IMG/VR virus record: IMGVR_UViG_3300021389_000023
Location: 1-60,676 of that record
DNA: 60,676 nt
DNA from: a virus
Lineage: Duplodnaviria > Caudoviricetes
Reading direction: 5' to 3' (one strand)
In this document: positions 1-60,676 of the stretch, one piece after another
How the letters are laid out: each line of letters opens with the position of its first letter
Position numbering within the stretch: the stretch's first letter is position 1
Made by a program: the position numbers and the translations under genes
Notes under the pieces: generated by a model
Database searches by the model: none
Told to the model about the DNA's origin: nothing
Seen by the model: only the letters and a program-made list of their open reading frames with translations

Positions 1-127
1 GTACTTGCCATTGTCTAACCTCCAATGGTCATACAGATTCATATTTATATCTATCTCTACCTCTGCCGTTTTGTAGTACACACTACGTTGTAAAATTTTA
101 ACTTTCATATCTCTTTTCTTTTTAATT
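1..127. repeat. Terminal overlap block 1, identical to 60274-60400
   Basis: Direct comparison: 127 identical nt, diverging at 128 vs 60401. Confidence 0.97.
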
Positions 128-392
128 ATTCGTCTTTTACTTTTATATATGTTTTGTAGTACAAAAAATCTTCATAATCTTTTTCTTCAACCTCGTAGTA
201 AGCATAATCAACGATAGTTAAACCAAACCTAGTCCCCAACCTTTGCCCTTCTAACGGCATGAATGGAATTTCAGCTACGTAGTAAAGGTTTTCAGTTTCG
301 TAGCAATATTTCAGTCCATAAAAATCTGTCCAATTATCCTTGTGTTCTTCATACTTTTTAGGACTACATTCTTTTAAAATGTGAACTCTCAT
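126..392 (-). CDS. Hypothetical early protein (allele A of variable slot)
   Basis: 88-aa ORF; same start context (aattATG) as 60378..60566. Confidence 0.75.
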   Translation of the reverse strand: MRVHILKECSPKKYEEHKDNWTDFYGLKYCYETENLYYVAEIPFMPLEGQRLGTRFGLTIVDYAYYEVEEKDYEDFLYYKTYIKVKDE

Positions 393-502
393 AATTAATA
401 GTTGTTTGTTAGGTATGTATTAAGAGCCAACTGCTGAATAACACTACCCTTGTGTTGTTTTAAAATGTTCTTTACTCCTTCGTCCTCCAAAGCTATTGAA
501 GG
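389..502. repeat. Terminal overlap block 2, identical to 60563-60676
   Basis: Direct comparison: 114 identical nt up to the end of the contig. Confidence 0.97.
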
Positions 503-550
503 GTCTACTGTATGCTCATTGCAGAGCCATATGAAATCTGCTTTTGTCAT
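395..550 (-). CDS. Hypothetical 51-aa early protein (MTKADFIWLC...)
   Basis: Hand-translated; ATGA overlap with 547..828; tiles the operon. Confidence 0.65.
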   Translation of the reverse strand: MTKADFIWLCNEHTVDPSIALEDEGVKNILKQHKGSVIQQLALNTYLTNNY

Positions 551-828
551 GAGTACATCCAATTAAAGTCTTTACTTGATAGTTTTAATAGTTGCTCTCT
601 GTAAGACTTGATGTCGTTAGCTAGGGCTAGTACATCATTAAATTCACTCTCATACCCATCGTCCCAATCATCATCCTCAGCCTCGCACAAGGACTCATAT
701 AGCCCTTGTACTTGCCAATAGATGTCATCATGCAGTGCATCAAACTCATCCAAGTCATCAGCATAGCATAGGTCTCTTAATTCGTTTAGAAGGTTATACG
801 CCTTCATTCCTTTTTCTTTTGTTGTCAT
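547..828 (-). CDS. Highly acidic hypothetical protein
   Basis: 93 aa, D/E-rich; coupled to its neighbours. Confidence 0.75.
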   Translation of the reverse strand: MTTKEKGMKAYNLLNELRDLCYADDLDEFDALHDDIYWQVQGLYESLCEAEDDDWDDGYESEFNDVLALANDIKSYREQLLKLSSKDFNWMYS

Positions 829-989
829 CTTATTAAGTTTCTTAGTTGTGTTAAAAATTGTATAAAAGGTATCTGAGCATACATGAAGGACTCTGCCTCA
901 TCATACGTCTTGAATACCTCTACTCTACTTCCTCTTGGTGTTGGATAGTCTACTACCCAAAGACCACTGTTTAGTTTTTTAGTTGTCAT
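825..989 (-). CDS. Hypothetical 54-aa early protein (MTTKKLNSGLW...)
   Basis: Hand-translated; ATGA overlap with the next gene. Confidence 0.6.
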   Translation of the reverse strand: MTTKKLNSGLWVVDYPTPRGSRVEVFKTYDEAESFMYAQIPFIQFLTQLRNLIR

Positions 990-1285
990 ATCTTATTCTC
1001 TTTTGCATATTCAAAATCAACCCATCTGTCATCTTCAGAGTCGTAAAGAACTCCATCTGAAATTTTTACTCCGACAAACACATCATTCACTTCAGTGCCG
1101 TCCGAGTAAGTTGTATTCCAATTTATAGGTACACCTATAAAGTCTTTTAATTTTTCCATATTCCAATTGTTTTATAACCTCTCTGACTCATAAAGTCTAT
1201 GTAGTTGTTGAGGTGTTTCTCGTTATTAAATTCTTTGTTGACTACACTATACCTATTAGTAAAGTGGTTCTTCATTGAGATCTTT

Positions 1286-1540
1286 CTAGTTATCATAGTA
1301 CTCGTTTTTAAATTCCTCTCTTATTAACCTACCTTGCCTAGTGTTAAAGCCATAGCTATGTGTATGTAGGCTCGGTATAGGTGTCTGCTCCACGATGAAG
1401 TGAAACATATCAATTGCCTTGCATTTATATCTATTGGATATAACCTTGCACGTATCATTCAATCTATCACAGTCATGCTTAACATGACCATAGTTTTCCG
1501 TTAGGTATCTCTCAATACCTCTTGATGTTAATCGTTTCAT
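1286..1540 (-). CDS. Hypothetical early protein
   Basis: 84-aa ORF; TAATG coupling with the upstream gene. Confidence 0.7.
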   Translation of the reverse strand: MKRLTSRGIERYLTENYGHVKHDCDRLNDTCKVISNRYKCKAIDMFHFIVEQTPIPSLHTHSYGFNTRQGRLIREEFKNEYYDN

Positions 1541-1686
1541 TAGTTATCAATTTTATAGTTATAATTTGTTTTTCTTGATAGCATAATTCTGCCTATCGTC
1601 TCTTGGATGTATGGTCTTCCATAGTCATCAAACTCAATTCTGTCTCTGTCTTCATCTAAGAAGATGTAATCGTTTAAGTCTTTCAT
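1540..1686 (-). CDS. 48-aa protein, paralog copy 1 (MKDLNDYIFLDEDRDRIEFDDYGRPYIQE...)
   Basis: Hand-translated; near-identical paralog at 2982..3128 differs mostly by synonymous or conservative changes. Confidence 0.8.
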   Translation of the reverse strand: MKDLNDYIFLDEDRDRIEFDDYGRPYIQETIGRIMLSRKTNYNYKIDN

Positions 1687-1922
1687 AATTCTCTCTGTTT
1701 ATTCCACACATTTAATGTGTTGTTGATTAATGTTTCAATTTCATCAAATTTTTCATTGTAGAAATCGTGTGCTTCTTCTGTAAACATCATTACATTTTCT
1801 TGTCCTACTTCACTTGATTCTGCATAGGTATCTGCACCAATTTTTAACTCTGTAATCTGTGTAGCAATTTCATCTACACATTCTAGAAATCTACTATCGC
1901 TTACTAATATTTTTTCACTCAT
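1683..1922 (-). CDS. Acidic hypothetical early protein
   Basis: 79-aa ORF, tagaaattATG start. Confidence 0.7.
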   Translation of the reverse strand: MSEKILVSDSRFLECVDEIATQITELKIGADTYAESSEVGQENVMMFTEEAHDFYNEKFDEIETLINNTLNVWNKQREL

Positions 1923-1935
1923 AATTTCTAATGGT

Positions 1936-2157
1936 TTAATATTTTGACAGAATCTCTCTGTCCTTTTCTAATTGTTTTTTGCTCAAGACGTTCATAATTG
2001 GAGATGTCTTTTCATCCCAAGAATAAAACTGATTGTCATTTGTCTCGTCAATACATCTTATCGAGGTGACATTGTCTAAAAGAAAGTTATCTCTTTCGAT
2101 TACATCAAGAACTTGTCTGATGTCATCTGTCATGACATCTAATATAAATCTTGCCAT
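1936..2157 (-). CDS. Hypothetical early protein (likely start MARFILD)
   Basis: ORF track 1936..2244; the ATG at 2157 has an A-rich leader. Confidence 0.6.
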   Translation of the reverse strand: MARFILDVMTDDIRQVLDVIERDNFLLDNVTSIRCIDETNDNQFYSWDEKTSPIMNVLSKKQLEKDREILSKY

Positions 2158-2404
2158 TTTTAAATCGCCCATGTTAGTCGGAAGGGACTTTTTCCTAGTT
2201 AGATGTGGGATATGGTTTTGCTCCATACAAGTGCGTCTACGCATCCCACTTTTTTTAGTTAGGTGTAACCCTAATCTTGATTTTCGGTCTCTGTGTAAAA
2301 CTCTGCGTGTTCATGACAGTCACCACACAATGTAGTATATGACCATAATGGTCTTGCTCCACAACAATTGCTATAATTTGACATAATTCTAATAGTTTAA
2401 TTAA

Positions 2405-2650
2405 TTAATATTCGTCCAATGGATACAAATCTTCCCATCCATCTACTGCGTTATTGTTATATGTTCTTGGCTCTTTGTATGGCTGTTGTTCGTAAGGCTC
2501 TACCCAAAAATCTTGACCAAATTGTTCTCCCCATCTTTCGATGCATTCCTTTGCCTCTTGCTGTGCTTCTGCTGATGTTTTAAATCCATCCTCTTGCGTT
2601 ACACATAGACCAAATTCGTCTACTGTTACTACTTTGTACATTGTCTTCAT
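2405..2650 (-). CDS. Hypothetical early protein
   Basis: 81-aa ORF, tagaattATG start. Confidence 0.7.
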   Translation of the reverse strand: MKTMYKVVTVDEFGLCVTQEDGFKTSAEAQQEAKECIERWGEQFGQDFWVEPYEQQPYKEPRTYNNNAVDGWEDLYPLDEY

Positions 2651-2658
2651 AATTCTAT

Positions 2659-2976
2659 TTAATTTCTTTTGTTATACCACTCAATAAAGTCAACTACTGC
2701 TGCATACGTTGAATCAAATCTATTGTCTTTATCTACTACAATTATTTCTTCTGAATTTCTGTTGTCTATTATCTCAACAAAGGATTGAATTACACTTACA
2801 TTGTACTTAGCACATCCATACTCATCTTCAATACTTTCAATCTTATCTACAACTGGCATCAACCAATCCCAAGAGGTGTGATACTTAATACCTTTATTAC
2901 CTAGCATATAGTAATCAAATCCATATTCTTTAGAATACACGCCCATAAATTCTGCTATTAGTTTATTGTCTTCCAT
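2659..2976 (-). CDS. Conserved phage protein (NKLIAEFMG...YHTSWDWLMPVVDKIE; ABA-sandwich-like)
   Basis: Motif pattern recalled from Flavobacteriia phage proteins. Confidence 0.7.
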   Translation of the reverse strand: MEDNKLIAEFMGVYSKEYGFDYYMLGNKGIKYHTSWDWLMPVVDKIESIEDEYGCAKYNVSVIQSFVEIIDNRNSEEIIVVDKDNRFDSTYAAVVDFIEWYNKRN

Positions 2977-2981
2977 AATTT

Positions 2982-3128
2982 CTATTTGTTTATTGTGTAG
3001 TTATACTTGGTTCTTCTAGATAGCATCACTCTGCCTATCTTCTCTTGGATGTATGGTCTACCATAGTCATCGAATTCAATTCTGTCTCTGTCTTCTTCTA
3101 AGAAGATGTAATCGTTTAAGTCTTTCAT
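2982..3128 (-). CDS. 48-aa protein, paralog copy 2 (MKDLNDYIFLEEDRDRIEFDDYGRPYIQE...)
   Basis: Hand-translated; paralog of 1540..1686. Confidence 0.8.
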   Translation of the reverse strand: MKDLNDYIFLEEDRDRIEFDDYGRPYIQEKIGRVMLSRRTKYNYTINK

Positions 3129-3445
3129 AATTCTATTTTTTTATTGTGAGTTCCTAAATAATGGTCATGAATTATCTCATGAGCATATCGCTCAATATAA
3201 GTATCTGAGAAATCAGCATATCCATTTGTCATCTTACTCCAACTCCAATCATCCTTATCGTAATTAATCAGTTTCTGTATCACTTTTGTGTTGTAAATAA
3301 CATATGCTATTTCGGGGATTACATAACTTGCACTTTCTATGTTATCAGATGGCATTTCTTGATGAGGTTGTTCTAACCTTATTCTTTCCCAAGTTCTAGC
3401 AACATGAATCAATATTATGTTGTGTATTTCTCTATCGTTAATCAT
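3125..3445 (-). CDS. Hypothetical early protein
   Basis: 106-aa ORF, tagaattATG start. Confidence 0.7.
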   Translation of the reverse strand: MINDREIHNIILIHVARTWERIRLEQPHQEMPSDNIESASYVIPEIAYVIYNTKVIQKLINYDKDDWSWSKMTNGYADFSDTYIERYAHEIIHDHYLGTHNKKIEL

Positions 3446-3449
3446 AATT

Positions 3450-3758
3450 CTATTTGTTTATAATTGTTATGTCCGTGTACTTTATCTTGGCAGTGGTCTT
3501 GTTTCCTAACATATCAAAGGTGTATAGATACATGTAGTCTCTACCAAACTTTTCTATGTTCATACCTTTACCATAGTAAGTCTCGTTATCATATATAGAC
3601 TCTCCACTATCCGTTACGACTAGGTCTTTAAGGTGATATCCATACTCATTATCATCACCACCTCTTTTGTATGTGGTAACTCCCTTGATATTAATTTCTG
3701 CGTTTCCGTTTTTAATGATTTGCTTAATTGTTTTGTTTGCTTGTCTTTTAGTTTTCAT
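3450..3758 (-). CDS. Hypothetical early protein
   Basis: 102-aa ORF, aacaaacattATG start. Confidence 0.75.
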   Translation of the reverse strand: MKTKRQANKTIKQIIKNGNAEINIKGVTTYKRGGDDNEYGYHLKDLVVTDSGESIYDNETYYGKGMNIEKFGRDYMYLYTFDMLGNKTTAKIKYTDITIINK

Positions 3759-3769
3759 AATGTTTGTTA

Positions 3770-3934
3770 TTAGTCTAGTATACCGTATTCATCTACGATT
3801 ACTATGGTGTTATTAACTTTAGTTATACCTCTATCTAAGATGTTGTTTATCTTACATAGTTTATCAGTGTACTCTAGCTTACTCTTGTTTATGTATTTTA
3901 TTGCATCTAATGTGTTGTTGTATACTTCTACCAT
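3770..3934 (-). CDS. Hypothetical early protein (likely start MVEVYNN)
   Basis: Fills the gap; gaattATG start. Confidence 0.55.
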   Translation of the reverse strand: MVEVYNNTLDAIKYINKSKLEYTDKLCKINNILDRGITKVNNTIVIVDEYGILD

Positions 3935-4158
3935 AATTCTGATTTTTCTATTTGGTTTACCTCTCTTGATGGTAACTCTGACGTGCATTCCTCGTACTTG
4001 TCAAAAGTCTTCTCGCAAAGTCTGTCGTACTTTCTGTACATCTTATCGTCACCATTGTTGTCAGCTAAATCCCTTTGGTCATTAGCTTCATTGTACTTCT
4101 CTAGCCACTTAACTGCTCTGTTGACCATGGCTTGATGTTTCTTGTTAATTGCTTTCAT
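3928..4158 (-). CDS. Hypothetical early protein
   Basis: 76-aa helical ORF; ATGA coupling. Confidence 0.75.
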   Translation of the reverse strand: MKAINKKHQAMVNRAVKWLEKYNEANDQRDLADNNGDDKMYRKYDRLCEKTFDKYEECTSELPSREVNQIEKSELW

Positions 4159-4307
4159 TGTTGTTTTATTGAATAAATTTCTAATACTTCATATCCATTG
4201 TCTTCAAGGATATCTTTAATTTCGGCTTCATCATCTGTTGGTAGGTCATACATATTCATAGAATATGCACCACCTACAGCAGTGAACATGCATTGATAAT
4301 ACTTCAT
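4155..4307 (-). CDS. Hypothetical 50-aa acidic protein (MKYYQCMFTAVGGAYS...), first gene after the hammerhead
   Basis: Hand-translated; 19-nt start context identical to that of 4371..4685. Confidence 0.7.
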   Translation of the reverse strand: MKYYQCMFTAVGGAYSMNMYDLPTDDEAEIKDILEDNGYEVLEIYSIKQQ

Positions 4308-4322
4308 AATGTTTGTTGTTTA

Positions 4323-4372
4323 AGTTAAGACGCCTCTCGGCGTTTCGTCCTATATGGACTCATCAGTTAACT
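4323..4372 (-). ncRNA. Type I hammerhead ribozyme
   Basis: Minus strand reads AGUUAA-CUGAUGA-GUCC(AUAUA)GGAC-GAAA-CGCC(GAGA)GGCG-UC^UUAACU: complete core, three perfect stems, GUC cleavage triplet. Confidence 0.95.
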
Positions 4373-4685
4373 ATGCATCATAAACACAGCCAACCGCTGA
4401 GTTCTGCCATTCAAAGTATAGACCGTTCTTACCAAGAATACTCTGTAGTTTTTCACTACCCCAATAATCAGAGTTATAGTCTAACCAACCCTCTGCATCG
4501 TACTCTTCAGCATCAATCCAAAAGTAACCTCTGTAATCCATATACTTTCGGTCATTTTGCCACCATATCTTCACCGGGCAACCAAGTTTTTTTAATTCGA
4601 TAAACGCCTTGATTGACTCCGGAGTCATGTGGTTGATTTCTTCTTTACTGAATTCGTTGTTGAACATTTCTTTTGTGTAACGCAT
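4371..4685 (-). CDS. Hypothetical protein, first ORF of the early transcript
   Basis: 104-aa W/Y-rich ORF; its TAG overlaps hammerhead stem I. Confidence 0.8.
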   Translation of the reverse strand: MRYTKEMFNNEFSKEEINHMTPESIKAFIELKKLGCPVKIWWQNDRKYMDYRGYFWIDAEEYDAEGWLDYNSDYWGSEKLQSILGKNGLYFEWQNSAVGCVYDA

Positions 4686-4710
4686 AATGTTTGTTGTTTA
4701 AAATTAATAG

Positions 4711-4801
4711 TCATCTGATAGGGATTCGAACCCAATATCTCCACGACAATGGTGTAACATCTAGGTCATGCCTAGCCTCACTCTTTGTGCCGATTCAGAT
4801 G
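4711..4801 (-). ncRNA. tRNA-like cloverleaf with a non-canonical 5-nt anticodon loop and a long variable arm
   Basis: 7-bp acceptor CAUCUGA/UCAGAUG plus discriminator A; 19-nt D region; CUAGG(CAUGA)CCUAG arm; T arm GGG-UUCGAAU-CCC; no encoded CCA. Confidence 0.6.
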
Positions 4802-5160
4802 ATTTTAGTGACAATATCTCTACCATCGCTAACGATTTTGGTTTGGGTAAAATCTCTAACCCCACTAGTGACGGTTAACGCCATATTGCTTCTGTACACA
4901 CATCTTAAGATGTTAACGGTTTTGGTCTGCCGATTGCTCAATATTCTGATATATCCGATTCGCAAAGAATTCCTATCACTAGTCTGTGCCTACTACTTTT
5001 AATCAATCAACTGCATGTTGCAGTGTAGTAAACCATGTCATGAATTTGATACCAATTGTAGAATGAACATTAAGTTGCTGAGAATCAGCTAGTTAGCTTG
5101 TAATGTACTGAGAATCAGTGACATAGCCGAAGGAGTCGGCTGCTATGCTCGGTAATCAAA
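4802..5160 (-). ncRNA. Putative structured non-coding leader of the early transcript
   Basis: No minus-strand ORF in the track; many nested stems (TTTGAT(T)ACC/GGTATCAAA, AGCCGA/TCGGCT, TACTAC/GTAGTA, ACTGCA/TGCAGT, ACTAGTGA/TCACTAGT). Confidence 0.45.
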
Positions 5161-5192
5161 TCAATATTTTAAAGAACGTTTCACCTTTCGGT
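5161..5192 (-). promoter_or_regulatory. boxB-like hairpin plus boxA-like antitermination site
   Basis: ACC-GAAA-GGT then CGTTCTTTAAAATATTG just after the predicted start site; same order as in rrn leaders. Confidence 0.55.
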
Positions 5193-5202
5193 TACTTGAG
5201 GG

Positions 5203-5234
5203 CTAAACTATATATAAGTATTTGTTCTATCAAA
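5203..5234 (-). promoter_or_regulatory. Early promoter, Bacteroidetes type
   Basis: TTTG-N20-TAGTTTAG (one mismatch to TAnnTTTG) at the head of the early arm. Confidence 0.65.
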
Positions 5235-5240
5235 AAAACT

Positions 5241-5347
5241 CGATGAAATGCATATTTATTTGTTTAAGTGTACTCTCAATCGACCAAATGCATAAAACAC
5301 ATGACGAAATGCATCCGACAAAATGCACATAATATCGATGAAATGCA
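5241..5347. repeat. Five copies of YGAY(G/C/A)AAATGCA upstream of the early promoter
   Basis: Copies start at 5241, 5281, 5302, 5316 and 5336. Confidence 0.7.
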
Positions 5348-6025
5348 AAAAGTTACATATTTACATTAAAAATCAAATATTCAATCTATTGATATTCAGT
5401 AAGTTATGAAATGACTTCTCTCTCTGTATTTCGTTTAAATGCATGAAACGTCGGTGAGATGCTATTCCTCAGCTGAGCGTATCTTATGCATATTATATGT
5501 CACCGGTAACAACATATAGTTTTCTTTTATTGAAATTACATTTGCCATAGGCTACATCTATATGTGCTTTCCTAGGTGCAATCTTGCATAATATATATGT
5601 GCATAATATGGATGCTATTACATGTACTATATAGGTATGACAATACACCACAGAAAAATGCCAAAAAAATCAGACAAGCCAACGAAAATAAGACCCCCCA
5701 TAGCGTAAAAAAATCGGTTTTCTGTAGAGGGCAATCGTCGGCATTTATATATATAGCCCTTTTACTACGTGTATCTGAATAATTTTTACCTTTGGGTATG
5801 GAGATACATATAATAAATAGGATACCGACAGGTATTGCATTAGGATGGAGTTACTTCCCTCCAGAGGATAATTTTCCTGTTGAGGAGATAACCTTCCACT
5901 TAATTTTAATAGATATAAAGTTTTTATGGTGACACAAAATGGTGTGTCGATTTTATTTTCGTCATAGAATGAGACCAAAAAGAGAGGAGAGAAATATTTT
6001 TTTATGGCAGAAAATGTGTTTTTAC

Positions 6026-6210
6026 ACTAAAAATCGACACGCTTTCTAAAAATCGACACAGAATCGACACGGGTTAAAAAACTCTATATCAGCTACTTAG
6101 GTAGTGACCGTGTCGGAATGTCGATTTTAATCCTAGTTATAGAAAAAAAATAAAATATAAATACCCTTATATAATATATATATATATATAGGCATTTTTT
6201 AAATTGACAC
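6026..6210 (+). repeat. Origin-like element A: 3x AATCGACAC, IHF-like site, inverted iterons, AT/(TA)n tract
   Basis: Iterons at 6032, 6051, 6062; TATCAGCTACTTA at 6087-6099; GTGTCGGAATGTCGATTTT at 6110-6128; inverted homolog at 59133-59320. Confidence 0.8.
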
Positions 6211-6220
6211 ACATATTTTT

Positions 6221-6251
6221 TTTGTTGGTATAATATATTTTGTTATATTTG
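6221..6251 (+). promoter_or_regulatory. Bacteroidetes promoter for groEL
   Basis: TTTG-N19-TATATTTG, 24 nt upstream of the ATG. Confidence 0.75.
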
Positions 6252-6275
6252 TTATAATAAAAAAAATGTAATAAA

Positions 6276-7820
6276 ATGAATGATTTATTTTTTGACCAAG
6301 AGGGTCGTAAAAAACTTATTAGTGGTATCGAAAAGATATCTAGGGCTGTAAAGAGTACTTTAGGTCCATTAGGTAACACTGTCATACTAGAATCTCAGTT
6401 ACACACTAGGGGTTTGACAGTCACTAAGGATGGTGTAACTGTGGCGAAGGCTATTAACCTACAGGATCCTGTAGAGAACTTAGCAGTACGTATGGTAAAG
6501 GAGGCTGCTGATAGGACAGCCACATCTGCTGGCGATGGGACTACCACTGCGATTGTATTGACCGAGGCTATTGTTGTCGAGGGTATGCGTCTAATTCAGG
6601 AGAACCCTTCTATTAATGTCTCTGAACTTGTACGTGAGATGGTTTCTATATCTGATAGTGTTATAAAGATGCTAACCAAGAGATCGAAGAAGGTAACGGG
6701 TCGTACACTCAGGGATGTTGCCACCATATCTTCAAACAATGACAAGGACTTAGGTAAGCTTGTCAGCGACATCTATAAGGAGGTTGGCAAGGATGGTGTT
6801 GTGACTGTAGAGAACAGTCAGACCAGCGACACGTATTACGAGGTAACTAATGGTATAAAGATAGACAGGGGTCATACGAGTCGTTTATTTATCAATAACC
6901 AGAAGAATGACGAGTGTATACTAGACGATGTTTATATATTAGCTACTGACCTTGAGATAAACAGTATCCTAAACATAGAGAACATACTCAAGCCTATAAT
7001 TCAGGGCAATAAGAAGCTACTGATAATAGGTCAGTGCTCACAGAACGTTATAAACACGCTTGGTATGAACGTTGTAAAGAACGGACTAAAGCTTTGTAAC
7101 ATAATACCACCACAGTTTGGCTACAAGACTAAAGAACTTATGTCTGACATAGCTCTATCTGTAGGTGCGAAGTACTTCTCAGAGGACACAGGAGATGATT
7201 TAAGCTTGATTCAGCTGTCAGACCTAGGTCATGCCCAGAAGGTTGTAGTTAGTTCAACACAGACCGTTATAATACGTGACGACAATCGTTCTAACGATGT
7301 CGATGACCGTATTTCTGAGCTAAAGGAGGCTCGTGATCGTTCTCAGAAGAAGTCAGAGAGGGATTTCATAAATGACAGGATAGCTAGTCTATCTGGTGGT
7401 GTTGGTGTTGTTTATGTTGGCGGAGACTCTGACATAGAGCAGAAGGAGTTGTATGACAGGGTCGAGGACGCTGTCTGTGCTGTAAGGTCTGCGATTGAAC
7501 AGGGTATACTACCTGGTGGTGGTTCGGCACTCCTTCATTTTTCTGAAGACGTCATAAAGATGGATTCGGTAGCATCTCAAATTATTGGTATGGCTATGAA
7601 GGCTCCATTTAAGCAGATAGTTGAGAACGCTGGAAAGATGTATCCATGTGTGGCTAACGAGTTTGGTGAGGGATGGGATGTCAAGAACGATGAGTACGGT
7701 AATATGTACAAGATGGGTGTCATAGACCCAGCAAAGGTAACAAAGAACGCACTAAAGAATGCGGTATCCATTGCGACAACTATATTAACCACTAACGCAA
7801 TTATAACGATAAAAAGATGA
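6276..7820 (+). CDS. groEL: Chaperonin GroEL (Cpn60)
   Basis: TLGP, TKDGVTVAK, GDGTTTA and GVIDP motifs; 514 aa; no GGM tail. Confidence 0.97.
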   Translation: MNDLFFDQEGRKKLISGIEKISRAVKSTLGPLGNTVILESQLHTRGLTVTKDGVTVAKAINLQDPVENLAVRMVKEAADRTATSAGDGTTTAIVLTEAIVVEGMRLIQENPSINVSELVREMVSISDSVIKMLTKRSKKVTGRTLRDVATISSNNDKDLGKLVSDIYKEVGKDGVVTVENSQTSDTYYEVTNGIKIDRGHTSRLFINNQKNDECILDDVYILATDLEINSILNIENILKPIIQGNKKLLIIGQCSQNVINTLGMNVVKNGLKLCNIIPPQFGYKTKELMSDIALSVGAKYFSEDTGDDLSLIQLSDLGHAQKVVVSSTQTVIIRDDNRSNDVDDRISELKEARDRSQKKSERDFINDRIASLSGGVGVVYVGGDSDIEQKELYDRVEDAVCAVRSAIEQGILPGGGSALLHFSEDVIKMDSVASQIIGMAMKAPFKQIVENAGKMYPCVANEFGEGWDVKNDEYGNMYKMGVIDPAKVTKNALKNAVSIATTILTTNAIITIKR

Positions 7821-8074
7821 GAGCTATAAACAAGTATATAATAATAGAAAAAATTTCAGAGGAGATGAAGACCGAGTCAGGTCTTCTACTCTCTGGAGAG
7901 GATGCAAACGAGTTTCGTTACAGTAAGGGACGAGTTGTCAATCCAGGGACGAATGTTGAGACCGTTAAAGAGGGTGACGTAATTTACTACGACAAGTCAT
8001 CTGGTCACACAATGGTAATACAGGACAAGAAATTTACAATTATTCTAGAGAGGGACGTTGTTGTTGTCTTGTAG
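7817..8074 (+). CDS. groES: Co-chaperonin GroES (Cpn10)
   Basis: KTESGLLLS mobile loop and VKEGDVIYY; coupled to groEL. Confidence 0.9.
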   Translation: MRAINKYIIIEKISEEMKTESGLLLSGEDANEFRYSKGRVVNPGTNVETVKEGDVIYYDKSSGHTMVIQDKKFTIILERDVVVVL

Positions 8075-8570
8075 TTTTATTCATTTTTTTAATAGCTCGT
8101 CTGTACACCTTATCGGTGTATGGCGAGTTTTTTTTGAATATAGGGTTATGATCTGGTGACTCTGATATGTCCTCCTCTCCTGATAGTTTTTTATAGAAAC
8201 TGTTGATGAACCTCTTACCTTTGTAAGAAACCTCGTACAGTGCTGACTCTGATCCTTTTTTCTTTCTCCATTTTGATATCCAACCATCACGAAGCAGGTT
8301 CTCAAACCTTGTAACGTCCCATGAGAATATTTCCTCGTACTCATTGAAGTCTGTCCTCTTGAATAGTCTCTCGCTGTATAAGAAAAGTAGCATCTCTAGA
8401 TCTGCTAGACCTATTCCCTTACTTCTCTTAGCCCAGTACCTAACGACCCTTAAATATTTAAGGTAGTCATGTGTAGGCTGCTTCCTATCGTAGTTTATTC
8501 TAACTATATCGTTGTAGCCTTTAGTAGGAACCTTACGTTCATACTTTCGTCTCATCTTGCGTTTTTTCAT
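8040..8570 (-). CDS. Putative winged-HTH transcriptional regulator
   Basis: DLEMLLFL...LLRDGWI...LYEVSYKG MarR-like pattern; only minus-strand gene in the late arm. Confidence 0.6.
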   Translation of the reverse strand: MKKRKMRRKYERKVPTKGYNDIVRINYDRKQPTHDYLKYLRVVRYWAKRSKGIGLADLEMLLFLYSERLFKRTDFNEYEEIFSWDVTRFENLLRDGWISKWRKKKGSESALYEVSYKGKRFINSFYKKLSGEEDISESPDHNPIFKKNSPYTDKVYRRAIKKMNKTTRQQQRPSLE

Positions 8571-8575
8571 TATAA

Positions 8576-8602
8576 CAAATATAATAATTTTATATATCTT
8601 TG
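8576..8602. promoter_or_regulatory. Back-to-back divergent -7 boxes
   Basis: Minus-strand TATATTTG at 8576-8583; plus-strand TATCTTTG at 8595-8602. Confidence 0.65.
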
Positions 8603-8790
8603 CATAAAAATAATAAAGTTATGAAAAAGAGTAAACCATGCACGTCAAAAATTAAGAAGACTAGTTATGCTAAGAAAAAAAAGAAGTAAGACAGGCATTC
8701 AAGAGTTAGTTGAGTCTAAGAAGGCTGAAAAGATGGCGAAAGAGATGAATAAAGCCATGATGAAGGCTATTATTTACAATAAGATAAAGA

Positions 8791-9069
8791 ATGGGTCTAA
8801 GTAGATCGGCAAAATATTATCGGGATAATCCCGAAGCCAGGGCGAAGAAAAACGCTTATCAAAAAACATTTAATAAAAAGAAAAGTCAAAGTAAGAACAG
8901 GGTAAACCTGAATCGTCTGAACAGGCTCTTTGGAACGTACGGTAATGGGGATAATTTAGATGTTTCTCATCGATCTGGCAAGAAACCAAGACTTGAATCC
9001 CAGTCTAAAAACAGGGGAAGTAAGACAAACACACCTGGCGACAAGAGAGCTAGAGGTAGGAAGAAATAA
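8791..9069 (+). CDS. Small basic protein with a degenerate HNH-like motif (DVSH...S.NR)
   Basis: 92 aa, K/R-rich; motif recalled. Confidence 0.6.
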   Translation: MGLSRSAKYYRDNPEARAKKNAYQKTFNKKKSQSKNRVNLNRLNRLFGTYGNGDNLDVSHRSGKKPRLESQSKNRGSKTNTPGDKRARGRKK

Positions 9070-9194
9070 TGAAAAAGAAGAGCGTTAAAGACAGCTGCTA
9101 TTACAAGGTAAAGAAGTCCTACAAGGTCTTCCCAAGTGCGTATGCAAGTGGTGCTATAGCGAAGTGTAGGAAAGCAAAATATAAGAAAAAGTAA
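9069..9194 (+). CDS. 41-aa basic protein (KDSCYYKVK..YKVFPSAYASGAIAKCRK)
   Basis: Hand-translated; TAATG coupling on both sides; PSAYASG motif recalled from other viruses. Confidence 0.75.
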   Translation: MKKKSVKDSCYYKVKKSYKVFPSAYASGAIAKCRKAKYKKK

Positions 9195-9496
9195 TGAGTT
9201 GTAAAGGATTAAAAGGAAAAGCCTTAAAGGATTGTATGGCGGCTGCGGCTGTTAAGAGAAAAAATAAGAAAGACTCTTTAGTAGTCGAAAGGACTCGTCA
9301 GAGAGACTCTGTTACCAAGGCTCTACAGGAAAGAAACCTTGCTAAGAAGAAGAAGATGATGGATGCTGCTGTTGCGAGAAAAAAGAAGAAGTTTGCTGAC
9401 TCTGAAAGAAGACACCAAATGAAAATAGATTCGGGTTGGCAGCATTTAGGCAGATACAATGAATACCACAGGGGTAGCAAAAGAAAAAAGCAATAA
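9194..9496 (+). CDS. Basic hypothetical protein
   Basis: 100-aa K/R-rich ORF, coupled. Confidence 0.7.
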   Translation: MSCKGLKGKALKDCMAAAAVKRKNKKDSLVVERTRQRDSVTKALQERNLAKKKKMMDAAVARKKKKFADSERRHQMKIDSGWQHLGRYNEYHRGSKRKKQ

Positions 9497-9498
9497 CA

Positions 9499-9732
9499 AT
9501 GGCTGTAAGGAAGACGAAGAGAGGTTTATCTCTAAAACGCTGGTTTTCAGAGAAGTGGACTGATCAGGACGGAAATCCTTGCGGATCGCCTAAAGGCGAT
9601 AAGATAAAGAAGTGTAGACCTTCAAAGAGGGTAAGTAAAAAAACACCAAAGACATGGAGACAGGTAGACAAGAAAAAGGTTGTCGCTGAAAAGAAACGTG
9701 TCGGAATGGGAAAAAGAACAAAGAAAGCATGA
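9499..9732 (+). CDS. Basic protein (LKRWF.EKW...CRP.KRVS.KTPKT; DUF5872-like)
   Basis: Motif recalled from cyanophage and NCLDV proteins. Confidence 0.7.
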   Translation: MAVRKTKRGLSLKRWFSEKWTDQDGNPCGSPKGDKIKKCRPSKRVSKKTPKTWRQVDKKKVVAEKKRVGMGKRTKKA

Positions 9733-10001
9733 GCAAAATAGATTTATACGGAACAGACTCTGTAATTCAGGACGAGGATAAGATAATTGGTACTGATGGT
9801 ACAAGCGGTTCTGACTCAGGTAAGACAAAAAACTTTACAGTTTCGTCTCTAACGACATATATTTCAGCGGAGACATTATCACACCCTGTAATTATTACAG
9901 GATTGTTGGAGGCTGCTGATGATTCGGCTGCTGCTACTGCTGGCGTTGCTGTTGGCGGTGTGTATAAGAACTCAGGTGTATTACAAATAAGAGAGGTATA
10001 A
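9729..10001 (+). CDS. Small virion decoration or fibre-like protein
   Basis: N-terminal DK.IGTD...TKNFTV motif shared with 13412..14131. Confidence 0.65.
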   Translation: MSKIDLYGTDSVIQDEDKIIGTDGTSGSDSGKTKNFTVSSLTTYISAETLSHPVIITGLLEAADDSAAATAGVAVGGVYKNSGVLQIREV

Positions 10002-10291
10002 TGGCAGACAAGAGTAAGATGAAGTGTAATGTCGTTAAAAAAAGCGACAGGGCTGGTAAAAAAAAGATGGTTAAGGCTTGCTCTGGAGGCAAGGAGAAGC
10101 TTATACACTTCGGTGCTAGTGGATATGGACATAACTACTCAGCCGCTGCAAGAAAGTCATTTAAGGCACGTCATAAATGCTCAACAGCAACTAATAAGCT
10201 ATCAGCCAGATACTGGTCATGTAAAAAGTTGTGGGCAGGTAAAGGAGGTAGCACCAAGTCTTCTCCATCATCAAAAAGAGGAAAATACTAA
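10001..10291 (+). CDS. Basic conserved viral protein (IHFGA.GY...RKSF.ARH.C...SARYWS..LW)
   Basis: Motif recalled from phage and NCLDV small proteins. Confidence 0.75.
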   Translation: MADKSKMKCNVVKKSDRAGKKKMVKACSGGKEKLIHFGASGYGHNYSAAARKSFKARHKCSTATNKLSARYWSCKKLWAGKGGSTKSSPSSKRGKY

Positions 10292-10554
10292 TGGTATATT
10301 ATATATTTACTGCAATGCTTTTGGTTATAATAGCTATATTATTACTATATAAGTTTAAAATATTAAAGGATGATGATAATGATTTCATTCCTGATGAGGT
10401 TGAGGATTTATACGAAAAATTTCAGGCTGATGTAAAGACTAGGGTTGAGAATATGAAGGATGAGGCTGAAGATGTTAAGGATGCTGCTAGTAATTTAGTA
10501 AAACAAACTGGTGATGTTTTTGACGCAGCTGCTGGTAAAAAAAATAATTCATGA
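10291..10554 (+). CDS. Membrane-anchored coiled-coil protein (possible lysis accessory)
   Basis: N-terminal TM helix; DDDNDFIPD motif. Confidence 0.65.
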   Translation: MVYYIFTAMLLVIIAILLLYKFKILKDDDNDFIPDEVEDLYEKFQADVKTRVENMKDEAEDVKDAASNLVKQTGDVFDAAAGKKNNS

Positions 10555-10697
10555 AGTCGAGAGGTTTAGGTGATAGTATTGATAGGTTTACTTCTGCTAC
10601 AGGAATAAAGTCTGTAGTAAAAAAAGCTACGAAGGGTAATTGCGGTTGTGAAAAGCGTCGCAAAAAATTAAATGATTTATTTCCATATAAAAAATGA
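10551..10697 (+). CDS. 48-aa conserved protein (GLGD.I...TGIK...CGC..R..KLN..FPY)
   Basis: Hand-translated; pattern recalled from Flavobacteriia phages. Confidence 0.75.
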   Translation: MKSRGLGDSIDRFTSATGIKSVVKKATKGNCGCEKRRKKLNDLFPYKK

Positions 10698-10855
10698 CAA
10701 CTGAGGATTTGAAAATAGGATTTTTAAACTTGTCGACATTTTTAGTGTCGTTTTCTAATATAGAGTCTATACTTAAGATTATTCTATTAATAGTATCTAT
10801 AGTGTATACTTTAAATAAGATAGTTAATCTTAGGAATGAAAAGAAAAATAAATAA
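10694..10855 (+). CDS. Putative small holin (53 aa, two hydrophobic segments, basic tail)
   Basis: Hand-translated; directly upstream of the endolysin. Confidence 0.6.
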   Translation: MTTEDLKIGFLNLSTFLVSFSNIESILKIILLIVSIVYTLNKIVNLRNEKKNK

Positions 10856-11267
10856 GATAATTGTACACTGTACCGCTACTCCAGAGGGTAGGTATGTGTC
10901 TGTTGATGATATAAGGCGATGGCACATTGATAGAGGTTGGAGTGATATAGGTTATCATTATGTTATTGATCTTTATGGTATGATCCATGAGGGTAGACCA
11001 TTATATAGGTCTGGTGCTCATACTAAGGGTCATAATTCTGACAGTATAGGGATAACTTATGTTGGAGGTATGAGTAGTGATATGAGTTGTTCTATGGATA
11101 CTAGGACAGACGAACAAAAGGAGACTCTTGATTTTTTCTTAAAGTATTTAAAGAATATTCATCCCAATGCAGAGATATTTGGTCATAGGGATTTTTCAAG
11201 TAAGGATTGTCCTAGCTTTGATGCTAGGTCTGAGTATAAGAGTATAAGTGAAATGTATAGTGAGTAA
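10836..11267 (+). CDS. Endolysin, N-acetylmuramoyl-L-alanine amidase (Amidase_2, T7 lysozyme-like)
   Basis: IIVHCTAT, GWSDIGYHY, GAHTKGHN, GHRD and KDCPSFD motifs. Confidence 0.95.
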   Translation: MKRKINKIIVHCTATPEGRYVSVDDIRRWHIDRGWSDIGYHYVIDLYGMIHEGRPLYRSGAHTKGHNSDSIGITYVGGMSSDMSCSMDTRTDEQKETLDFFLKYLKNIHPNAEIFGHRDFSSKDCPSFDARSEYKSISEMYSE

Positions 11268-11724
11268 GGACAAGAAAACATACAAAGAAAGAAACGGTAC
11301 TACTAGGGTTGGCGACTTTTTAAGGAGTATAAACTTTAGTAAGGCTGCTGATGTTGTTATGGACATTGTTGGTGGCAATTTTAAAGGTGCTTTAGAAACT
11401 ATAAAAGGTAGCGACGAACTAACACCAGCACAAATAGAATTTGCATTGAGAGAGCTTGAGTATGATATGCAGGAGATGCAAGAGGTTACTAAACGCTGGG
11501 AGAGCGATATGCTAAGTGACAGTTTCTGGAGCAAGAATATAAGACCTCTAAGCTTAGGTTTTTTGACAGTTACACTGTTTATATACATAATACTAGATAG
11601 TACGTTAGAAGGCTTTAAAATAGATAAGGAGTGGATAGATTTACTATCCTCTTTATTACTTTTAGTTTATGGCGGATATTTTGGTGCTAGAACTGTTGAG
11701 AAGGTGATAAAAAAAAATAGATAA
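11248..11724 (+). CDS. Holin-like membrane protein (GTA 3TM holin type)
   Basis: RW..DM.SD..SKNIRP...YFG.R..EK pattern with TM helices; start may be the GTG at 11260. Confidence 0.75.
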   Translation: MKCIVSKDKKTYKERNGTTRVGDFLRSINFSKAADVVMDIVGGNFKGALETIKGSDELTPAQIEFALRELEYDMQEMQEVTKRWESDMLSDSFWSKNIRPLSLGFLTVTLFIYIILDSTLEGFKIDKEWIDLLSSLLLLVYGGYFGARTVEKVIKKNR

Positions 11725-11733
11725 AAAGATGCA

Positions 11734-11741
11734 TATATTTG
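11734..11741 (+). promoter_or_regulatory. -7 box TATATTTG heading the tail-fibre module
   Basis: Consensus match in an intergenic gap. Confidence 0.6.
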
Positions 11742-11768
11742 CAATTAATAAATAAAAAAAATGATTTT

Positions 11769-12041
11769 ATGAGTACAAGTTTATATTTTTCAAAAGATTA
11801 CCAAAAACTATCATTCGGGGACAATGGTTTGAGAGTTATATCAGCTACAGAAACTTCTGTATCTGGAGAAACATTTGGTGCAATTCAAGTTATTGAAGAT
11901 TCTACTATTTCTTGCGATAATAATACTGATGCTGGGGATAGTTCAATTAGCTCTTTGGGGTTAACTTCAGGAACGATTATATATGGAAACTTTGATGACA
12001 TTTCTGTTGCAAGTGGTAAAATAATTGCTTATTTACGTTAA
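11769..12041 (+). CDS. Small virion structural protein
   Basis: Ser/Gly beta-rich sequence ending IAY; start moved downstream of the promoter. Confidence 0.7.
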   Translation: MSTSLYFSKDYQKLSFGDNGLRVISATETSVSGETFGAIQVIEDSTISCDNNTDAGDSSISSLGLTSGTIIYGNFDDISVASGKIIAYLR

Positions 12042-12044
12042 TTT

Positions 12045-12923
12045 ATGTTAGGATTAAATTTAGGATTAAATAATCATACGAATATAGGTGCAAGTAGTGG
12101 TTCAAGAGGTTTTACTTTTGAAATAGATGTTCAAGCTAACGATGTAATAACATTACCTTTAGTAAGTTCTTCTAGTTATGATTTTGTTTCTGAATGGGGC
12201 GACGGAAGTAGTGATACAATTACCGCTTTTAACTCGCCTAATGCTACGCACACTTATACTGATGCTGGTACTTATACTGTTGTTTGCGTGGGAAGTATGC
12301 CAGCTATAACATTTAAAAGTGCAACCACAGTTTTAAAAAATGCTTTAAAAAGTGTAATTAGCTACGGAGAAGAAGATGTTCTTACATTATTAAATTTTTC
12401 TGGGTGCGTAAATTTAACTTCTTTACCAGATGAAACTGCTAAGTTAAGAAATGTTACTACTTTTAGGGAATTTTTAAGAGGTACTGGAATTGTAGGAATA
12501 CCAGTTGGTACACTTGCTGAAAATACTACTGCATCTGATTTTTATTTATTTGCAGAAAGTTGCACAAGCCTAGCAGGTTTAGATGTAGATATTTTTAAAG
12601 ATAATATTAATATGTCTAATATAACAATAGCATTTAATAACTGCCCATCAACTAGTGGAAATTTAGGGGATATTTTTAGAAACTGCCCTAATATTAGTAG
12701 TTTAAGTAGGACTTTTCAAGGTACTAGGTTTAATACAGTTGACAGTAATTTTGGTCAGTTTAATACCATTACAAATTTTTATAGAGCTTTCTTTGGTAAT
12801 TTAGGAGCAACTGGCGATGCACCAGCGTTGTGGTTAAGATTTCCTTCAGCTACAAATACAACCCAAGCCTTTGCAGGCGGTACTTGGGCAAACAATGATG
12901 ATATACCAATAGCGTGGAAATAA
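12045..12923 (+). CDS. PKD-like plus BspA/DUF285-like repeat protein (putative adhesin or fibre)
   Basis: WGDG...HTY..AGTYTV motif followed by F..C..L repeats. Confidence 0.7.
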   Translation: MLGLNLGLNNHTNIGASSGSRGFTFEIDVQANDVITLPLVSSSSYDFVSEWGDGSSDTITAFNSPNATHTYTDAGTYTVVCVGSMPAITFKSATTVLKNALKSVISYGEEDVLTLLNFSGCVNLTSLPDETAKLRNVTTFREFLRGTGIVGIPVGTLAENTTASDFYLFAESCTSLAGLDVDIFKDNINMSNITIAFNNCPSTSGNLGDIFRNCPNISSLSRTFQGTRFNTVDSNFGQFNTITNFYRAFFGNLGATGDAPALWLRFPSATNTTQAFAGGTWANNDDIPIAWK

Positions 12924-12925
12924 AA

Positions 12926-13411
12926 ATGCAAAAACTAATCTACATACTACTATTTACAACCTTTTGTCAAGCACAAGATAATGTTAGTATATCTGTTTTT
13001 CAAGATGTTAAGTTTGCATTACAAGGCGATGTATCTAGGGGTTATAAAGCTGGTACTTTAAATATACTAGCTAGATTAAAGATGCAAGGCAATCAAGACG
13101 AGTTAGGATATTTTGTTGTAGCACCAGAGTTTGAGTATGCAGACTTACAAGGTACATATAGACGTTACTCAGTAAATGTAGGATATACATTAAATTCTAT
13201 AAAAAAAATAGAGGTTACGCCAATGATAAACTACGGTTGGATAGATAGAGGTGTATCTACATTTAGCGGTGGTGGTTCTATTGAAACGATGTATAAATTA
13301 AGCGACAATATAAAAATAGGATTATTAAACCAATTAGTACACCGTACAGATTTACCGAATAGAAAACTTGGTTATAGTTTCTTTTTTGGTACTGAAATTA
13401 ATATGAAATAG
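12926..13411 (+). CDS. Secreted outer-membrane beta-barrel-like protein
   Basis: Signal peptide MQKLIYILLFTTFCQAQ; alternating amphipathic strands (YSVNVGYT, YSFFFGTEIN). Confidence 0.6.
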   Translation: MQKLIYILLFTTFCQAQDNVSISVFQDVKFALQGDVSRGYKAGTLNILARLKMQGNQDELGYFVVAPEFEYADLQGTYRRYSVNVGYTLNSIKKIEVTPMINYGWIDRGVSTFSGGGSIETMYKLSDNIKIGLLNQLVHRTDLPNRKLGYSFFFGTEINMK

Positions 13412-14131
13412 ATGACAAAAATAAAAATATATCCTATAGATACTAATATTAGTGGTGGAGATAAGTGGATAGGAACTGACTCTGATTCTAATGGTATCAC
13501 TAAGAACTTTACGGTATCTGGATTAGGTGATTACTTCAACAATGTGAGTACGATAAATTTATCTAACTCATTAAGATTTAAGTATGACACTGTAGATGTT
13601 GGAGATGATAGAGCTATAGGAAGTTTTTCTTTTGAGACTGAAGTGGGTGCTACCGTAGATTTTTCTTCTATATCTAGCTTAATGTTTCATCAAAACACAT
13701 CAAACGGTAAAAATATTGTGAACCTTATGGGTGCATTCAGTGGTAACATTGTAATGTTAAGCAAGGTAGACGAACCAAATAAATTTGCCTTTTATAAGAT
13801 AACAAGCTACGAGCAGAATATAACGGAGACTGAGTTCTACGACACATCATTATCATACATTCAGGGGAATGGATCTATAGAGGAGGATGAGTTTTATTTC
13901 TTATCTTTGCTTCAGTTTGATAACATTTTAGGTAATGACAAGCATTATACGCATAATCAATCAGTTGCTGGATCAACATGGAGTATTAGTCATAACCTTA
14001 ATAAGTTTCCATCTGTAACAGCTGTTCTTTCAACGGGACAAAAAGGTTATGCAGATGTTACATATATAGACGAAAACAATTTAACAATAACATTTGCCAG
14101 CGCAGAATCTGGTAAAGCATACATGAACTAA
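13412..14131 (+). CDS. Tail fibre or virion appendage protein
   Basis: Shared N-terminal anchor motif; C-terminal W.I.HNL.KFPSV domain. Confidence 0.75.
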   Translation: MTKIKIYPIDTNISGGDKWIGTDSDSNGITKNFTVSGLGDYFNNVSTINLSNSLRFKYDTVDVGDDRAIGSFSFETEVGATVDFSSISSLMFHQNTSNGKNIVNLMGAFSGNIVMLSKVDEPNKFAFYKITSYEQNITETEFYDTSLSYIQGNGSIEEDEFYFLSLLQFDNILGNDKHYTHNQSVAGSTWSISHNLNKFPSVTAVLSTGQKGYADVTYIDENNLTITFASAESGKAYMN

Positions 14132-14133
14132 CT

Positions 14134-15396
14134 ATGGCAATACCATTTTTGAATAACATTGACCTCGATAATAACGAGTTACAAAATGCAAAGCTTCACA
14201 TAACTGGATCAGCTAATACAAACCCTGGTCAAATATACTTTGACACTGGTGACAACTTAGCTAAATACTATTCTAACGGGGTAGACACTTGGATATCTTT
14301 AAAAGAATACAGCTTTGGTAGTGGAACATTTGTAAACCTATCAACAACAGGCACTACAGCTAAACCTATAATAACAGCGGAGTTGTCAGCAACAGGAACA
14401 CCTGATGCAACGGTATTTTTAAGAGGTGACAATACATGGTCTCCAATTAGCGCAATACCTGGGACTTACACGTTTGACGTAGCTGGAGATAATGCTGTAG
14501 TTGAAAGAATAATCAGTGGTGATACTTTAAGCATATCTGGAGGTACTAACATTGGTACAGTTGTAGGTGCAACAGATACTTTGACTGTTAATCTAGACGA
14601 CAGTATAGATCTAGCAGGTACACTAACAGTTAGTGGAACAGGGCAATCGAGTTTTGCGGGTCAAGTAACGATACCATCATCTCCAGTTGCTTCTACTGAC
14701 GCGGCTTCAAAAGGATATGTTGACGAGGTTGTTGCTGGTGGTTTAATTTACCAAGGCGGATATAACGCTGCTACAAACACACCTAATCTAGATTCTTCAC
14801 CAAGTTCATCTATTAAAAAAGGTTGGACATACACGGTTACTGCTGACGGTAGTTTCTTTACAGAGCAGGTTAGAGTTGGTGACGTGTTAATATCAGAAGT
14901 AAATTCTCCAACTGCATTAGCTGATTGGACGACTGTACAAAATAACATTGACTTAGCTAGTTCAACACAAATAGGTATAGGTAATGTAGTTCAATCTACA
15001 GCTGAAGATAAAACAGGTATAGACGTAAGTTACTCAGGTGGTACTGCCACGGTAGGGTTAAACATAGACGACATAACTCAGGTATCAAGTCTTAATGAAC
15101 CAGATGACAGTTTTATTCCATTTTGGAACGAACCAGATGGTGAGAATCAAAGGATTAGTTCTCAGGATTTAGCTCTACAATTAAGCGGTTTAATCTCGAA
15201 GGCTTTTACAATAACAGATACCGCTACTGTAACACATAGTTTAAACACTAAAGATGTTATTATACAACTTTATGATATAACAACAAATGAGACAGTGTAT
15301 GCTGATGTAGATCGCATATCAACATCTCAAGCAACAATCACGTTCGCTACAACACCAACGAACTCTATTAGAGTGTTAGTGCAAAAAATAGGTTAA
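14134..15396 (+). CDS. Tail fibre protein
   Basis: FLRGD, DAASKGYVD and H.L.TKDVIIQ motifs; T/S/G-rich. Confidence 0.8.
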   Translation: MAIPFLNNIDLDNNELQNAKLHITGSANTNPGQIYFDTGDNLAKYYSNGVDTWISLKEYSFGSGTFVNLSTTGTTAKPIITAELSATGTPDATVFLRGDNTWSPISAIPGTYTFDVAGDNAVVERIISGDTLSISGGTNIGTVVGATDTLTVNLDDSIDLAGTLTVSGTGQSSFAGQVTIPSSPVASTDAASKGYVDEVVAGGLIYQGGYNAATNTPNLDSSPSSSIKKGWTYTVTADGSFFTEQVRVGDVLISEVNSPTALADWTTVQNNIDLASSTQIGIGNVVQSTAEDKTGIDVSYSGGTATVGLNIDDITQVSSLNEPDDSFIPFWNEPDGENQRISSQDLALQLSGLISKAFTITDTATVTHSLNTKDVIIQLYDITTNETVYADVDRISTSQATITFATTPTNSIRVLVQKIG

Positions 15397-15412
15397 TAAT
15401 AAAATTTAATAT

Positions 15413-17419
15413 ATGCCAAGTCGCTTTTTAAATAATATAACAGTAAACGATGAGTATACACTGCCAAGCGCAGATGGCGCAGCTGATCAGATAATAACAA
15501 CGGATGGCGCAGGTCAGCTTAGTTTTGTAGATCAAAGCACAATAAGCGCGGGTAATGCCGAGCACGTTGTCATTTATGCAAAAAACACTTCAGGTTCACA
15601 AATAGACAAAGGAACACCTGTTTACATAACTGGTACTGTTGGTGCTACTGACACAGTTGAAATAGCTCCAGCTGACGCAGGAAACTCTTCTCATATGCCT
15701 GCGGTTGGACTTCTAGATGATACGCTAGCTAACAATGCTTTTGGATATGTTATTACTGGTGGTTTTATGGATAATATCACTACTGACCCAATTGATGGTG
15801 ATCAACCCGCTTCAAATGATACAGTTTATGTAAAAGTAGGTGGAGGACTTACATTAACAAAACCAACAGGACCAACTGGGCTTATACAAAATATTGCTAA
15901 AGTTGGTAAAGTATCTGGTGGAAACTCTGGATCACTTATTGTTTCTTCTATACTTAGATCTAACGACGTGCCTAACCTTACAACTGGTAAGATATGGGTT
16001 GGCGACGGTAATACTACAGAATCTACAGTTGTTCATTTAGACGAGACTAATGGTCGTATGGGAATAGGAACGACTAGTCCAAGTTACAAACTAGATGTAG
16101 ATGGTACTGCGAGAATCAATGATGCTTTTACTATTACTAAACCATCGCAAACTGGAGTAAGAGAGAGATTGTTAACAGCAAGTGTTTCTGATGCACCTGG
16201 TGATTTATTTTTTATAAACAACGGTACTATTGGCAATGGAAGTTTTGCTCCTGCTTTTGGTGGAATAATGGCAACTAGGAATGATTTATTTAGTTTAGGT
16301 TTTTCTGGATTAACTACATCTGCATTAGATACTACATCGGGTTTATTTGGTTTACTTGATTTTGCAGCAATGTTAACATCAAATTCAAGCGATCCTTTAA
16401 ATGGTACATTATCTAATGTAAGCAATAGAAAGCTTTTTACCTTTAGGGGGGTAAATTCTTCTGATTTATTCTTAACAATTTTCCCAGGAGGTAATGTTAA
16501 TATAGGAGGTACCACAGATGTAGGCTACAAACTAGATGTAGATGGAGTTATAAGAGGCGAACAATACTTAAGGTTGGCAGATACAAGTGGTACAAACCAA
16601 TTTAGTATTAGAGCTGAGTCTACTTTCGGTACACTTGACAACGGGTCTAAAACATTTAACTACATAGCTAGTAATCATTTGTTTTTAGTTGGATTTTCTG
16701 AAAAGATGCGCATTAACTCTAATGGTAATGTCGGTATTGGGACTACAAGTCCTGATGAGGCACTACATGTGTACCACCCTTCTGCAAACATAAATGCAAT
16801 AATAGAATCGGGCGATGCAAATGCGTATCTAGCGTTTAAAGATAGTTTAACCACCTCAAATGCTTCTGTATTTTTAGGTGCTAGTGCCAATGATATGACA
16901 TTTTTTGCAGGTGGTACAACAGAACGTATGAGAATAGAATCAACGGGGGATGTAGGCATTGGAACTAATAATCCAACTGAGAAGTTGCATATTTCTGATA
17001 ATGGAGCTACTACTGTTGTAATAGAAAGTACGGACACTGCTAAATCTACAAATGCTAATTTGAATTTTAAAACAGCAGGTGTAGTAACAGTAGAAATGAA
17101 AGCTCAAGCAGAGTCTGCTAATGCTACAGTTGGAGGTAGTTTTGTAATAGAAACTGCATCGGATGATATTGGTGGGACAAACACAAACCAACTTGCTCTA
17201 AGTAATGATGGTAGTGTTGGTATTGGTATAGGGGCTCCTAGAGCTCAGCTTGAAGTTGATGGGGGTGTTAAAATTGCGGATGACACAGACACAGCTTCTT
17301 CTGACAAAGTAGGAACACTAAGATATAGAACATCAGGAAATAATAGTTATGTAGACATGTGTATGCAAACAGGTGCATCAACATATGCTTGGGTAAATAT
17401 AGTACAAAACAATTGGTAA
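15413..17419 (+). CDS. Long tail fibre with GNVGIGT repeats
   Basis: Five G.(V/M).IG repeat units typical of Bacteroidetes phage fibres. Confidence 0.85.
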   Translation: MPSRFLNNITVNDEYTLPSADGAADQIITTDGAGQLSFVDQSTISAGNAEHVVIYAKNTSGSQIDKGTPVYITGTVGATDTVEIAPADAGNSSHMPAVGLLDDTLANNAFGYVITGGFMDNITTDPIDGDQPASNDTVYVKVGGGLTLTKPTGPTGLIQNIAKVGKVSGGNSGSLIVSSILRSNDVPNLTTGKIWVGDGNTTESTVVHLDETNGRMGIGTTSPSYKLDVDGTARINDAFTITKPSQTGVRERLLTASVSDAPGDLFFINNGTIGNGSFAPAFGGIMATRNDLFSLGFSGLTTSALDTTSGLFGLLDFAAMLTSNSSDPLNGTLSNVSNRKLFTFRGVNSSDLFLTIFPGGNVNIGGTTDVGYKLDVDGVIRGEQYLRLADTSGTNQFSIRAESTFGTLDNGSKTFNYIASNHLFLVGFSEKMRINSNGNVGIGTTSPDEALHVYHPSANINAIIESGDANAYLAFKDSLTTSNASVFLGASANDMTFFAGGTTERMRIESTGDVGIGTNNPTEKLHISDNGATTVVIESTDTAKSTNANLNFKTAGVVTVEMKAQAESANATVGGSFVIETASDDIGGTNTNQLALSNDGSVGIGIGAPRAQLEVDGGVKIADDTDTASSDKVGTLRYRTSGNNSYVDMCMQTGASTYAWVNIVQNNW

Positions 17420-17420
17420 T

Positions 17421-17771
17421 ATGGGAAAAAAATATATATCTGACGAGTTTGTAACAGAAGCAGGGTGGTCATCTAATAATGCTGCTCTTGTAGATAATCT
17501 AACAACCGCCAACATAAGCGGTGCAACTAATTTAGATTGGGACTTTACAGTACATAAATTAACTGCTACCGCAGCGGTTACATTTAGTGATATTAATTTA
17601 CCTACACATCCTAAAACCATAACTATTTATTTAACAGGCGAATTTGCTATTACAGCGGTTACAGCTTGGGATTTAGACTTAACTGATTACGATGGTTCAG
17701 TATGGAATAGAATTACGATTGACTATGTGGAAAGCGGTTTTTATAGTGCGGATTTAAAAGTATTATCGTAA
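17421..17771 (+). CDS. Tail-fibre-associated beta protein
   Basis: 116-aa ORF within the fibre module. Confidence 0.65.
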   Translation: MGKKYISDEFVTEAGWSSNNAALVDNLTTANISGATNLDWDFTVHKLTATAAVTFSDINLPTHPKTITIYLTGEFAITAVTAWDLDLTDYDGSVWNRITIDYVESGFYSADLKVLS

Positions 17772-18493
17772 TGAGTAGACGTAGGATTTTATTAGCTAAT
17801 CAATCACAAGGCGGTGGTGGTTTTAGTCCTTTAGATTTAAGTCCTAACTTATGGTTAGATGCTACTGATGCAACTACTATTACAGAAGTAAGCGGAAATG
17901 TTAGTCAATGGGATGATAAAAGTGGTAACGGTAATAATGTTGTACAAACTTTATCAACTGACAGACCTACAAATGGTGCTTCTATTAACGGTAATAACGC
18001 TATTGATTGGGGTGCAGCGAGAAATAGAAAAAGACTTGGGTTAAATAGAGGTGCAAACACAGATAATTGGCAAGATGTTTACGTTGTTGGACGTTGGGAC
18101 GCAGCAGATACAATTTTTCCAAGATATAACGGTTTATATAGTGCTTTTACAAGTGGTGGTACATCGAGTGGTATAGGATTAACGGGAAGGATTAGTACAC
18201 CCGATTTTTTTAGCGCAATTACATTTTATGATAATTTATATTTAAACAATACTTTAATAGCAAGTGGCGACGATGTCTTAGGCGTTGCAAATACAATAGC
18301 AAATAATTTTTTTATATCTTTTTCGGCAAATTCACCTATTGGTGTTAATGGTATTTGTGTAGGTGGCGAAAGGGCTAATAATTCTAACGGTTGGCAAGGT
18401 GTTATAGGGGAAGTAGTTGCATTTCCTAGAAAATTAAGCGATACAGAACGAGGGCAAATGAACACATATTTAACAAATAAATGGGGTTTATAA
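17771..18493 (+). CDS. Concanavalin A-like lectin domain protein (putative receptor binding)
   Basis: LWLDA.D...VSQW.DKSGNG...G.IGEV...YL..KWG pattern. Confidence 0.8.
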   Translation: MSRRRILLANQSQGGGGFSPLDLSPNLWLDATDATTITEVSGNVSQWDDKSGNGNNVVQTLSTDRPTNGASINGNNAIDWGAARNRKRLGLNRGANTDNWQDVYVVGRWDAADTIFPRYNGLYSAFTSGGTSSGIGLTGRISTPDFFSAITFYDNLYLNNTLIASGDDVLGVANTIANNFFISFSANSPIGVNGICVGGERANNSNGWQGVIGEVVAFPRKLSDTERGQMNTYLTNKWGL

Positions 18494-18780
18494 TGAAAGC
18501 AATAAAAGAAAATAATACAATACAGATTTATTCCAAAATACCTAAATTTTATAATAATACACCGTATTATAACACGTTACCAAACGACAAGCATATTGCC
18601 GACGGTTGGCAAGATGTAGAGCAACCTACATTTGATAGTAACAAGCAAAGATTGTCTGAAGTAAAAGAAGATGTAGGCGGTGTTTTTTATTACGAAGTCA
18701 TAGACCTAAACGCAGACGAATTACAAGCTATTGAAGATGCGGAAATACAACTGGGAAAACATTTTGGTACACAGTTTTAA
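18493..18780 (+). CDS. Tail-fibre accessory protein
   Basis: Likely start MKAIKE with TAATG coupling. Confidence 0.6.
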   Translation: MKAIKENNTIQIYSKIPKFYNNTPYYNTLPNDKHIADGWQDVEQPTFDSNKQRLSEVKEDVGGVFYYEVIDLNADELQAIEDAEIQLGKHFGTQF

Positions 18781-18822
18781 TCTATAATAGCGTTGTAATG
18801 TTAATTAAAAAAAATAAAAATT

Positions 18823-19149
18823 ATGATAAATTACACATGGGATTGCAGAACAGTAGATGTATATCCAACAGAAGGAAGTAACACAAATGTGGTGTATAAC
18901 GTGCACTACAGGGTGACTGGTGAAGATAGTGAAACAGCTCTTACAGCAGTCTCAATAGGTACTCAAATGTTAGATACATCTGACATTACAGAGTTTATAC
19001 CTTTTTCTGATTTAACAAACGAGCAAGTCGTTGATTGGACAAAAGCGTCATTAGGTGATGAAACCATCGCTGTCATCGAGAAAAACATTGCTGATCAGAT
19101 TGCAGAGAAAGAAAATCCTACATCTGTTACGATGAACATAGAGGATTAA
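18823..19149 (+). CDS. Conserved tail-associated protein (FIPFSDLTNEQVVDW)
   Basis: Motif recalled from marine phages; follows the fibre genes. Confidence 0.75.
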   Translation: MINYTWDCRTVDVYPTEGSNTNVVYNVHYRVTGEDSETALTAVSIGTQMLDTSDITEFIPFSDLTNEQVVDWTKASLGDETIAVIEKNIADQIAEKENPTSVTMNIED

Positions 19150-19161
19150 ATTAAAATTACT

Positions 19162-19169
19162 TATATTTG
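19162..19169 (+). promoter_or_regulatory. -7 box TATATTTG heading the packaging operon
   Basis: Consensus match in an intergenic gap. Confidence 0.6.
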
Positions 19170-19190
19170 CTATAATAAAATCAAATAATA

Positions 19191-19421
19191 ATGAGTAAAA
19201 TTAAAGATGATCAGCTTAAAAAGCTACAGGAATTAGTAGGTAGTATAAACAGTGTACAATCACAGGTAGGTGGGTTGGAGTTTCAAAAGCACCAGCTACT
19301 TCATCAGGTGTCAGATATTCAGGGTGAATTAAATGCTTACCAGAAAGAACTTGAGGATGAGTATGGTAAGGTTTCAATAAACCTTCAAGACGGAACTATA
19401 TCTGAGGAAAGTGGAGATTAG
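19191..19421 (+). CDS. Small coiled-coil protein
   Basis: Heptad pattern; LE.EYG.V.I.L.DG ending. Confidence 0.75.
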   Translation: MSKIKDDQLKKLQELVGSINSVQSQVGGLEFQKHQLLHQVSDIQGELNAYQKELEDEYGKVSINLQDGTISEESGD

Positions 19422-19635
19422 AAAGATATCTATAGGAGCTGACTATAAGTCTAGTTCTATGCATTATATATATGGTCAAGGCGTTTTAAATAACCAGTAC
19501 TATATACATCTGATACAGTATGATGAGACATCTGAATCTTATAAAATATGGATAGAGAGGGATGGTGAAATTTTACTTTGGAAAAAGTTCAATAGGAATA
19601 TGCCAATATCTATAGAATTTAATATAAACTTTTAA
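19411..19635 (+). CDS. Conserved hypothetical protein (IRKISIG.DYK..MHY)
   Basis: GTG start, coupled to neighbours. Confidence 0.7.
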   Translation: MEIRKISIGADYKSSSMHYIYGQGVLNNQYYIHLIQYDETSESYKIWIERDGEILLWKKFNRNMPISIEFNINF

Positions 19636-20204
19636 TGAGATCACCCTTTAACTTTATTGTGCGTCCGCATAATGGAAGGAGGTATGATAATATAAAGAAT
19701 GTTGGTGGAATAGATTTAATAACTAGCACATCACAGGAAGATCATACAACATCTAACCGATATGCAACTGTGGTGTCTACACCTATTAATTACTCAGGTG
19801 ATATAGAGCCTGGTGATACTATTATGGTTCATCATAATGTTTTTAAATATTATTATGACATGAAGGGTCGTCAAAAAAGTGGAAGAAGTTTTATTAAGGA
19901 CGACTTATTCTTGGTTGATGACTTTCAGTATTATATGTATAAGCATAATGATGTTTGGAAGTCTAAGGATGAGTTTTGTTTTATAAGACCAATATCTAAA
20001 GAACAGATTTATATATACAGTCCTGGTGTAGAACAACCATTGATGGGTGAGATTGTATACACAAACAACATTTTACTTTCTTACGGATTAGATGTCGGAG
20101 ATATTGTATCTTTTAGACCAGATTCAGAGTATGAGTTTAATTTAGATGGAGAGAAACTGTACAGGGTAAGAACAGACTGGATAACATGGACTCAAGAAAA
20201 ATAA
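19635..20204 (+). CDS. Tandem GroES-like protein
   Basis: Two units each with FI(V)RP...(A/G).(V/I)V...GD.(I/V) GroES-fold pattern. Confidence 0.6.
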   Translation: MRSPFNFIVRPHNGRRYDNIKNVGGIDLITSTSQEDHTTSNRYATVVSTPINYSGDIEPGDTIMVHHNVFKYYYDMKGRQKSGRSFIKDDLFLVDDFQYYMYKHNDVWKSKDEFCFIRPISKEQIYIYSPGVEQPLMGEIVYTNNILLSYGLDVGDIVSFRPDSEYEFNLDGEKLYRVRTDWITWTQEK

Positions 20205-20467
20205 AGATAGAGATAATAAGGGCAGCTGAAAAGGCTGTTCAGGAACTTATAAAGGTCGCTAAGGAGGATATAATTAAGAAGGATCTTGATGATCTATCTC
20301 CAGAGATAGCTGCCGATAGGTTAAAGAATGCTGCTGCATCAAAAAAGCTTGCTATATTTGATGCTTTTGAGATACTATCTAGAATAGAGTCAGAGAAAGA
20401 ACTTATAGAGAGTTCAGGAACTGAAACAAAAAATATGAACAGCTTTGCAGAAAGAAGAGCAAAATAA
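20186..20467 (+). CDS. Putative terminase small subunit
   Basis: Helical 93-aa protein directly upstream of TerL. Confidence 0.5.
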   Translation: MDSRKIKIEIIRAAEKAVQELIKVAKEDIIKKDLDDLSPEIAADRLKNAAASKKLAIFDAFEILSRIESEKELIESSGTETKNMNSFAERRAK

Positions 20468-22688
20468 AGAACTATATACTAAGGTATATCCTATTACAGA
20501 AAAGGCTTTAAAATCAAAGAATAAGGCTAGATCATTTAAGTATGGATATGATGATAAGTATGATATTGTTGTTATATCTAAGGATGGTACTGTAGGGGAT
20601 GTTATTAATATTAATGGTATAAATATAGCCCTACCATCTACACCTAAAAAAATACACAAGAGAAGCTCAAAAAAAAATGAACAGTATTGGGAGGTTCCTG
20701 AATATCCAAAACAACTACAAAGAATAAAATCTATATTCCAATGGAACGAGTCTCCTAAAGATTTCAAGTCTAGTTGGGTTGATTATATTGAACAAGAGTT
20801 TGACAGAAGGGATGACGGATATTGGTTCTACAATAATGGCGAACCTACGTATATAACAGGTACACACTACATGTACTTGCAATGGACTAAGATTGATGTT
20901 GGTCATCCTGACTTTCGTGAAGCGAATAGAATATTCTTTTTATATTGGGAGGCTTGTAAGGCTGATGATAGATGTTTCGGAATGGTGTATTTAAAGATAC
21001 GTCGTTCAGGTTTTTCATTTATGTCTTCAGCTGAGTGTGTTAATACTGCTACACTAGCAAAAGATTCTAGGGTAGGGATATTGTCTAAGACTGGGTCTGA
21101 TGCCAAGAAGATGTTTACAGATAAGGTTGTACCAATATCTAGTAACTATCCTTTCTTCTTTAAGCCTGTTCAGGATGGTATGGATAAACCTAAGACAGAG
21201 CTTGCGTACAGGGTTCCTGCCTCTAAGATAACAAAGAAAAATATGTATGACTCTGAGGAGGATATAGATGGATTGGATACCACTATTGATTGGAAGAATA
21301 CTGACGATAACTCTTATGATGGGGAAAAACTTTTACTACTGGTTCATGATGAATCTGGTAAGTGGATTAAACCAAATAATATATTAAACAATTGGCGTGT
21401 AACAAAAACCTGTCTAAGACTAGGTAGTAGGATCATTGGTAAGTGTCTAATGGGTTCTACATCAAATGCACTAGAGAAGGGTGGTAATAACTTCAAGAAG
21501 TTATACTACGATTCTGATCCTAACAACAGGAACTCTAACGGACAAACAAAGAGTGGTATGTATAACATATTCATACCTATGGAATGGAATATGGAAGGTT
21601 TTATAGATAGGTATGGTATGCCAGTCTTAGACAATCCAAAAAAGCCTGTTATAGGTATCAATGGTGATAAAATAAAGCAGGGTGCTGTAGAGTATTGGAA
21701 CAATGAGGTTGATTCTCTTAAGAACGATCCAGATGCTCTTAATGAGTATTATAGACAGTTTCCAAGGACAGAGTCTCATGCATTTAGAGATGAAAGCAAG
21801 AGCTCTATATTTAGCCTGACTAAGATATATCAGCAGATGGATTACAATGATAATCTTATACGTGATAAGGTTTTGGTTAAGGGGTCATTCCATTGGAAGG
21901 ATGGAAAGAAGGATACAGAGGTTTTCTGGACTCCCGATAACAGGGGTAGGTTTTTAATATCTTGGATTCCAAATCAAAAATTACAGAACAGGATAGATAT
22001 AGTAAACGGATCTAAGTCACCTGGCAACGCTCATATAGGTTCCTTTGGTTGTGATAGTTATGATATATCAGGAACTGTTGGTGGTGGTGGATCTAATGGT
22101 GCTCTTCATGGACTTACTAGATTTCATATGGATGACGCTCCTGTAAACGAGTTTTTTTTGGAGTATGTGGCAAGACCTCAGACAGCAGAAATATTCTTTG
22201 AGGATGTTTTAATGGCTTGTGTATTTTATGGGATGCCTATACTTGTAGAGAACAATAAACCAAGACTACTATATCACTTTAAAAACAGAGGTTATAGAAA
22301 GTATTCATTAAACAGACCTGATAAGCCTACTAGGAACCTTTCTAAGACAGAGTTAGAGCTTGGGGGTATACCTAACTCATCTGAGGCAGTAAAACAAGCA
22401 CACGCATCAGCTATAGAGACATACATAGAGAAGTATGTTGGTTTAGATATTGAGGGCAACTATAGGTCTTCTGACGAGATGGGTTCTATGTACTTCTCTA
22501 GGACACTGCAAGACTGGGCTAGGTTCGATATAAATAATAGAACTAAGTTTGATGCATCTATTAGCTCTGGTTTAGCTATCATGGCTAATCAAAAACATAC
22601 ATTTAACAACATTAAAAAACAGTCAAAAATAAGCATTAACTTTGCAAGATATAATAACCAAGGACGATTTAGTGAAATAATTAGATGA
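20445..22688 (+). CDS. terL: Terminase large subunit
   Basis: LKIRRSGFS Walker A variant, LLVHDESGK Walker B, GST motif, GCDSYD nuclease aspartate. Confidence 0.92.
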   Translation: MQKEEQNKELYTKVYPITEKALKSKNKARSFKYGYDDKYDIVVISKDGTVGDVININGINIALPSTPKKIHKRSSKKNEQYWEVPEYPKQLQRIKSIFQWNESPKDFKSSWVDYIEQEFDRRDDGYWFYNNGEPTYITGTHYMYLQWTKIDVGHPDFREANRIFFLYWEACKADDRCFGMVYLKIRRSGFSFMSSAECVNTATLAKDSRVGILSKTGSDAKKMFTDKVVPISSNYPFFFKPVQDGMDKPKTELAYRVPASKITKKNMYDSEEDIDGLDTTIDWKNTDDNSYDGEKLLLLVHDESGKWIKPNNILNNWRVTKTCLRLGSRIIGKCLMGSTSNALEKGGNNFKKLYYDSDPNNRNSNGQTKSGMYNIFIPMEWNMEGFIDRYGMPVLDNPKKPVIGINGDKIKQGAVEYWNNEVDSLKNDPDALNEYYRQFPRTESHAFRDESKSSIFSLTKIYQQMDYNDNLIRDKVLVKGSFHWKDGKKDTEVFWTPDNRGRFLISWIPNQKLQNRIDIVNGSKSPGNAHIGSFGCDSYDISGTVGGGGSNGALHGLTRFHMDDAPVNEFFLEYVARPQTAEIFFEDVLMACVFYGMPILVENNKPRLLYHFKNRGYRKYSLNRPDKPTRNLSKTELELGGIPNSSEAVKQAHASAIETYIEKYVGLDIEGNYRSSDEMGSMYFSRTLQDWARFDINNRTKFDASISSGLAIMANQKHTFNNIKKQSKISINFARYNNQGRFSEIIR

Positions 22689-25105
22689 AAGAGATAAATA
22701 TATCTGTAAACTCGTCTTCATTTCCCAGCCAGTATGTACCTGACTCTAAGAAGAATACAAAAGAGTTTGGTCTACAGATAGGTCAAGCCATTCAGTATGA
22801 GTGGTTTAAGAGAGATAATGGAGGTTCAAAATTTTACAACCAATGGGATGCCTTCCATAAACTAAGGCTATACGCTAGAGCAGAACAATCTGTAGCTAAA
22901 TATAAGAACGAACTATCTGTAGACGGAGACTTGTCATACATGAACTTAGACTGGACACCTGTCCCAATAATACCTAAGTTCATAGACATAGTTGTTAACG
23001 GAATGGCAGACAGAATGTTTGACATTAAGGCTTATGCACAAGATGCAATGTCTGCTGAAAAGAGAAATAGTTATCAAGACAATATAGAGTCAGACATGGT
23101 CTCTAAGGACTTGCTTACACAAATAAAAGATGACTTTGGGGTAGATGCATTTAATACATCACCAGAAGAGTTACCAGAGACAGATGATGAGTTACAATTG
23201 CATATGCAGCTTAACTATAAGTCGTCTATAGAGTTGGCTGAAGAGGCGGCTATAAATACTATACTTTCTGAGAACAAGTATGAGGATACTAGAAAAAGAA
23301 TTGTATATGACCTAACTACACTAGGTATAGGTGTTGCAAAGCACGAGTTCTTACCTGGAGCAGGTATTGTTGCTAAGTATGTAGACCCAGCTAATGTTGT
23401 ATATAGCTATACTGAAGACCCTAACTTTAATGATTGTTTTTATTGGGGTGAGGTTAAGACAGTACCTATAACTGAGGTTGTAAAGATAGACCCTAGTATA
23501 AGTAACGAAGATTTAGAGGCTATTGGAAAATACAGTCAGGCATGGCATCAGTACTCTCATTCTACACAGTATTATGATAATTCTATATTTAGTAATGACA
23601 GCGTAACACTTTTATATTTCAACTATAAGACCACAAAGAAGATGGTTTATAAGAAGAAGGGTGAAAAAGTTATTGAGAAGGATGATGAGTTTAATCCACC
23701 ACAAGAGATGATGGATGAAAGAGGGTTTGATAAGATTGAGAAGAAGATAGAGGTATGGTATGAGGGTGTTATGGTTATGGGTACAAACATCATACTTAGA
23801 TGGGAGTTAGCTAAGAATATGGTAAGACCTAAGTCTGCATCTCAAAACTCAAGTTCTAATTATATTGCTTGTGCTCCAAGGATGTATAAGGGTAATATAG
23901 AGTCATTACTTAGACGTATGGTTCCTTTTGCGGATCTTATACAGATGACTCACCTTAAACTACAACAGGTAATACAGAAGGTTGTTCCAGATGGTGTATT
24001 TATTGATGCTGATGGTATTAATGAGGTTGACCTTGGTAATGGAGCAGCATACAGCCCTGAAGATGCACTTAGGCTATACTTTCAGACAGGTTCTGTTGTT
24101 GGTAGAAGTTATACTCAGGATGGAGAGTTTAATAATGCAAGAGTTCCAATACAGGAACTTTCTAAGAATAGTGGTCAGGGTAAGATAGGAAGCCTTATAG
24201 GTAGTTATAATCATTACCTACAGATGCTTAGAGATGTAACTGGACTTAATGAGGCTCGTGATGGTTCAATGCCTGATCCAAACTCATTAGTAGGGTTACA
24301 GAAGCTTGCAGCATTAAATAGTAATACAGCAACTAGACATATATTAGACGGTACTTTGGATATAACTAGAGACCTAGCTGTAGCACTTTCATGTAGAGTG
24401 TCTGATGCTTTAGAGTATCATCCATACAAGGATGAATTTATAATGCAGATAGGTAAGTATAATGTAAACCTACTTAATGATATTAAGGATTTACACATAT
24501 ATGACTTTGGAATATTTATAGAGATGGCTCCTGACGATGAGCAGAAACAACAGCTAGAACAAAATATTCAAGTAGCTCTCTCTCGTGACGCTATTGATTT
24601 GGATGATGCCATTGATATACGTGAGGTTAGAAATGTAAAGCTAGCTAATCAGTTATTAAAGGTTAAAAGAAAAAGAAAAGAAAAAGACAGACGTGCTTAC
24701 GAGATGCAGAAGGTTCAGCAACAACAGCAGGGACAGATGCAGTCTCAACAGATAGCTGCTCAGGCTGCTGCTCAGAAGATACAGATGGAGGCTCAGGCTA
24801 AGATGCAGATCGCTCAAGCTGAAGCAGGTTTCTCATTAGAGAAGCTTAGAGGTGAGGCTGAGTTGAAGACTCAATTGATGCAACTTGAATTCCAATTAAA
24901 CATGCAGTTAAGGGGTGTTGAGGCTGATATGGTAAACAGTAGAGAGGATAGTAAAGAAAAGGCTAAGGATGATAGGATAAGTAAACAGAATACGCAACAA
25001 TCAAGACTTATTGAGCAGCGTAAGAAAGATTTACCTCCTATAAATTTTGAGTCCAATGAGGATACTCTAGATGGATTTGATCTGTCTGAGTTTGAGCCTA
25101 GATAA
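22685..25105 (+). CDS. Portal protein
   Basis: 806 aa following TerL; IPKF.D.VVNG motif; Q-rich C-terminal coiled coil. Confidence 0.88.
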   Translation: MKEINISVNSSSFPSQYVPDSKKNTKEFGLQIGQAIQYEWFKRDNGGSKFYNQWDAFHKLRLYARAEQSVAKYKNELSVDGDLSYMNLDWTPVPIIPKFIDIVVNGMADRMFDIKAYAQDAMSAEKRNSYQDNIESDMVSKDLLTQIKDDFGVDAFNTSPEELPETDDELQLHMQLNYKSSIELAEEAAINTILSENKYEDTRKRIVYDLTTLGIGVAKHEFLPGAGIVAKYVDPANVVYSYTEDPNFNDCFYWGEVKTVPITEVVKIDPSISNEDLEAIGKYSQAWHQYSHSTQYYDNSIFSNDSVTLLYFNYKTTKKMVYKKKGEKVIEKDDEFNPPQEMMDERGFDKIEKKIEVWYEGVMVMGTNIILRWELAKNMVRPKSASQNSSSNYIACAPRMYKGNIESLLRRMVPFADLIQMTHLKLQQVIQKVVPDGVFIDADGINEVDLGNGAAYSPEDALRLYFQTGSVVGRSYTQDGEFNNARVPIQELSKNSGQGKIGSLIGSYNHYLQMLRDVTGLNEARDGSMPDPNSLVGLQKLAALNSNTATRHILDGTLDITRDLAVALSCRVSDALEYHPYKDEFIMQIGKYNVNLLNDIKDLHIYDFGIFIEMAPDDEQKQQLEQNIQVALSRDAIDLDDAIDIREVRNVKLANQLLKVKRKRKEKDRRAYEMQKVQQQQQGQMQSQQIAAQAAAQKIQMEAQAKMQIAQAEAGFSLEKLRGEAELKTQLMQLEFQLNMQLRGVEADMVNSREDSKEKAKDDRISKQNTQQSRLIEQRKKDLPPINFESNEDTLDGFDLSEFEPR

Positions 25106-25123
25106 ATATAATATAATAATGTG

Positions 25124-25131
25124 TATTTTTG
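25124..25131 (+). promoter_or_regulatory. -7 box TATTTTTG heading scaffold and capsid genes
   Basis: Consensus match in an intergenic gap. Confidence 0.55.
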
Positions 25132-25151
25132 CACAATAAATTTAATTTAAT

Positions 25152-26219
25152 ATGGAAATAAAAATAAAAGAGGTCGATGGTCCTGGACAGAAATCGATCC
25201 AAGAGGTCGAGGAAAAATTAATTGATCAACAGACCGAACAAGTAGAGGTCGAGAATACTACAGATGAAAAGACTGTAGAAGATAACACTCCTCAGTTTGG
25301 TGAGGAAGACGTTCTTTCATTTATTAAGAATAGATATGAAAAAGATATAAACTCTATAGACGAGTTGTTCTCTCAGCGTGAGCAGAATGATGAACTACCA
25401 GAGGATGTATCATCCTTCTTGAAGTATAAGAAGGAAACAGGTCGAGGTATTAATGACTTCATGAAGTTACAGATTGACTATGATGAACTAGACCCAGACC
25501 AAGTATTGCGTGACTATTATGCTGAAACCGAAAATGATTTAGACTCTGAGGATATTAATTACCTTATGAGTGAGAAATTTTCTTATGACGAAGATTTGGA
25601 TGATGAGTCGGAGATTAAGAATAAGCAGATCGCAAAGAAAAGAGAACTTGCAAAAGCTAAGAAGCATTTCAATGATCTAAAGGAGGCGTATAAGGTCCCT
25701 GTCGAGTCGACGGGTTCACCTGTCAACGAAGATGAAATGGAGTCCTACAAGGCTTACAAGGAATATATATCACAATCAGAAAGTATCCAAGAACAGAATC
25801 AGAAGCGTTCCGAATACTTCACCCAAAAGACTAACGATCTTTTCAACGATGATTTCAAAGGTTTTGAATTCGCAGTCGGTGATCAGAAGGTTATATTTAA
25901 TCCAGGTGACGTTAAGGAGGTAAAGAAGGTTCAGTCAGACGTAAATAACTTTATCTCTAAATTTTTAGATGATTCAGGTATGGTGAATGACCATGTTGGA
26001 TACCATAAGGCTTTAAGTGCTGCTTTGAATCCAGATAAACTTGCCACATACTTCTATGAGAAGGGTAAGTCTGACGCTGTTGATAATGTAGGTAAGACGA
26101 TAAAAAACATCGATATGGATGTTCGTTCTACACCTCAACAGATGACAACTAATGAAGGGTTTAAAATAAGAGCTGTAGAGTCTAATTCTAGTCGTGGTCT
26201 AAAGATTAAAAAAAGATAA
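25152..26219 (+). CDS. Putative capsid scaffolding protein
   Basis: Acidic and helical; lies between portal and major capsid genes. Confidence 0.75.
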   Translation: MEIKIKEVDGPGQKSIQEVEEKLIDQQTEQVEVENTTDEKTVEDNTPQFGEEDVLSFIKNRYEKDINSIDELFSQREQNDELPEDVSSFLKYKKETGRGINDFMKLQIDYDELDPDQVLRDYYAETENDLDSEDINYLMSEKFSYDEDLDDESEIKNKQIAKKRELAKAKKHFNDLKEAYKVPVESTGSPVNEDEMESYKAYKEYISQSESIQEQNQKRSEYFTQKTNDLFNDDFKGFEFAVGDQKVIFNPGDVKEVKKVQSDVNNFISKFLDDSGMVNDHVGYHKALSAALNPDKLATYFYEKGKSDAVDNVGKTIKNIDMDVRSTPQQMTTNEGFKIRAVESNSSRGLKIKKR

Positions 26220-26243
26220 AAATAACAAAAAAAACATTAAATT

Positions 26244-27644
26244 ATGGCTTTTACATTAGGAGGATCTGTGAGTTTAACTCCAGCTCCAAGCCAGGTAACA
26301 TTACCTGGAAATTACATTACTGACTTCAACTTTTTGAATCAGTACTTACCAGACACTTACGAAAAAGAATTCGAGCGTTATGGTAACAGATCAGTTAGCT
26401 CTTTCTTAAGAATGGTTGGAGCTGAAATGCCTTGTACTTCTGACTTAATCAAGTGGTCTGAGCAAGGACGTTTACACATTAAATATGAGGGTGTTACTCT
26501 TGACGATGCTGAAGTAGCTGGTCAGGATGACGTTGTACTTAACATTACAGGTCACGCACTTAGAAAAGGACAGACTGTAATGGTATCTGATGGATCTACA
26601 TCAGCTACTGCTTCTTTCAAAGGTATCATCACTGCTACTACTGCTGATACTGTAACTGTAGCTATCTATGACGCAGCTGGTCTTCCTGCTGTTGCTGGAT
26701 TAGCATCAGGTGATAACTCTGCTACTGACTTAGACTTATTTGTTTATGGTTCTGAATTTAAAAAAGGATCAAACGGAATGGATGGTGCTTTAGAGGCTGA
26801 AGAGGATATCAAGGAAAATAACCCAATCATCATCAAGGACAAGTATTCAGTATCAGGTTCTGACATGGCTCAGATCGGATGGATCGAAGTTGAAGGAGAG
26901 AATGGTTCAGGATACCTATGGTACTTAAAGTCTGAGCACGAAACTCGTCAGCGTTTTGAAGATTATTTAGAGACTGCAATGATCGAGGCTGTTCCTGCTG
27001 AGGCTAACTCTGGAGCAATTGCTGCTAGTGGAGACTTAGGAAATAAAGGTTCTGAAGGTTTATTCTACGCTATAGAAAATGGTGGTAACACTACTACAGG
27101 TTCTTTAGCTGATTTAGATGATATCGATGCTGTTGTTACTCGTTTAGATAAGCAAGGTGCTATCGAAGAGAACGTTCTTTTCGTTAACCGTGCACTTTCT
27201 TTCGAGATTGACAATGTATTAGCTGCACAGAATAACTTCGGTTCTTCAGGTGCTTCTTTTGGATTGTTTGATAACGATCAAGATATGGCTTTAAACTTAG
27301 GATTCAACGGATTCCGTAGAGGATATGACTTCTATAAGTCTGACTGGAAGTACTTAAATGATGCAACTATGAGAGGTGGTATCGTTGGTGGTGCTGTAGA
27401 CGGAGTATTAGTTCCTGCTGGATCTACTAACGTTTATGACCAAATCATGGGTAAAAACGCTAAGCGTCCATTCTTACACGTAAGATATAGAGCTTCTGAA
27501 ACTGAAGATCGTAAGATGAAGTCTTGGATCGTAGGTTCTGCTGGAGGTGCTTCAAATAGCGATTTAGATGCTATGGAGGTTCACTTCTTATCAGAGAGAG
27601 CTTTATGTACATTAGGTGCAAACAATTTCTTCTTATTTAAATAA
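26244..27644 (+). CDS. Major capsid protein
   Basis: 466 aa; highly biased codon usage; position; downstream hairpin; W.EQGRLH motif. Confidence 0.88.
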   Translation: MAFTLGGSVSLTPAPSQVTLPGNYITDFNFLNQYLPDTYEKEFERYGNRSVSSFLRMVGAEMPCTSDLIKWSEQGRLHIKYEGVTLDDAEVAGQDDVVLNITGHALRKGQTVMVSDGSTSATASFKGIITATTADTVTVAIYDAAGLPAVAGLASGDNSATDLDLFVYGSEFKKGSNGMDGALEAEEDIKENNPIIIKDKYSVSGSDMAQIGWIEVEGENGSGYLWYLKSEHETRQRFEDYLETAMIEAVPAEANSGAIAASGDLGNKGSEGLFYAIENGGNTTTGSLADLDDIDAVVTRLDKQGAIEENVLFVNRALSFEIDNVLAAQNNFGSSGASFGLFDNDQDMALNLGFNGFRRGYDFYKSDWKYLNDATMRGGIVGGAVDGVLVPAGSTNVYDQIMGKNAKRPFLHVRYRASETEDRKMKSWIVGSAGGASNSDLDAMEVHFLSERALCTLGANNFFLFK

Positions 27645-27663
27645 GAATTAAAATATGTAATTT

Positions 27664-27690
27664 TTACCCTCGTTGTATTGACGGGGGTAA
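27664..27690 (+). terminator. Hairpin terminator after the capsid gene
   Basis: TTACCCTCGT...ACGGGGGTAA stem followed by a T-rich tail. Confidence 0.7.
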
Positions 27691-27723
27691 TTATTACTTT
27701 TATAAACTTTAAATTAAAATCAA

Positions 27724-28467
27724 ATGAAAAAACAAGTAGTCCTAAAGGACAGAACCTATCGGTTAAAAGGAAAGACAGCTTCTATTGTCTTTATTCTAAA
27801 TTCACGTAACTCACGTAGAAAACCATTACTACATTTTGACGGAAAACAAAACCGTGCTTTAAGGTATTCATCAAACCAATCATCACCATTTCAGGATGAT
27901 CAGGATGATAATGCTATTATTGAACCTGTTGTTTTTGAGGATGGTATGTTATTTGTACCTAAAACAAATCCTGTACTTCAGGAATTTTTATCACTTCACC
28001 CAGGGAATGGAACTATATTTGAAGAGGTAGACAATGAGAAAGATGCTACAGTAGAGGTTGAGATTTTAGATGCTCAGATTGATGCTCAGGTAGCTGCAAA
28101 GAATCTTGATATAGATATGTTAGAAACTATAGGTAGAATAGCTCTTGGATTGAATGTGGATAAGATGTCTACATCTGAACTAAAGAGAGATGTTCGTCTA
28201 TATGCAAGAAACAGTCCAGAAGATTTCTTGGACACACTTAATGATCCAATGTTAAAGATCCAGAAGTTAGCTTCTGATTGTATGAGTCAAGGATTATTAT
28301 CAATAAGAAATAAGGGTAAGGATGTTTACTTTAACCTACCTCAGAACAAGAAGAAGTTATTGAGTATACCTTTCGGTGATACTGCTATACAGGCTTTGGC
28401 TATGTTCTTCCAGACGGATGATGGCATTGAACTTATGTCTATGCTTGAGAACAAGTTAGAGGACTAA
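27724..28467 (+). CDS. Conserved hypothetical protein after the capsid gene
   Basis: 247-aa ORF with an A-rich leader. Confidence 0.8.
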   Translation: MKKQVVLKDRTYRLKGKTASIVFILNSRNSRRKPLLHFDGKQNRALRYSSNQSSPFQDDQDDNAIIEPVVFEDGMLFVPKTNPVLQEFLSLHPGNGTIFEEVDNEKDATVEVEILDAQIDAQVAAKNLDIDMLETIGRIALGLNVDKMSTSELKRDVRLYARNSPEDFLDTLNDPMLKIQKLASDCMSQGLLSIRNKGKDVYFNLPQNKKKLLSIPFGDTAIQALAMFFQTDDGIELMSMLENKLED

Positions 28468-28495
28468 AACTTACCATATAACACATATTATCTAG

Positions 28496-28529
28496 ACCCT
28501 TTCAGAAATGAAGGGGTTTATTTATTTTT
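28496..28529 (+). terminator. Intrinsic terminator
   Basis: ACCCTTTCA-GAAA-TGAAGGGGT followed by a T tract. Confidence 0.7.
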
Positions 28530-28531
28530 AC

Positions 28532-28539
28532 TATCTTTG
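28532..28539 (+). promoter_or_regulatory. -7 box TATCTTTG heading the tail tube operon
   Basis: Consensus match immediately after the terminator. Confidence 0.6.
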
Positions 28540-28555
28540 CATAAACTTTTACAAG

Positions 28556-29530
28556 ATGATAAACAGTGTAAGAAATACTGTGTTGGCTGTAGCTAACAAG
28601 CAAAACTTCGGATATATAAGTCCTGCTGACTTTAATCTTTATGCAAAGCAGGCACAGTTAGATATTTTTGAGGATTATTTCTATAGATATAATGAATGGA
28701 TGGTCAAACAGAACTCTAGAGTTTCAGGTAGTGGCTATGCTGATATAGTAAAAAATTTAGAAGAGGTTATTGACTTGTTTTCTGTTCAGGACTCTTTATA
28801 TAGGGTTAATCCACCGAGTGGTATTTCTAACTTATATAATATGCCTAACGAGACAAATAACGATGATACGTATTACCTTTTAAATAAGGTATTGGTATAT
28901 AAAAATATTTTAACAGAGGGAACTACTACTGGTGTTACTGTAGGAAATAATGGTGTTGTTGACACAAGCAAAGATTTTGTAAGTTTAGGAGTATCTGTAG
29001 GTGACTATGTTGCTATACAGGTAGGTGATAGAATTTTTTTCGAGAGAATAAATAGTATTACAGGTACAGATACTTTGGTTGTATCTAACACAAATATATC
29101 TAGCTCTTCAAGTGTTTATTCTGTATATGAGGCTAATACTATTCAGAAAGAAGTAGAGAGAGTTTCTCATTCAAAGATAACAATGCTAAACTCATCAAAC
29201 CTTACAGCTCCTAAGTTAAACACTCCAGCATACACTCAGAGCGAGTTAACTATATCTGTATTTCCTAATAGCGTAGATGCAGTGGGTCAGGTTACTGCTC
29301 AATATATTAGGAAGCCAAGAGACCCTAAGTGGACATATACAAGTCTATCTGGAGGAGAGCCAGCTTTTGATCAGAGTTCAACTGACTATCAGGATTTTGA
29401 ACTACCTATTACTGATGAACCTAACTTAGTGAATAAGATACTAAAGTATGCAGGTATATCTATAAGAGAGGCTGACGTATATCAGACAGCAAGTAACGAA
29501 GAAATTAAAGAAGCACAAAAACAAGGATAA
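28556..29530 (+). CDS. Tail adaptor or tubular protein A-like
   Basis: Likely start MINSVRN; ANK...GYISP.DFN.YA pattern; position. Confidence 0.7.
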   Translation: MINSVRNTVLAVANKQNFGYISPADFNLYAKQAQLDIFEDYFYRYNEWMVKQNSRVSGSGYADIVKNLEEVIDLFSVQDSLYRVNPPSGISNLYNMPNETNNDDTYYLLNKVLVYKNILTEGTTTGVTVGNNGVVDTSKDFVSLGVSVGDYVAIQVGDRIFFERINSITGTDTLVVSNTNISSSSSVYSVYEANTIQKEVERVSHSKITMLNSSNLTAPKLNTPAYTQSELTISVFPNSVDAVGQVTAQYIRKPRDPKWTYTSLSGGEPAFDQSSTDYQDFELPITDEPNLVNKILKYAGISIREADVYQTASNEEIKEAQKQG

Positions 29531-30447
29531 TGGCATATTTAACAGGATATCAATATTACGAGAATGCAGGGTCTAACCCAGAGGATAATAATTGGGGATC
29601 ATATCAGTACATATCATTGGATGATATTGTAAACAACTTTATGTTGATGTATGTCGGTAATGATAAGTTGGTAAACAATGTTGAGAGGTATAATGTATTA
29701 TTCCATGCAAAGAGAGGTATACAGGAATTGAATTACGATGCGATGAAGGAGACAAAGATAGTTGAGCTATCTGTATCTGACAATGCAACAGTTGTTCTTC
29801 CTCCAGACTATGTAAACTGGGTTAGAATATCTTTATATAAGGATGGAGTCTTAATGCCTTTAACAGAGAATGTTAATACTAACTTTTCAAAGAGTTACCT
29901 ACAAGACAATGATGCTCGTGTATTATTTGATCAGGATGGAGATGTTCTTATAGGAAGTGGTATACTAGACCTAGATAGAATTGATGGTGTTCAAAAAACA
30001 CAATACTTAGGAGAGGGAAGAATGAATGGTTCTCTTGGGTATCAGATAGAAGGAAAATGGGTGTTTGATTACTCTGTAGGAGGTAGGTATGGTTTAAATA
30101 CTGAAACCGCTAATGCAAATCCAACATTTAAGATAAATAAATCTAGTGGAGTTATAAGCTTCAGTTCAGCTATGGCTGATCAGATTGTAGTTATAGAGTA
30201 TGTGTCTGATGGTATGGAAGGCGGAGATGATGCAAAGGTAAGTCTAAATAAGTTATTTGAAGATTACATATATGCATACATGAAGTACGCTATACTTAAT
30301 TCTAAGTTTGCTGTTCAGGAGTATGTAGTTAGGAGAGCTCAGAAAGATAAATCTGCTCTTTTAAGAAATGCCAAGATAAGACTTAGTAACATTCATCCTG
30401 GTCGCCTACTTATGAATATGAGGGGTGCTCAAAAATGGTTAAAATAG
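29530..30447 (+). CDS. Structural tail ring protein
   Basis: LPPDYVNWVRI motif; position. Confidence 0.7.
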   Translation: MAYLTGYQYYENAGSNPEDNNWGSYQYISLDDIVNNFMLMYVGNDKLVNNVERYNVLFHAKRGIQELNYDAMKETKIVELSVSDNATVVLPPDYVNWVRISLYKDGVLMPLTENVNTNFSKSYLQDNDARVLFDQDGDVLIGSGILDLDRIDGVQKTQYLGEGRMNGSLGYQIEGKWVFDYSVGGRYGLNTETANANPTFKINKSSGVISFSSAMADQIVVIEYVSDGMEGGDDAKVSLNKLFEDYIYAYMKYAILNSKFAVQEYVVRRAQKDKSALLRNAKIRLSNIHPGRLLMNMRGAQKWLK

Positions 30448-30448
30448 A

Positions 30449-33400
30449 ATGATTATAAACAAGAATTTTATAGGGTCTAGAATGAATAAAAGTCTAGACG
30501 AAAGATTAATACCTGCTGGTGATTATACGGATGCGTTAAACATACGTGTATCATCTTCTGAGGATGGTGAAGCATTAAGTGCTGAAAACACAAAAGGTAA
30601 TGAGCTGTTAGCAACACCTAGGTATGATGGAAAAGATGTGGCAGATGCTGTATGTATCGGTGCGTATGAGGATGGAGAAAATGAAAAAATATACTGGTTT
30701 TTAACGTCTGATGTTGTAGATATTATATTATCATACAATACCAAGTCAGATTCAATAACATATCATGTTGTATCAGAGACTGTATTAAACTTCGATGAGA
30801 GGTATCTTATCAATGGTATCAATCTTATAGATGACCTATTATTTTTTACAGACAATTATAATCAACCGAGACGTATAAACGTTCTGTCGTCATACCCTGA
30901 ACCAATTGGAGGTGTTGATCAGATTACAGAGGATGACATATCGGTTATAGTTAAGCCACCTGTAGATGCTCCTGTTTTAACACTATCAAAGAAAGCTAAG
31001 AAGGATAACTATATGGAGGAGAAGTTTATCCGATTTTCTTATAGATATAAGTACAAGGACGGAGAGTATTCTGCCCTTTCTGAGTTTTCAGATTTAGCAT
31101 TTACTCCAGGACAGTTTAGATTTGACTATGGTAGCTATGATATGATTGGTATGAGAAATAATATTAACTCTGTTAATGTTGATTTTTTTACTGGACCATC
31201 TGACGTTATTGGTATTGACTTGTGTTTCAAACTATCTAACACAAATATAATTAATGTTATAGAGAAGTACGATAAGTCAGAGATGGGATGGGGTGACAAT
31301 GACAATGTATCTGTAGAGTTCACTAACCAAAAGATATATACCACGCTACCAGAGAGTGAGTTACTAAGGTTATATGATAACGTTCCTAAGAAGGCTAAGG
31401 CACAGACAACTATAGGTAATAGGATTATGTATGGTAACTATTATGATGGACATAATGTAGACACCATTATTGATTACAGTATTGAACTTAATACTGAGGA
31501 TATAGGATTCAATCCTTTAGTAGAATCTAGGGATGATGGAACTGATTACACATTAGAAACACCTAATGTAACTATAACAAACTCAAGGCTAGATATAGAC
31601 CTTACTGATATTGATATGTTAGAGGGAGGTAGTCTTAATATAGATTTTAATATTGTTCATGATTCATTTGGTGGAGATGCTTCTTTTGTAGATGGAAGTG
31701 AGGTAGAGAATAATTACCAGGAAACGTTTGAATTTATATTCCCTAGAGATTTTTCAGATGCACAGGATCTTGCTACAGATACTGATTTTTTAGCCTCTAT
31801 AGAGTTAACAGACCCGACAGGATTCCCAGGTACTGAGGATGATGGATATAGCCTGAGTGACTTGTTTTTTTCAAATATAGTAGACCACGCTAGTGGTAAC
31901 TGGGGTATTTCTGATGGAGGTATTACATCTTCAGACCAAGGATTTATAGTATCTCACTCTGGAAATACACTAAGTATACAGATACCAGCAGTAGAGTTTG
32001 AGGATAGTACAAACCCTGGAACTTATGCATACGAATATTTCTCTAACAGCTCTACAACTACGTCCATAACTGAACAAGGTAATAGACAGAGTCTGCATAG
32101 TAATAGGGATTATGAGGTAGGTATTGTTTATCTTGACGAATATAACAGAGCTTCAACTGCTCTTGTTAGTAATTACAATACAGTGTATGTAGAGCCTCAG
32201 TACTCTATAAATAAGAACTCAATTACAACAACAATAAATAGTTTAGCTCCAAGCTGGGCAAAGAGATATAGGCTTGTAATGAAGCCGAGTAAGGGTAATT
32301 ACGAGACTGTTTATGTGCAGAACTATTATTTTGACACTAGTGAAGGTGCTTGGTGGTTAAAGCTTGAGGGTGATAATCAGACAAAGTTTAAGAACGGTGA
32401 CAGTTTAATAGTAAAGAAAGCATCAGATGGACCTACAACAGATGTTATAAAGACCAAGGTGTTAGATTTAGAGACAAAGGAAAAACATTTTATAGACGAG
32501 AATAATGAGGTCCCTCCTAGTAGTGGGGTGTATATGAAGGTCAGACCTAGTAATTTTACTATCGCTGAGTCCGAGGTAGAGGACATAGATTTTGATAGTT
32601 TGACTAAAAAAAATGGTGTTGGTCAAGCGTACCCTACATATATAGAAGACCCAGATAATCCAGGGACTTATATAGACTATTCAATAACGTCTGGAAGTGA
32701 GGTTAGGATATTTTTCAATAACCACAGAGCTGGTTCAGGAAGTGGTTGTGGATCTAGGTATTTTAAGTTCGATAGAACGTTTATAGCTACCAGAGATTAC
32801 GATAGTCTTTACGACTTCATAATAAGCGAGAACGTAGACTTCAACAACCCTACAAACAATCCAGGACCTGAGAGTTCTGACGACACTACCCCTAGCGCAG
32901 ATTTTGATGAAAGTATTGGGACAGCATTGGTTGTTCTCTCTACTTATAGTATAATATCTGGTGGTTATAATGCTGGTGAAGGTGTAACGGGTATTCAGTT
33001 TGTTAGAAATAATACACCAGGGACTTCTAATTACAGTTCTTTCTTGACATTCACTCAAGCTGGTAGTAAGTGTAATGGAAGAAACTATTGGCTTACTGTT
33101 CATATTCAGGTATTTAATGCAGGAGAACTTTTAGTTTTTGAGACTATACCAGAGGAAAACACTAACGAGATATACTACGAGAGTTTTAAGAGTTACCCAA
33201 TAACAGAGGACAGATACCATACTGGTGATGTTCAAGATCAGACAAGTAGTGATTCGTGTATTGTCAATCTAGATATGTATAACTGCTTTGCCTTTGGTAA
33301 CGGTGTTGAAAGTTTTAAGATAGAGGATGGTTTAGCTCAACCAGGGTTTAATCTTGGTGCTAGGGTGACTGCTGTGTCTGAGCAGGACTATAAGGAGGCT

Positions 33401-35158
33401 CATAGGTATGCAGACATTACTTATAGTGGTGTGTACAATCAGGAGACAAACCTTAACAAGCTAAACGAGTTCAATCTAGGTTTAGTAAACTTCAAGACGC
33501 TAGAACAAAACTTTGGACCTATAGAGGTACTTCATGCAAGGATGAGTGATATACTCACCCTTCAGGAGGATAAGATATCTTATGTACTTGCTAATGGTAA
33601 GAATTTATTTTCAGATGCACAGGCAGGAGGAGCTATACTATCCACACCTGACGTACTTGGACAACAAATACCAAGGATTGAGGAGTATGGTATAAGTAAT
33701 AATCCTGAAAGTTTTTCTAACTATGGTTTCGATATATTCTTCACAGACTCAAAGAGAGGTGCTGTAATAAACTTAAGAGGTGCTGGTGGTACAGGTGACC
33801 AGCTTAATGTTATTTCTTCATTAGGAATGCGTTCTTGGTTTAGAGATAGGTTTATAGAGAACACTAATAAAATGCATTTAGGTGAGTATGATCCTTACAT
33901 GAATGAGTATGTTTTATCATTTACTGATAACTTAATAGATGTACAGGAAGATACTAGAGATTGTGGATTCAGTTTAGCACAACAGTCATCAAGCACTGTA
34001 GCTACATATAATATTAACCTAGATGATTTTACAGGAGATGTTGATATTGATTACGACATTACAGCTGGTAGTTTAGATATACTTGTCACGTATGACGGTA
34101 CAGATGTACTAGACCAGGTGTTAACTGGAACAGGTACATTAACATTCTCAAAGGATGAACTGAATGTAAACGAGTGTGTGCTAGTACTGACACCAACAAA
34201 TGCTACATATGAAATAAACTTTGGATGTGTTCAGGCACAGCAGCTTACTGTTGTAAGGATAGTTAATAATACAGATGAAATGGAAGACCTAAGTATTCAT
34301 CACGAATACCTATGGGAGGATAATGGATTTTCTAGTCAGGTTGTGACTGATTCCTTTACTTTTGGTGAAGGTCCTGTATCTTTATACGAGACATCTACTA
34401 ACTTTGAGTCTCAAGGTGGATCACCATCTGAGGGTGCAACTGTCACTATGAGATATAAGAAGCTGGAAGGTGATTTGGCTGAATGGGATATTGACAAGTT
34501 CAAGTACCTAGTCTCTGATGTTCTTTATCAGGAAGGAGACATAGCTACACTTATACCTTTACTAACAGAGGCTACGCCTATATTAAGTCCAGAGACAGAT
34601 GTGTATGAGGCTTCATTTACATACACTAACACTTCTAATAATCAGTATCTGTATTTGGTATGGGATTATATAGATCAGGTTTCAGGTACAACTGTTACAG
34701 CTACGTTTGATAATAGCTTAGGGAATGAAAGGTATTCTAGTCAGTTTGGACTGTCTCCGTTATCTGTAACAAGCCCAGGCACACCAACTAGATTTGGTTG
34801 GACATTTACAGGATGGTCTCCAACACTTCCAACAACTATAACTTCAGACACTACGTTTACATCACAATGGTCGGATAATGGTGTGACATACGATAGCGTT
34901 GTAGCTGTGGATGATTGTAATGATGCTGATGGAGTTGCTACTAGTATTGTAAGTGTAGATGAGACTGATGCAATAATAGTTGGTCAAAACTTGTACCAGA
35001 CTAGTGGAGGAGATATAGTACTTCTTTCTTCTGGAACGTATAGACTATCTAGTGGTCTTACAGACGGACAGAGCTATGTATTATCAAGTATAACAGTGTC
35101 AGACTATGTAATTGTTATAGGTACTAGTGGAGTTATAATTAACATTATTCAATGCTAA
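30449..35158 (+). CDS. Tail tubular protein B (stabilisation, nozzle-like)
   Basis: MNKSLDER..P.G.Y.DALN N-terminus; 1569 aa, beta-rich. Confidence 0.8.
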   Translation: MIINKNFIGSRMNKSLDERLIPAGDYTDALNIRVSSSEDGEALSAENTKGNELLATPRYDGKDVADAVCIGAYEDGENEKIYWFLTSDVVDIILSYNTKSDSITYHVVSETVLNFDERYLINGINLIDDLLFFTDNYNQPRRINVLSSYPEPIGGVDQITEDDISVIVKPPVDAPVLTLSKKAKKDNYMEEKFIRFSYRYKYKDGEYSALSEFSDLAFTPGQFRFDYGSYDMIGMRNNINSVNVDFFTGPSDVIGIDLCFKLSNTNIINVIEKYDKSEMGWGDNDNVSVEFTNQKIYTTLPESELLRLYDNVPKKAKAQTTIGNRIMYGNYYDGHNVDTIIDYSIELNTEDIGFNPLVESRDDGTDYTLETPNVTITNSRLDIDLTDIDMLEGGSLNIDFNIVHDSFGGDASFVDGSEVENNYQETFEFIFPRDFSDAQDLATDTDFLASIELTDPTGFPGTEDDGYSLSDLFFSNIVDHASGNWGISDGGITSSDQGFIVSHSGNTLSIQIPAVEFEDSTNPGTYAYEYFSNSSTTTSITEQGNRQSLHSNRDYEVGIVYLDEYNRASTALVSNYNTVYVEPQYSINKNSITTTINSLAPSWAKRYRLVMKPSKGNYETVYVQNYYFDTSEGAWWLKLEGDNQTKFKNGDSLIVKKASDGPTTDVIKTKVLDLETKEKHFIDENNEVPPSSGVYMKVRPSNFTIAESEVEDIDFDSLTKKNGVGQAYPTYIEDPDNPGTYIDYSITSGSEVRIFFNNHRAGSGSGCGSRYFKFDRTFIATRDYDSLYDFIISENVDFNNPTNNPGPESSDDTTPSADFDESIGTALVVLSTYSIISGGYNAGEGVTGIQFVRNNTPGTSNYSSFLTFTQAGSKCNGRNYWLTVHIQVFNAGELLVFETIPEENTNEIYYESFKSYPITEDRYHTGDVQDQTSSDSCIVNLDMYNCFAFGNGVESFKIEDGLAQPGFNLGARVTAVSEQDYKEAHRYADITYSGVYNQETNLNKLNEFNLGLVNFKTLEQNFGPIEVLHARMSDILTLQEDKISYVLANGKNLFSDAQAGGAILSTPDVLGQQIPRIEEYGISNNPESFSNYGFDIFFTDSKRGAVINLRGAGGTGDQLNVISSLGMRSWFRDRFIENTNKMHLGEYDPYMNEYVLSFTDNLIDVQEDTRDCGFSLAQQSSSTVATYNINLDDFTGDVDIDYDITAGSLDILVTYDGTDVLDQVLTGTGTLTFSKDELNVNECVLVLTPTNATYEINFGCVQAQQLTVVRIVNNTDEMEDLSIHHEYLWEDNGFSSQVVTDSFTFGEGPVSLYETSTNFESQGGSPSEGATVTMRYKKLEGDLAEWDIDKFKYLVSDVLYQEGDIATLIPLLTEATPILSPETDVYEASFTYTNTSNNQYLYLVWDYIDQVSGTTVTATFDNSLGNERYSSQFGLSPLSVTSPGTPTRFGWTFTGWSPTLPTTITSDTTFTSQWSDNGVTYDSVVAVDDCNDADGVATSIVSVDETDAIIVGQNLYQTSGGDIVLLSSGTYRLSSGLTDGQSYVLSSITVSDYVIVIGTSGVIINIIQC

Positions 35159-35163
35159 AATAG

Positions 35164-35919
35164 ATGGATAAAACATTAACATACAGTGAGTCAGCTAAGG
35201 GATGGACTTCGTTCTATTCCTTTGAGCCAGATATGATGATAGGGATGAATAACTACTTTTATTCATTTAAGGGTGGAAGGTTGTATAGACACAATACCAA
35301 TAATACTAGGAATAATTTTTATGGAACACAGTATGTGTCTACTATAACTGGTGTCATAAATGAAGAACCATCTACAGTTAAGACATTTAAGACTATATCT
35401 TTAGAGAGTACTAAACCATTTAACTGTACGGTTACAAGTGATTTAGGTTCTGGCTTTATAGATAATACTTGGTTTAGTCTAAAGGAGGGTGATTACTACG
35501 CACACATTAGAAGAAATGATTCTGATGGAGTTTTTGAGATGAGGTCTCTTCAAGGTATTGGGTCTAGTACGGATGTAGATTCATCTGACACCTCAGCTGT
35601 ATTGATAACGTTTGGGTTTAGGCTAGACAGTATGATATCTGTCGGTGATAAGATGCGTATGACTTCACTTACAGGCACAGACTTTATTGGAGACATAACT
35701 TCTGTTGATGGTAAAACCATAACTGTAGACACTACGGTTGGTGGTGGTTCTGTACCTACTGTTGGAGAGTATTTGATGTATGTGAAGAACAATGTAGCTG
35801 AGTCTTATGGAACTACAGGATATTATCTAGAATACCATTTAGAGCTACCTGTTAATTTATCTAACACATTTACCGAGATATTTGGTGTAGGATCCTCTTT
35901 ATTCAAGAGTTATCCATAA
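35164..35919 (+). CDS. Tail protein resembling a separated C-terminal part of tubular protein B
   Basis: TLTYSE..KGWTSFYSF.P...K.FKTI.LES...KEG.Y pattern. Confidence 0.65.
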   Translation: MDKTLTYSESAKGWTSFYSFEPDMMIGMNNYFYSFKGGRLYRHNTNNTRNNFYGTQYVSTITGVINEEPSTVKTFKTISLESTKPFNCTVTSDLGSGFIDNTWFSLKEGDYYAHIRRNDSDGVFEMRSLQGIGSSTDVDSSDTSAVLITFGFRLDSMISVGDKMRMTSLTGTDFIGDITSVDGKTITVDTTVGGGSVPTVGEYLMYVKNNVAESYGTTGYYLEYHLELPVNLSNTFTEIFGVGSSLFKSYP

Positions 35920-35927
35920 AAAAATAG

Positions 35928-35935
35928 TATATTTG
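35928..35935 (+). promoter_or_regulatory. -7 box TATATTTG heading the ejection protein operon
   Basis: Consensus match in an intergenic gap. Confidence 0.6.
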
Positions 35936-35957
35936 CATTAATAAAAAACAATAATAT

Positions 35958-36824
35958 ATGGGAGCAGCAGCAGGACTAGGAGCAGCAGTACCTTTTGTAG
36001 GCGTAGGATTACAAGTATTGGGTATGGGTTTAGATATAGCTCAATCTATAGACGCAAAGAAGAAGGAGAGAGACGCAGAGAGAGCAGCAGCAGAGTCTTT
36101 GGCTCAAGCGAAGAGTAAGATAGAGGTTAATAGAATGGAAGGCTTACAAGTGCCCTTAGACGCTTACGAACAGGCTGGAAGAGAGATAACTGCACAACAT
36201 ATGCAATCCTTAGAAGGGTTACGTGAGGCTGACGCTAGAACATTAGCCGCTGGTGTAGGTAAGTCATCAGCCGCTGGAGCTATGGCAACAGAAAAGAAAA
36301 GGCAACAGATGGCTGACGCTATATATGCAAGAGATAAGATGGTTGCTGATGAGCAGGCTACGATTGATAGAGCTTTAGCAACAATAAACTTACAAGAGGC
36401 GGAAGGTGCTCAGATGGCAGCAGCCCAAAGAGAACAGATGTCAGCACAGGCTTTATCTGGTGCAATAACAGGATTAGGTGGTGCAGCTCAAACATTTTAC
36501 GAGGGTCAAGCATTATATGGAAATGGCAGACAAGCAGAGTTAGCCGCTGCTTCAGCGTACCAACAACAGACAGGTATGTATGGAGATATGAATGCAAGAC
36601 AGGCAAGGAGAGCTATGATGAATAATGGTATTACCCAGCAAGGTTTTAATAACCTAGCCTCTGGACTGACAGCTGGTGGTCGGAGTGTTGCTCAGACACC
36701 TATAGAAACTGCAATGAATATACAACCTATAATGCCTACAGTACCTACACCTGCTTATAGGAATATTTCTCAGACACCTATAGCACCTATAACGCCTATA
36801 CAGCCTATAATACCTATAAATTAA
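35958..36824 (+). CDS. Internal virion (ejection) protein
   Basis: Gly/Ala hydrophobic N-terminus, A/Q helical body, PIx-repeat tail. Confidence 0.7.
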   Translation: MGAAAGLGAAVPFVGVGLQVLGMGLDIAQSIDAKKKERDAERAAAESLAQAKSKIEVNRMEGLQVPLDAYEQAGREITAQHMQSLEGLREADARTLAAGVGKSSAAGAMATEKKRQQMADAIYARDKMVADEQATIDRALATINLQEAEGAQMAAAQREQMSAQALSGAITGLGGAAQTFYEGQALYGNGRQAELAAASAYQQQTGMYGDMNARQARRAMMNNGITQQGFNNLASGLTAGGRSVAQTPIETAMNIQPIMPTVPTPAYRNISQTPIAPITPIQPIIPIN

Positions 36825-36837
36825 CGCACTACAATAA

Positions 36838-38433
36838 ATGGCTACATTCTACAAGTACAAAGAGAGAGACGACATAAGCAAGTCTATGATAGACTGGTCT
36901 GGGATAACTAAAAATATCTCTGACAACCTTATGAAAGAGAAGAGCAGAAGGGATGACCTTAAGCTTAAGATAGAAGAGGATCAGGTTCAAAGGCTGAATG
37001 CAATAGATGAGTATTCTAAGGGTCTAGACCCTACTATGAATCAGGCTATGATGAAGTACGCTCAAAACTATAAGGATTATCTTATGACTAGTCATAATTT
37101 ATTGAAGAATGGTCTAGTATCAGTTAATGATACCAAGATAAAAAAACAAGGTGCTTCGGATACATTTAAAGCCATCAATGACGTAACAAAAGTTTACAAT
37201 GAAAAAATTGGTGCGTTTATAGAAACTGGTGGATCTCTAAATGATTTTGTAGCTAAGAAAGTAGCAAGTGCTTTAGACATATCTAAGTCTGAGTTGATTA
37301 TTGATGACATGGGTCGTGGTAGTTTTCTCACTAGAGATGAGAGTGGTAATGAGATTGTTGTCCCTGCGACATCAATGAATACTATTCTAAATAAAAAGTA
37401 CGATAGGTTTAATACAACTGATGAGGTTGTTAACGTTGTTAAGGGTATATCTAATTGGACTTTAACAAGTAAAGGTGGATACAAGAGTGTGTCTGACTTT
37501 AGACAGAGGGGTGAGGATTTTTACAAGGAGACTCTAAAATCAAAAGTTAAGTCTATACTTAATAGTGATAAGAAAATATTAGAGGCTGCTGCCGACATGA
37601 TGAACATGGATGTAACCTATGACGAGAAGCTTGCTAAGGAAAATCCTGGACAATATATATTGGCTAAGAATGAGGGAGGCAAGATAGTATTCGATGTTGA
37701 AGGTATTAGAGAAACTGTAGAGGAGGGTCTTTACAATCAGATAGACGCAGCTATAGGAAGAACAGAGACAGAGAGATCAAGACCTGTAGGACCACGAACA
37801 CCTTCTGTGGAGAAAGCAGATAAAAACGTAGCATCTCTGATTGAAAACTTCGTCTCTAGGGGTGATTTTTCATCACTACAATCTGCTTTATCTGAAAAAG
37901 GATTTGTAGGATCTAAAGCTCCTGATAAGGATGGTGTTCTTAGATTAATAGATGCTAGTGGTAATGAGTATTTAATAAATACTAAAGGAAAGACTGCACA
38001 GCAGGTCGGTGAAGAAATAGCAGGTCCTCTAAAGGTGGTTAAATTCTTCAAGGATAGAGGTGTAAAAGGAAGTCTTAATGCATCAGTACTTGATCCAGCA
38101 AATAGTGGTAACTATGGTGTCTTTGTAAAAAGTCCTAAAGTTAGTTTTGATACTCAAACAAATAGAATCAGTATCACTAATAAATTAGAAGATTCTTTCG
38201 GGAATGCATTATCAGGTAATGAAAAGGGTGAAGAGATAGCAAATAGAATACAGAACTTAGTTGGTGGAGCTGCTAGTATATCATTTGTACCAGACACTAA
38301 TGATATTGAGGTTAATGGTGAAACAATAACAGACGGAGTAAAAAATTTAAGTCTTGTACTTAATGCTGTTGATAACTTAAATAAAACTCAAGGAGAAAAT
38401 CTTTTAAACGCATCAAATAGAAAACAAGAATAA
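36838..38433 (+). CDS. Internal virion (ejection) protein
   Basis: 531 aa, helical N-half; lies between the small ejection protein and the giant protein. Confidence 0.65.
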   Translation: MATFYKYKERDDISKSMIDWSGITKNISDNLMKEKSRRDDLKLKIEEDQVQRLNAIDEYSKGLDPTMNQAMMKYAQNYKDYLMTSHNLLKNGLVSVNDTKIKKQGASDTFKAINDVTKVYNEKIGAFIETGGSLNDFVAKKVASALDISKSELIIDDMGRGSFLTRDESGNEIVVPATSMNTILNKKYDRFNTTDEVVNVVKGISNWTLTSKGGYKSVSDFRQRGEDFYKETLKSKVKSILNSDKKILEAAADMMNMDVTYDEKLAKENPGQYILAKNEGGKIVFDVEGIRETVEEGLYNQIDAAIGRTETERSRPVGPRTPSVEKADKNVASLIENFVSRGDFSSLQSALSEKGFVGSKAPDKDGVLRLIDASGNEYLINTKGKTAQQVGEEIAGPLKVVKFFKDRGVKGSLNASVLDPANSGNYGVFVKSPKVSFDTQTNRISITNKLEDSFGNALSGNEKGEEIANRIQNLVGGAASISFVPDTNDIEVNGETITDGVKNLSLVLNAVDNLNKTQGENLLNASNRKQE

Positions 38434-38434
38434 G

Positions 38435-41400
38435 ATGGACGATAAATATATAAAAGACATATACGACAATCTTGGAGGAGAATCTGTATTTGGTAATTAC
38501 AATGATTATTATTCATTAATAACATCTGACGACAGTTATATAAAGGATGTTTACGATTCTAAAGGAGAGTCTGTATTTGGGTCATATGATGATTTCGTTT
38601 CTCTTGTAAAAAAAAAAGACGATTCTGTCGTTTCTACTTCTCAAGAGGGCGTTACGGAATCCACTACCAAGGAAGAAGAGCAAACTATCTTATCGGATGC
38701 TTCAGGCGTAACAGTTGATACACCTACTTTAGATTACTATAAACCGAACAAGGTGGATTTACAAGGTGTAAACGAATACCTAGTTAGTATGGGTTTAGAT
38801 GAAGTAATAACCCCAGAAAAAGCAGATACGTCTATAGGTGATAATAATCAATACGAAAATATTAGAAACTATTTTTCAAAAAGAAATGAACCTGTAGATC
38901 TTAATGATAGAGGTGTATTAGAATCTATAAACAAAGGACTTATTTCAGATGAAGATTTAATTTTGGCTGGATACAAAGATCCTGAAGTAATTTCTACAAT
39001 AAAAAGACAGCCTACTCAAGAAGAGATTTTTAACGCCAAACAAAAAATATATTCAAGAAAGACTAAAACTTCAGATGAATTAGATTTCGCCATATCTCAA
39101 TTCAAACTAGACAAGCCTTATATTTATGAAGAAAAGTCAAGTGAAGATCTTAGCTTTATAGAATATAATTATAATTCAGAGGATCTTTCTGAAGCAAATG
39201 TAAATATAAAAGACTTTGACGGATTCTTAAATGAAAAGGGTTTGAAGCAGGATTTTATAAATAAGGCTAAAACTTTTGAGTCTACATACGGGTCTATTTA
39301 TGACCTTGATTTAGCTAAGGAAATGGAATTATCTAGAATGCTAGATCTTTATATTTCTGAGCAATCAAAGAGAGATATTAAGCAACAAAAATTACAGTAC
39401 GAAAAAGAACAAGGTATAGATCCAGATTTAACAGATGACAAATATTCTTTTAAATTGTCAGATAAAAATGTAAGTATACCTAAAATAAATGAGTACTACA
39501 AAAAAAACTATCCTAAGCTAACAGAAAAGCTTTTAGAGACAGATTCAAAAAACAGGGATTTATATAAAAAATATTTAGAAGGTGATTTTGGTAATTTAGA
39601 TTTTTTAAAAGAGTTTGGAGATCAAGGTTACGAAGGTTTTGAAACAAGACTACAAAACTTATCCGCTAGTTTTACTGATTTAATAGGTTTTTCTAACACT
39701 GCTCAGGGTATTAGATTTCAAATTGAGCAAGAAAAACTAGTAGATGGTGACAACTTATCTTACTCTTATGTTGGTGGAAAAAAAGTTAATATTGATGGTA
39801 AGAACTATATCGTAGACAGCAATAATCAGGTTTATGATGCCGACCTAAAGATACGTGTAACAAATTATATTGATGAAGATTTAAGAAATAATATAATAGA
39901 TAAGTCTGTGCAATTCGGCACTGAAGATTTTAGTATTAGCTCTAAAGGTATGGCTTTTGAAACATCAAACATTGTGGGTGATATGGTTGTTCAAATAGGC
40001 TTACAAGGAAGTTTTACAAGCGGTGGTAAAATAGTTTCTGCTATTTCCAATACAGACAAGGTAAGACGTGTATTAGGTTATGTTCCATCAAGTTTTAAAC
40101 AACTAACAAAAGGTTTGACAATAGATAGGGGAATAGCATCATCTATATTAGCTCAATCAACCTTAGGAGCTTCTTCTGGATATGAAGACACATTATTGGC
40201 TGCAAAAGAGGCTGGATTAAGTGATAAGGAATCAGTAGAGTTAGCTAGAGATGCTTCAATTCAAATGGCAAAACTTTATGCTCTTACCGCTCCAATATCA
40301 CCACAAACAAAAGCCACAGAAGCTATATTTGGTAAGATTAAAAATGAAACAATAAAAGACGCTATAAAAGCTTATAAGAATATAGGTAAAGAAGGTTTTA
40401 TCGAGATTTTTGAAAAAGCAGGAAGAAAAGCTACAACTTACTTTGAGGAGGGATTAAAGGAGGCTGGTCAAGAAAATATTCAACAGTCAGGAGAAACTCT
40501 TGTTGTAAATAAAAGAACAAATGAATTAGCTGGTGTAAAGCTAAAGGAAGACGAAGTTACTGTTGACAGCTTTATAAATACATCTCTGTTATCATTAACT
40601 TCTGGTTTTTTAATGCCTTTTGGTGGGGATTTAATAGGTGGTGCTAGAAGTAAATCAAAAAAACTACTAGGTATCGACGGTGTTGATAGAATTAAGGCAT
40701 TGAGATTACTATCTGAAAACCAAGAAAAACTAGAAAAATTATTAAAGGTTCAACAAAATAAAGGTATATACTCTGAATCTCAAGTAGCTGAATTACTTGG
40801 AGATGTTAGAGTTTACAAGGACAACGTGTCTAAGATACCTTCAGATTTGAAATCAGATACAGCTTTAGATGTTATATCTGACTTGGAAAGCATACGAAAA
40901 TTAGAAAATAAGAAAAAAACACTTGACCCTTCTTTTCACGAAGATATAGATAAAGAGATATCGGAGATAAGAGAGTCGATTAAACAAAAAACAAAGGAAG
41001 ATGCCATTCAAGAGCAAGAAACAAGAGATATACCTGATGCTGAACGAGCCGAAGGTGTACAAGAAATGGAAGAAGAAGTACGGGAGCCTGCTGTCGAAGA
41101 AACGGAAGAAGTAACAGAACAGTTATCCCCTGAGGAGAAAGCAGAAACAGTAAGTGAATTAATAAATAGACCAGTTACACTTACAAAACTTGGAGGTTTT
41201 GATTTAGATACCCCACTAGAAGGTGATATGTATGTAGATGGTCAGCGTATCGTTGTTGAAGATGCTAATGGAAATATTACAGATATAGGTAACGTTGACA
41301 AGATATCAGACAAGACATTAGATGAAATGGGTATCGAGCAACAAATGCCTAGTGTCACTACTACAGATGATGGTAATATTGAATTTGAAGGTAAAATATA

Positions 41401-44400
41401 CAACCCAGAAAGTGCACGTATAAGAAGAGACAGTAGAGGTAACATAACTTCAGTCACTCTTGATCAGGTTGGTAAGCCAAGGTCAAAAACATTACGTGGA
41501 AAAAATGCAGAAGATGCTGCATATAATGTGTTATTAAGACAAGCACAACAATCAACAGAAATAGAACAATTACTAGAACAAGATGAAGAATTCCAAAACG
41601 AACTTAGACAAGCTGAAGAAGCTGCCCAAGGCAAAACAGATCAAGATACTGAGCAGGCTACTACAGAAGAAAGCATAGCGAGTCCAGAGGTTACAATAGA
41701 AGATGCTCCAGATGGGACATTCTTAAACATAGAGATGGTTGAAGGCAAGGATGGTCGTGAAATGACTCAGAAAGAGATATTAGACGCACTTCCAGTAGAA
41801 CCTTTAAATGTTGAGGTTAGCGGTAAAACTCTTGTCATACAAGTCCCTAGAAAACTTTCTGGATCGGAGATGATGAAACTTGCTAAGGATACAGAGCAAG
41901 ATGCTATACCTCAGGTGTCAGGTAAGAAGGGTGTGCTACACGCACAATCTAAAGAGAAGATGGACCTGTATGAGGGAAAGTTTATACCTAATTTATTTGT
42001 AAAACCAAAAAAAATAATAAAAGATGAAAAACCTAAAGCAGGAAACAGGCTCTTCAATAAGCCCCTCAAGGCAGTTAAGGCAATTGCGGACAAGTATTAC
42101 AAGAGAATTTTCAAAGGTGAAAGACCAAGGTTTGAAGGTGTCAAAAAGATAGACAAGGAATTCGCCAAAAGAATATCCGACGCATTTGAAGCCATGCAAG
42201 AGAATCCTAACGATCCTGAAGTAAAGGCTGCTTATGAAGCTCTAGCAAAGGAGACTATGGATCAGTATCAGGACTTCAAGGATGCAGGATACACTATAGA
42301 GGTTAATAACTCTGAGCCATACAAAAATGCTCAGGAGATGATTGATGATCTTAGGGATAATAAGAGGATGAAAATCTTCTCCACAGAGTCAGGATTTGGA
42401 GATACTCCTATAACAGAAAAACAAAGGAAAGAGAATCCACTTCTTAGAGACTCTGGTGTCAAGGATGTAAACGGAGAGACTCTTCTCGTTAATGACATAT
42501 TTAGAGCTGTACACGACTTCTACGGACACGCAGAGCTAGGTAATGGATTTGGCCCTGTTGGCGAAGAGAATGCGTGGAACGTTCATGCTAGAATGTTTTC
42601 TCCACTAGCACGTAGAGCTATGACTACTGAGACAAGAGGACAGAACTCTTATGTTAATTTCTCAGGGGTAAATGATGAAGCATTTAAGCTAAGGGATCAG
42701 GCCAGAAAACTAAGAAAGGAAGGAAAGGAGGCAGAGGCAGAGGCTTTAGTGGCTAAGGTCTATGAGATCATGAAGTTTGCCGATCAAAAGATTGGACTGC
42801 TTCCAGAAGAATTTTCATCTTTAGAGCAGGACGGTGTATCTAAACTTAGAGAGATGTTCAAGTCTACTAGCAAAAGGAAGCAGGTCGACAATGCATTGAA
42901 CGCACTGTCTAAGATAGCACCAGATGTTGAGGTGATACTGCATGAGAGTGAACAAGCGTATGCTGAAGCTACAGGAGAGACGGGTCGTAAACAAAAGACG
43001 GCAGGTACATATGATGAGACTATAGTTGACGGAAAGGTTAAGAAGGTTATACACATAAACCCTGACAAGGCTAACGCAAGGACTGTAGCTCACGAGGCAT
43101 TCCACGCTATATTCCTTAACATCGTAAAGAGTGATGCGGAGGCTCAGAGGCTTTCTGCTGCTATGATAAAGGCTGTATATAAGTCTGCACCTGCCGAACT
43201 AAAAAAACTTATAGATAACTTTGCTGAATCAAAGAATGCTGACGGAAGCAATAACTATGACTCAGCTGTACAGAATGAAGAGAAGCTTGCAGAGCTTATA
43301 GGATACCTTGCTACTGAATACGACTCATTACCAAAGCCAACTAAGAATGTTATAAAAAGATTCCTGGATAGACTTGCTAAGATGTTTGGTATGAAGCCAT
43401 TCACAGACAATGAGGTTATAGACGTACTAAACACTATAGCTGGTAAGGTGGCAAGAGGTGAGGCTGTAACACAGGAAGACTTATCTTCTATACAGTCTAA
43501 TGCTAAATATGTTTCTCAAGACGAAGCAAAACTTTGGGGTACAGTACCCGAAAGAAAACAAGTTAGAACAAAACCTGATCCAAAGAAAACCGTAAAGGCA
43601 TATAAAATGTTTAGGGTTAACAAATCTAAACCTGGTAAATTATTTCCATTATTTGTCAATGCAAATGATGAGGTATTAATGAATACTTGGCTTGATGCTG
43701 AAGTTGGAGAACTAACAAAAGATGGTAAAGTTAAATCTAAAATAGGAAATTTAGCTTACAGACCTGGATGGCATATGGGTGATTTACCTATAGCTACACA
43801 TATAGGTGATAAATATAATTTTAAAAAAGGAGAGGTAGATAAAAGTTTAAAAAAACCAACTGCAAGAAGTGCTAATCATGTATGGGCTGAAGTTGAAGTT
43901 GCCGCAGACGTTAATTGGCAAGAGGAAGCTAACAAGAGAGCAAAGAAAACAAAGGCTGGTAAAATAATACCAAGGACAGCACACATAACCGATCGATTAC
44001 CAGAAGACGGTTACTACAGATATAAAACAAATCCTAATATGACTGGCGAGTGGCTTATTGGTGGCTCAATAAAAGTTACTAAATTACTTACTGATGATGA
44101 GGTAAAAGCTATTAATGATGAGGCTGGTGTTGCAGACCTTCCAAGGGTTAAAGAATTAGATTTAAAATCAATAGGATTTGATAGAGATACTGATGTAGAT
44201 CTTAAGGTTACTCCTGCACCAACTGACTCAAAAGGAAATTTAAAAACGCCATCAAAAAAATCACAGAATAATCTTAAGAAGAGAAAACAAAATATAATAG
44301 ATGGAGTTAAGGATCAAGTTGTATCTGGAGAAATTGTTAGCACATCTCTACCAAATAAAGATGATGTTCATTCTAGTAAAGAATATGTAGTAGGTATATC

Positions 44401-47400
44401 TTCACTTGAAGAAATGGCTAGTACAGATAACAGGGCTAAGGATCAGTATATTAAAATTTCTAAAGAAGCAGCTTCATACGGAATATCTAAAACTAAAAAT
44501 GTAAATAATTTTGAAGATGCCAAGCAAGTTATATCTGAGTTTAAAGAAGTTGTAAAATCAAATTTAAAATGGCTTTATGACTCAGTAGATAAAGATGTTA
44601 GAGATATAAGTAAACTATGGTATGACGGAGCTAATAAAATATCTAATGATTTAGCAAATCAATATGGATATACAACAGAACAAGTTGCTGGAGTAATGGC
44701 TGTGCTAAGTCCTCAGATGGATTGGTTTAGAAATTTATCTTTAGGAGAAAGGGTTATTGATATATACAAAAACAATCAGGACTCACTGTTTGATGAGAAG
44801 ATGATAGAATTTGTTAATACAAAAACTACTGGTACTGGTAAAAATAAAAAACCTCTTTTTAAAAATAAAGAAGAAATAATATCAAGAGTAAAAAATAAAA
44901 AATTATCTGAACTAAGTTCTAAAGATCAATCATATTTTATAAGGGTTTATGATGAAGTTTATAATTCTAGAAACTACAACAACATAACTCCTAACGGAGA
45001 AATAAATGGACTTGTTAGAACTAAAAATGGTAACCCTGGTAAGGTTGGTTGGGGTGATTTTTCTACTATTGAGAAAGCTATATCTATACTAAATGATGGA
45101 TCAGTTAAAAATATTTCTACAAATCTAGGTAATCAACATAAGGTAAGAAATTTCTTTAATAACATATCAAATCCTAATGATAAAAATGCAGTTACGATTG
45201 ATACTCATGCTGTTGCAGCTGCATTATTAAAACCTTTATCAGGTAAATCAAAACAGGTTGCTTATAATTTTGGAGGATCATCATCTGTATCTACTGGTAT
45301 GACTGGAACATATCCTGTTTATGCGGATGCTTATAGAGAATTAGCTAATGAGCTGGGTATTCTTCCTAGAGAAGTTCAAAGTATAACATGGGAAGCAGGT
45401 AGAGGTTTATTTAAGGCTGCATTTAAATCTAACAAAAGCAATGAACAAAAAATAGATAATATTTGGAATAAATATAATTCTGGTGATATATCATTAAAAG
45501 AAGCTCAATCGAAAATAGAAAAACTAGCAGGAGGTATAAGTACACCTGTGTGGTATGAATATTTAGCTGATAATAATATTGAATCCTTAGACCAAAACTC
45601 AGCAGCTTTAGATCAATCTAATTTAGATGAAGAACCAATCACTAGATCTCGTAAGCAGGTTAACTTAGCTCCAAATGGAAAGCCTAGTAATCTAAATCAA
45701 GAGCAGTACGATATAGTACGTACACCTAAATTTAAGAATTGGTTTGGTGACTGGGAAAATGACCCTGAAAATTCTAGTAAGGTTGTCGATGAGAACGGTG
45801 AGCCGCTTGTTGTCTATCATGGTGGGCCAATAATAAAAGGCGACTCTTTTAGAAAAGGGTATGCAGACGGTAATTTAAGAGGAGATAAGGGAATATATTT
45901 TACAGAAAATAAAGAATTTGCTAAATACTTTGCTCATCAAAATGAACTTGTCGAAAGAGATAAAAGAAATTTTGAATACGATGATATTCCTGAGAGCGAG
46001 TTAGAGACAGGAGAGCCATTTAATGAAAAGTATTTTAAATATTCTGAAATCTATCCTGTGTTTCTTAACTTAAAGAAACCTACAATATCAGAAACGGGAA
46101 ATGCTAATTTGATACCTCGTCTGTACGAGGAAGGAGCAGATGGGTTTATAACAAAATCAACATCAGATTTTGGTTATGACGCAGGACAATACATAGCCTT
46201 CGAGCCTAACCAAATCAAACTCGCAGACGGAAGCAACAAGACCTTCGACCCAGACGCACCTTCTATTCGTAAGCAAGCACCAGGGAGACCAAGTATCGGA
46301 GAGATAGTTAGAAAGGGTAAACAGAACAATATTTCTGACGCTGATATAAGACAGTTCGCAAAGGAAGAAGGTTATACAGATGCAGAGATAACTGCCGCTA
46401 TGAATATTCCTTCTTCGGAAGAAATAGTTGAACGATCTGAGAAGGCTATAAAAGATAAGTTGAAGAAAAGAGATTTTAAAGGTACTATGAGGTATCTTAG
46501 AAAGAAAATTTTTGACAGACAGACATATATAAAAGACGTTCTTAAGGGTGTTGGAAATAAAAAATCAGTAAGAGCTCATAATAGGTTAGTAACAAAGGCT
46601 GGAGCTAAAGGTTTCGCTAACTATAGATTTAAGAAGGCAGAAAAAGAAATATTTAGCAATCTATCTGAAAAAGAAAAAAAACAGCTTGACGCTCTTATAT
46701 ATGCAAGAAGAATAGTCGCTATAAATGAAAATAGAAAGAAAAGAGGTGAGGATGAATATGTAGGAGCAGGTGGATATAATTATGATAAAGCTAAGTCAGA
46801 GGTTGAGGCATTTTCTAATGACAAGCTATCCAAAAGAGCTGATAAGTATTTTGAAGTATTTAATCAAAACCTAAAGAGGTTACGTGACTCAGGTAGAATA
46901 TCAGAAGATGTATATATAAGCCTAAGGGACATAGAATATTCACCTATAAAAACTATTAAGTATATTATAGGAGACAATCACAGCACTTCAGAAATGAATA
47001 ATCTAGCTAACTCAATTGGTGTCAGTCAAAAAGATATAATGGCACTTAGTGACGAGAATATTAATGATTTAATTACTGACTCACGTTGGCTTCTTATGAT
47101 GAATATAAGTGCTGTTGAAAATAGAGCTGCCACAAATGAAGTATTAAATTTGTTTTATGATGCAATAGAATCAGCAGATGCAGATGGTTTAGCAGCTATA
47201 AGTGACAACATTCTTGACAACCCAATTATTGGAAATAAAGAATCAGGAGCACCTAAATTTAAGTATGATGACGTTAAAGTTCCTGTAGGATATAGAACAG
47301 TATCATTCTTTAAGGATGGTGTTGAACACAAGATGGTGATGAGGGAAGAGTATGCTAGACAGTTGTTGGATATCAAAGTTGACGATAAGACATTGAAGGC

Positions 47401-49201
47401 TCTTAGGAAATTTACTTTTGGTAATGTTCTAAGGTTCTTTGCTACATCAGGAAATCCATTATTCATAGTAGGTAACACTGCGGTTGACTTTCAGAATATA
47501 CTATTCCTTGGAGATACCTATTCTAAATTTAAGTTAGTTGGAGGTGTTGAGCTTGGTTTTGATTTTGTAAACAATTCTTTGAAGAAAATATTTAACACTG
47601 GTAGTTACCAAAAAACCTATGAGGAGTTTATGACGTATGGTGGTGGTATGGATTTTCTATCTGTGGATGGTATAAAGGCAATTAAAGGTATCAGTAGGTT
47701 TAACAAGCCGAAGACTTTACTTCAAAAAGGAATGGTAAAGTGGGGTGAAGGATTATCCTACCTTGGGGAGACATCTGAGATGGCTTTTAGGTTGGCTGTA
47801 TATGAAAAAACAAGGTCAAAACTAATAAACCAATATAAAAAAGATAATAAGAAAGAACCTACAGGTCAGGATCTTGAGGATATACTTTATGAATCAGCTA
47901 GGGAATCTAGGGAGACCATTGATTTTAGTCAAGGAGGAGATCTTGTTAAATCAGCAGACTATGTACTACCATACCTGAATGCATCAGTACAAGGTGCTAG
48001 AAGGGCTGTTGATTACGCTTCAAAAAATCCAGGTGGTTTTGCATCTAGTATGATTCAGTATGCTGTTATGTCTGGAGGTCTTCTGGCTAGCTCTCTATAT
48101 ATGTTATCATCAGCATTCGATGATGAGGATGATGAAGAGGAGAAGGCTAAGAAGATGAAAGACGCATGGAGTAGTGTTAGTGATTACGAAAAATCAGCAT
48201 ACCACATAATATTTACAGGTGATGTTGATGAGGATGGGGAGTATGAATACTATAGGTTTAAAAAACTACCTGTTATAGGGTTACTGTCTACAACTGTTGA
48301 GGAGTCTATAATAAGTACGTACTTAAAATCAAAAGGTGTGGACTATGAATTTAATACAGAAAGCGTATCTAAGGCATTAGACAAAACATCTCCTATAGGT
48401 ATAACAGATATTGGTTCGAGAAACCCTGTAATATCTGGTGTACTTAGTTATGTGTACAATAAAGATACATTTACAGGAGAAGAAATTTTTAGAGGACCTA
48501 GAGGAAAGATAATACTTCCAGAGGCAGAGGGTATTTTAGATAATAAAGTAGAGCAGATATATAAAGACATAGCTCCTTTACTTGGAATGTCACCTAAAAG
48601 AACTCAGGTAATGGTTGAGAAGGTTATAACTAACGAAAGAACAAACCCATTGGTAGGAGTAATGTACGGTGGTTATAACGGTGTGTTTTCAAAGGAAACA
48701 ACTGTGGGTGAGGAGATGAAGGAGACAATGAATGGTGTATTAAAATCATTCAGCGGTAAGATAAAAAGATCAACCAACTCAAAGCTACAGGAATACAAAA
48801 AGATGGATGAGGTTAAAAAGGTTGAGGCTGAGATGGAAACTGAAATATACATTAAAGAGCAGAAGGTGTATAATGCTATAAAAGAAAAGAGAAAGAATAA
48901 GCAAGATATAGATGCTGGTTTCTTGAGGGATATTGTAAAGGAAAATTTTGAAAGAAAAGATTGGAAGAAGTATGGAAGAAAATTCTCAACATACGCAAAA
49001 AACGCAAACATAGATAGATCTATATTAGATTTAATCTACGAGGATACTCCAGAGGTTCAAGCTTATAAGATATTTTCAAGATATGGAGATGCTCTAGATG
49101 CTGATGAGAAGGAAGAACTTAAAAATGCTATAAAATCAGCCAGAAAAAATCTAAATAAGAAGGCATTAAGTATTTACAATAAGGAATACCGCAAAAAATA
49201 G
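38435..49201 (+). CDS. Giant polyvalent (ejection) protein: HD..GH domain, zincin peptidase (HEAFH), YRPGWH domain, HhH-glycosylase-like domain, ART-PolyVal-like ADP-ribosyltransferase, LPD38-like C-terminus
   Basis: 3588 aa; motifs FRAVHDFYGH, AHEAFH...EEKLAE, LAYRPGWH, HKVRNF..N...VTIDTH, FKNWFGDW...VVDENGEPLVVYHG...GIYFT, DFSQGG...PYLNASVQG. Confidence 0.85.
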   Translation: MDDKYIKDIYDNLGGESVFGNYNDYYSLITSDDSYIKDVYDSKGESVFGSYDDFVSLVKKKDDSVVSTSQEGVTESTTKEEEQTILSDASGVTVDTPTLDYYKPNKVDLQGVNEYLVSMGLDEVITPEKADTSIGDNNQYENIRNYFSKRNEPVDLNDRGVLESINKGLISDEDLILAGYKDPEVISTIKRQPTQEEIFNAKQKIYSRKTKTSDELDFAISQFKLDKPYIYEEKSSEDLSFIEYNYNSEDLSEANVNIKDFDGFLNEKGLKQDFINKAKTFESTYGSIYDLDLAKEMELSRMLDLYISEQSKRDIKQQKLQYEKEQGIDPDLTDDKYSFKLSDKNVSIPKINEYYKKNYPKLTEKLLETDSKNRDLYKKYLEGDFGNLDFLKEFGDQGYEGFETRLQNLSASFTDLIGFSNTAQGIRFQIEQEKLVDGDNLSYSYVGGKKVNIDGKNYIVDSNNQVYDADLKIRVTNYIDEDLRNNIIDKSVQFGTEDFSISSKGMAFETSNIVGDMVVQIGLQGSFTSGGKIVSAISNTDKVRRVLGYVPSSFKQLTKGLTIDRGIASSILAQSTLGASSGYEDTLLAAKEAGLSDKESVELARDASIQMAKLYALTAPISPQTKATEAIFGKIKNETIKDAIKAYKNIGKEGFIEIFEKAGRKATTYFEEGLKEAGQENIQQSGETLVVNKRTNELAGVKLKEDEVTVDSFINTSLLSLTSGFLMPFGGDLIGGARSKSKKLLGIDGVDRIKALRLLSENQEKLEKLLKVQQNKGIYSESQVAELLGDVRVYKDNVSKIPSDLKSDTALDVISDLESIRKLENKKKTLDPSFHEDIDKEISEIRESIKQKTKEDAIQEQETRDIPDAERAEGVQEMEEEVREPAVEETEEVTEQLSPEEKAETVSELINRPVTLTKLGGFDLDTPLEGDMYVDGQRIVVEDANGNITDIGNVDKISDKTLDEMGIEQQMPSVTTTDDGNIEFEGKIYNPESARIRRDSRGNITSVTLDQVGKPRSKTLRGKNAEDAAYNVLLRQAQQSTEIEQLLEQDEEFQNELRQAEEAAQGKTDQDTEQATTEESIASPEVTIEDAPDGTFLNIEMVEGKDGREMTQKEILDALPVEPLNVEVSGKTLVIQVPRKLSGSEMMKLAKDTEQDAIPQVSGKKGVLHAQSKEKMDLYEGKFIPNLFVKPKKIIKDEKPKAGNRLFNKPLKAVKAIADKYYKRIFKGERPRFEGVKKIDKEFAKRISDAFEAMQENPNDPEVKAAYEALAKETMDQYQDFKDAGYTIEVNNSEPYKNAQEMIDDLRDNKRMKIFSTESGFGDTPITEKQRKENPLLRDSGVKDVNGETLLVNDIFRAVHDFYGHAELGNGFGPVGEENAWNVHARMFSPLARRAMTTETRGQNSYVNFSGVNDEAFKLRDQARKLRKEGKEAEAEALVAKVYEIMKFADQKIGLLPEEFSSLEQDGVSKLREMFKSTSKRKQVDNALNALSKIAPDVEVILHESEQAYAEATGETGRKQKTAGTYDETIVDGKVKKVIHINPDKANARTVAHEAFHAIFLNIVKSDAEAQRLSAAMIKAVYKSAPAELKKLIDNFAESKNADGSNNYDSAVQNEEKLAELIGYLATEYDSLPKPTKNVIKRFLDRLAKMFGMKPFTDNEVIDVLNTIAGKVARGEAVTQEDLSSIQSNAKYVSQDEAKLWGTVPERKQVRTKPDPKKTVKAYKMFRVNKSKPGKLFPLFVNANDEVLMNTWLDAEVGELTKDGKVKSKIGNLAYRPGWHMGDLPIATHIGDKYNFKKGEVDKSLKKPTARSANHVWAEVEVAADVNWQEEANKRAKKTKAGKIIPRTAHITDRLPEDGYYRYKTNPNMTGEWLIGGSIKVTKLLTDDEVKAINDEAGVADLPRVKELDLKSIGFDRDTDVDLKVTPAPTDSKGNLKTPSKKSQNNLKKRKQNIIDGVKDQVVSGEIVSTSLPNKDDVHSSKEYVVGISSLEEMASTDNRAKDQYIKISKEAASYGISKTKNVNNFEDAKQVISEFKEVVKSNLKWLYDSVDKDVRDISKLWYDGANKISNDLANQYGYTTEQVAGVMAVLSPQMDWFRNLSLGERVIDIYKNNQDSLFDEKMIEFVNTKTTGTGKNKKPLFKNKEEIISRVKNKKLSELSSKDQSYFIRVYDEVYNSRNYNNITPNGEINGLVRTKNGNPGKVGWGDFSTIEKAISILNDGSVKNISTNLGNQHKVRNFFNNISNPNDKNAVTIDTHAVAAALLKPLSGKSKQVAYNFGGSSSVSTGMTGTYPVYADAYRELANELGILPREVQSITWEAGRGLFKAAFKSNKSNEQKIDNIWNKYNSGDISLKEAQSKIEKLAGGISTPVWYEYLADNNIESLDQNSAALDQSNLDEEPITRSRKQVNLAPNGKPSNLNQEQYDIVRTPKFKNWFGDWENDPENSSKVVDENGEPLVVYHGGPIIKGDSFRKGYADGNLRGDKGIYFTENKEFAKYFAHQNELVERDKRNFEYDDIPESELETGEPFNEKYFKYSEIYPVFLNLKKPTISETGNANLIPRLYEEGADGFITKSTSDFGYDAGQYIAFEPNQIKLADGSNKTFDPDAPSIRKQAPGRPSIGEIVRKGKQNNISDADIRQFAKEEGYTDAEITAAMNIPSSEEIVERSEKAIKDKLKKRDFKGTMRYLRKKIFDRQTYIKDVLKGVGNKKSVRAHNRLVTKAGAKGFANYRFKKAEKEIFSNLSEKEKKQLDALIYARRIVAINENRKKRGEDEYVGAGGYNYDKAKSEVEAFSNDKLSKRADKYFEVFNQNLKRLRDSGRISEDVYISLRDIEYSPIKTIKYIIGDNHSTSEMNNLANSIGVSQKDIMALSDENINDLITDSRWLLMMNISAVENRAATNEVLNLFYDAIESADADGLAAISDNILDNPIIGNKESGAPKFKYDDVKVPVGYRTVSFFKDGVEHKMVMREEYARQLLDIKVDDKTLKALRKFTFGNVLRFFATSGNPLFIVGNTAVDFQNILFLGDTYSKFKLVGGVELGFDFVNNSLKKIFNTGSYQKTYEEFMTYGGGMDFLSVDGIKAIKGISRFNKPKTLLQKGMVKWGEGLSYLGETSEMAFRLAVYEKTRSKLINQYKKDNKKEPTGQDLEDILYESARESRETIDFSQGGDLVKSADYVLPYLNASVQGARRAVDYASKNPGGFASSMIQYAVMSGGLLASSLYMLSSAFDDEDDEEEKAKKMKDAWSSVSDYEKSAYHIIFTGDVDEDGEYEYYRFKKLPVIGLLSTTVEESIISTYLKSKGVDYEFNTESVSKALDKTSPIGITDIGSRNPVISGVLSYVYNKDTFTGEEIFRGPRGKIILPEAEGILDNKVEQIYKDIAPLLGMSPKRTQVMVEKVITNERTNPLVGVMYGGYNGVFSKETTVGEEMKETMNGVLKSFSGKIKRSTNSKLQEYKKMDEVKKVEAEMETEIYIKEQKVYNAIKEKRKNKQDIDAGFLRDIVKENFERKDWKKYGRKFSTYAKNANIDRSILDLIYEDTPEVQAYKIFSRYGDALDADEKEELKNAIKSARKNLNKKALSIYNKEYRKK
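41001..41114 (+). CDS. Nested +1-frame gene, 37 aa: MPFKSKKQEIYLMLNEPKVYKKWKKKYGSLLSKKRKK
   Basis: Hand-translated; A-rich leader; matches the MPFKS..Q..Y...NEP...KW...YG small phage protein pattern as recalled. Confidence 0.7.
   Translation: MPFKSKKQEIYLMLNEPKVYKKWKKKYGSLLSKKRKK
41583..41678 (+). CDS. Nested +1-frame gene, 31 aa: MKNSKTNLDKLKKLPKAKQIKILSRLLQKKA
   Basis: Hand-translated; spans an acidic linker of the giant protein; A-rich leader. Confidence 0.45.
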   Translation: MKNSKTNLDKLKKLPKAKQIKILSRLLQKKA

Positions 49202-49432
49202 ATGTGTAATCCATGCGATCAGACCATTTATATTAAGCAGGACTAAGTTCCATTGCTTCCTTGTAGATACCTGAACGATAACACACAAGAAACCGATTAT
49301 ATAGAACACTGGCTCTATAGTCCACTGTGCAGCAATTAAAAGACCACTCCCCATGTATCCAATACGTGAGGAGAGTCTTTCGGTTGGTGTTAGTTTCTTT
49401 TTCCTTACAAGATTATTAAGATACGCCTTCAT
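49166..49432 (-). CDS. Small multi-pass membrane protein
   Basis: Three hydrophobic helices; converges on the giant gene. Confidence 0.7.
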   Translation of the reverse strand: MKAYLNNLVRKKKLTPTERLSSRIGYMGSGLLIAAQWTIEPVFYIIGFLCVIVQVSTRKQWNLVLLNINGLIAWITHLFFAVFLIVNT

Positions 49433-49568
49433 CTTGTTTGAGTTTTTCTATAGCTTCTTCGTAGTCAGGCATCCTTTTGATTGTTTCCATCATACCTATG
49501 ATCATAGTTGTTAACCTACTTACCTTTATCTCTAGTGCGTCTACTCGACTTTGTTTCCTGCTCTTCAT
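49416..49568 (-). CDS. Hypothetical 50-aa protein (MKSRKQSRVDALE...)
   Basis: Hand-translated; fills the gap. Confidence 0.55.
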   Translation of the reverse strand: MKSRKQSRVDALEIKVSRLTTMIIGMMETIKRMPDYEEAIEKLKQDEGVS

Positions 49569-49639
49569 CTAATTTTTGTTGTAGTTTTCTTATTAAATTA
49601 TAGTTAGGATTATCCTTTAATTTTTCTTCTAATATTTTT

Positions 49640-50032
49640 TTAATCATCTAAATATATTTCTAGAGCAGCCAACGCCCTCCATGCAACCTTGCCTAAGTGT
49701 AGCATTCCATCGTCGTCCAATGGATGATGAGAGTGATCAATCAGGTGTCTGACCAATGCATCTTCGTGATCAAAGCTCTTCTCTCTATCCCAGTGCAAGG
49801 GCTTATCAGGATGATGCTGGTCATTACCCAACTTACTTACCCTTGACACATATTTTAATGCCCTAGGAAAGTATTTAAGAACACCTGTATACACAGGCAT
49901 ACTCTTCCTGTCAACTTTCTCTCTAACATATGCAGCCTCTGTTCCACTTATAATATCGTAATTATTGTATCCAGTGTCACTGACCACCCATCTATTTTCG
50001 TCCTCTTCTAAAAGTTCTTTTCCTGTACTCAT
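49640..50032 (-). CDS. dATP/dGTP diphosphohydrolase-like protein (DUF5664)
   Basis: FPRAL..V..VS..G....W...DAL.RHL...HL...AWRALA pattern. Confidence 0.75.
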   Translation of the reverse strand: MSTGKELLEEDENRWVVSDTGYNNYDIISGTEAAYVREKVDRKSMPVYTGVLKYFPRALKYVSRVSKLGNDQHHPDKPLHWDREKSFDHEDALVRHLIDHSHHPLDDDGMLHLGKVAWRALAALEIYLDD

Positions 50033-50754
50033 AATTCCATTTTTACGTTAAACGCTGTATGACCTCCAATAATCACACCAACACCTATAGCCTCTTTCTT
50101 TCCGCCCTGCATATATCCCATAGCATAAGAAGAACTATCTATACCACAGCCTACAGCCAATGCAAATATAGCCCTGGTCTTACCGAACATCCACTCGCAA
50201 TACATATCCGTGTGATAGTGTCCAGAGACAGTAGAAACCATATCCCTCTTTACAGCTGTCCTTGGTTTACCACTCTTGTCTCCGTGAACATATCGAACGC
50301 CATCTATGTACACGTCAGTAACAAAACGCCAATTAGGTGTATTCAAAACCTCGCCAAACTCTTTAATCCACATACTAGGTATGTTAGATGTCTGAGCCTT
50401 TCTTATTATTATCCTGTCATGGTTTCCTAGTGTAACATCTGCATCTGGAAACGCCTTGTACCACTTAGCAAGCTTATCTATAGCCTTATTCAACTCATAC
50501 TTACCACCCATACCATCTGCCGATGACTCGTGATAGCTAGAGTAATGGTTGTCAATTATGTCTCCTATAAAAACAACCCTGTTGCAGTTATTCTCTGCAT
50601 AGGTTTTTTTACAAAATTCTAAATATCCATCCAAACAAAAGGGCTCATGCAGGTCACCAATACAAAGAACCCTGTTCTCTACCTTAGTAATCCTATCATA
50701 AGCCTTGCGTATGTTTCCTTTTAGTCTAGGTCTGTAGTCTTTTTTAGATTTCAT
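50029..50754 (-). CDS. Calcineurin-like metallophosphoesterase
   Basis: GDLH, GDIID, GNHD, HG and GHYH motifs. Confidence 0.9.
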   Translation of the reverse strand: MKSKKDYRPRLKGNIRKAYDRITKVENRVLCIGDLHEPFCLDGYLEFCKKTYAENNCNRVVFIGDIIDNHYSSYHESSADGMGGKYELNKAIDKLAKWYKAFPDADVTLGNHDRIIIRKAQTSNIPSMWIKEFGEVLNTPNWRFVTDVYIDGVRYVHGDKSGKPRTAVKRDMVSTVSGHYHTDMYCEWMFGKTRAIFALAVGCGIDSSSYAMGYMQGGKKEAIGVGVIIGGHTAFNVKMEL

Positions 50755-50977
50755 TTTTAAAAGTTTCTGTTAGATCTCTTAGTATTTCATTTATATTAAT
50801 CGAGATCTCTTCCACAGCACTAAAATCCTCGTCAAATAAAGACTCGTAAAGGTCGTCGCAAAGACTATTCACCATATGCATTGTGGTGTTTATAAATTTA
50901 ACTCTTTGCTGTTCATTATTCATATCATCATAAAAATATATAAAAATATCATACCTTTTATTAAAAGTTATTAACAA
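50744..50977 (-). CDS. Acidic hypothetical protein (true start probably the internal MNNEQQ)
   Basis: ORF track. Confidence 0.6.
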   Translation of the reverse strand: MLITFNKRYDIFIYFYDDMNNEQQRVKFINTTMHMVNSLCDDLYESLFDEDFSAVEEISININEILRDLTETFKNEI

Positions 50978-51213
50978 CCCCTATAGACCTCAGTCTTGAA
51001 TCCGTACTTCTCTAACTCCTTTAGTCTATATTCCTGAATCTTTGAAGTCTTACCTTTGGGAGTTTTGACTTCCGAGAAAATAACTGGTGTATTCGGAGGT
51101 ATAGCCACAATATCTGGTATTCCATTCTTATTGGTTTTAATTAGTTTAAGTACATAGTATCCCTCAGCTTCTAACTGATCGATACGCTTCTTTTGTATTT
51201 GTTGCTCAGTCAT
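50971..51213 (-). CDS. VRR-NUC (PD-(D/E)XK) nuclease
   Basis: E..IQ, GIPD, FSEVK and Q..R...L motifs. Confidence 0.85.
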   Translation of the reverse strand: MTEQQIQKKRIDQLEAEGYYVLKLIKTNKNGIPDIVAIPPNTPVIFSEVKTPKGKTSKIQEYRLKELEKYGFKTEVYRGC

Positions 51214-51451
51214 GATCTTCTTCTTCTACTCCACAAGTGGCACAGAACCTATGTCCAGGGTACCTGTCATAAGTATAAAACCACGTGCATTTTTCTTCTT
51301 TATATTCTAAATTCTCTTTCATCTTTTCTAAAATGTTTTAAATCCTTAATTAATTTCTATTACAGCCCATAAAATAGCTACTATCATCACTATCAAGAAT
51401 ACTATTCTGTTAAACTTTGTGTTTCTTGTTATCATAATTTTATTTTTAAAT

Positions 51452-51524
51452 ATTTACGCAATAGCTTTGCTACTGCTCATAACAGTCAATATAATGCATT
51501 GAAACGCATCATATCTTTGTGTTA
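51452..51524. repeat. 73-bp direct repeat copy 1 containing an attC-like hairpin
   Basis: One mismatch to 51811-51883; TAAC...(A/G)ATATAATGC/GCATCATATC...GTTA. Confidence 0.85.
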
Positions 51525-51580
51525 GCGAGTAATAAATTTTAACATAGCTTTTTTAAGAGCGTCGTTTGCTTCTTTTGTTT

Positions 51581-51778
51581 TCATAATTTCTCTATTTCTT
51601 GTTTAACTTCTTCTAGGAATGGCACTTCAATTTCTGCATCGTACTGATATCCACTATAAGACATTTCCAACATCTCATCTACACAAATTAACGCGCATTG
51701 TTTGGCCTTTGACTTCATATTTCTATCTCCAATTCTAAACCTACGTACTAACTCTTTTGCTTTATCTTCTGCTGTCAT
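51581..51778 (-). CDS. Conserved Flavobacteriia-phage small protein (KAKELV...AKQCALI.VDE...EVKQEIEKL)
   Basis: Motif recalled; lies between the two 73-bp repeats. Confidence 0.75.
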   Translation of the reverse strand: MTAEDKAKELVRRFRIGDRNMKSKAKQCALICVDEMLEMSYSGYQYDAEIEVPFLEEVKQEIEKL

Positions 51779-51810
51779 ATATTATTTCTATTTTAATTTT
51801 TCACTTTAAC

Positions 51811-51883
51811 ATTTACGCAATAGCTTTGCTACTGCTCATAACAGTCGATATAATGCATTGAAACGCATCATATCTTTGTGTTA
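51811..51883. repeat. 73-bp direct repeat copy 2 containing an attC-like hairpin
   Basis: As copy 1; identity stops immediately after GTTA. Confidence 0.85.
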
Positions 51884-51995
51884 TAAACAATTAAAAATAT
51901 CTTTAAAGTCTAACCAATAAAGTATTATTTTGTTTTTAATTCTTATAAAGAACCTATACTTTCTTCTGCGTCTTTGCTTGTCAATAAACTTTTGC

Positions 51996-52226
51996 CTATT
52001 CCAAGTCTTGTCTACTATGTTGTTTAATTTTCCCATATTCCTCAATGGCTTTTTTAATATCACCAATAGTATAAATACCTTGTGCAGTATTATCTAATGG
52101 CTCTACTTTTGTTTCATCTGGTAGTAAATGTGCTAATGGGTTTTCCCATCTAACATAGTGTGTTCTAAAGGCTACTTCTATAACTTCGCCTGTTGTCGGT
52201 ATTCTAATTCCAAATGTTGTACTCAT
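51996..52226 (-). CDS. Hypothetical protein
   Basis: 76-aa ORF with an A-rich leader. Confidence 0.7.
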   Translation of the reverse strand: MSTTFGIRIPTTGEVIEVAFRTHYVRWENPLAHLLPDETKVEPLDNTAQGIYTIGDIKKAIEEYGKIKQHSRQDLE

Positions 52227-52239
52227 AATATTTTTATTT

Positions 52240-52365
52240 TTAAATTAACGGTGCTTCGCTTTGCCCTACAACATCAAATAAAATCAATAACTCTTTATGT
52301 GCTTGTTCAGAAGTTATTTCTCCGTTTTGTAATCTTTCGTTTATTTCAAATAAATTATCTTTCAT
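52240..52365 (-). CDS. 41-aa ORF inside the third attC-like element (...KELLILFDVVGQSEAPLI)
   Basis: Hand-translated; starts in the loop and reads through one arm. Confidence 0.5.
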   Translation of the reverse strand: MKDNLFEINERLQNGEITSEQAHKELLILFDVVGQSEAPLI

Positions 52366-52396
52366 ATCGTTACTTGTTTTATCTGTTTCAGTTGTA
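52267..52396. repeat. Third attC-like imperfect inverted repeat
   Basis: TACAAC-atCAAATAAAATCAATAAC ... GTTACTTGTTTTATCTG-tttca-GTTGTA. Confidence 0.6.
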
Positions 52397-52411
52397 AATG
52401 TATTAAATTAT

Positions 52412-53647
52412 TTATAATCTTCCCACACGAGAAGTATCTTTTTTAAAATGCCTTAGCGTGTAGTCTTTTTTCTGTATAACAGTCCTGTATACTTTTTTCT
52501 CTATACCACCCTCAGAAAACAACCAATATACCTTGTTATAGTTCCTATCCTTGGTGGTCATCCTATCCCTAGCCTGCCAATAACTTGTGGCACTGAAGTC
52601 TATATTATAGAACACAATGAAGTCTGCATTCCTTAATGATATACCCTCACGACCACTAACAATCTGCAATGCAATATGCTTGTCCGTACTATTAAATGTC
52701 TCTAGGTCAGTACATATATCATCGCCAAAGACCTGCTTCAATGCATCTAACTCAGCCTTAAACTTGTAAAATATCCCTAGCTTATTACCTTCAAACTTCC
52801 ACTTAATAAAGTCAGCTTTACTGGTATCTAGGACCACACTTTTACCAGACTCAAACTTAACTGTCCCACTATACATCTGATGAAGTTTAGACATTAGCTT
52901 AACTCCTGTATCAGCAAGTATAGCCTCATCATCCATCTCGATAACAAGATCCTTCTTTAACTGACGACATAAGTCTCCAGTGTTCACTCTCACGGTTAGT
53001 ATCTCCTCCTCTATCTCGGAGCTGAATCCTGCCTGCTGTTGCGTGTACGATATCATGTATGGCTTCATAAGGTCATTTATACTCTGCCTGCCATCTGAAT
53101 AATTGTTTATCATGAATCCGTTTATCCTCTTCTGAGTCTTGTTTACATGGTCATCACAGAACCTGTAAAAGTTCTTGTACTCCTTGAATGGATTATTAGG
53201 GATACCATACACCTGATGATACATCTGACTGTAACTCTCAGGTGTTGGTGTCCCAGACAACAAACAAACAAATGGATTATTCTTTCTAATTAATTCTGAT
53301 ACCTGCTTAGCTCTCTTGCTAGGCTTAGGAAACGCACCCAATCCATGAGCCTCGTCCAGTATTATCATATCCCACTTTATATTAGGAGCCTTGTGTATGC
53401 TCTCGTAATTTATAATAAAAAGTGAAAACGAGTTAGGGCACATCAATTCATAGTCCGATGTTATAGACGATATCGCCTTCTTCTTTGTTAGAAATAGAAC
53501 ATTGTCTACATCTAACTCTTCTGCGATACCCAAACTAGTAAGCGTCTTACCAGTCCTAACTTCCATCGCAAGATACACAAACCTGTGTAAACTAATAACA
53601 TTGCTAGCATCTTTTATTATTTTTTTTTGATATTCTCTAAATTCCAT
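52412..53647 (-). CDS. SNF2-like (SF2) helicase
   Basis: VRTGKT, LDEAH, LSGTP, REGISL and QARDR motifs. Confidence 0.92.
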   Translation of the reverse strand: MEFREYQKKIIKDASNVISLHRFVYLAMEVRTGKTLTSLGIAEELDVDNVLFLTKKKAISSITSDYELMCPNSFSLFIINYESIHKAPNIKWDMIILDEAHGLGAFPKPSKRAKQVSELIRKNNPFVCLLSGTPTPESYSQMYHQVYGIPNNPFKEYKNFYRFCDDHVNKTQKRINGFMINNYSDGRQSINDLMKPYMISYTQQQAGFSSEIEEEILTVRVNTGDLCRQLKKDLVIEMDDEAILADTGVKLMSKLHQMYSGTVKFESGKSVVLDTSKADFIKWKFEGNKLGIFYKFKAELDALKQVFGDDICTDLETFNSTDKHIALQIVSGREGISLRNADFIVFYNIDFSATSYWQARDRMTTKDRNYNKVYWLFSEGGIEKKVYRTVIQKKDYTLRHFKKDTSRVGRL

Positions 53648-53883
53648 ATCTTTAAGTTTATTATATAATCCCTAAGGTCTGCACACTTCTCATAGTGCTC
53701 ATGCTTCTCCAAGACTTCAAGAGTATGCTCCGCTGAAATAAGTGCAGAAACATTATCGAAATTAGGATACTCTGATACATCTACAAAAAATAATGACCAG
53801 GCATCCTCTTCAACTATGTCATAAGGATCGTCCTCCAATATTAATACCCTGTACGTGTTCAGAGCAGCTGCAAATTCATCCAT
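53617..53883 (-). CDS. Hypothetical protein with a UVR-like C-terminal motif (EHYEKCADLRD)
   Basis: Motif. Confidence 0.65.
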   Translation of the reverse strand: MDEFAAALNTYRVLILEDDPYDIVEEDAWSLFFVDVSEYPNFDNVSALISAEHTLEVLEKHEHYEKCADLRDYIINLKIWNLENIKKK

Positions 53884-54211
53884 ACTTATTTCTTAAATGT
53901 TCGTAAACATAGTTTAAATTATTGTGTGCCTCAACCTGAGTATCAAAGACTAACTCACTTAATTTTTCTTTACTCAAAACCTTAACACCATTAACCATCT
54001 TATAGTCCCTACCCTCTGTCTTTATCCCTAGCCTACGGACTGCTATCTGATACTTGTTATTCATCACATAACAGTCCTTACCATTAGACTGATAAACATC
54101 ACAGACAGGCTTTATATACACCTGAAAATCATTATCGATACACCATCTCATGGCATCAAAATTCAAGCCCTGGTATACTCTCTTCAGTTTCTTTTTCCTC
54201 ATAATTTTCAT
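53876..54211 (-). CDS. Hypothetical protein (start uncertain)
   Basis: ORF track; overlaps the end of the primase gene. Confidence 0.6.
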   Translation of the reverse strand: MKIMRKKKLKRVYQGLNFDAMRWCIDNDFQVYIKPVCDVYQSNGKDCYVMNNKYQIAVRRLGIKTEGRDYKMVNGVKVLSKEKLSELVFDTQVEAHNNLNYVYEHLRNKYG

Positions 54212-56576
54212 CTTTAAACATTATCCATCTACCCTGCCTTGACCTGCCCTCTACAACATCAACATCAGACCTAAAGTCACCGTAATACAGAAGCCATTTG
54301 TAAAACGCAGTTCTAGATATAGTCTTCTTACCATTAGGAGCAAAGTCAGGATTGTCATTTATAAAGTCAATATACAACTCGTCCTTGAATATCTTACTAT
54401 TAAATGTAATTAGGTCACACATCCTAGTGCCCTCAACAAGACCTAGCCACTCAATAAACTCATGACAGGTATCTGCCGCAAGCCTCTTTATGGCTGTGTT
54501 TGACGATTCAGCCTCAACAAGACCACTAGAAAGGTATCCCTTTAAATTACTGACCATGTAGTTATCAAATGAACACCACTCTTCCATGTTCCACTCATCA
54601 AAGAACCTCTTACCAAACTCATCCACAGGAGTGAAATCCTTATTGTAAAACTGCTTCAACTCCAACTCAAACTTACGTCTCATGAATGAATTACCACGAC
54701 CACGTATAGTGTAGTTGGTGGTTATTACAATCTTGGGAGAAAACTTGAACGGTACACGTATAGCATCCTTGTTCTTCTTCTCTATGGTAATACCCTCTGT
54801 AATCGCAGAGAATAATCTCTCAAAATCAAAACCCTTCTTCACATCATCAAATGATATAACCTGCGTGTCTGTGCTTATGGTTTGATATGCGAAAGGCTTA
54901 TCGAAAGAGAAACCCTTTCCATCTATCATAGCGACCTTCTTCATCATGCTTATGCCTTGTACAAATAAACCCTTACCTGTACCACCCATAGGGTTATCAC
55001 TTATAACCTCATCATTGAGTATTACAGATGGACAAAATCCTGGATCTTTATACCCACTCATTAGAAATCCTATAGAGGACTCAAGGGCTTGAACCCTATT
55101 GTCATCATCTCCAGATATGTTCCTAACAAACTTCTTGAAGTCACATTCTGTGATGTCACAGAAATCAAAGTCTCTGTCTATAACTTGATCCTTCCATACA
55201 TAACCATCTAAGTCCACATAATCAACCATGATAACATCCTTTACACCTACCTTGAGTGCACAGTTATTGAAGTATATGAATGAGAAGTCCTTTTGGTCTT
55301 CAACAAAGTGTACATCCACAGTGTCTAGTAAGGATAGAAAATCCTCCTTGAAATACCTCGTCTTGTCTGCAAAGAAGTTATAAATGGATAGGTCATCAAA
55401 TTTCTCTAGGTATCCTAAAATAAAGTCCTTTATCTCCTCCTCAGACGCACGCTCTATAAGATTATTTGTAACCTTCACAAACATATACTTCTTTGAGTCG
55501 TGTGGTGCAAACTTATAAAAACCTCTGTGCTGAAGAAACTCCTTAAACAGATAGTGTACAATAGTTATAGCACCCTTATCTGACTTCAACCAAAAACGAT
55601 TTATGGAGTAATCTTTCTCCAAGTCTTTAACAACAGATCCAACGATATCCTTGTCTATGTCTGAGTTAGACTCCATTATAGACGTAGTAGACTCTCCCTT
55701 GTTTATCTTCTGTCTTATTTTAGACATCCTGGCATCATCCTCATAATACTTAGTCCCATGAGCCATAACATTCCTATATGCAGAGTCTATCGTTGTCTTT
55801 ATCTCAGACTGAGAGAACCCTTCAGACGCATAGTTACCCAGAACATACTCAGCTAAGGACTTATTTATACCGTAATCATTAAGTGCAGAGGCTAGTATAA
55901 ATGCATTGTTATTCCTCTGACCATCAACCATAGGATAGTTCTTTGTCCACCACTTTACAAGTATCTCTACTATCTTATTATCATCAGTGATAGGTATGGT
56001 CGGTCTGTCAGTTAGTTTGTCCACAGGTCTGTACTCATAATCAGAAGCCTTATCCCATACCTTTGAATCCATGTTAATGTATATATCATCATCGTAAGAC
56101 TCATAGCATACACGACTAACATTCTTTGTAGATATATCAAACTCACTCGAATCGAAATACTCTCCAAGTGCATCAAAATATCTCTTATGATTTTCAGTTT
56201 CGGCAGGTACTTTTATTATAACCTTTAGACCATTACCACTAGGACTGATGAATGCAGACATAACATACTCGTCTGATGACAATGCATCCTTAAAGTCTAG
56301 CATGTCCTTCTTCTTCTTGTAGCCATCAAAGTCTAAACATATAAGTCCACTATGTTCAAGTATGGCATCGTCAGACCTCTTGCTAAATGTACCTGAGAAA
56401 CATATTGCAGGAAGCTCCTTCTTTAATTCGTTCCTCTTGGTCTTATCCTTCTCTCTCCTTATTGCAGAAATCTTATCCTTGTGCTTCCCATCACGTATAC
56501 GGTCTAAAACAAATGATACATCCCTGTGGAATGGAGTGTATGTCTCTCTTATATTTTTAAATATTGTTATATTCAT
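54156..56576 (-). CDS. Primase-helicase: VirE_N/BT4734-like + PriCT + SF3 helicase
   Basis: KKELPAICFSGTF, LDFD, SPSGNGLK, GQRNN, GGTGKG, FDD and ITTN motifs. Confidence 0.9.
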   Translation of the reverse strand: MNITIFKNIRETYTPFHRDVSFVLDRIRDGKHKDKISAIRREKDKTKRNELKKELPAICFSGTFSKRSDDAILEHSGLICLDFDGYKKKKDMLDFKDALSSDEYVMSAFISPSGNGLKVIIKVPAETENHKRYFDALGEYFDSSEFDISTKNVSRVCYESYDDDIYINMDSKVWDKASDYEYRPVDKLTDRPTIPITDDNKIVEILVKWWTKNYPMVDGQRNNNAFILASALNDYGINKSLAEYVLGNYASEGFSQSEIKTTIDSAYRNVMAHGTKYYEDDARMSKIRQKINKGESTTSIMESNSDIDKDIVGSVVKDLEKDYSINRFWLKSDKGAITIVHYLFKEFLQHRGFYKFAPHDSKKYMFVKVTNNLIERASEEEIKDFILGYLEKFDDLSIYNFFADKTRYFKEDFLSLLDTVDVHFVEDQKDFSFIYFNNCALKVGVKDVIMVDYVDLDGYVWKDQVIDRDFDFCDITECDFKKFVRNISGDDDNRVQALESSIGFLMSGYKDPGFCPSVILNDEVISDNPMGGTGKGLFVQGISMMKKVAMIDGKGFSFDKPFAYQTISTDTQVISFDDVKKGFDFERLFSAITEGITIEKKNKDAIRVPFKFSPKIVITTNYTIRGRGNSFMRRKFELELKQFYNKDFTPVDEFGKRFFDEWNMEEWCSFDNYMVSNLKGYLSSGLVEAESSNTAIKRLAADTCHEFIEWLGLVEGTRMCDLITFNSKIFKDELYIDFINDNPDFAPNGKKTISRTAFYKWLLYYGDFRSDVDVVEGRSRQGRWIMFKDENYEEKETEESIPGLEF

Positions 56577-57067
56577 ATCATTTTTATTATAGCGTTAACC
56601 CTTAGCTTTAGTACTGATAACTTATCAGATGGCACTCTTCTTATGTTAGATATAAGTTCGTCCAAGTCATCATCCGTATTCAATAAATATAAGTTTTTAC
56701 AAACCTCATCATATTCATTTTTAAGATCTATATACTTGACCTTCATCTTGTCGTATGCGTCTTGTATAGGCTCATTAATCTCATCCTCGTCAAGATTTAG
56801 CTTACGAATAAGTGAAATCCTTCGGTCATGCATAGAGCTGTAGTAGGTCTTTACATCTGGAAGTATATTATTCAGGGCATTTATTACTGTAGCATGTGTC
56901 CTACCTATTGACCTACCAATAGCATTCATACTCCCCATCTTTAACTTATTGTAGGCTATATCATAGTATACAGCCCTACCTATAGCATGCTCTGAATCCC
57001 TACACCTTGATGTAATATCGACACCCATCTCCATAGAGACGATGTCTATTAGTTCTTTAAATTCCAT
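56573..57067 (-). CDS. DnaA domain IV-like HTH protein
   Basis: SRCR......RA.Y...IGR.IGR.HATVINAL pattern. Confidence 0.7.
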   Translation of the reverse strand: MEFKELIDIVSMEMGVDITSRCRDSEHAIGRAVYYDIAYNKLKMGSMNAIGRSIGRTHATVINALNNILPDVKTYYSSMHDRRISLIRKLNLDEDEINEPIQDAYDKMKVKYIDLKNEYDEVCKNLYLLNTDDDLDELISNIRRVPSDKLSVLKLRVNAIIKMI

Positions 57068-57085
57068 TGTTTTTTGTTTGTATAG

Positions 57086-57119
57086 ATGTAAAAGGGAGAC
57101 ATTGTCTCCCCATTTACAT
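57086..57119. terminator. Hairpin or terminator downstream of 57137..57793
   Basis: ATGTAAA.GGGAGAC/GTCTCCC..TTTACAT stem. Confidence 0.55.
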
Positions 57120-57136
57120 TCACATTAAAATAATAT

Positions 57137-57793
57137 CTAGAAGTCTAGCTCGACCTCTTCAGCCTCTTGAACCTCTTCCTTCTTGAAGTATTGGTCAAGA
57201 TAAATCTTTAGCTCAGATGCAGACGAGTTAGCCATGTCTGACTCCTTGCTCGTTAACGCCTTACCTAAAGTAAATTCTGGTGTACTGTACTTAATACTAC
57301 CCTTCTTCTGATCCTTTGAAGAATTAATCTCAACCCATTGATTGTCAATAAGGTTCTTGTTAGCCTCCATGAATTCAGACCATTCTCTAACTACAGAACC
57401 CTTCACAGAAAGGTTTGCAATAGTGCCATCCTCTAGCATTACATAGATAGACCTGTGGTACTTACCACCTGCATTTACAATGTCAGTCTTGATGTCTTTG
57501 TAAAGACCTGACGCTATCTCTCCACCCTTGTAAGAGCGTACTGTCATCGGCTCACTGCCAATATAAAACACCTCGTTAGAATAGATACCGCTTTGACTAG
57601 CATCGTTCCAACCCTTCACAGTGTGATAGTGCTGTAGGAATACAAACCTTAAAGGTAAATCTACAGATACCTTCTCCTCAGCATCCTTGTCATAGTAGCT
57701 GAAGTTTTTGTCGTTAGACTTCCACTCTAAGTATCTCTTAGTTGGATTGTTTGAGCTGTTGCTCTTCTCTGATGTGTGGCTAATTCTTGCCAT
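57137..57793 (-). CDS. Putative ssDNA-binding or annealing protein
   Basis: Beta-rich; acidic C-tail ending ELDF; next to the exonuclease. Confidence 0.55.
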   Translation of the reverse strand: MARISHTSEKSNSSNNPTKRYLEWKSNDKNFSYYDKDAEEKVSVDLPLRFVFLQHYHTVKGWNDASQSGIYSNEVFYIGSEPMTVRSYKGGEIASGLYKDIKTDIVNAGGKYHRSIYVMLEDGTIANLSVKGSVVREWSEFMEANKNLIDNQWVEINSSKDQKKGSIKYSTPEFTLGKALTSKESDMANSSASELKIYLDQYFKKEEVQEAEEVELDF

Positions 57794-57843
57794 AATAAAA
57801 AAAATATTTAATTTACGGTTACTTTTCCCTAACCGCTTGGGAT

Positions 57844-58566
57844 TTATAATATCTCTTGCTTTACATACTGTTGTACGTCATCCGTAGCATCTTCACTGAA
57901 GAACCTCTTCCATACATTTACTGCCCTCTCGACCTTGTCTCTTCCTCTCTCTAAAAACTCTTCACTGCAAGTGAACCTCTTCATCTGCAAACTGTCCTTG
58001 TCGATAACAAAAAACTCAAAAGGCTTGTTAAACATACTGCTATATATAAATGCTTGACTGTCATAGTTGTAGTTGTATGCACTGCTCCTAAACTTCGCTA
58101 TCGATGACGAGGTCTTTATGTCTATAATCTTGTCATCAGTAATGATGTCAGCCTTGCCCTTAAACTTTACACCATAGAATTCACCAATGATTGGGACTTC
58201 GTATTGTGCGTTCTTAGAGTATATCTCTGATGAGAGTGACTCACAGTCCTTCATGCAGTCAATCGCTATGTCAAGTGCCTCTACTTCCTTCCTAAGAAGT
58301 AATAGCCTTCCGTTAGACTGCTCCTTATATATCTTAGTGTTCCTTGATGATGCGTCCACTATCTCAAAGCTATCCTTCTTTTCTGGCTCCAACATAGATA
58401 CATGGAAGTACCTTCCTTGTACCATAGGAAGACTTTCATTGGATGGCTTTCCAAAGTCTCTTGGATTATTTAGTAAGACTCCTATGTTACTGTTTGATAG
58501 GTACTTCTTACCAAACGCACCGTAGTAGTGCTTATCCTCTTGTAATTTTTTTAGTATTGATTTCAT
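57844..58566 (-). CDS. PD-(D/E)XK exonuclease (RecE/DUF3799-like)
   Basis: LSNS, G..FH..LEP, KGKAD, DIKT and Y..Q..IY motifs. Confidence 0.85.
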   Translation of the reverse strand: MKSILKKLQEDKHYYGAFGKKYLSNSNIGVLLNNPRDFGKPSNESLPMVQGRYFHVSMLEPEKKDSFEIVDASSRNTKIYKEQSNGRLLLLRKEVEALDIAIDCMKDCESLSSEIYSKNAQYEVPIIGEFYGVKFKGKADIITDDKIIDIKTSSSIAKFRSSAYNYNYDSQAFIYSSMFNKPFEFFVIDKDSLQMKRFTCSEEFLERGRDKVERAVNVWKRFFSEDATDDVQQYVKQEIL

Positions 58567-58906
58567 TGTATTTGTTTAAGTAAAATTCTCTCATTCCTTT
58601 TAGGCTAGTAAAGTTCCTATGGTTCTTACTACCGTTTACATTTCTCTTTATAGCATCTCCAATAAGGTCTAACTTCTTTAGGTACTTCTTCTTTAGATGC
58701 TCTCTAACACCTATGTCTAGACTATCCCTAACAAAGTCATTGGTGATGTCCTTGTAAAACTCTGTGTCAGTGCAGTATATGTATACACCCGTGTCATCCT
58801 TTAAAAACTTTATACCCTTGTATACGGTAGCCTTATAATGATCAGTGTCCATGTCTACAGCTATATGCCTATCCCTAACTTCATCCCAAATATTTTCTAA
58901 TGTCAT
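58532..58906 (-). CDS. Hypothetical protein, probably leaderless
   Basis: 124 aa; TATATTTG ends 4 nt before the ATG. Confidence 0.7.
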   Translation of the reverse strand: MTLENIWDEVRDRHIAVDMDTDHYKATVYKGIKFLKDDTGVYIYCTDTEFYKDITNDFVRDSLDIGVREHLKKKYLKKLDLIGDAIKRNVNGSKNHRNFTSLKGMREFYLNKYNEINTKKITRG

Positions 58907-58910
58907 GTTC

Positions 58911-58918
58911 CAAATATA
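58911..58918 (-). promoter_or_regulatory. -7 box TATATTTG heading the replication operon
   Basis: Consensus match. Confidence 0.6.
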
Positions 58919-58939
58919 TTTAATTATTTTGATTTATTC

Positions 58940-59131
58940 TTACTTTTTCTTAAAAAAATTTGTCGGTCTGTCAAAACCATTCTTTATAACAAAGAGGTCG
59001 TATGCCTTTGCACACTCCTTATCGTCCTGGTACGAACCAAAGCTATACTTCGTCCCATTGTGTGAAAACTCAACCCTAAAGAATCGTCTTCCACTTGTCC
59101 TACCTCTGTGTACTCCTATGTATTTTTTCAT
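58940..59131 (-). CDS. Stand-alone AP2-domain DNA-binding protein
   Basis: KYIGV...F...G.Y....ECAKAYD......TNF pattern. Confidence 0.8.
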   Translation of the reverse strand: MKKYIGVHRGRTSGRRFFRVEFSHNGTKYSFGSYQDDKECAKAYDLFVIKNGFDRPTNFFKKK

Positions 59132-59132
59132 T

Positions 59133-59320
59133 GTGTCAGTTTTTTTTGTGCCTCTATATATATATATATTTATATAGGGTTATTTATATTTTATTTTTTT
59201 TCTGTAAATAGGAATAAAATCGACATTCCGACACGATCTATAGTTAACTTACTAATATTCAGTTAATTAAAGCGTGTCGATTCCGTGTCGATTTTCTATT
59301 TCCGTGTCGATTTTAGAAGG
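59133..59320 (-). repeat. Origin-like element B, an inverted diverged copy of 6026-6210
   Basis: GTGTCGATT at 59274, 59285, 59304; AAAATCGACATTCCGACAC; same AT/(TA)n tract. Confidence 0.8.
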
Positions 59321-59740
59321 ATTACTTCATAATTGTTCTCCTTAAGTAGCTTTATAGCCCTTTGGATTTCTCTTTGTTTCTCTCTGTAAGCCTCAAAAGT
59401 TTCAGACTCAAATGCATTTCTACTCATATTTTCTGTTTATAAATGTTTGTAAATTCTCTAGGTTTGTATCTATGTTAGCCATCGGCTGATACAATTCATT
59501 GTGCATGAACATATCCAATTCTAGTGGATCGATGTCCATGTTTTCTGTAGCCTTTATAAAGGCGTTTAGCAATATCTCTTGTCTCATTATACCATATTTA
59601 TTAAGTCGTCATACACCTTCATTCGCTCCTCGTGAACGTGCTTATGTATTTCGTTTTCTAGTTCCAATAATTTAATTTGCAGGTATACATTTGGCGAAGC
59701 GTTTGCATAGTCTTGCAATTGTTTTAATAGTTCTTTCATT

Positions 59741-60094
59741 TTAATAGTTTCTTAAAAATTTAGTTCTTACTTTTATTATATCTCCAACATCTGTAGTACC
59801 AGGATGGCAGTAACAGTCGTTCTTGTTTACATATCCCTTGTCCGTCTTGTAACTCCAAGCATGGATTTTAATTACCTCAGCCTCTGTTGTGTCGCCATTC
59901 ATTCCGTTGTATACCCTACAATATTCCTCAGCCTCTGTCTCATTAGCAAAGTATGTCCAGTCTGTTCCGTTTTCAATGAGGTTATCATCTGTGTCGTAAA
60001 CATCAAGACAAACTGCGTATGGTCTGTCCCCATAGTGTTCATCCCCAACCATATCATAGTCAGGGACTCGTACTGCTTTTAAAATTGTTTTCAT
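59741..60094 (-). CDS. Hypothetical early protein
   Basis: 117-aa acidic ORF, coupled. Confidence 0.75.
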   Translation of the reverse strand: MKTILKAVRVPDYDMVGDEHYGDRPYAVCLDVYDTDDNLIENGTDWTYFANETEAEEYCRVYNGMNGDTTEAEVIKIHAWSYKTDKGYVNKNDCYCHPGTTDVGDIIKVRTKFLRNY

Positions 60095-60381
60095 AAGTGT
60101 CCTCCTATTTTTAGTTCGTCACATTCGTATCTGAATTCAGACTCTTGGTCATCGTCTGTCCAATCCCCACTATCCATTCCAAATCCGAAGCCTAAAGGTT
60201 CCTCAGAAATAGCCTCGTCTATCTTGTCAGACCATAGGTCTTCATTCTCTATTAGGTAGTCTCCTATGTCTGCGTACTTGCCATTGTCTAACCTCCAATG
60301 GTCATACAGATTCATATTTATATCTATCTCTACCTCTGCCGTTTTGTAGTACACACTACGTTGTAAAATTTTAACTTTCAT
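60091..60381 (-). CDS. Acidic hypothetical early protein (5' part repeated at 1-108)
   Basis: 96-aa ORF. Confidence 0.75.
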   Translation of the reverse strand: MKVKILQRSVYYKTAEVEIDINMNLYDHWRLDNGKYADIGDYLIENEDLWSDKIDEAISEEPLGFGFGMDSGDWTDDDQESEFRYECDELKIGGHL

Positions 60382-60566
60382 ATCTCTTTTCTTTTTAATT
60401 CAAATGATTCACATGCATTCTCTATTGTTGCCCAACTAATTCCGTAGTTAGCATCGTGATAATCTCTTATCATTTCTAAAACTTTCATTCCCTCTTCATC
60501 TGTACATTCAAATCCAAGTGAACGGATATCGTCTACTGACCATATAATTTCAATTTGTGTTTTCAT
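60378..60566 (-). CDS. Hypothetical protein (allele B of variable slot; WSVDDI...HDANYGISW)
   Basis: 62-aa ORF; ATGA coupling with 60091..60381. Confidence 0.75.
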   Translation of the reverse strand: MKTQIEIIWSVDDIRSLGFECTDEEGMKVLEMIRDYHDANYGISWATIENACESFELKRKEI

Positions 60567-60676
60567 AATTAATAGTTGTTTGTTAGGTATGTATTAAGAG
60601 CCAACTGCTGAATAACACTACCCTTGTGTTGTTTTAAAATGTTCTTTACTCCTTCGTCCTCCAAAGCTATTGAAGG

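Follow-up and report, generated by a model that had tools for sequence, protein, structure and literature searches.

Architecture and context of the giant protein

The question raised by this locus is whether a giant phage protein that repeats the tripeptide RKQ along its central part is cut at these repeats into separate effectors by a peptidase that it carries itself. The window, i.e., the whole stretch of DNA analysed, is the complete genome, 60,676 bases long, of an uncultured marine-type phage, and two of its genes are of immediate concern.

38435..49201, + strand: gene of the giant virion cargo/polyvalent protein (P0001), 3588 aa, frame intact
36838..38433, + strand: upstream ORF of 531 aa with the C-terminus NRKQE, judged to lie outside the motif set

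The P0001 gene, with a predicted full-length product of ~400-kDa, shares its strand with the terminase, portal, capsid, virion structural and crAss-type muzzle genes, all of them upstream of it, and is placed directly downstream of the muzzle genes and two smaller ORFs, a late/virion-gene position that is consistent with packaging. The crAss_MUZ_C domain is found on the ORF at 35164-35919 (Pfam, 52.9 bits vs a cut-off of 27), and a crAss_MUZ match just upstream of P0001 falls under its cut-off (Pfam, 19.3 vs 27). The elemo phage homolog of P0001 is annotated as a 'structural protein'. As in other polyvalent proteins, at least two unrelated effector or enzymatic domains are joined in one polypeptide, including a zincin module, ART-PolyVal (PF18760), DUF7178, phrog_30118, phrog_3170 and a weak match to LPD38 (Pfam, PHROGs). 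P0001 is best explained as a cargo polyprotein in the virions of a podophage whose tail parts are of the crAss type, with delivery to the host predicted. The N- and C-terminal thirds, both conserved, presumably bring the protein into the capsid, and the middle third is best read as a string of exchangeable modules comprising the zincin, phrog_30118, DUF7178 and an ADP-ribosyltransferase.

42215..42667, + strand: phrog_3170 module, aa 1261-1411 (PHROGs, E 7e-17)
42884..43504, + strand: zincin-like metallopeptidase (MPTase) module, aa 1484-1690, from family matches and the AF2 model
43586..44179, + strand: phrog_30118 module containing YRPGWH, aa 1718-1915 (PHROGs, E 3.5e-66)
44291..45634, + strand: DUF7178-containing module, aa 1953-2400 (Pfam PF23802, 95.7 bits vs a cut-off of 27)
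45665..46246, + strand: ADP-ribosyltransferase module (ART-PolyVal, Pfam PF18760) with a conserved N-terminal extension, aa 2411-2604
46277..49198, + strand: conserved C-terminal module with a weak LPD38 match, one hydrophobic helix and an acidic stretch, aa 2615-3588

The modules differ in their distribution, with DUF7178 common to 93 of 119 homologs, the ART module present in only 38 of the 119 and the C-terminal module spanned by ~19. The PF18760 match at aa 2452-2604 covers the whole model (positions 1-140 of 140) at 49.6 bits, compared with a gathering cut-off of 31.2, and the extension ahead of it matches a crAss-like 'RNA-polymerase subunit' gene. The HhH-like domain that the sequence-only reading had placed after aa 1950 gives way to DUF7178, and no HhH domain is recognised in this region.

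RKQ as a junction motif

The six RKQ copies of P0001 lie exactly where that reading had put them, and their codons agree with what it had said.

42875..42883, + strand: RKQ site 1, aa 1481-1483, codons AGGAAGCAG, N-terminal edge of the peptidase
42986..42994, + strand: RKQ site 2, aa 1518-1520, codons CGTAAACAA, loop within the peptidase
43553..43561, + strand: RKQ site 3, aa 1707-1709, codons AGAAAACAA, low-confidence linker that separates the peptidase from the phrog_30118 module
44282..44290, + strand: RKQ site 4, aa 1950-1952, codons AGAAAACAA, predicted helix close to where the DUF7178 module starts
45650..45658, + strand: RKQ site 5, aa 2406-2408, codons CGTAAGCAG, linker ahead of the ART module
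46268..46276, + strand: RKQ site 6, aa 2612-2614, codons CGTAAGCAA, immediately after the ART module

No tripeptide of P0001 is more over-represented than RKQ (Poisson 1.9e-5), with six copies seen against 0.53 expected and none of 5000 shuffles giving six. All of them fall within the central 1155 aa (aa 1471-2625; 0.13 expected), and the N-terminal 1470 aa and C-terminal 963 aa contain none. The 51 other ORFs of the window (13,425 aa) hold a single copy vs 1.35 expected, the tail of the upstream ORF, and the capsid, portal and scaffold proteins have none. The NRKQE ending of the upstream protein had been counted with the motif, and the ending itself is confirmed; its membership in the set is not, as an R-x-Q in the last 12 residues occurs in 1 of 40 proteins of that family, namely the window's own. 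The conserved tail of the family is LNAS-x-RK(K/N/E), and the endings at two close loci are RKQ and RKTTD, which makes the NRKQE end probably a coincidence.

Four of the copies (1481, 1707, 2406 and 2612) are located at module borders, as defined by homology breakpoints for all four, with low-pLDDT linkers also marking 1481 and 1707 and the Pfam envelope of ART (2452-2604) also taken into account; the borders at 2406 and 2612 rest on homology only, since the ART region is unfolded in the AF2 model (pLDDT 22-27). Around RKQ 1707, which lies in a low-pLDDT segment (model 248-272), homology stops at aa 1686-1688 and resumes at 1703-1716; around RKQ 2406 it stops at aa 2400 (20 HSPs) and resumes at 2411-2412 (25 HSPs), with a variable distance from the motif to the conserved LAPN; and at aa 2612 homology ends in 14 HSPs. 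The proposal that RKQ delimits the domains holds for these four sites and is not supported by the other two. RKQ 1950 is placed within a confidently predicted helix (model 502-520), ~25 aa past the real linker at aa 1916-1924, and RKQ 1518 lies inside the peptidase, is RKQ in the nearest clade only and may be a chance occurrence or an autolysis site. The breakpoints at aa 1185-1234 (module border ~1196) are without RKQ, and as no RKQ stands ahead of the phrog_3170 module, this module is predicted to remain attached to the N-terminal 1480 aa if RKQ is cut.

The motif in relatives

Among 120 family proteins, 45 of 143 RKQ sites with distinct contexts are found near, i.e., no more than 12 aa from, a homology-breakpoint hotspot, compared with 6.7 expected (binomial 4e-25), and no such excess is seen for the control tripeptides KRQ (2/38), RKE (3/104), KKQ (5/94) and RQK (2/46). 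RKQ stands ahead of at least 15 module types at variable spacing from the module core, and the C-terminal modules of P0070, P0069, P0088 and P0085 each start at their own RKQ. The suggestion that domains are exchanged as RKQ-bounded cassettes finds a direct example in P0070, which equals P0001 minus aa 1710-2614, joined RKQ-to-RKQ; gain and loss affect whole modules, precisely from one RKQ to another. Enrichment in P0001, placement at breakpoints and enrichment among relatives together exclude a chance repeat: RKQ is a genuine junction motif under selection.

The motif could also be a by-product of recombination or chance, with RKQ as a scar of module shuffling at short conserved DNA. The block borders of close relatives do fall in or near RKQ linkers, although some of them lie ~20 aa upstream of RKQ rather than on it. 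At the DNA level the six copies use five different codon combinations, which bears out the earlier remark that the codons vary, and the middle residue of the motif co-varies within lineages. With chance excluded by the enrichment and the breakpoint placement, this explanation is already disfavoured and highly improbable.

Comparison between lineages indicates that the core of the motif is R-x-Q, with a middle residue that is lineage-specific (K, G, E/D, S, Q or R) and flanks that are often Pro, Ser or Thr before and Lys or an aliphatic residue after. The variants include RGQ three times in P0011, REQ in P0013, RSQ four times in P0022/23, G-R-[E/D]-Q-K five to six times in P0057/59/67 and SRQR in P0038, and RQQ, REQ and RRQ occur among independent representatives. 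Within one protein the middle residue switches jointly at several joints that are unrelated to each other; its within-protein agreement reaches z 3.9 (equalled in 1 of 1000 shuffles), compared with z -1.7 to 1.2 for five control patterns. The position homologous to 1950 carries each lineage's own variant (RKQ/RGQ/REQ/RSQ). At 1481 the Q is the first residue of the conserved helix QV(D/E)NA of the peptidase family, and in 138 representatives Q is aligned there in 59 and R-x-Q in 6. No description of an R-x-Q junction motif was found in the literature searched.

The embedded zincin and its link to the motif

The peptidase that the sequence-only reading had recognised by its HEAFH motif is substantiated by the conservation of its predicted catalytic residues.

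43091..43105, + strand: HEAFH, predicted zinc-binding/catalytic motif, aa 1553-1557, HExxH in model helix 78-94
43277..43282, + strand: E1615-E1616 in the QNEEKLAE helix, candidate third zinc ligand, invariant, model helix 144-161

The H, E and H of HExxH and the Glu-Glu pair are retained in all 141 peptidase representatives, and in further alignments H1553 and E1554 are invariant and H1557 is kept in at least 90%. The module has 524 library matches at E<=1e-3, and its AF2 model (mean pLDDT 68) shows an order of secondary-structure elements that fits a zincin. No Pfam peptidase model reaches its cut-off (best Peptidase_M13, E 0.079, 13 bits vs 24.5), phmmer against the PDB gives 0 matches at E<=1 and Foldseek with the model gives none at E<=1e-3. 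VIA-align gives LF-like and PPEP zincins as the best fold matches (Z 4.2-5.6), weak and below the tool's trustworthy level. The predicted HEAFH zincin is intact and under strong constraint. Searches of the complete genome with Pfam (52 ORFs) and PHROGs (26 ORFs) recognise no other protease; one without a family model could escape such a search.

Homologs with the MPTase hold 120 RKQ vs 29.9 expected, and those without it hold 45 vs 28.7, mostly inside domains. In 142 further representatives found via the MPTase alone, RKQ occurs 180 times vs 54.1 expected and RQQ 62 times vs 20.9. The deep branches of the peptidase family have no RKQ, and the Flavobacterium phage elemoE homolog has RFQ, RQQ and RMQ instead of it. 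By these counts the RKQ motif goes with one zincin family. Shared descent confounds the association, as the branching of the peptidases probably mirrors that of the phages. A docking model of the MPTase with the linker aa 2388-2427 and Zn scores ipSAE 0.43, the best among 3 controls scoring 0.00, and the tool rates this result as "weak support"; its mark is reached by 116 of 157 solved complexes and 2 of 215 mismatched pairs, and at scores <=0.60 by just 18 of the 157 solved complexes yet by both mismatches. Contact agreement across the docking runs is at least 66% and partner pLDDT at least 43.

P0001 joins two marks of a self-cleaving polyprotein, a recurrent conserved junction motif and an in-protein protease with intact predicted catalytic residues. 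We infer the cutting at the motif, the enzyme responsible, the bond and the timing as follows. The R-x-Q motifs at the joints would be recognised by the embedded HExxH+E zincin. This zincin would cleave its own chain or that of another copy, once the protein is packaged or has been ejected into the host, and thereby free the modules as separate proteins. That P0001 is a self-processing cargo polyprotein with putative cutting at R-x-Q by its own zincin is a reading to which we give an even chance. No reported cleavage of any P0001 relative was found in the literature searched.

A different enzyme could act on the same sites, with the R-x-Q joints cut by a protease of the host, or by one of the phage that escaped recognition, and the zincin serving as an effector on host targets. 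Effector roles are among those listed for MPTases in the accessible text of Iyer et al. 2017 (PMC5512222), the motif-peptidase link is inseparable from shared descent, and many window ORFs without a family match could conceal a protease. This division of labour is nevertheless improbable, as the Pfam and PHROGs searches give no protease family, the ORF between portal and capsid encodes an acidic, scaffold-like protein, and no virion protein other than P0001 carries RKQ save for the upstream ORF, whose tail is probably coincidental, unlike the substrates of head-maturation proteases. Furthermore, close relatives differ in their variants, which is easier to reconcile with a specificity encoded by the phage than with that of a host.

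The motif may also have no part in proteolysis, with the protein staying whole like the virion RNA polymerase (vRNAP) of phage N4 and R-x-Q acting as a short linear motif that is bound by a partner or caps a module, for example as an intra-protein docking site, a signal for ordered unfolding or for passage through the tail, or the Arg target of the protein's own ADP-ribosyltransferase. The presence of a zincin is by itself no proof of self-cutting because the zincin-bearing N4 vRNAP, ArdC and TraC1 are transferred uncut, as described in the accessible text of Iyer et al. 2017 (PMC5512222). RKQ 1950 is helical, the Q of 1481 belongs to a conserved peptidase helix, and the co-ordinated variants need just a shared recognition partner, whether or not it is a protease. 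Against such a role, R-x-Q sites are found at flexible-linker ends beside very different modules, and the motif is far wider than the ART module. The invariant catalytic residues suggest a peptidase that cuts something, and modules between R-x-Q sites occur elsewhere as free-standing proteins, including viral proteins of 173-228 aa that consist of phrog_30118. A non-proteolytic role is therefore rather unlikely, while keeping more weight than a separate protease, and self-processing by the embedded zincin remains the preferred reading.

Comparison with known systems

Head-maturation substrates, such as the internal proteins and Alt cut by T4 gp21 and the targets of giant-phage proteases, are packaged proteins with a repeated, lineage-specific cut motif that are trimmed after assembly. 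P0001 was considered as a substrate of this kind (HK97, T4 gp21 or assemblin type) and rejected, as no prohead protease gene is recognised (Pfam, PHROGs) and the capsid, portal and scaffold proteins are without the motif; unlike in these systems, the candidate enzyme is a zincin within the substrate itself. LF-like and PPEP (M34-type) zincins share HExxH and a later Glu with the peptidase and match its model weakly, with Z 5.6 for the Certhrax N-domain, 5.2 for PPEP-2, 5.0 and 4.7 for lethal factor and 4.2 for PPEP-3; there is no sequence similarity and membership is not claimed.

Coliphage N4 gp50, the best-studied virion giant with a zincin, is a ~3500-aa protein of a podovirus capsid that is ejected into the host and contains an HExxH domain, features seen in or predicted for P0001. 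Unlike the proposal for P0001, the N4 vRNAP enters the capsid and works as a full-length chain, with processing not reported in the accessible texts (Iyer et al. 2017; PMC13434306), and no RNA polymerase domain is detected in P0001 (Pfam, PHROGs). The gene order of portal, capsid, ring/hub, muzzle and cargo is shared with Crassvirales, whose PhicrAss001 cargo proteins are gp45-gp50, and the accessible text of Bayfield et al. 2023 (PMC10172136) makes no mention of cleavage or a protease; at 60.7 kb the window phage is related to Flavobacterium Elemovirus, unlike a ~100-kb crassvirus. A further close system is the class of phage-type polyvalent proteins in which a zincin-like MPTase forms the hub, described by Iyer, Burroughs, Anand, de Souza and Aravind 2017 (J Bacteriol; PMC5512222), which P0001 resembles as a giant late-gene protein combining a zincin, ART-PolyVal and uncharacterised modules. 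For this class the MPTase was predicted there to act in self-processing, and the accessible text names no cleavage motif; the candidate sites of P0001 and its relatives are defined as R-x-Q, placed at module borders and varying by lineage.

Genomic setting of the giant gene

The window is a complete virus record of 60,676 bases (CheckV 100%) with a podophage-like genome, and the Elemovirus phages of Flavobacterium are the closest to it that have a name; in these, the homolog of the giant protein P0001 is annotated as a structural protein. Searches with PHROGs and Pfam recognise GroEL/GroES, an amidase, a holin, a terminase, a P22-type portal, a capsid protein, virion proteins and crAss-type muzzle domains, and 3′ of these genes follow, in order, a 288-aa ORF, a 531-aa ORF (P0002) and the 3588-aa ORF encoding P0001.

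Open reading frames of the window
6276-8074: GroEL, 514 aa (Cpn60), and neighbouring GroES, 85 aa (Cpn10)
19635-20204: second such ORF, 189 aa, matching a PHROG annotated co-chaperonin GroES
30449-35158: muzzle ORF, 1569 aa, phrog_14478 positions 2-697
35164-35919: muzzle ORF, 251 aa, phrog_14478 positions 1123-1286 with Pfam crAss_MUZ_C and the C-terminal end of crAss_MUZ
36838-38433, plus strand: P0002, 531 aa
38435-49201, plus strand: P0001, 3588 aa
49640-50754, minus strand: ORF with the N-terminal domain of a dATP/dGTP diphosphohydrolase, where the leftward replication module starts

The crAss-type muzzle protein is seemingly divided over two neighbouring ORFs in this 60.7-kb phage related to Flavobacterium Elemovirus. 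The presence of phage chaperonin genes and a 3588-aa multidomain protein in one genome may be connected. The diphosphohydrolase ORF adjoins a calcineurin-like phosphoesterase, and the pair may be involved in nucleotide-pool manipulation.

RKQ copies and module borders in P0001

The tripeptide RKQ occurs in P0001 at aa 1481, 1518, 1707, 1950, 2406 and 2612, with five different codon combinations for the six copies, which confirms the positions and the codon differences reported in the sequence-only reading. No other tripeptide of P0001 is as strongly over-represented (six against 0.53 expected, a number reached in 0 of 5000 shuffles), and all six copies fall within aa 1471-2625, where 0.13 would be expected, with none in the N- and C-terminal thirds. 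The 51 other ORFs of the window together contain one RKQ against 1.35 expected. A recombination scar or chance is a very improbable explanation.

Modules of P0001
aa 1261-1411: phrog_3170 (PHROGs)
aa 1484-1690: zincin peptidase, HEAFH at 1553-1557
aa 1718-1915 (window 43586-44179): phrog_30118 module, motif YRPGWH
aa 1953-2400: DUF7178-containing module
aa 2452-2604: ART-PolyVal, with a conserved extension from 2411
aa 2615-3588: conserved C-terminal module

A BLAST comparison of P0001 with 119 homologs yielded 311 HSPs, and their ends cluster at 1481-1482, 1686-1688 with 1703-1716, 1919-1925, 2400 with 2411-2412, and 2612. Together with the low-confidence linkers of an AF2 model that covers aa 1440-2639 (pLDDT 59 on average; linkers at model positions 1-39, 248-272 and 477-485), these clusters identify sites 1481, 1707, 2406 and 2612 as module borders. 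The ART part of the model (943-1200) is unfolded, probably because of badly aligned full-length mosaic rows, and the borders at 2406 and 2612 therefore rest on homology and the Pfam envelope. The other two sites are not at borders: site 1950 lies in a confident predicted helix about 25 aa past its linker, and site 1518 (window 42986-42994) lies in a surface loop inside the peptidase and is conserved in the nearest clade only. The latter copy may serve for autolysis or self-inactivation, or may be the single copy expected by chance. A further border at aa ~1196 carries no motif. Site 1481 is partly explained by the peptidase domain itself, as its Q belongs to a conserved helix: at the N-terminal peptidase border of 138 representatives, Q is found in 59, within the domain's own conserved helix, and R-x-Q in six, while several of them have PRKQ[V/I] 6-7 residues upstream.

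The phrog_30118 module also occurs as free-standing proteins of 173-228 aa in viral homolog clusters, without a Pfam family. The named clusters closest to it are those of ADP-ribosyltransferases (Arr, PARP, Tox-ART-HYD1), with an atlas score of 0.81, below the tool's evidence level; if this likeness is real, P0001 would have two ART-like modules. In the C-terminal module, a hydrophobic helix-like stretch (…MIQYAVMSGGLLASSLYMLSSAF) at aa ~3160-3290 (window ~47900-48300) is followed by the acidic run DDEDDEEE, a combination reminiscent of membrane-inserting ejection proteins of other podophages. A sequence search of whole P0001 against the PDB gave 0 hits at E<=1.

The upstream P0002 ends in NRKQE, which had been listed beside the motif copies and is better explained by a different conserved tail. 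P0002 and its 39 homologs (P0264-P0302) share the ending (N)LNAS-x-RK(K/N/E) on otherwise divergent C-termini, and 1 of the 40 proteins has R-x-Q among its final 12 residues. P0002 has no similarity to any of 120 giants. The family tail may act as a tag for docking or packaging.

RKQ at homology breakpoints in relatives

The region aa 1400-2700 used as query retrieved 766 proteins at E<=1e-3 from 2465 scored candidates, and the best 120 of the 766 were compared. Pooled, these contain 171 RKQ against 59 expected, in related rows that do not amount to an independent count. With identical contexts collapsed, 143 RKQ sites remain, and 45 of them are no more than 12 aa from a homology-breakpoint hotspot, where 6.7 are expected (4e-25). 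The RKQ observation is far stronger in comparison with relatives than in the single sequence. Nine of 11 control tripeptides differ less than twofold from expectation at breakpoints; RKS reaches 8 of 82 against 3.9, and QRK is raised (9 of 62), which we read as overlap with the frequent QRKQ context. RKQ stands before many different modules at variable spacing, usually with P, S or T before it and K, I, V, L or A after it.

Module exchange at these joints is visible in individual homologs. In P0070, the peptidase is joined to the C-terminal module by a single RKQ, equivalent to P0001 without aa 1710-2614, and P0033 and P0003 share common blocks that end in RKQ linkers. In such natural variants the modules behave as cassettes, in line with the RKQ-bounded exchange proposed earlier. 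Five distant relatives (P0062, P0040, P0089, P0106, P0068) have three to five tandem ART modules, with joints of the form ...NPDIRF-(A/D/E)-x-GG...LLAPN instead of R-x-Q.

Lineage variants of the R-x-Q core

The core of the motif is R-x-Q. In other lineages, the middle residue differs at homologous joints and at non-homologous joints within one protein, being G in P0011 and P0012, E in P0013 and S in P0022, P0023 and P0081, and the elemoE homolog has RFQ, RQQ and RMQ. G-R-[E/D]-Q-K occurs 5-6 times in P0057, P0059 and P0067, and P0038 has SRQR. Among 142 further representatives, retrieved via the peptidase domain alone, RKQ (180 against 54.1 expected), RQQ (62 against 20.9), RFQ (38 against 19.8) and REQ (74 against 45.5) are all raised, and 38 of the 142 have at least three copies of one R-x-Q variant, in junction-like contexts. 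Middle residues agree within proteins more often than in shuffles (257 against 203 ± 13.8, z 3.9), and no such agreement above shuffles is found for the control patterns Q-x-R, K-x-Q, R-x-E, R-x-N and K-x-N. When several unrelated joints all change to one residue, the pattern is that expected of a shared recognition partner whose specificity has shifted.

The embedded zincin as candidate enzyme

At E<=1e-3, the library contains 524 members of the peptidase family, nearly all in proteins of 2000-3700 aa. Residues H1553, E1554, H1557, E1615 and E1616 are kept in all 141 representatives covering them and in a 25-row alignment; the alignments made before it show no variation at H1553, E1554 or E1616 and at least 90% conservation of H1557. 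Homologs with the peptidase contain four times the expected RKQ (120 against 29.9), and those without it 1.6 times (45 against 28.7), with these copies placed in helices or in conserved motifs of domains. Foldseek finds no match to the domain model (pLDDT 68) at E<=1e-3, and VIA-align ranks the Certhrax N-domain, PPEP-2, lethal factor, SPRTN and PPEP-3 highest, with weak Z scores of 4.2-5.6, so that this fold search neither excludes nor establishes membership of known peptidase families. When the peptidase was co-folded with linker aa 2388-2427 and Zn, the score was 0.43, and the best of three controls had 0.00 (tool grade "weak support"; contact agreement at least 66%, partner pLDDT at least 43); the score lies in a range where passes at 0.60 or under comprise 18 of 157 solved complexes and both of the two passing mismatches among 215.

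The most likely mechanism, at about an even chance, is that the embedded zincin would cut P0001 at R-x-Q after packaging or after ejection. Such cuts would free the peptidase, the phrog_30118 protein, the DUF7178 protein, the ADP-ribosyltransferase and a C-terminal piece of ~970 aa, all of which would part from the N-terminal piece of ~1480 aa. Cleavage of the same joints by another protease is unlikely: none is recognised in the complete genome by Pfam or PHROGs, but the motif-peptidase link does not prove a cis enzyme, because the peptidase tree probably mirrors phage descent. A head-maturation protease was likewise sought with Pfam and PHROGs and none was recognised, the ORF at 25152-26219 reading as an acidic scaffold. 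The idea of a self-cleaving effector polyprotein is, as a whole, partly supported.

Implications and comparison with known systems

No description of the R-x-Q junction motif was found in the available text of the literature searched on polyvalent proteins and phage zincins. The finding names exact residues and one accompanying peptidase family (524 library hits), and the natural middle-residue variants K, G, E/D, S, Q and R could serve for probing enzyme-site matching. If the sites are cut, this would explain how a podophage packs several unrelated enzymes into the capsid with a single targeting signal and releases them in the host, and would provide a rule by which effector modules can be marked out in the thousands of giant phage proteins that lack annotation, and possibly a set of sequence-specific proteases. 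If they are uncut, a conserved, co-ordinately evolving linker motif without known function still needs explanation.

A non-proteolytic linker motif of this kind is somewhat unlikely. Against cleavage, however, stand the few studied cases: according to Iyer et al. 2017 (PMC5512222), N4 vRNAP is packaged unprocessed and ArdC and TraC1 travel full length. Self-processing of polyvalent proteins by their zincin (MPTase) has been a prediction since that year, without defined sites. By term search, a 2026 N4 structure paper (PMC13434306) mentions the HExxH domain and not proteolysis, and the PhicrAss001 atlas (PMC10172136) has no occurrence of 'cleav' or 'protease'. Returning to cleavage by the zincin, a broader proposal to which we give slightly less than even weight is that several hundred giant virion proteins, mostly of uncultured podophages, have a dedicated zincin co-evolving with an R-x-Q cut-site code whose middle residue drifts between lineages, such that one packaged chain would become separate effectors after injection and new modules would be plugged in by flanking them with the lineage's own R-x-Q. 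These proteins would then be a DNA-phage counterpart of the polyproteins of RNA viruses.
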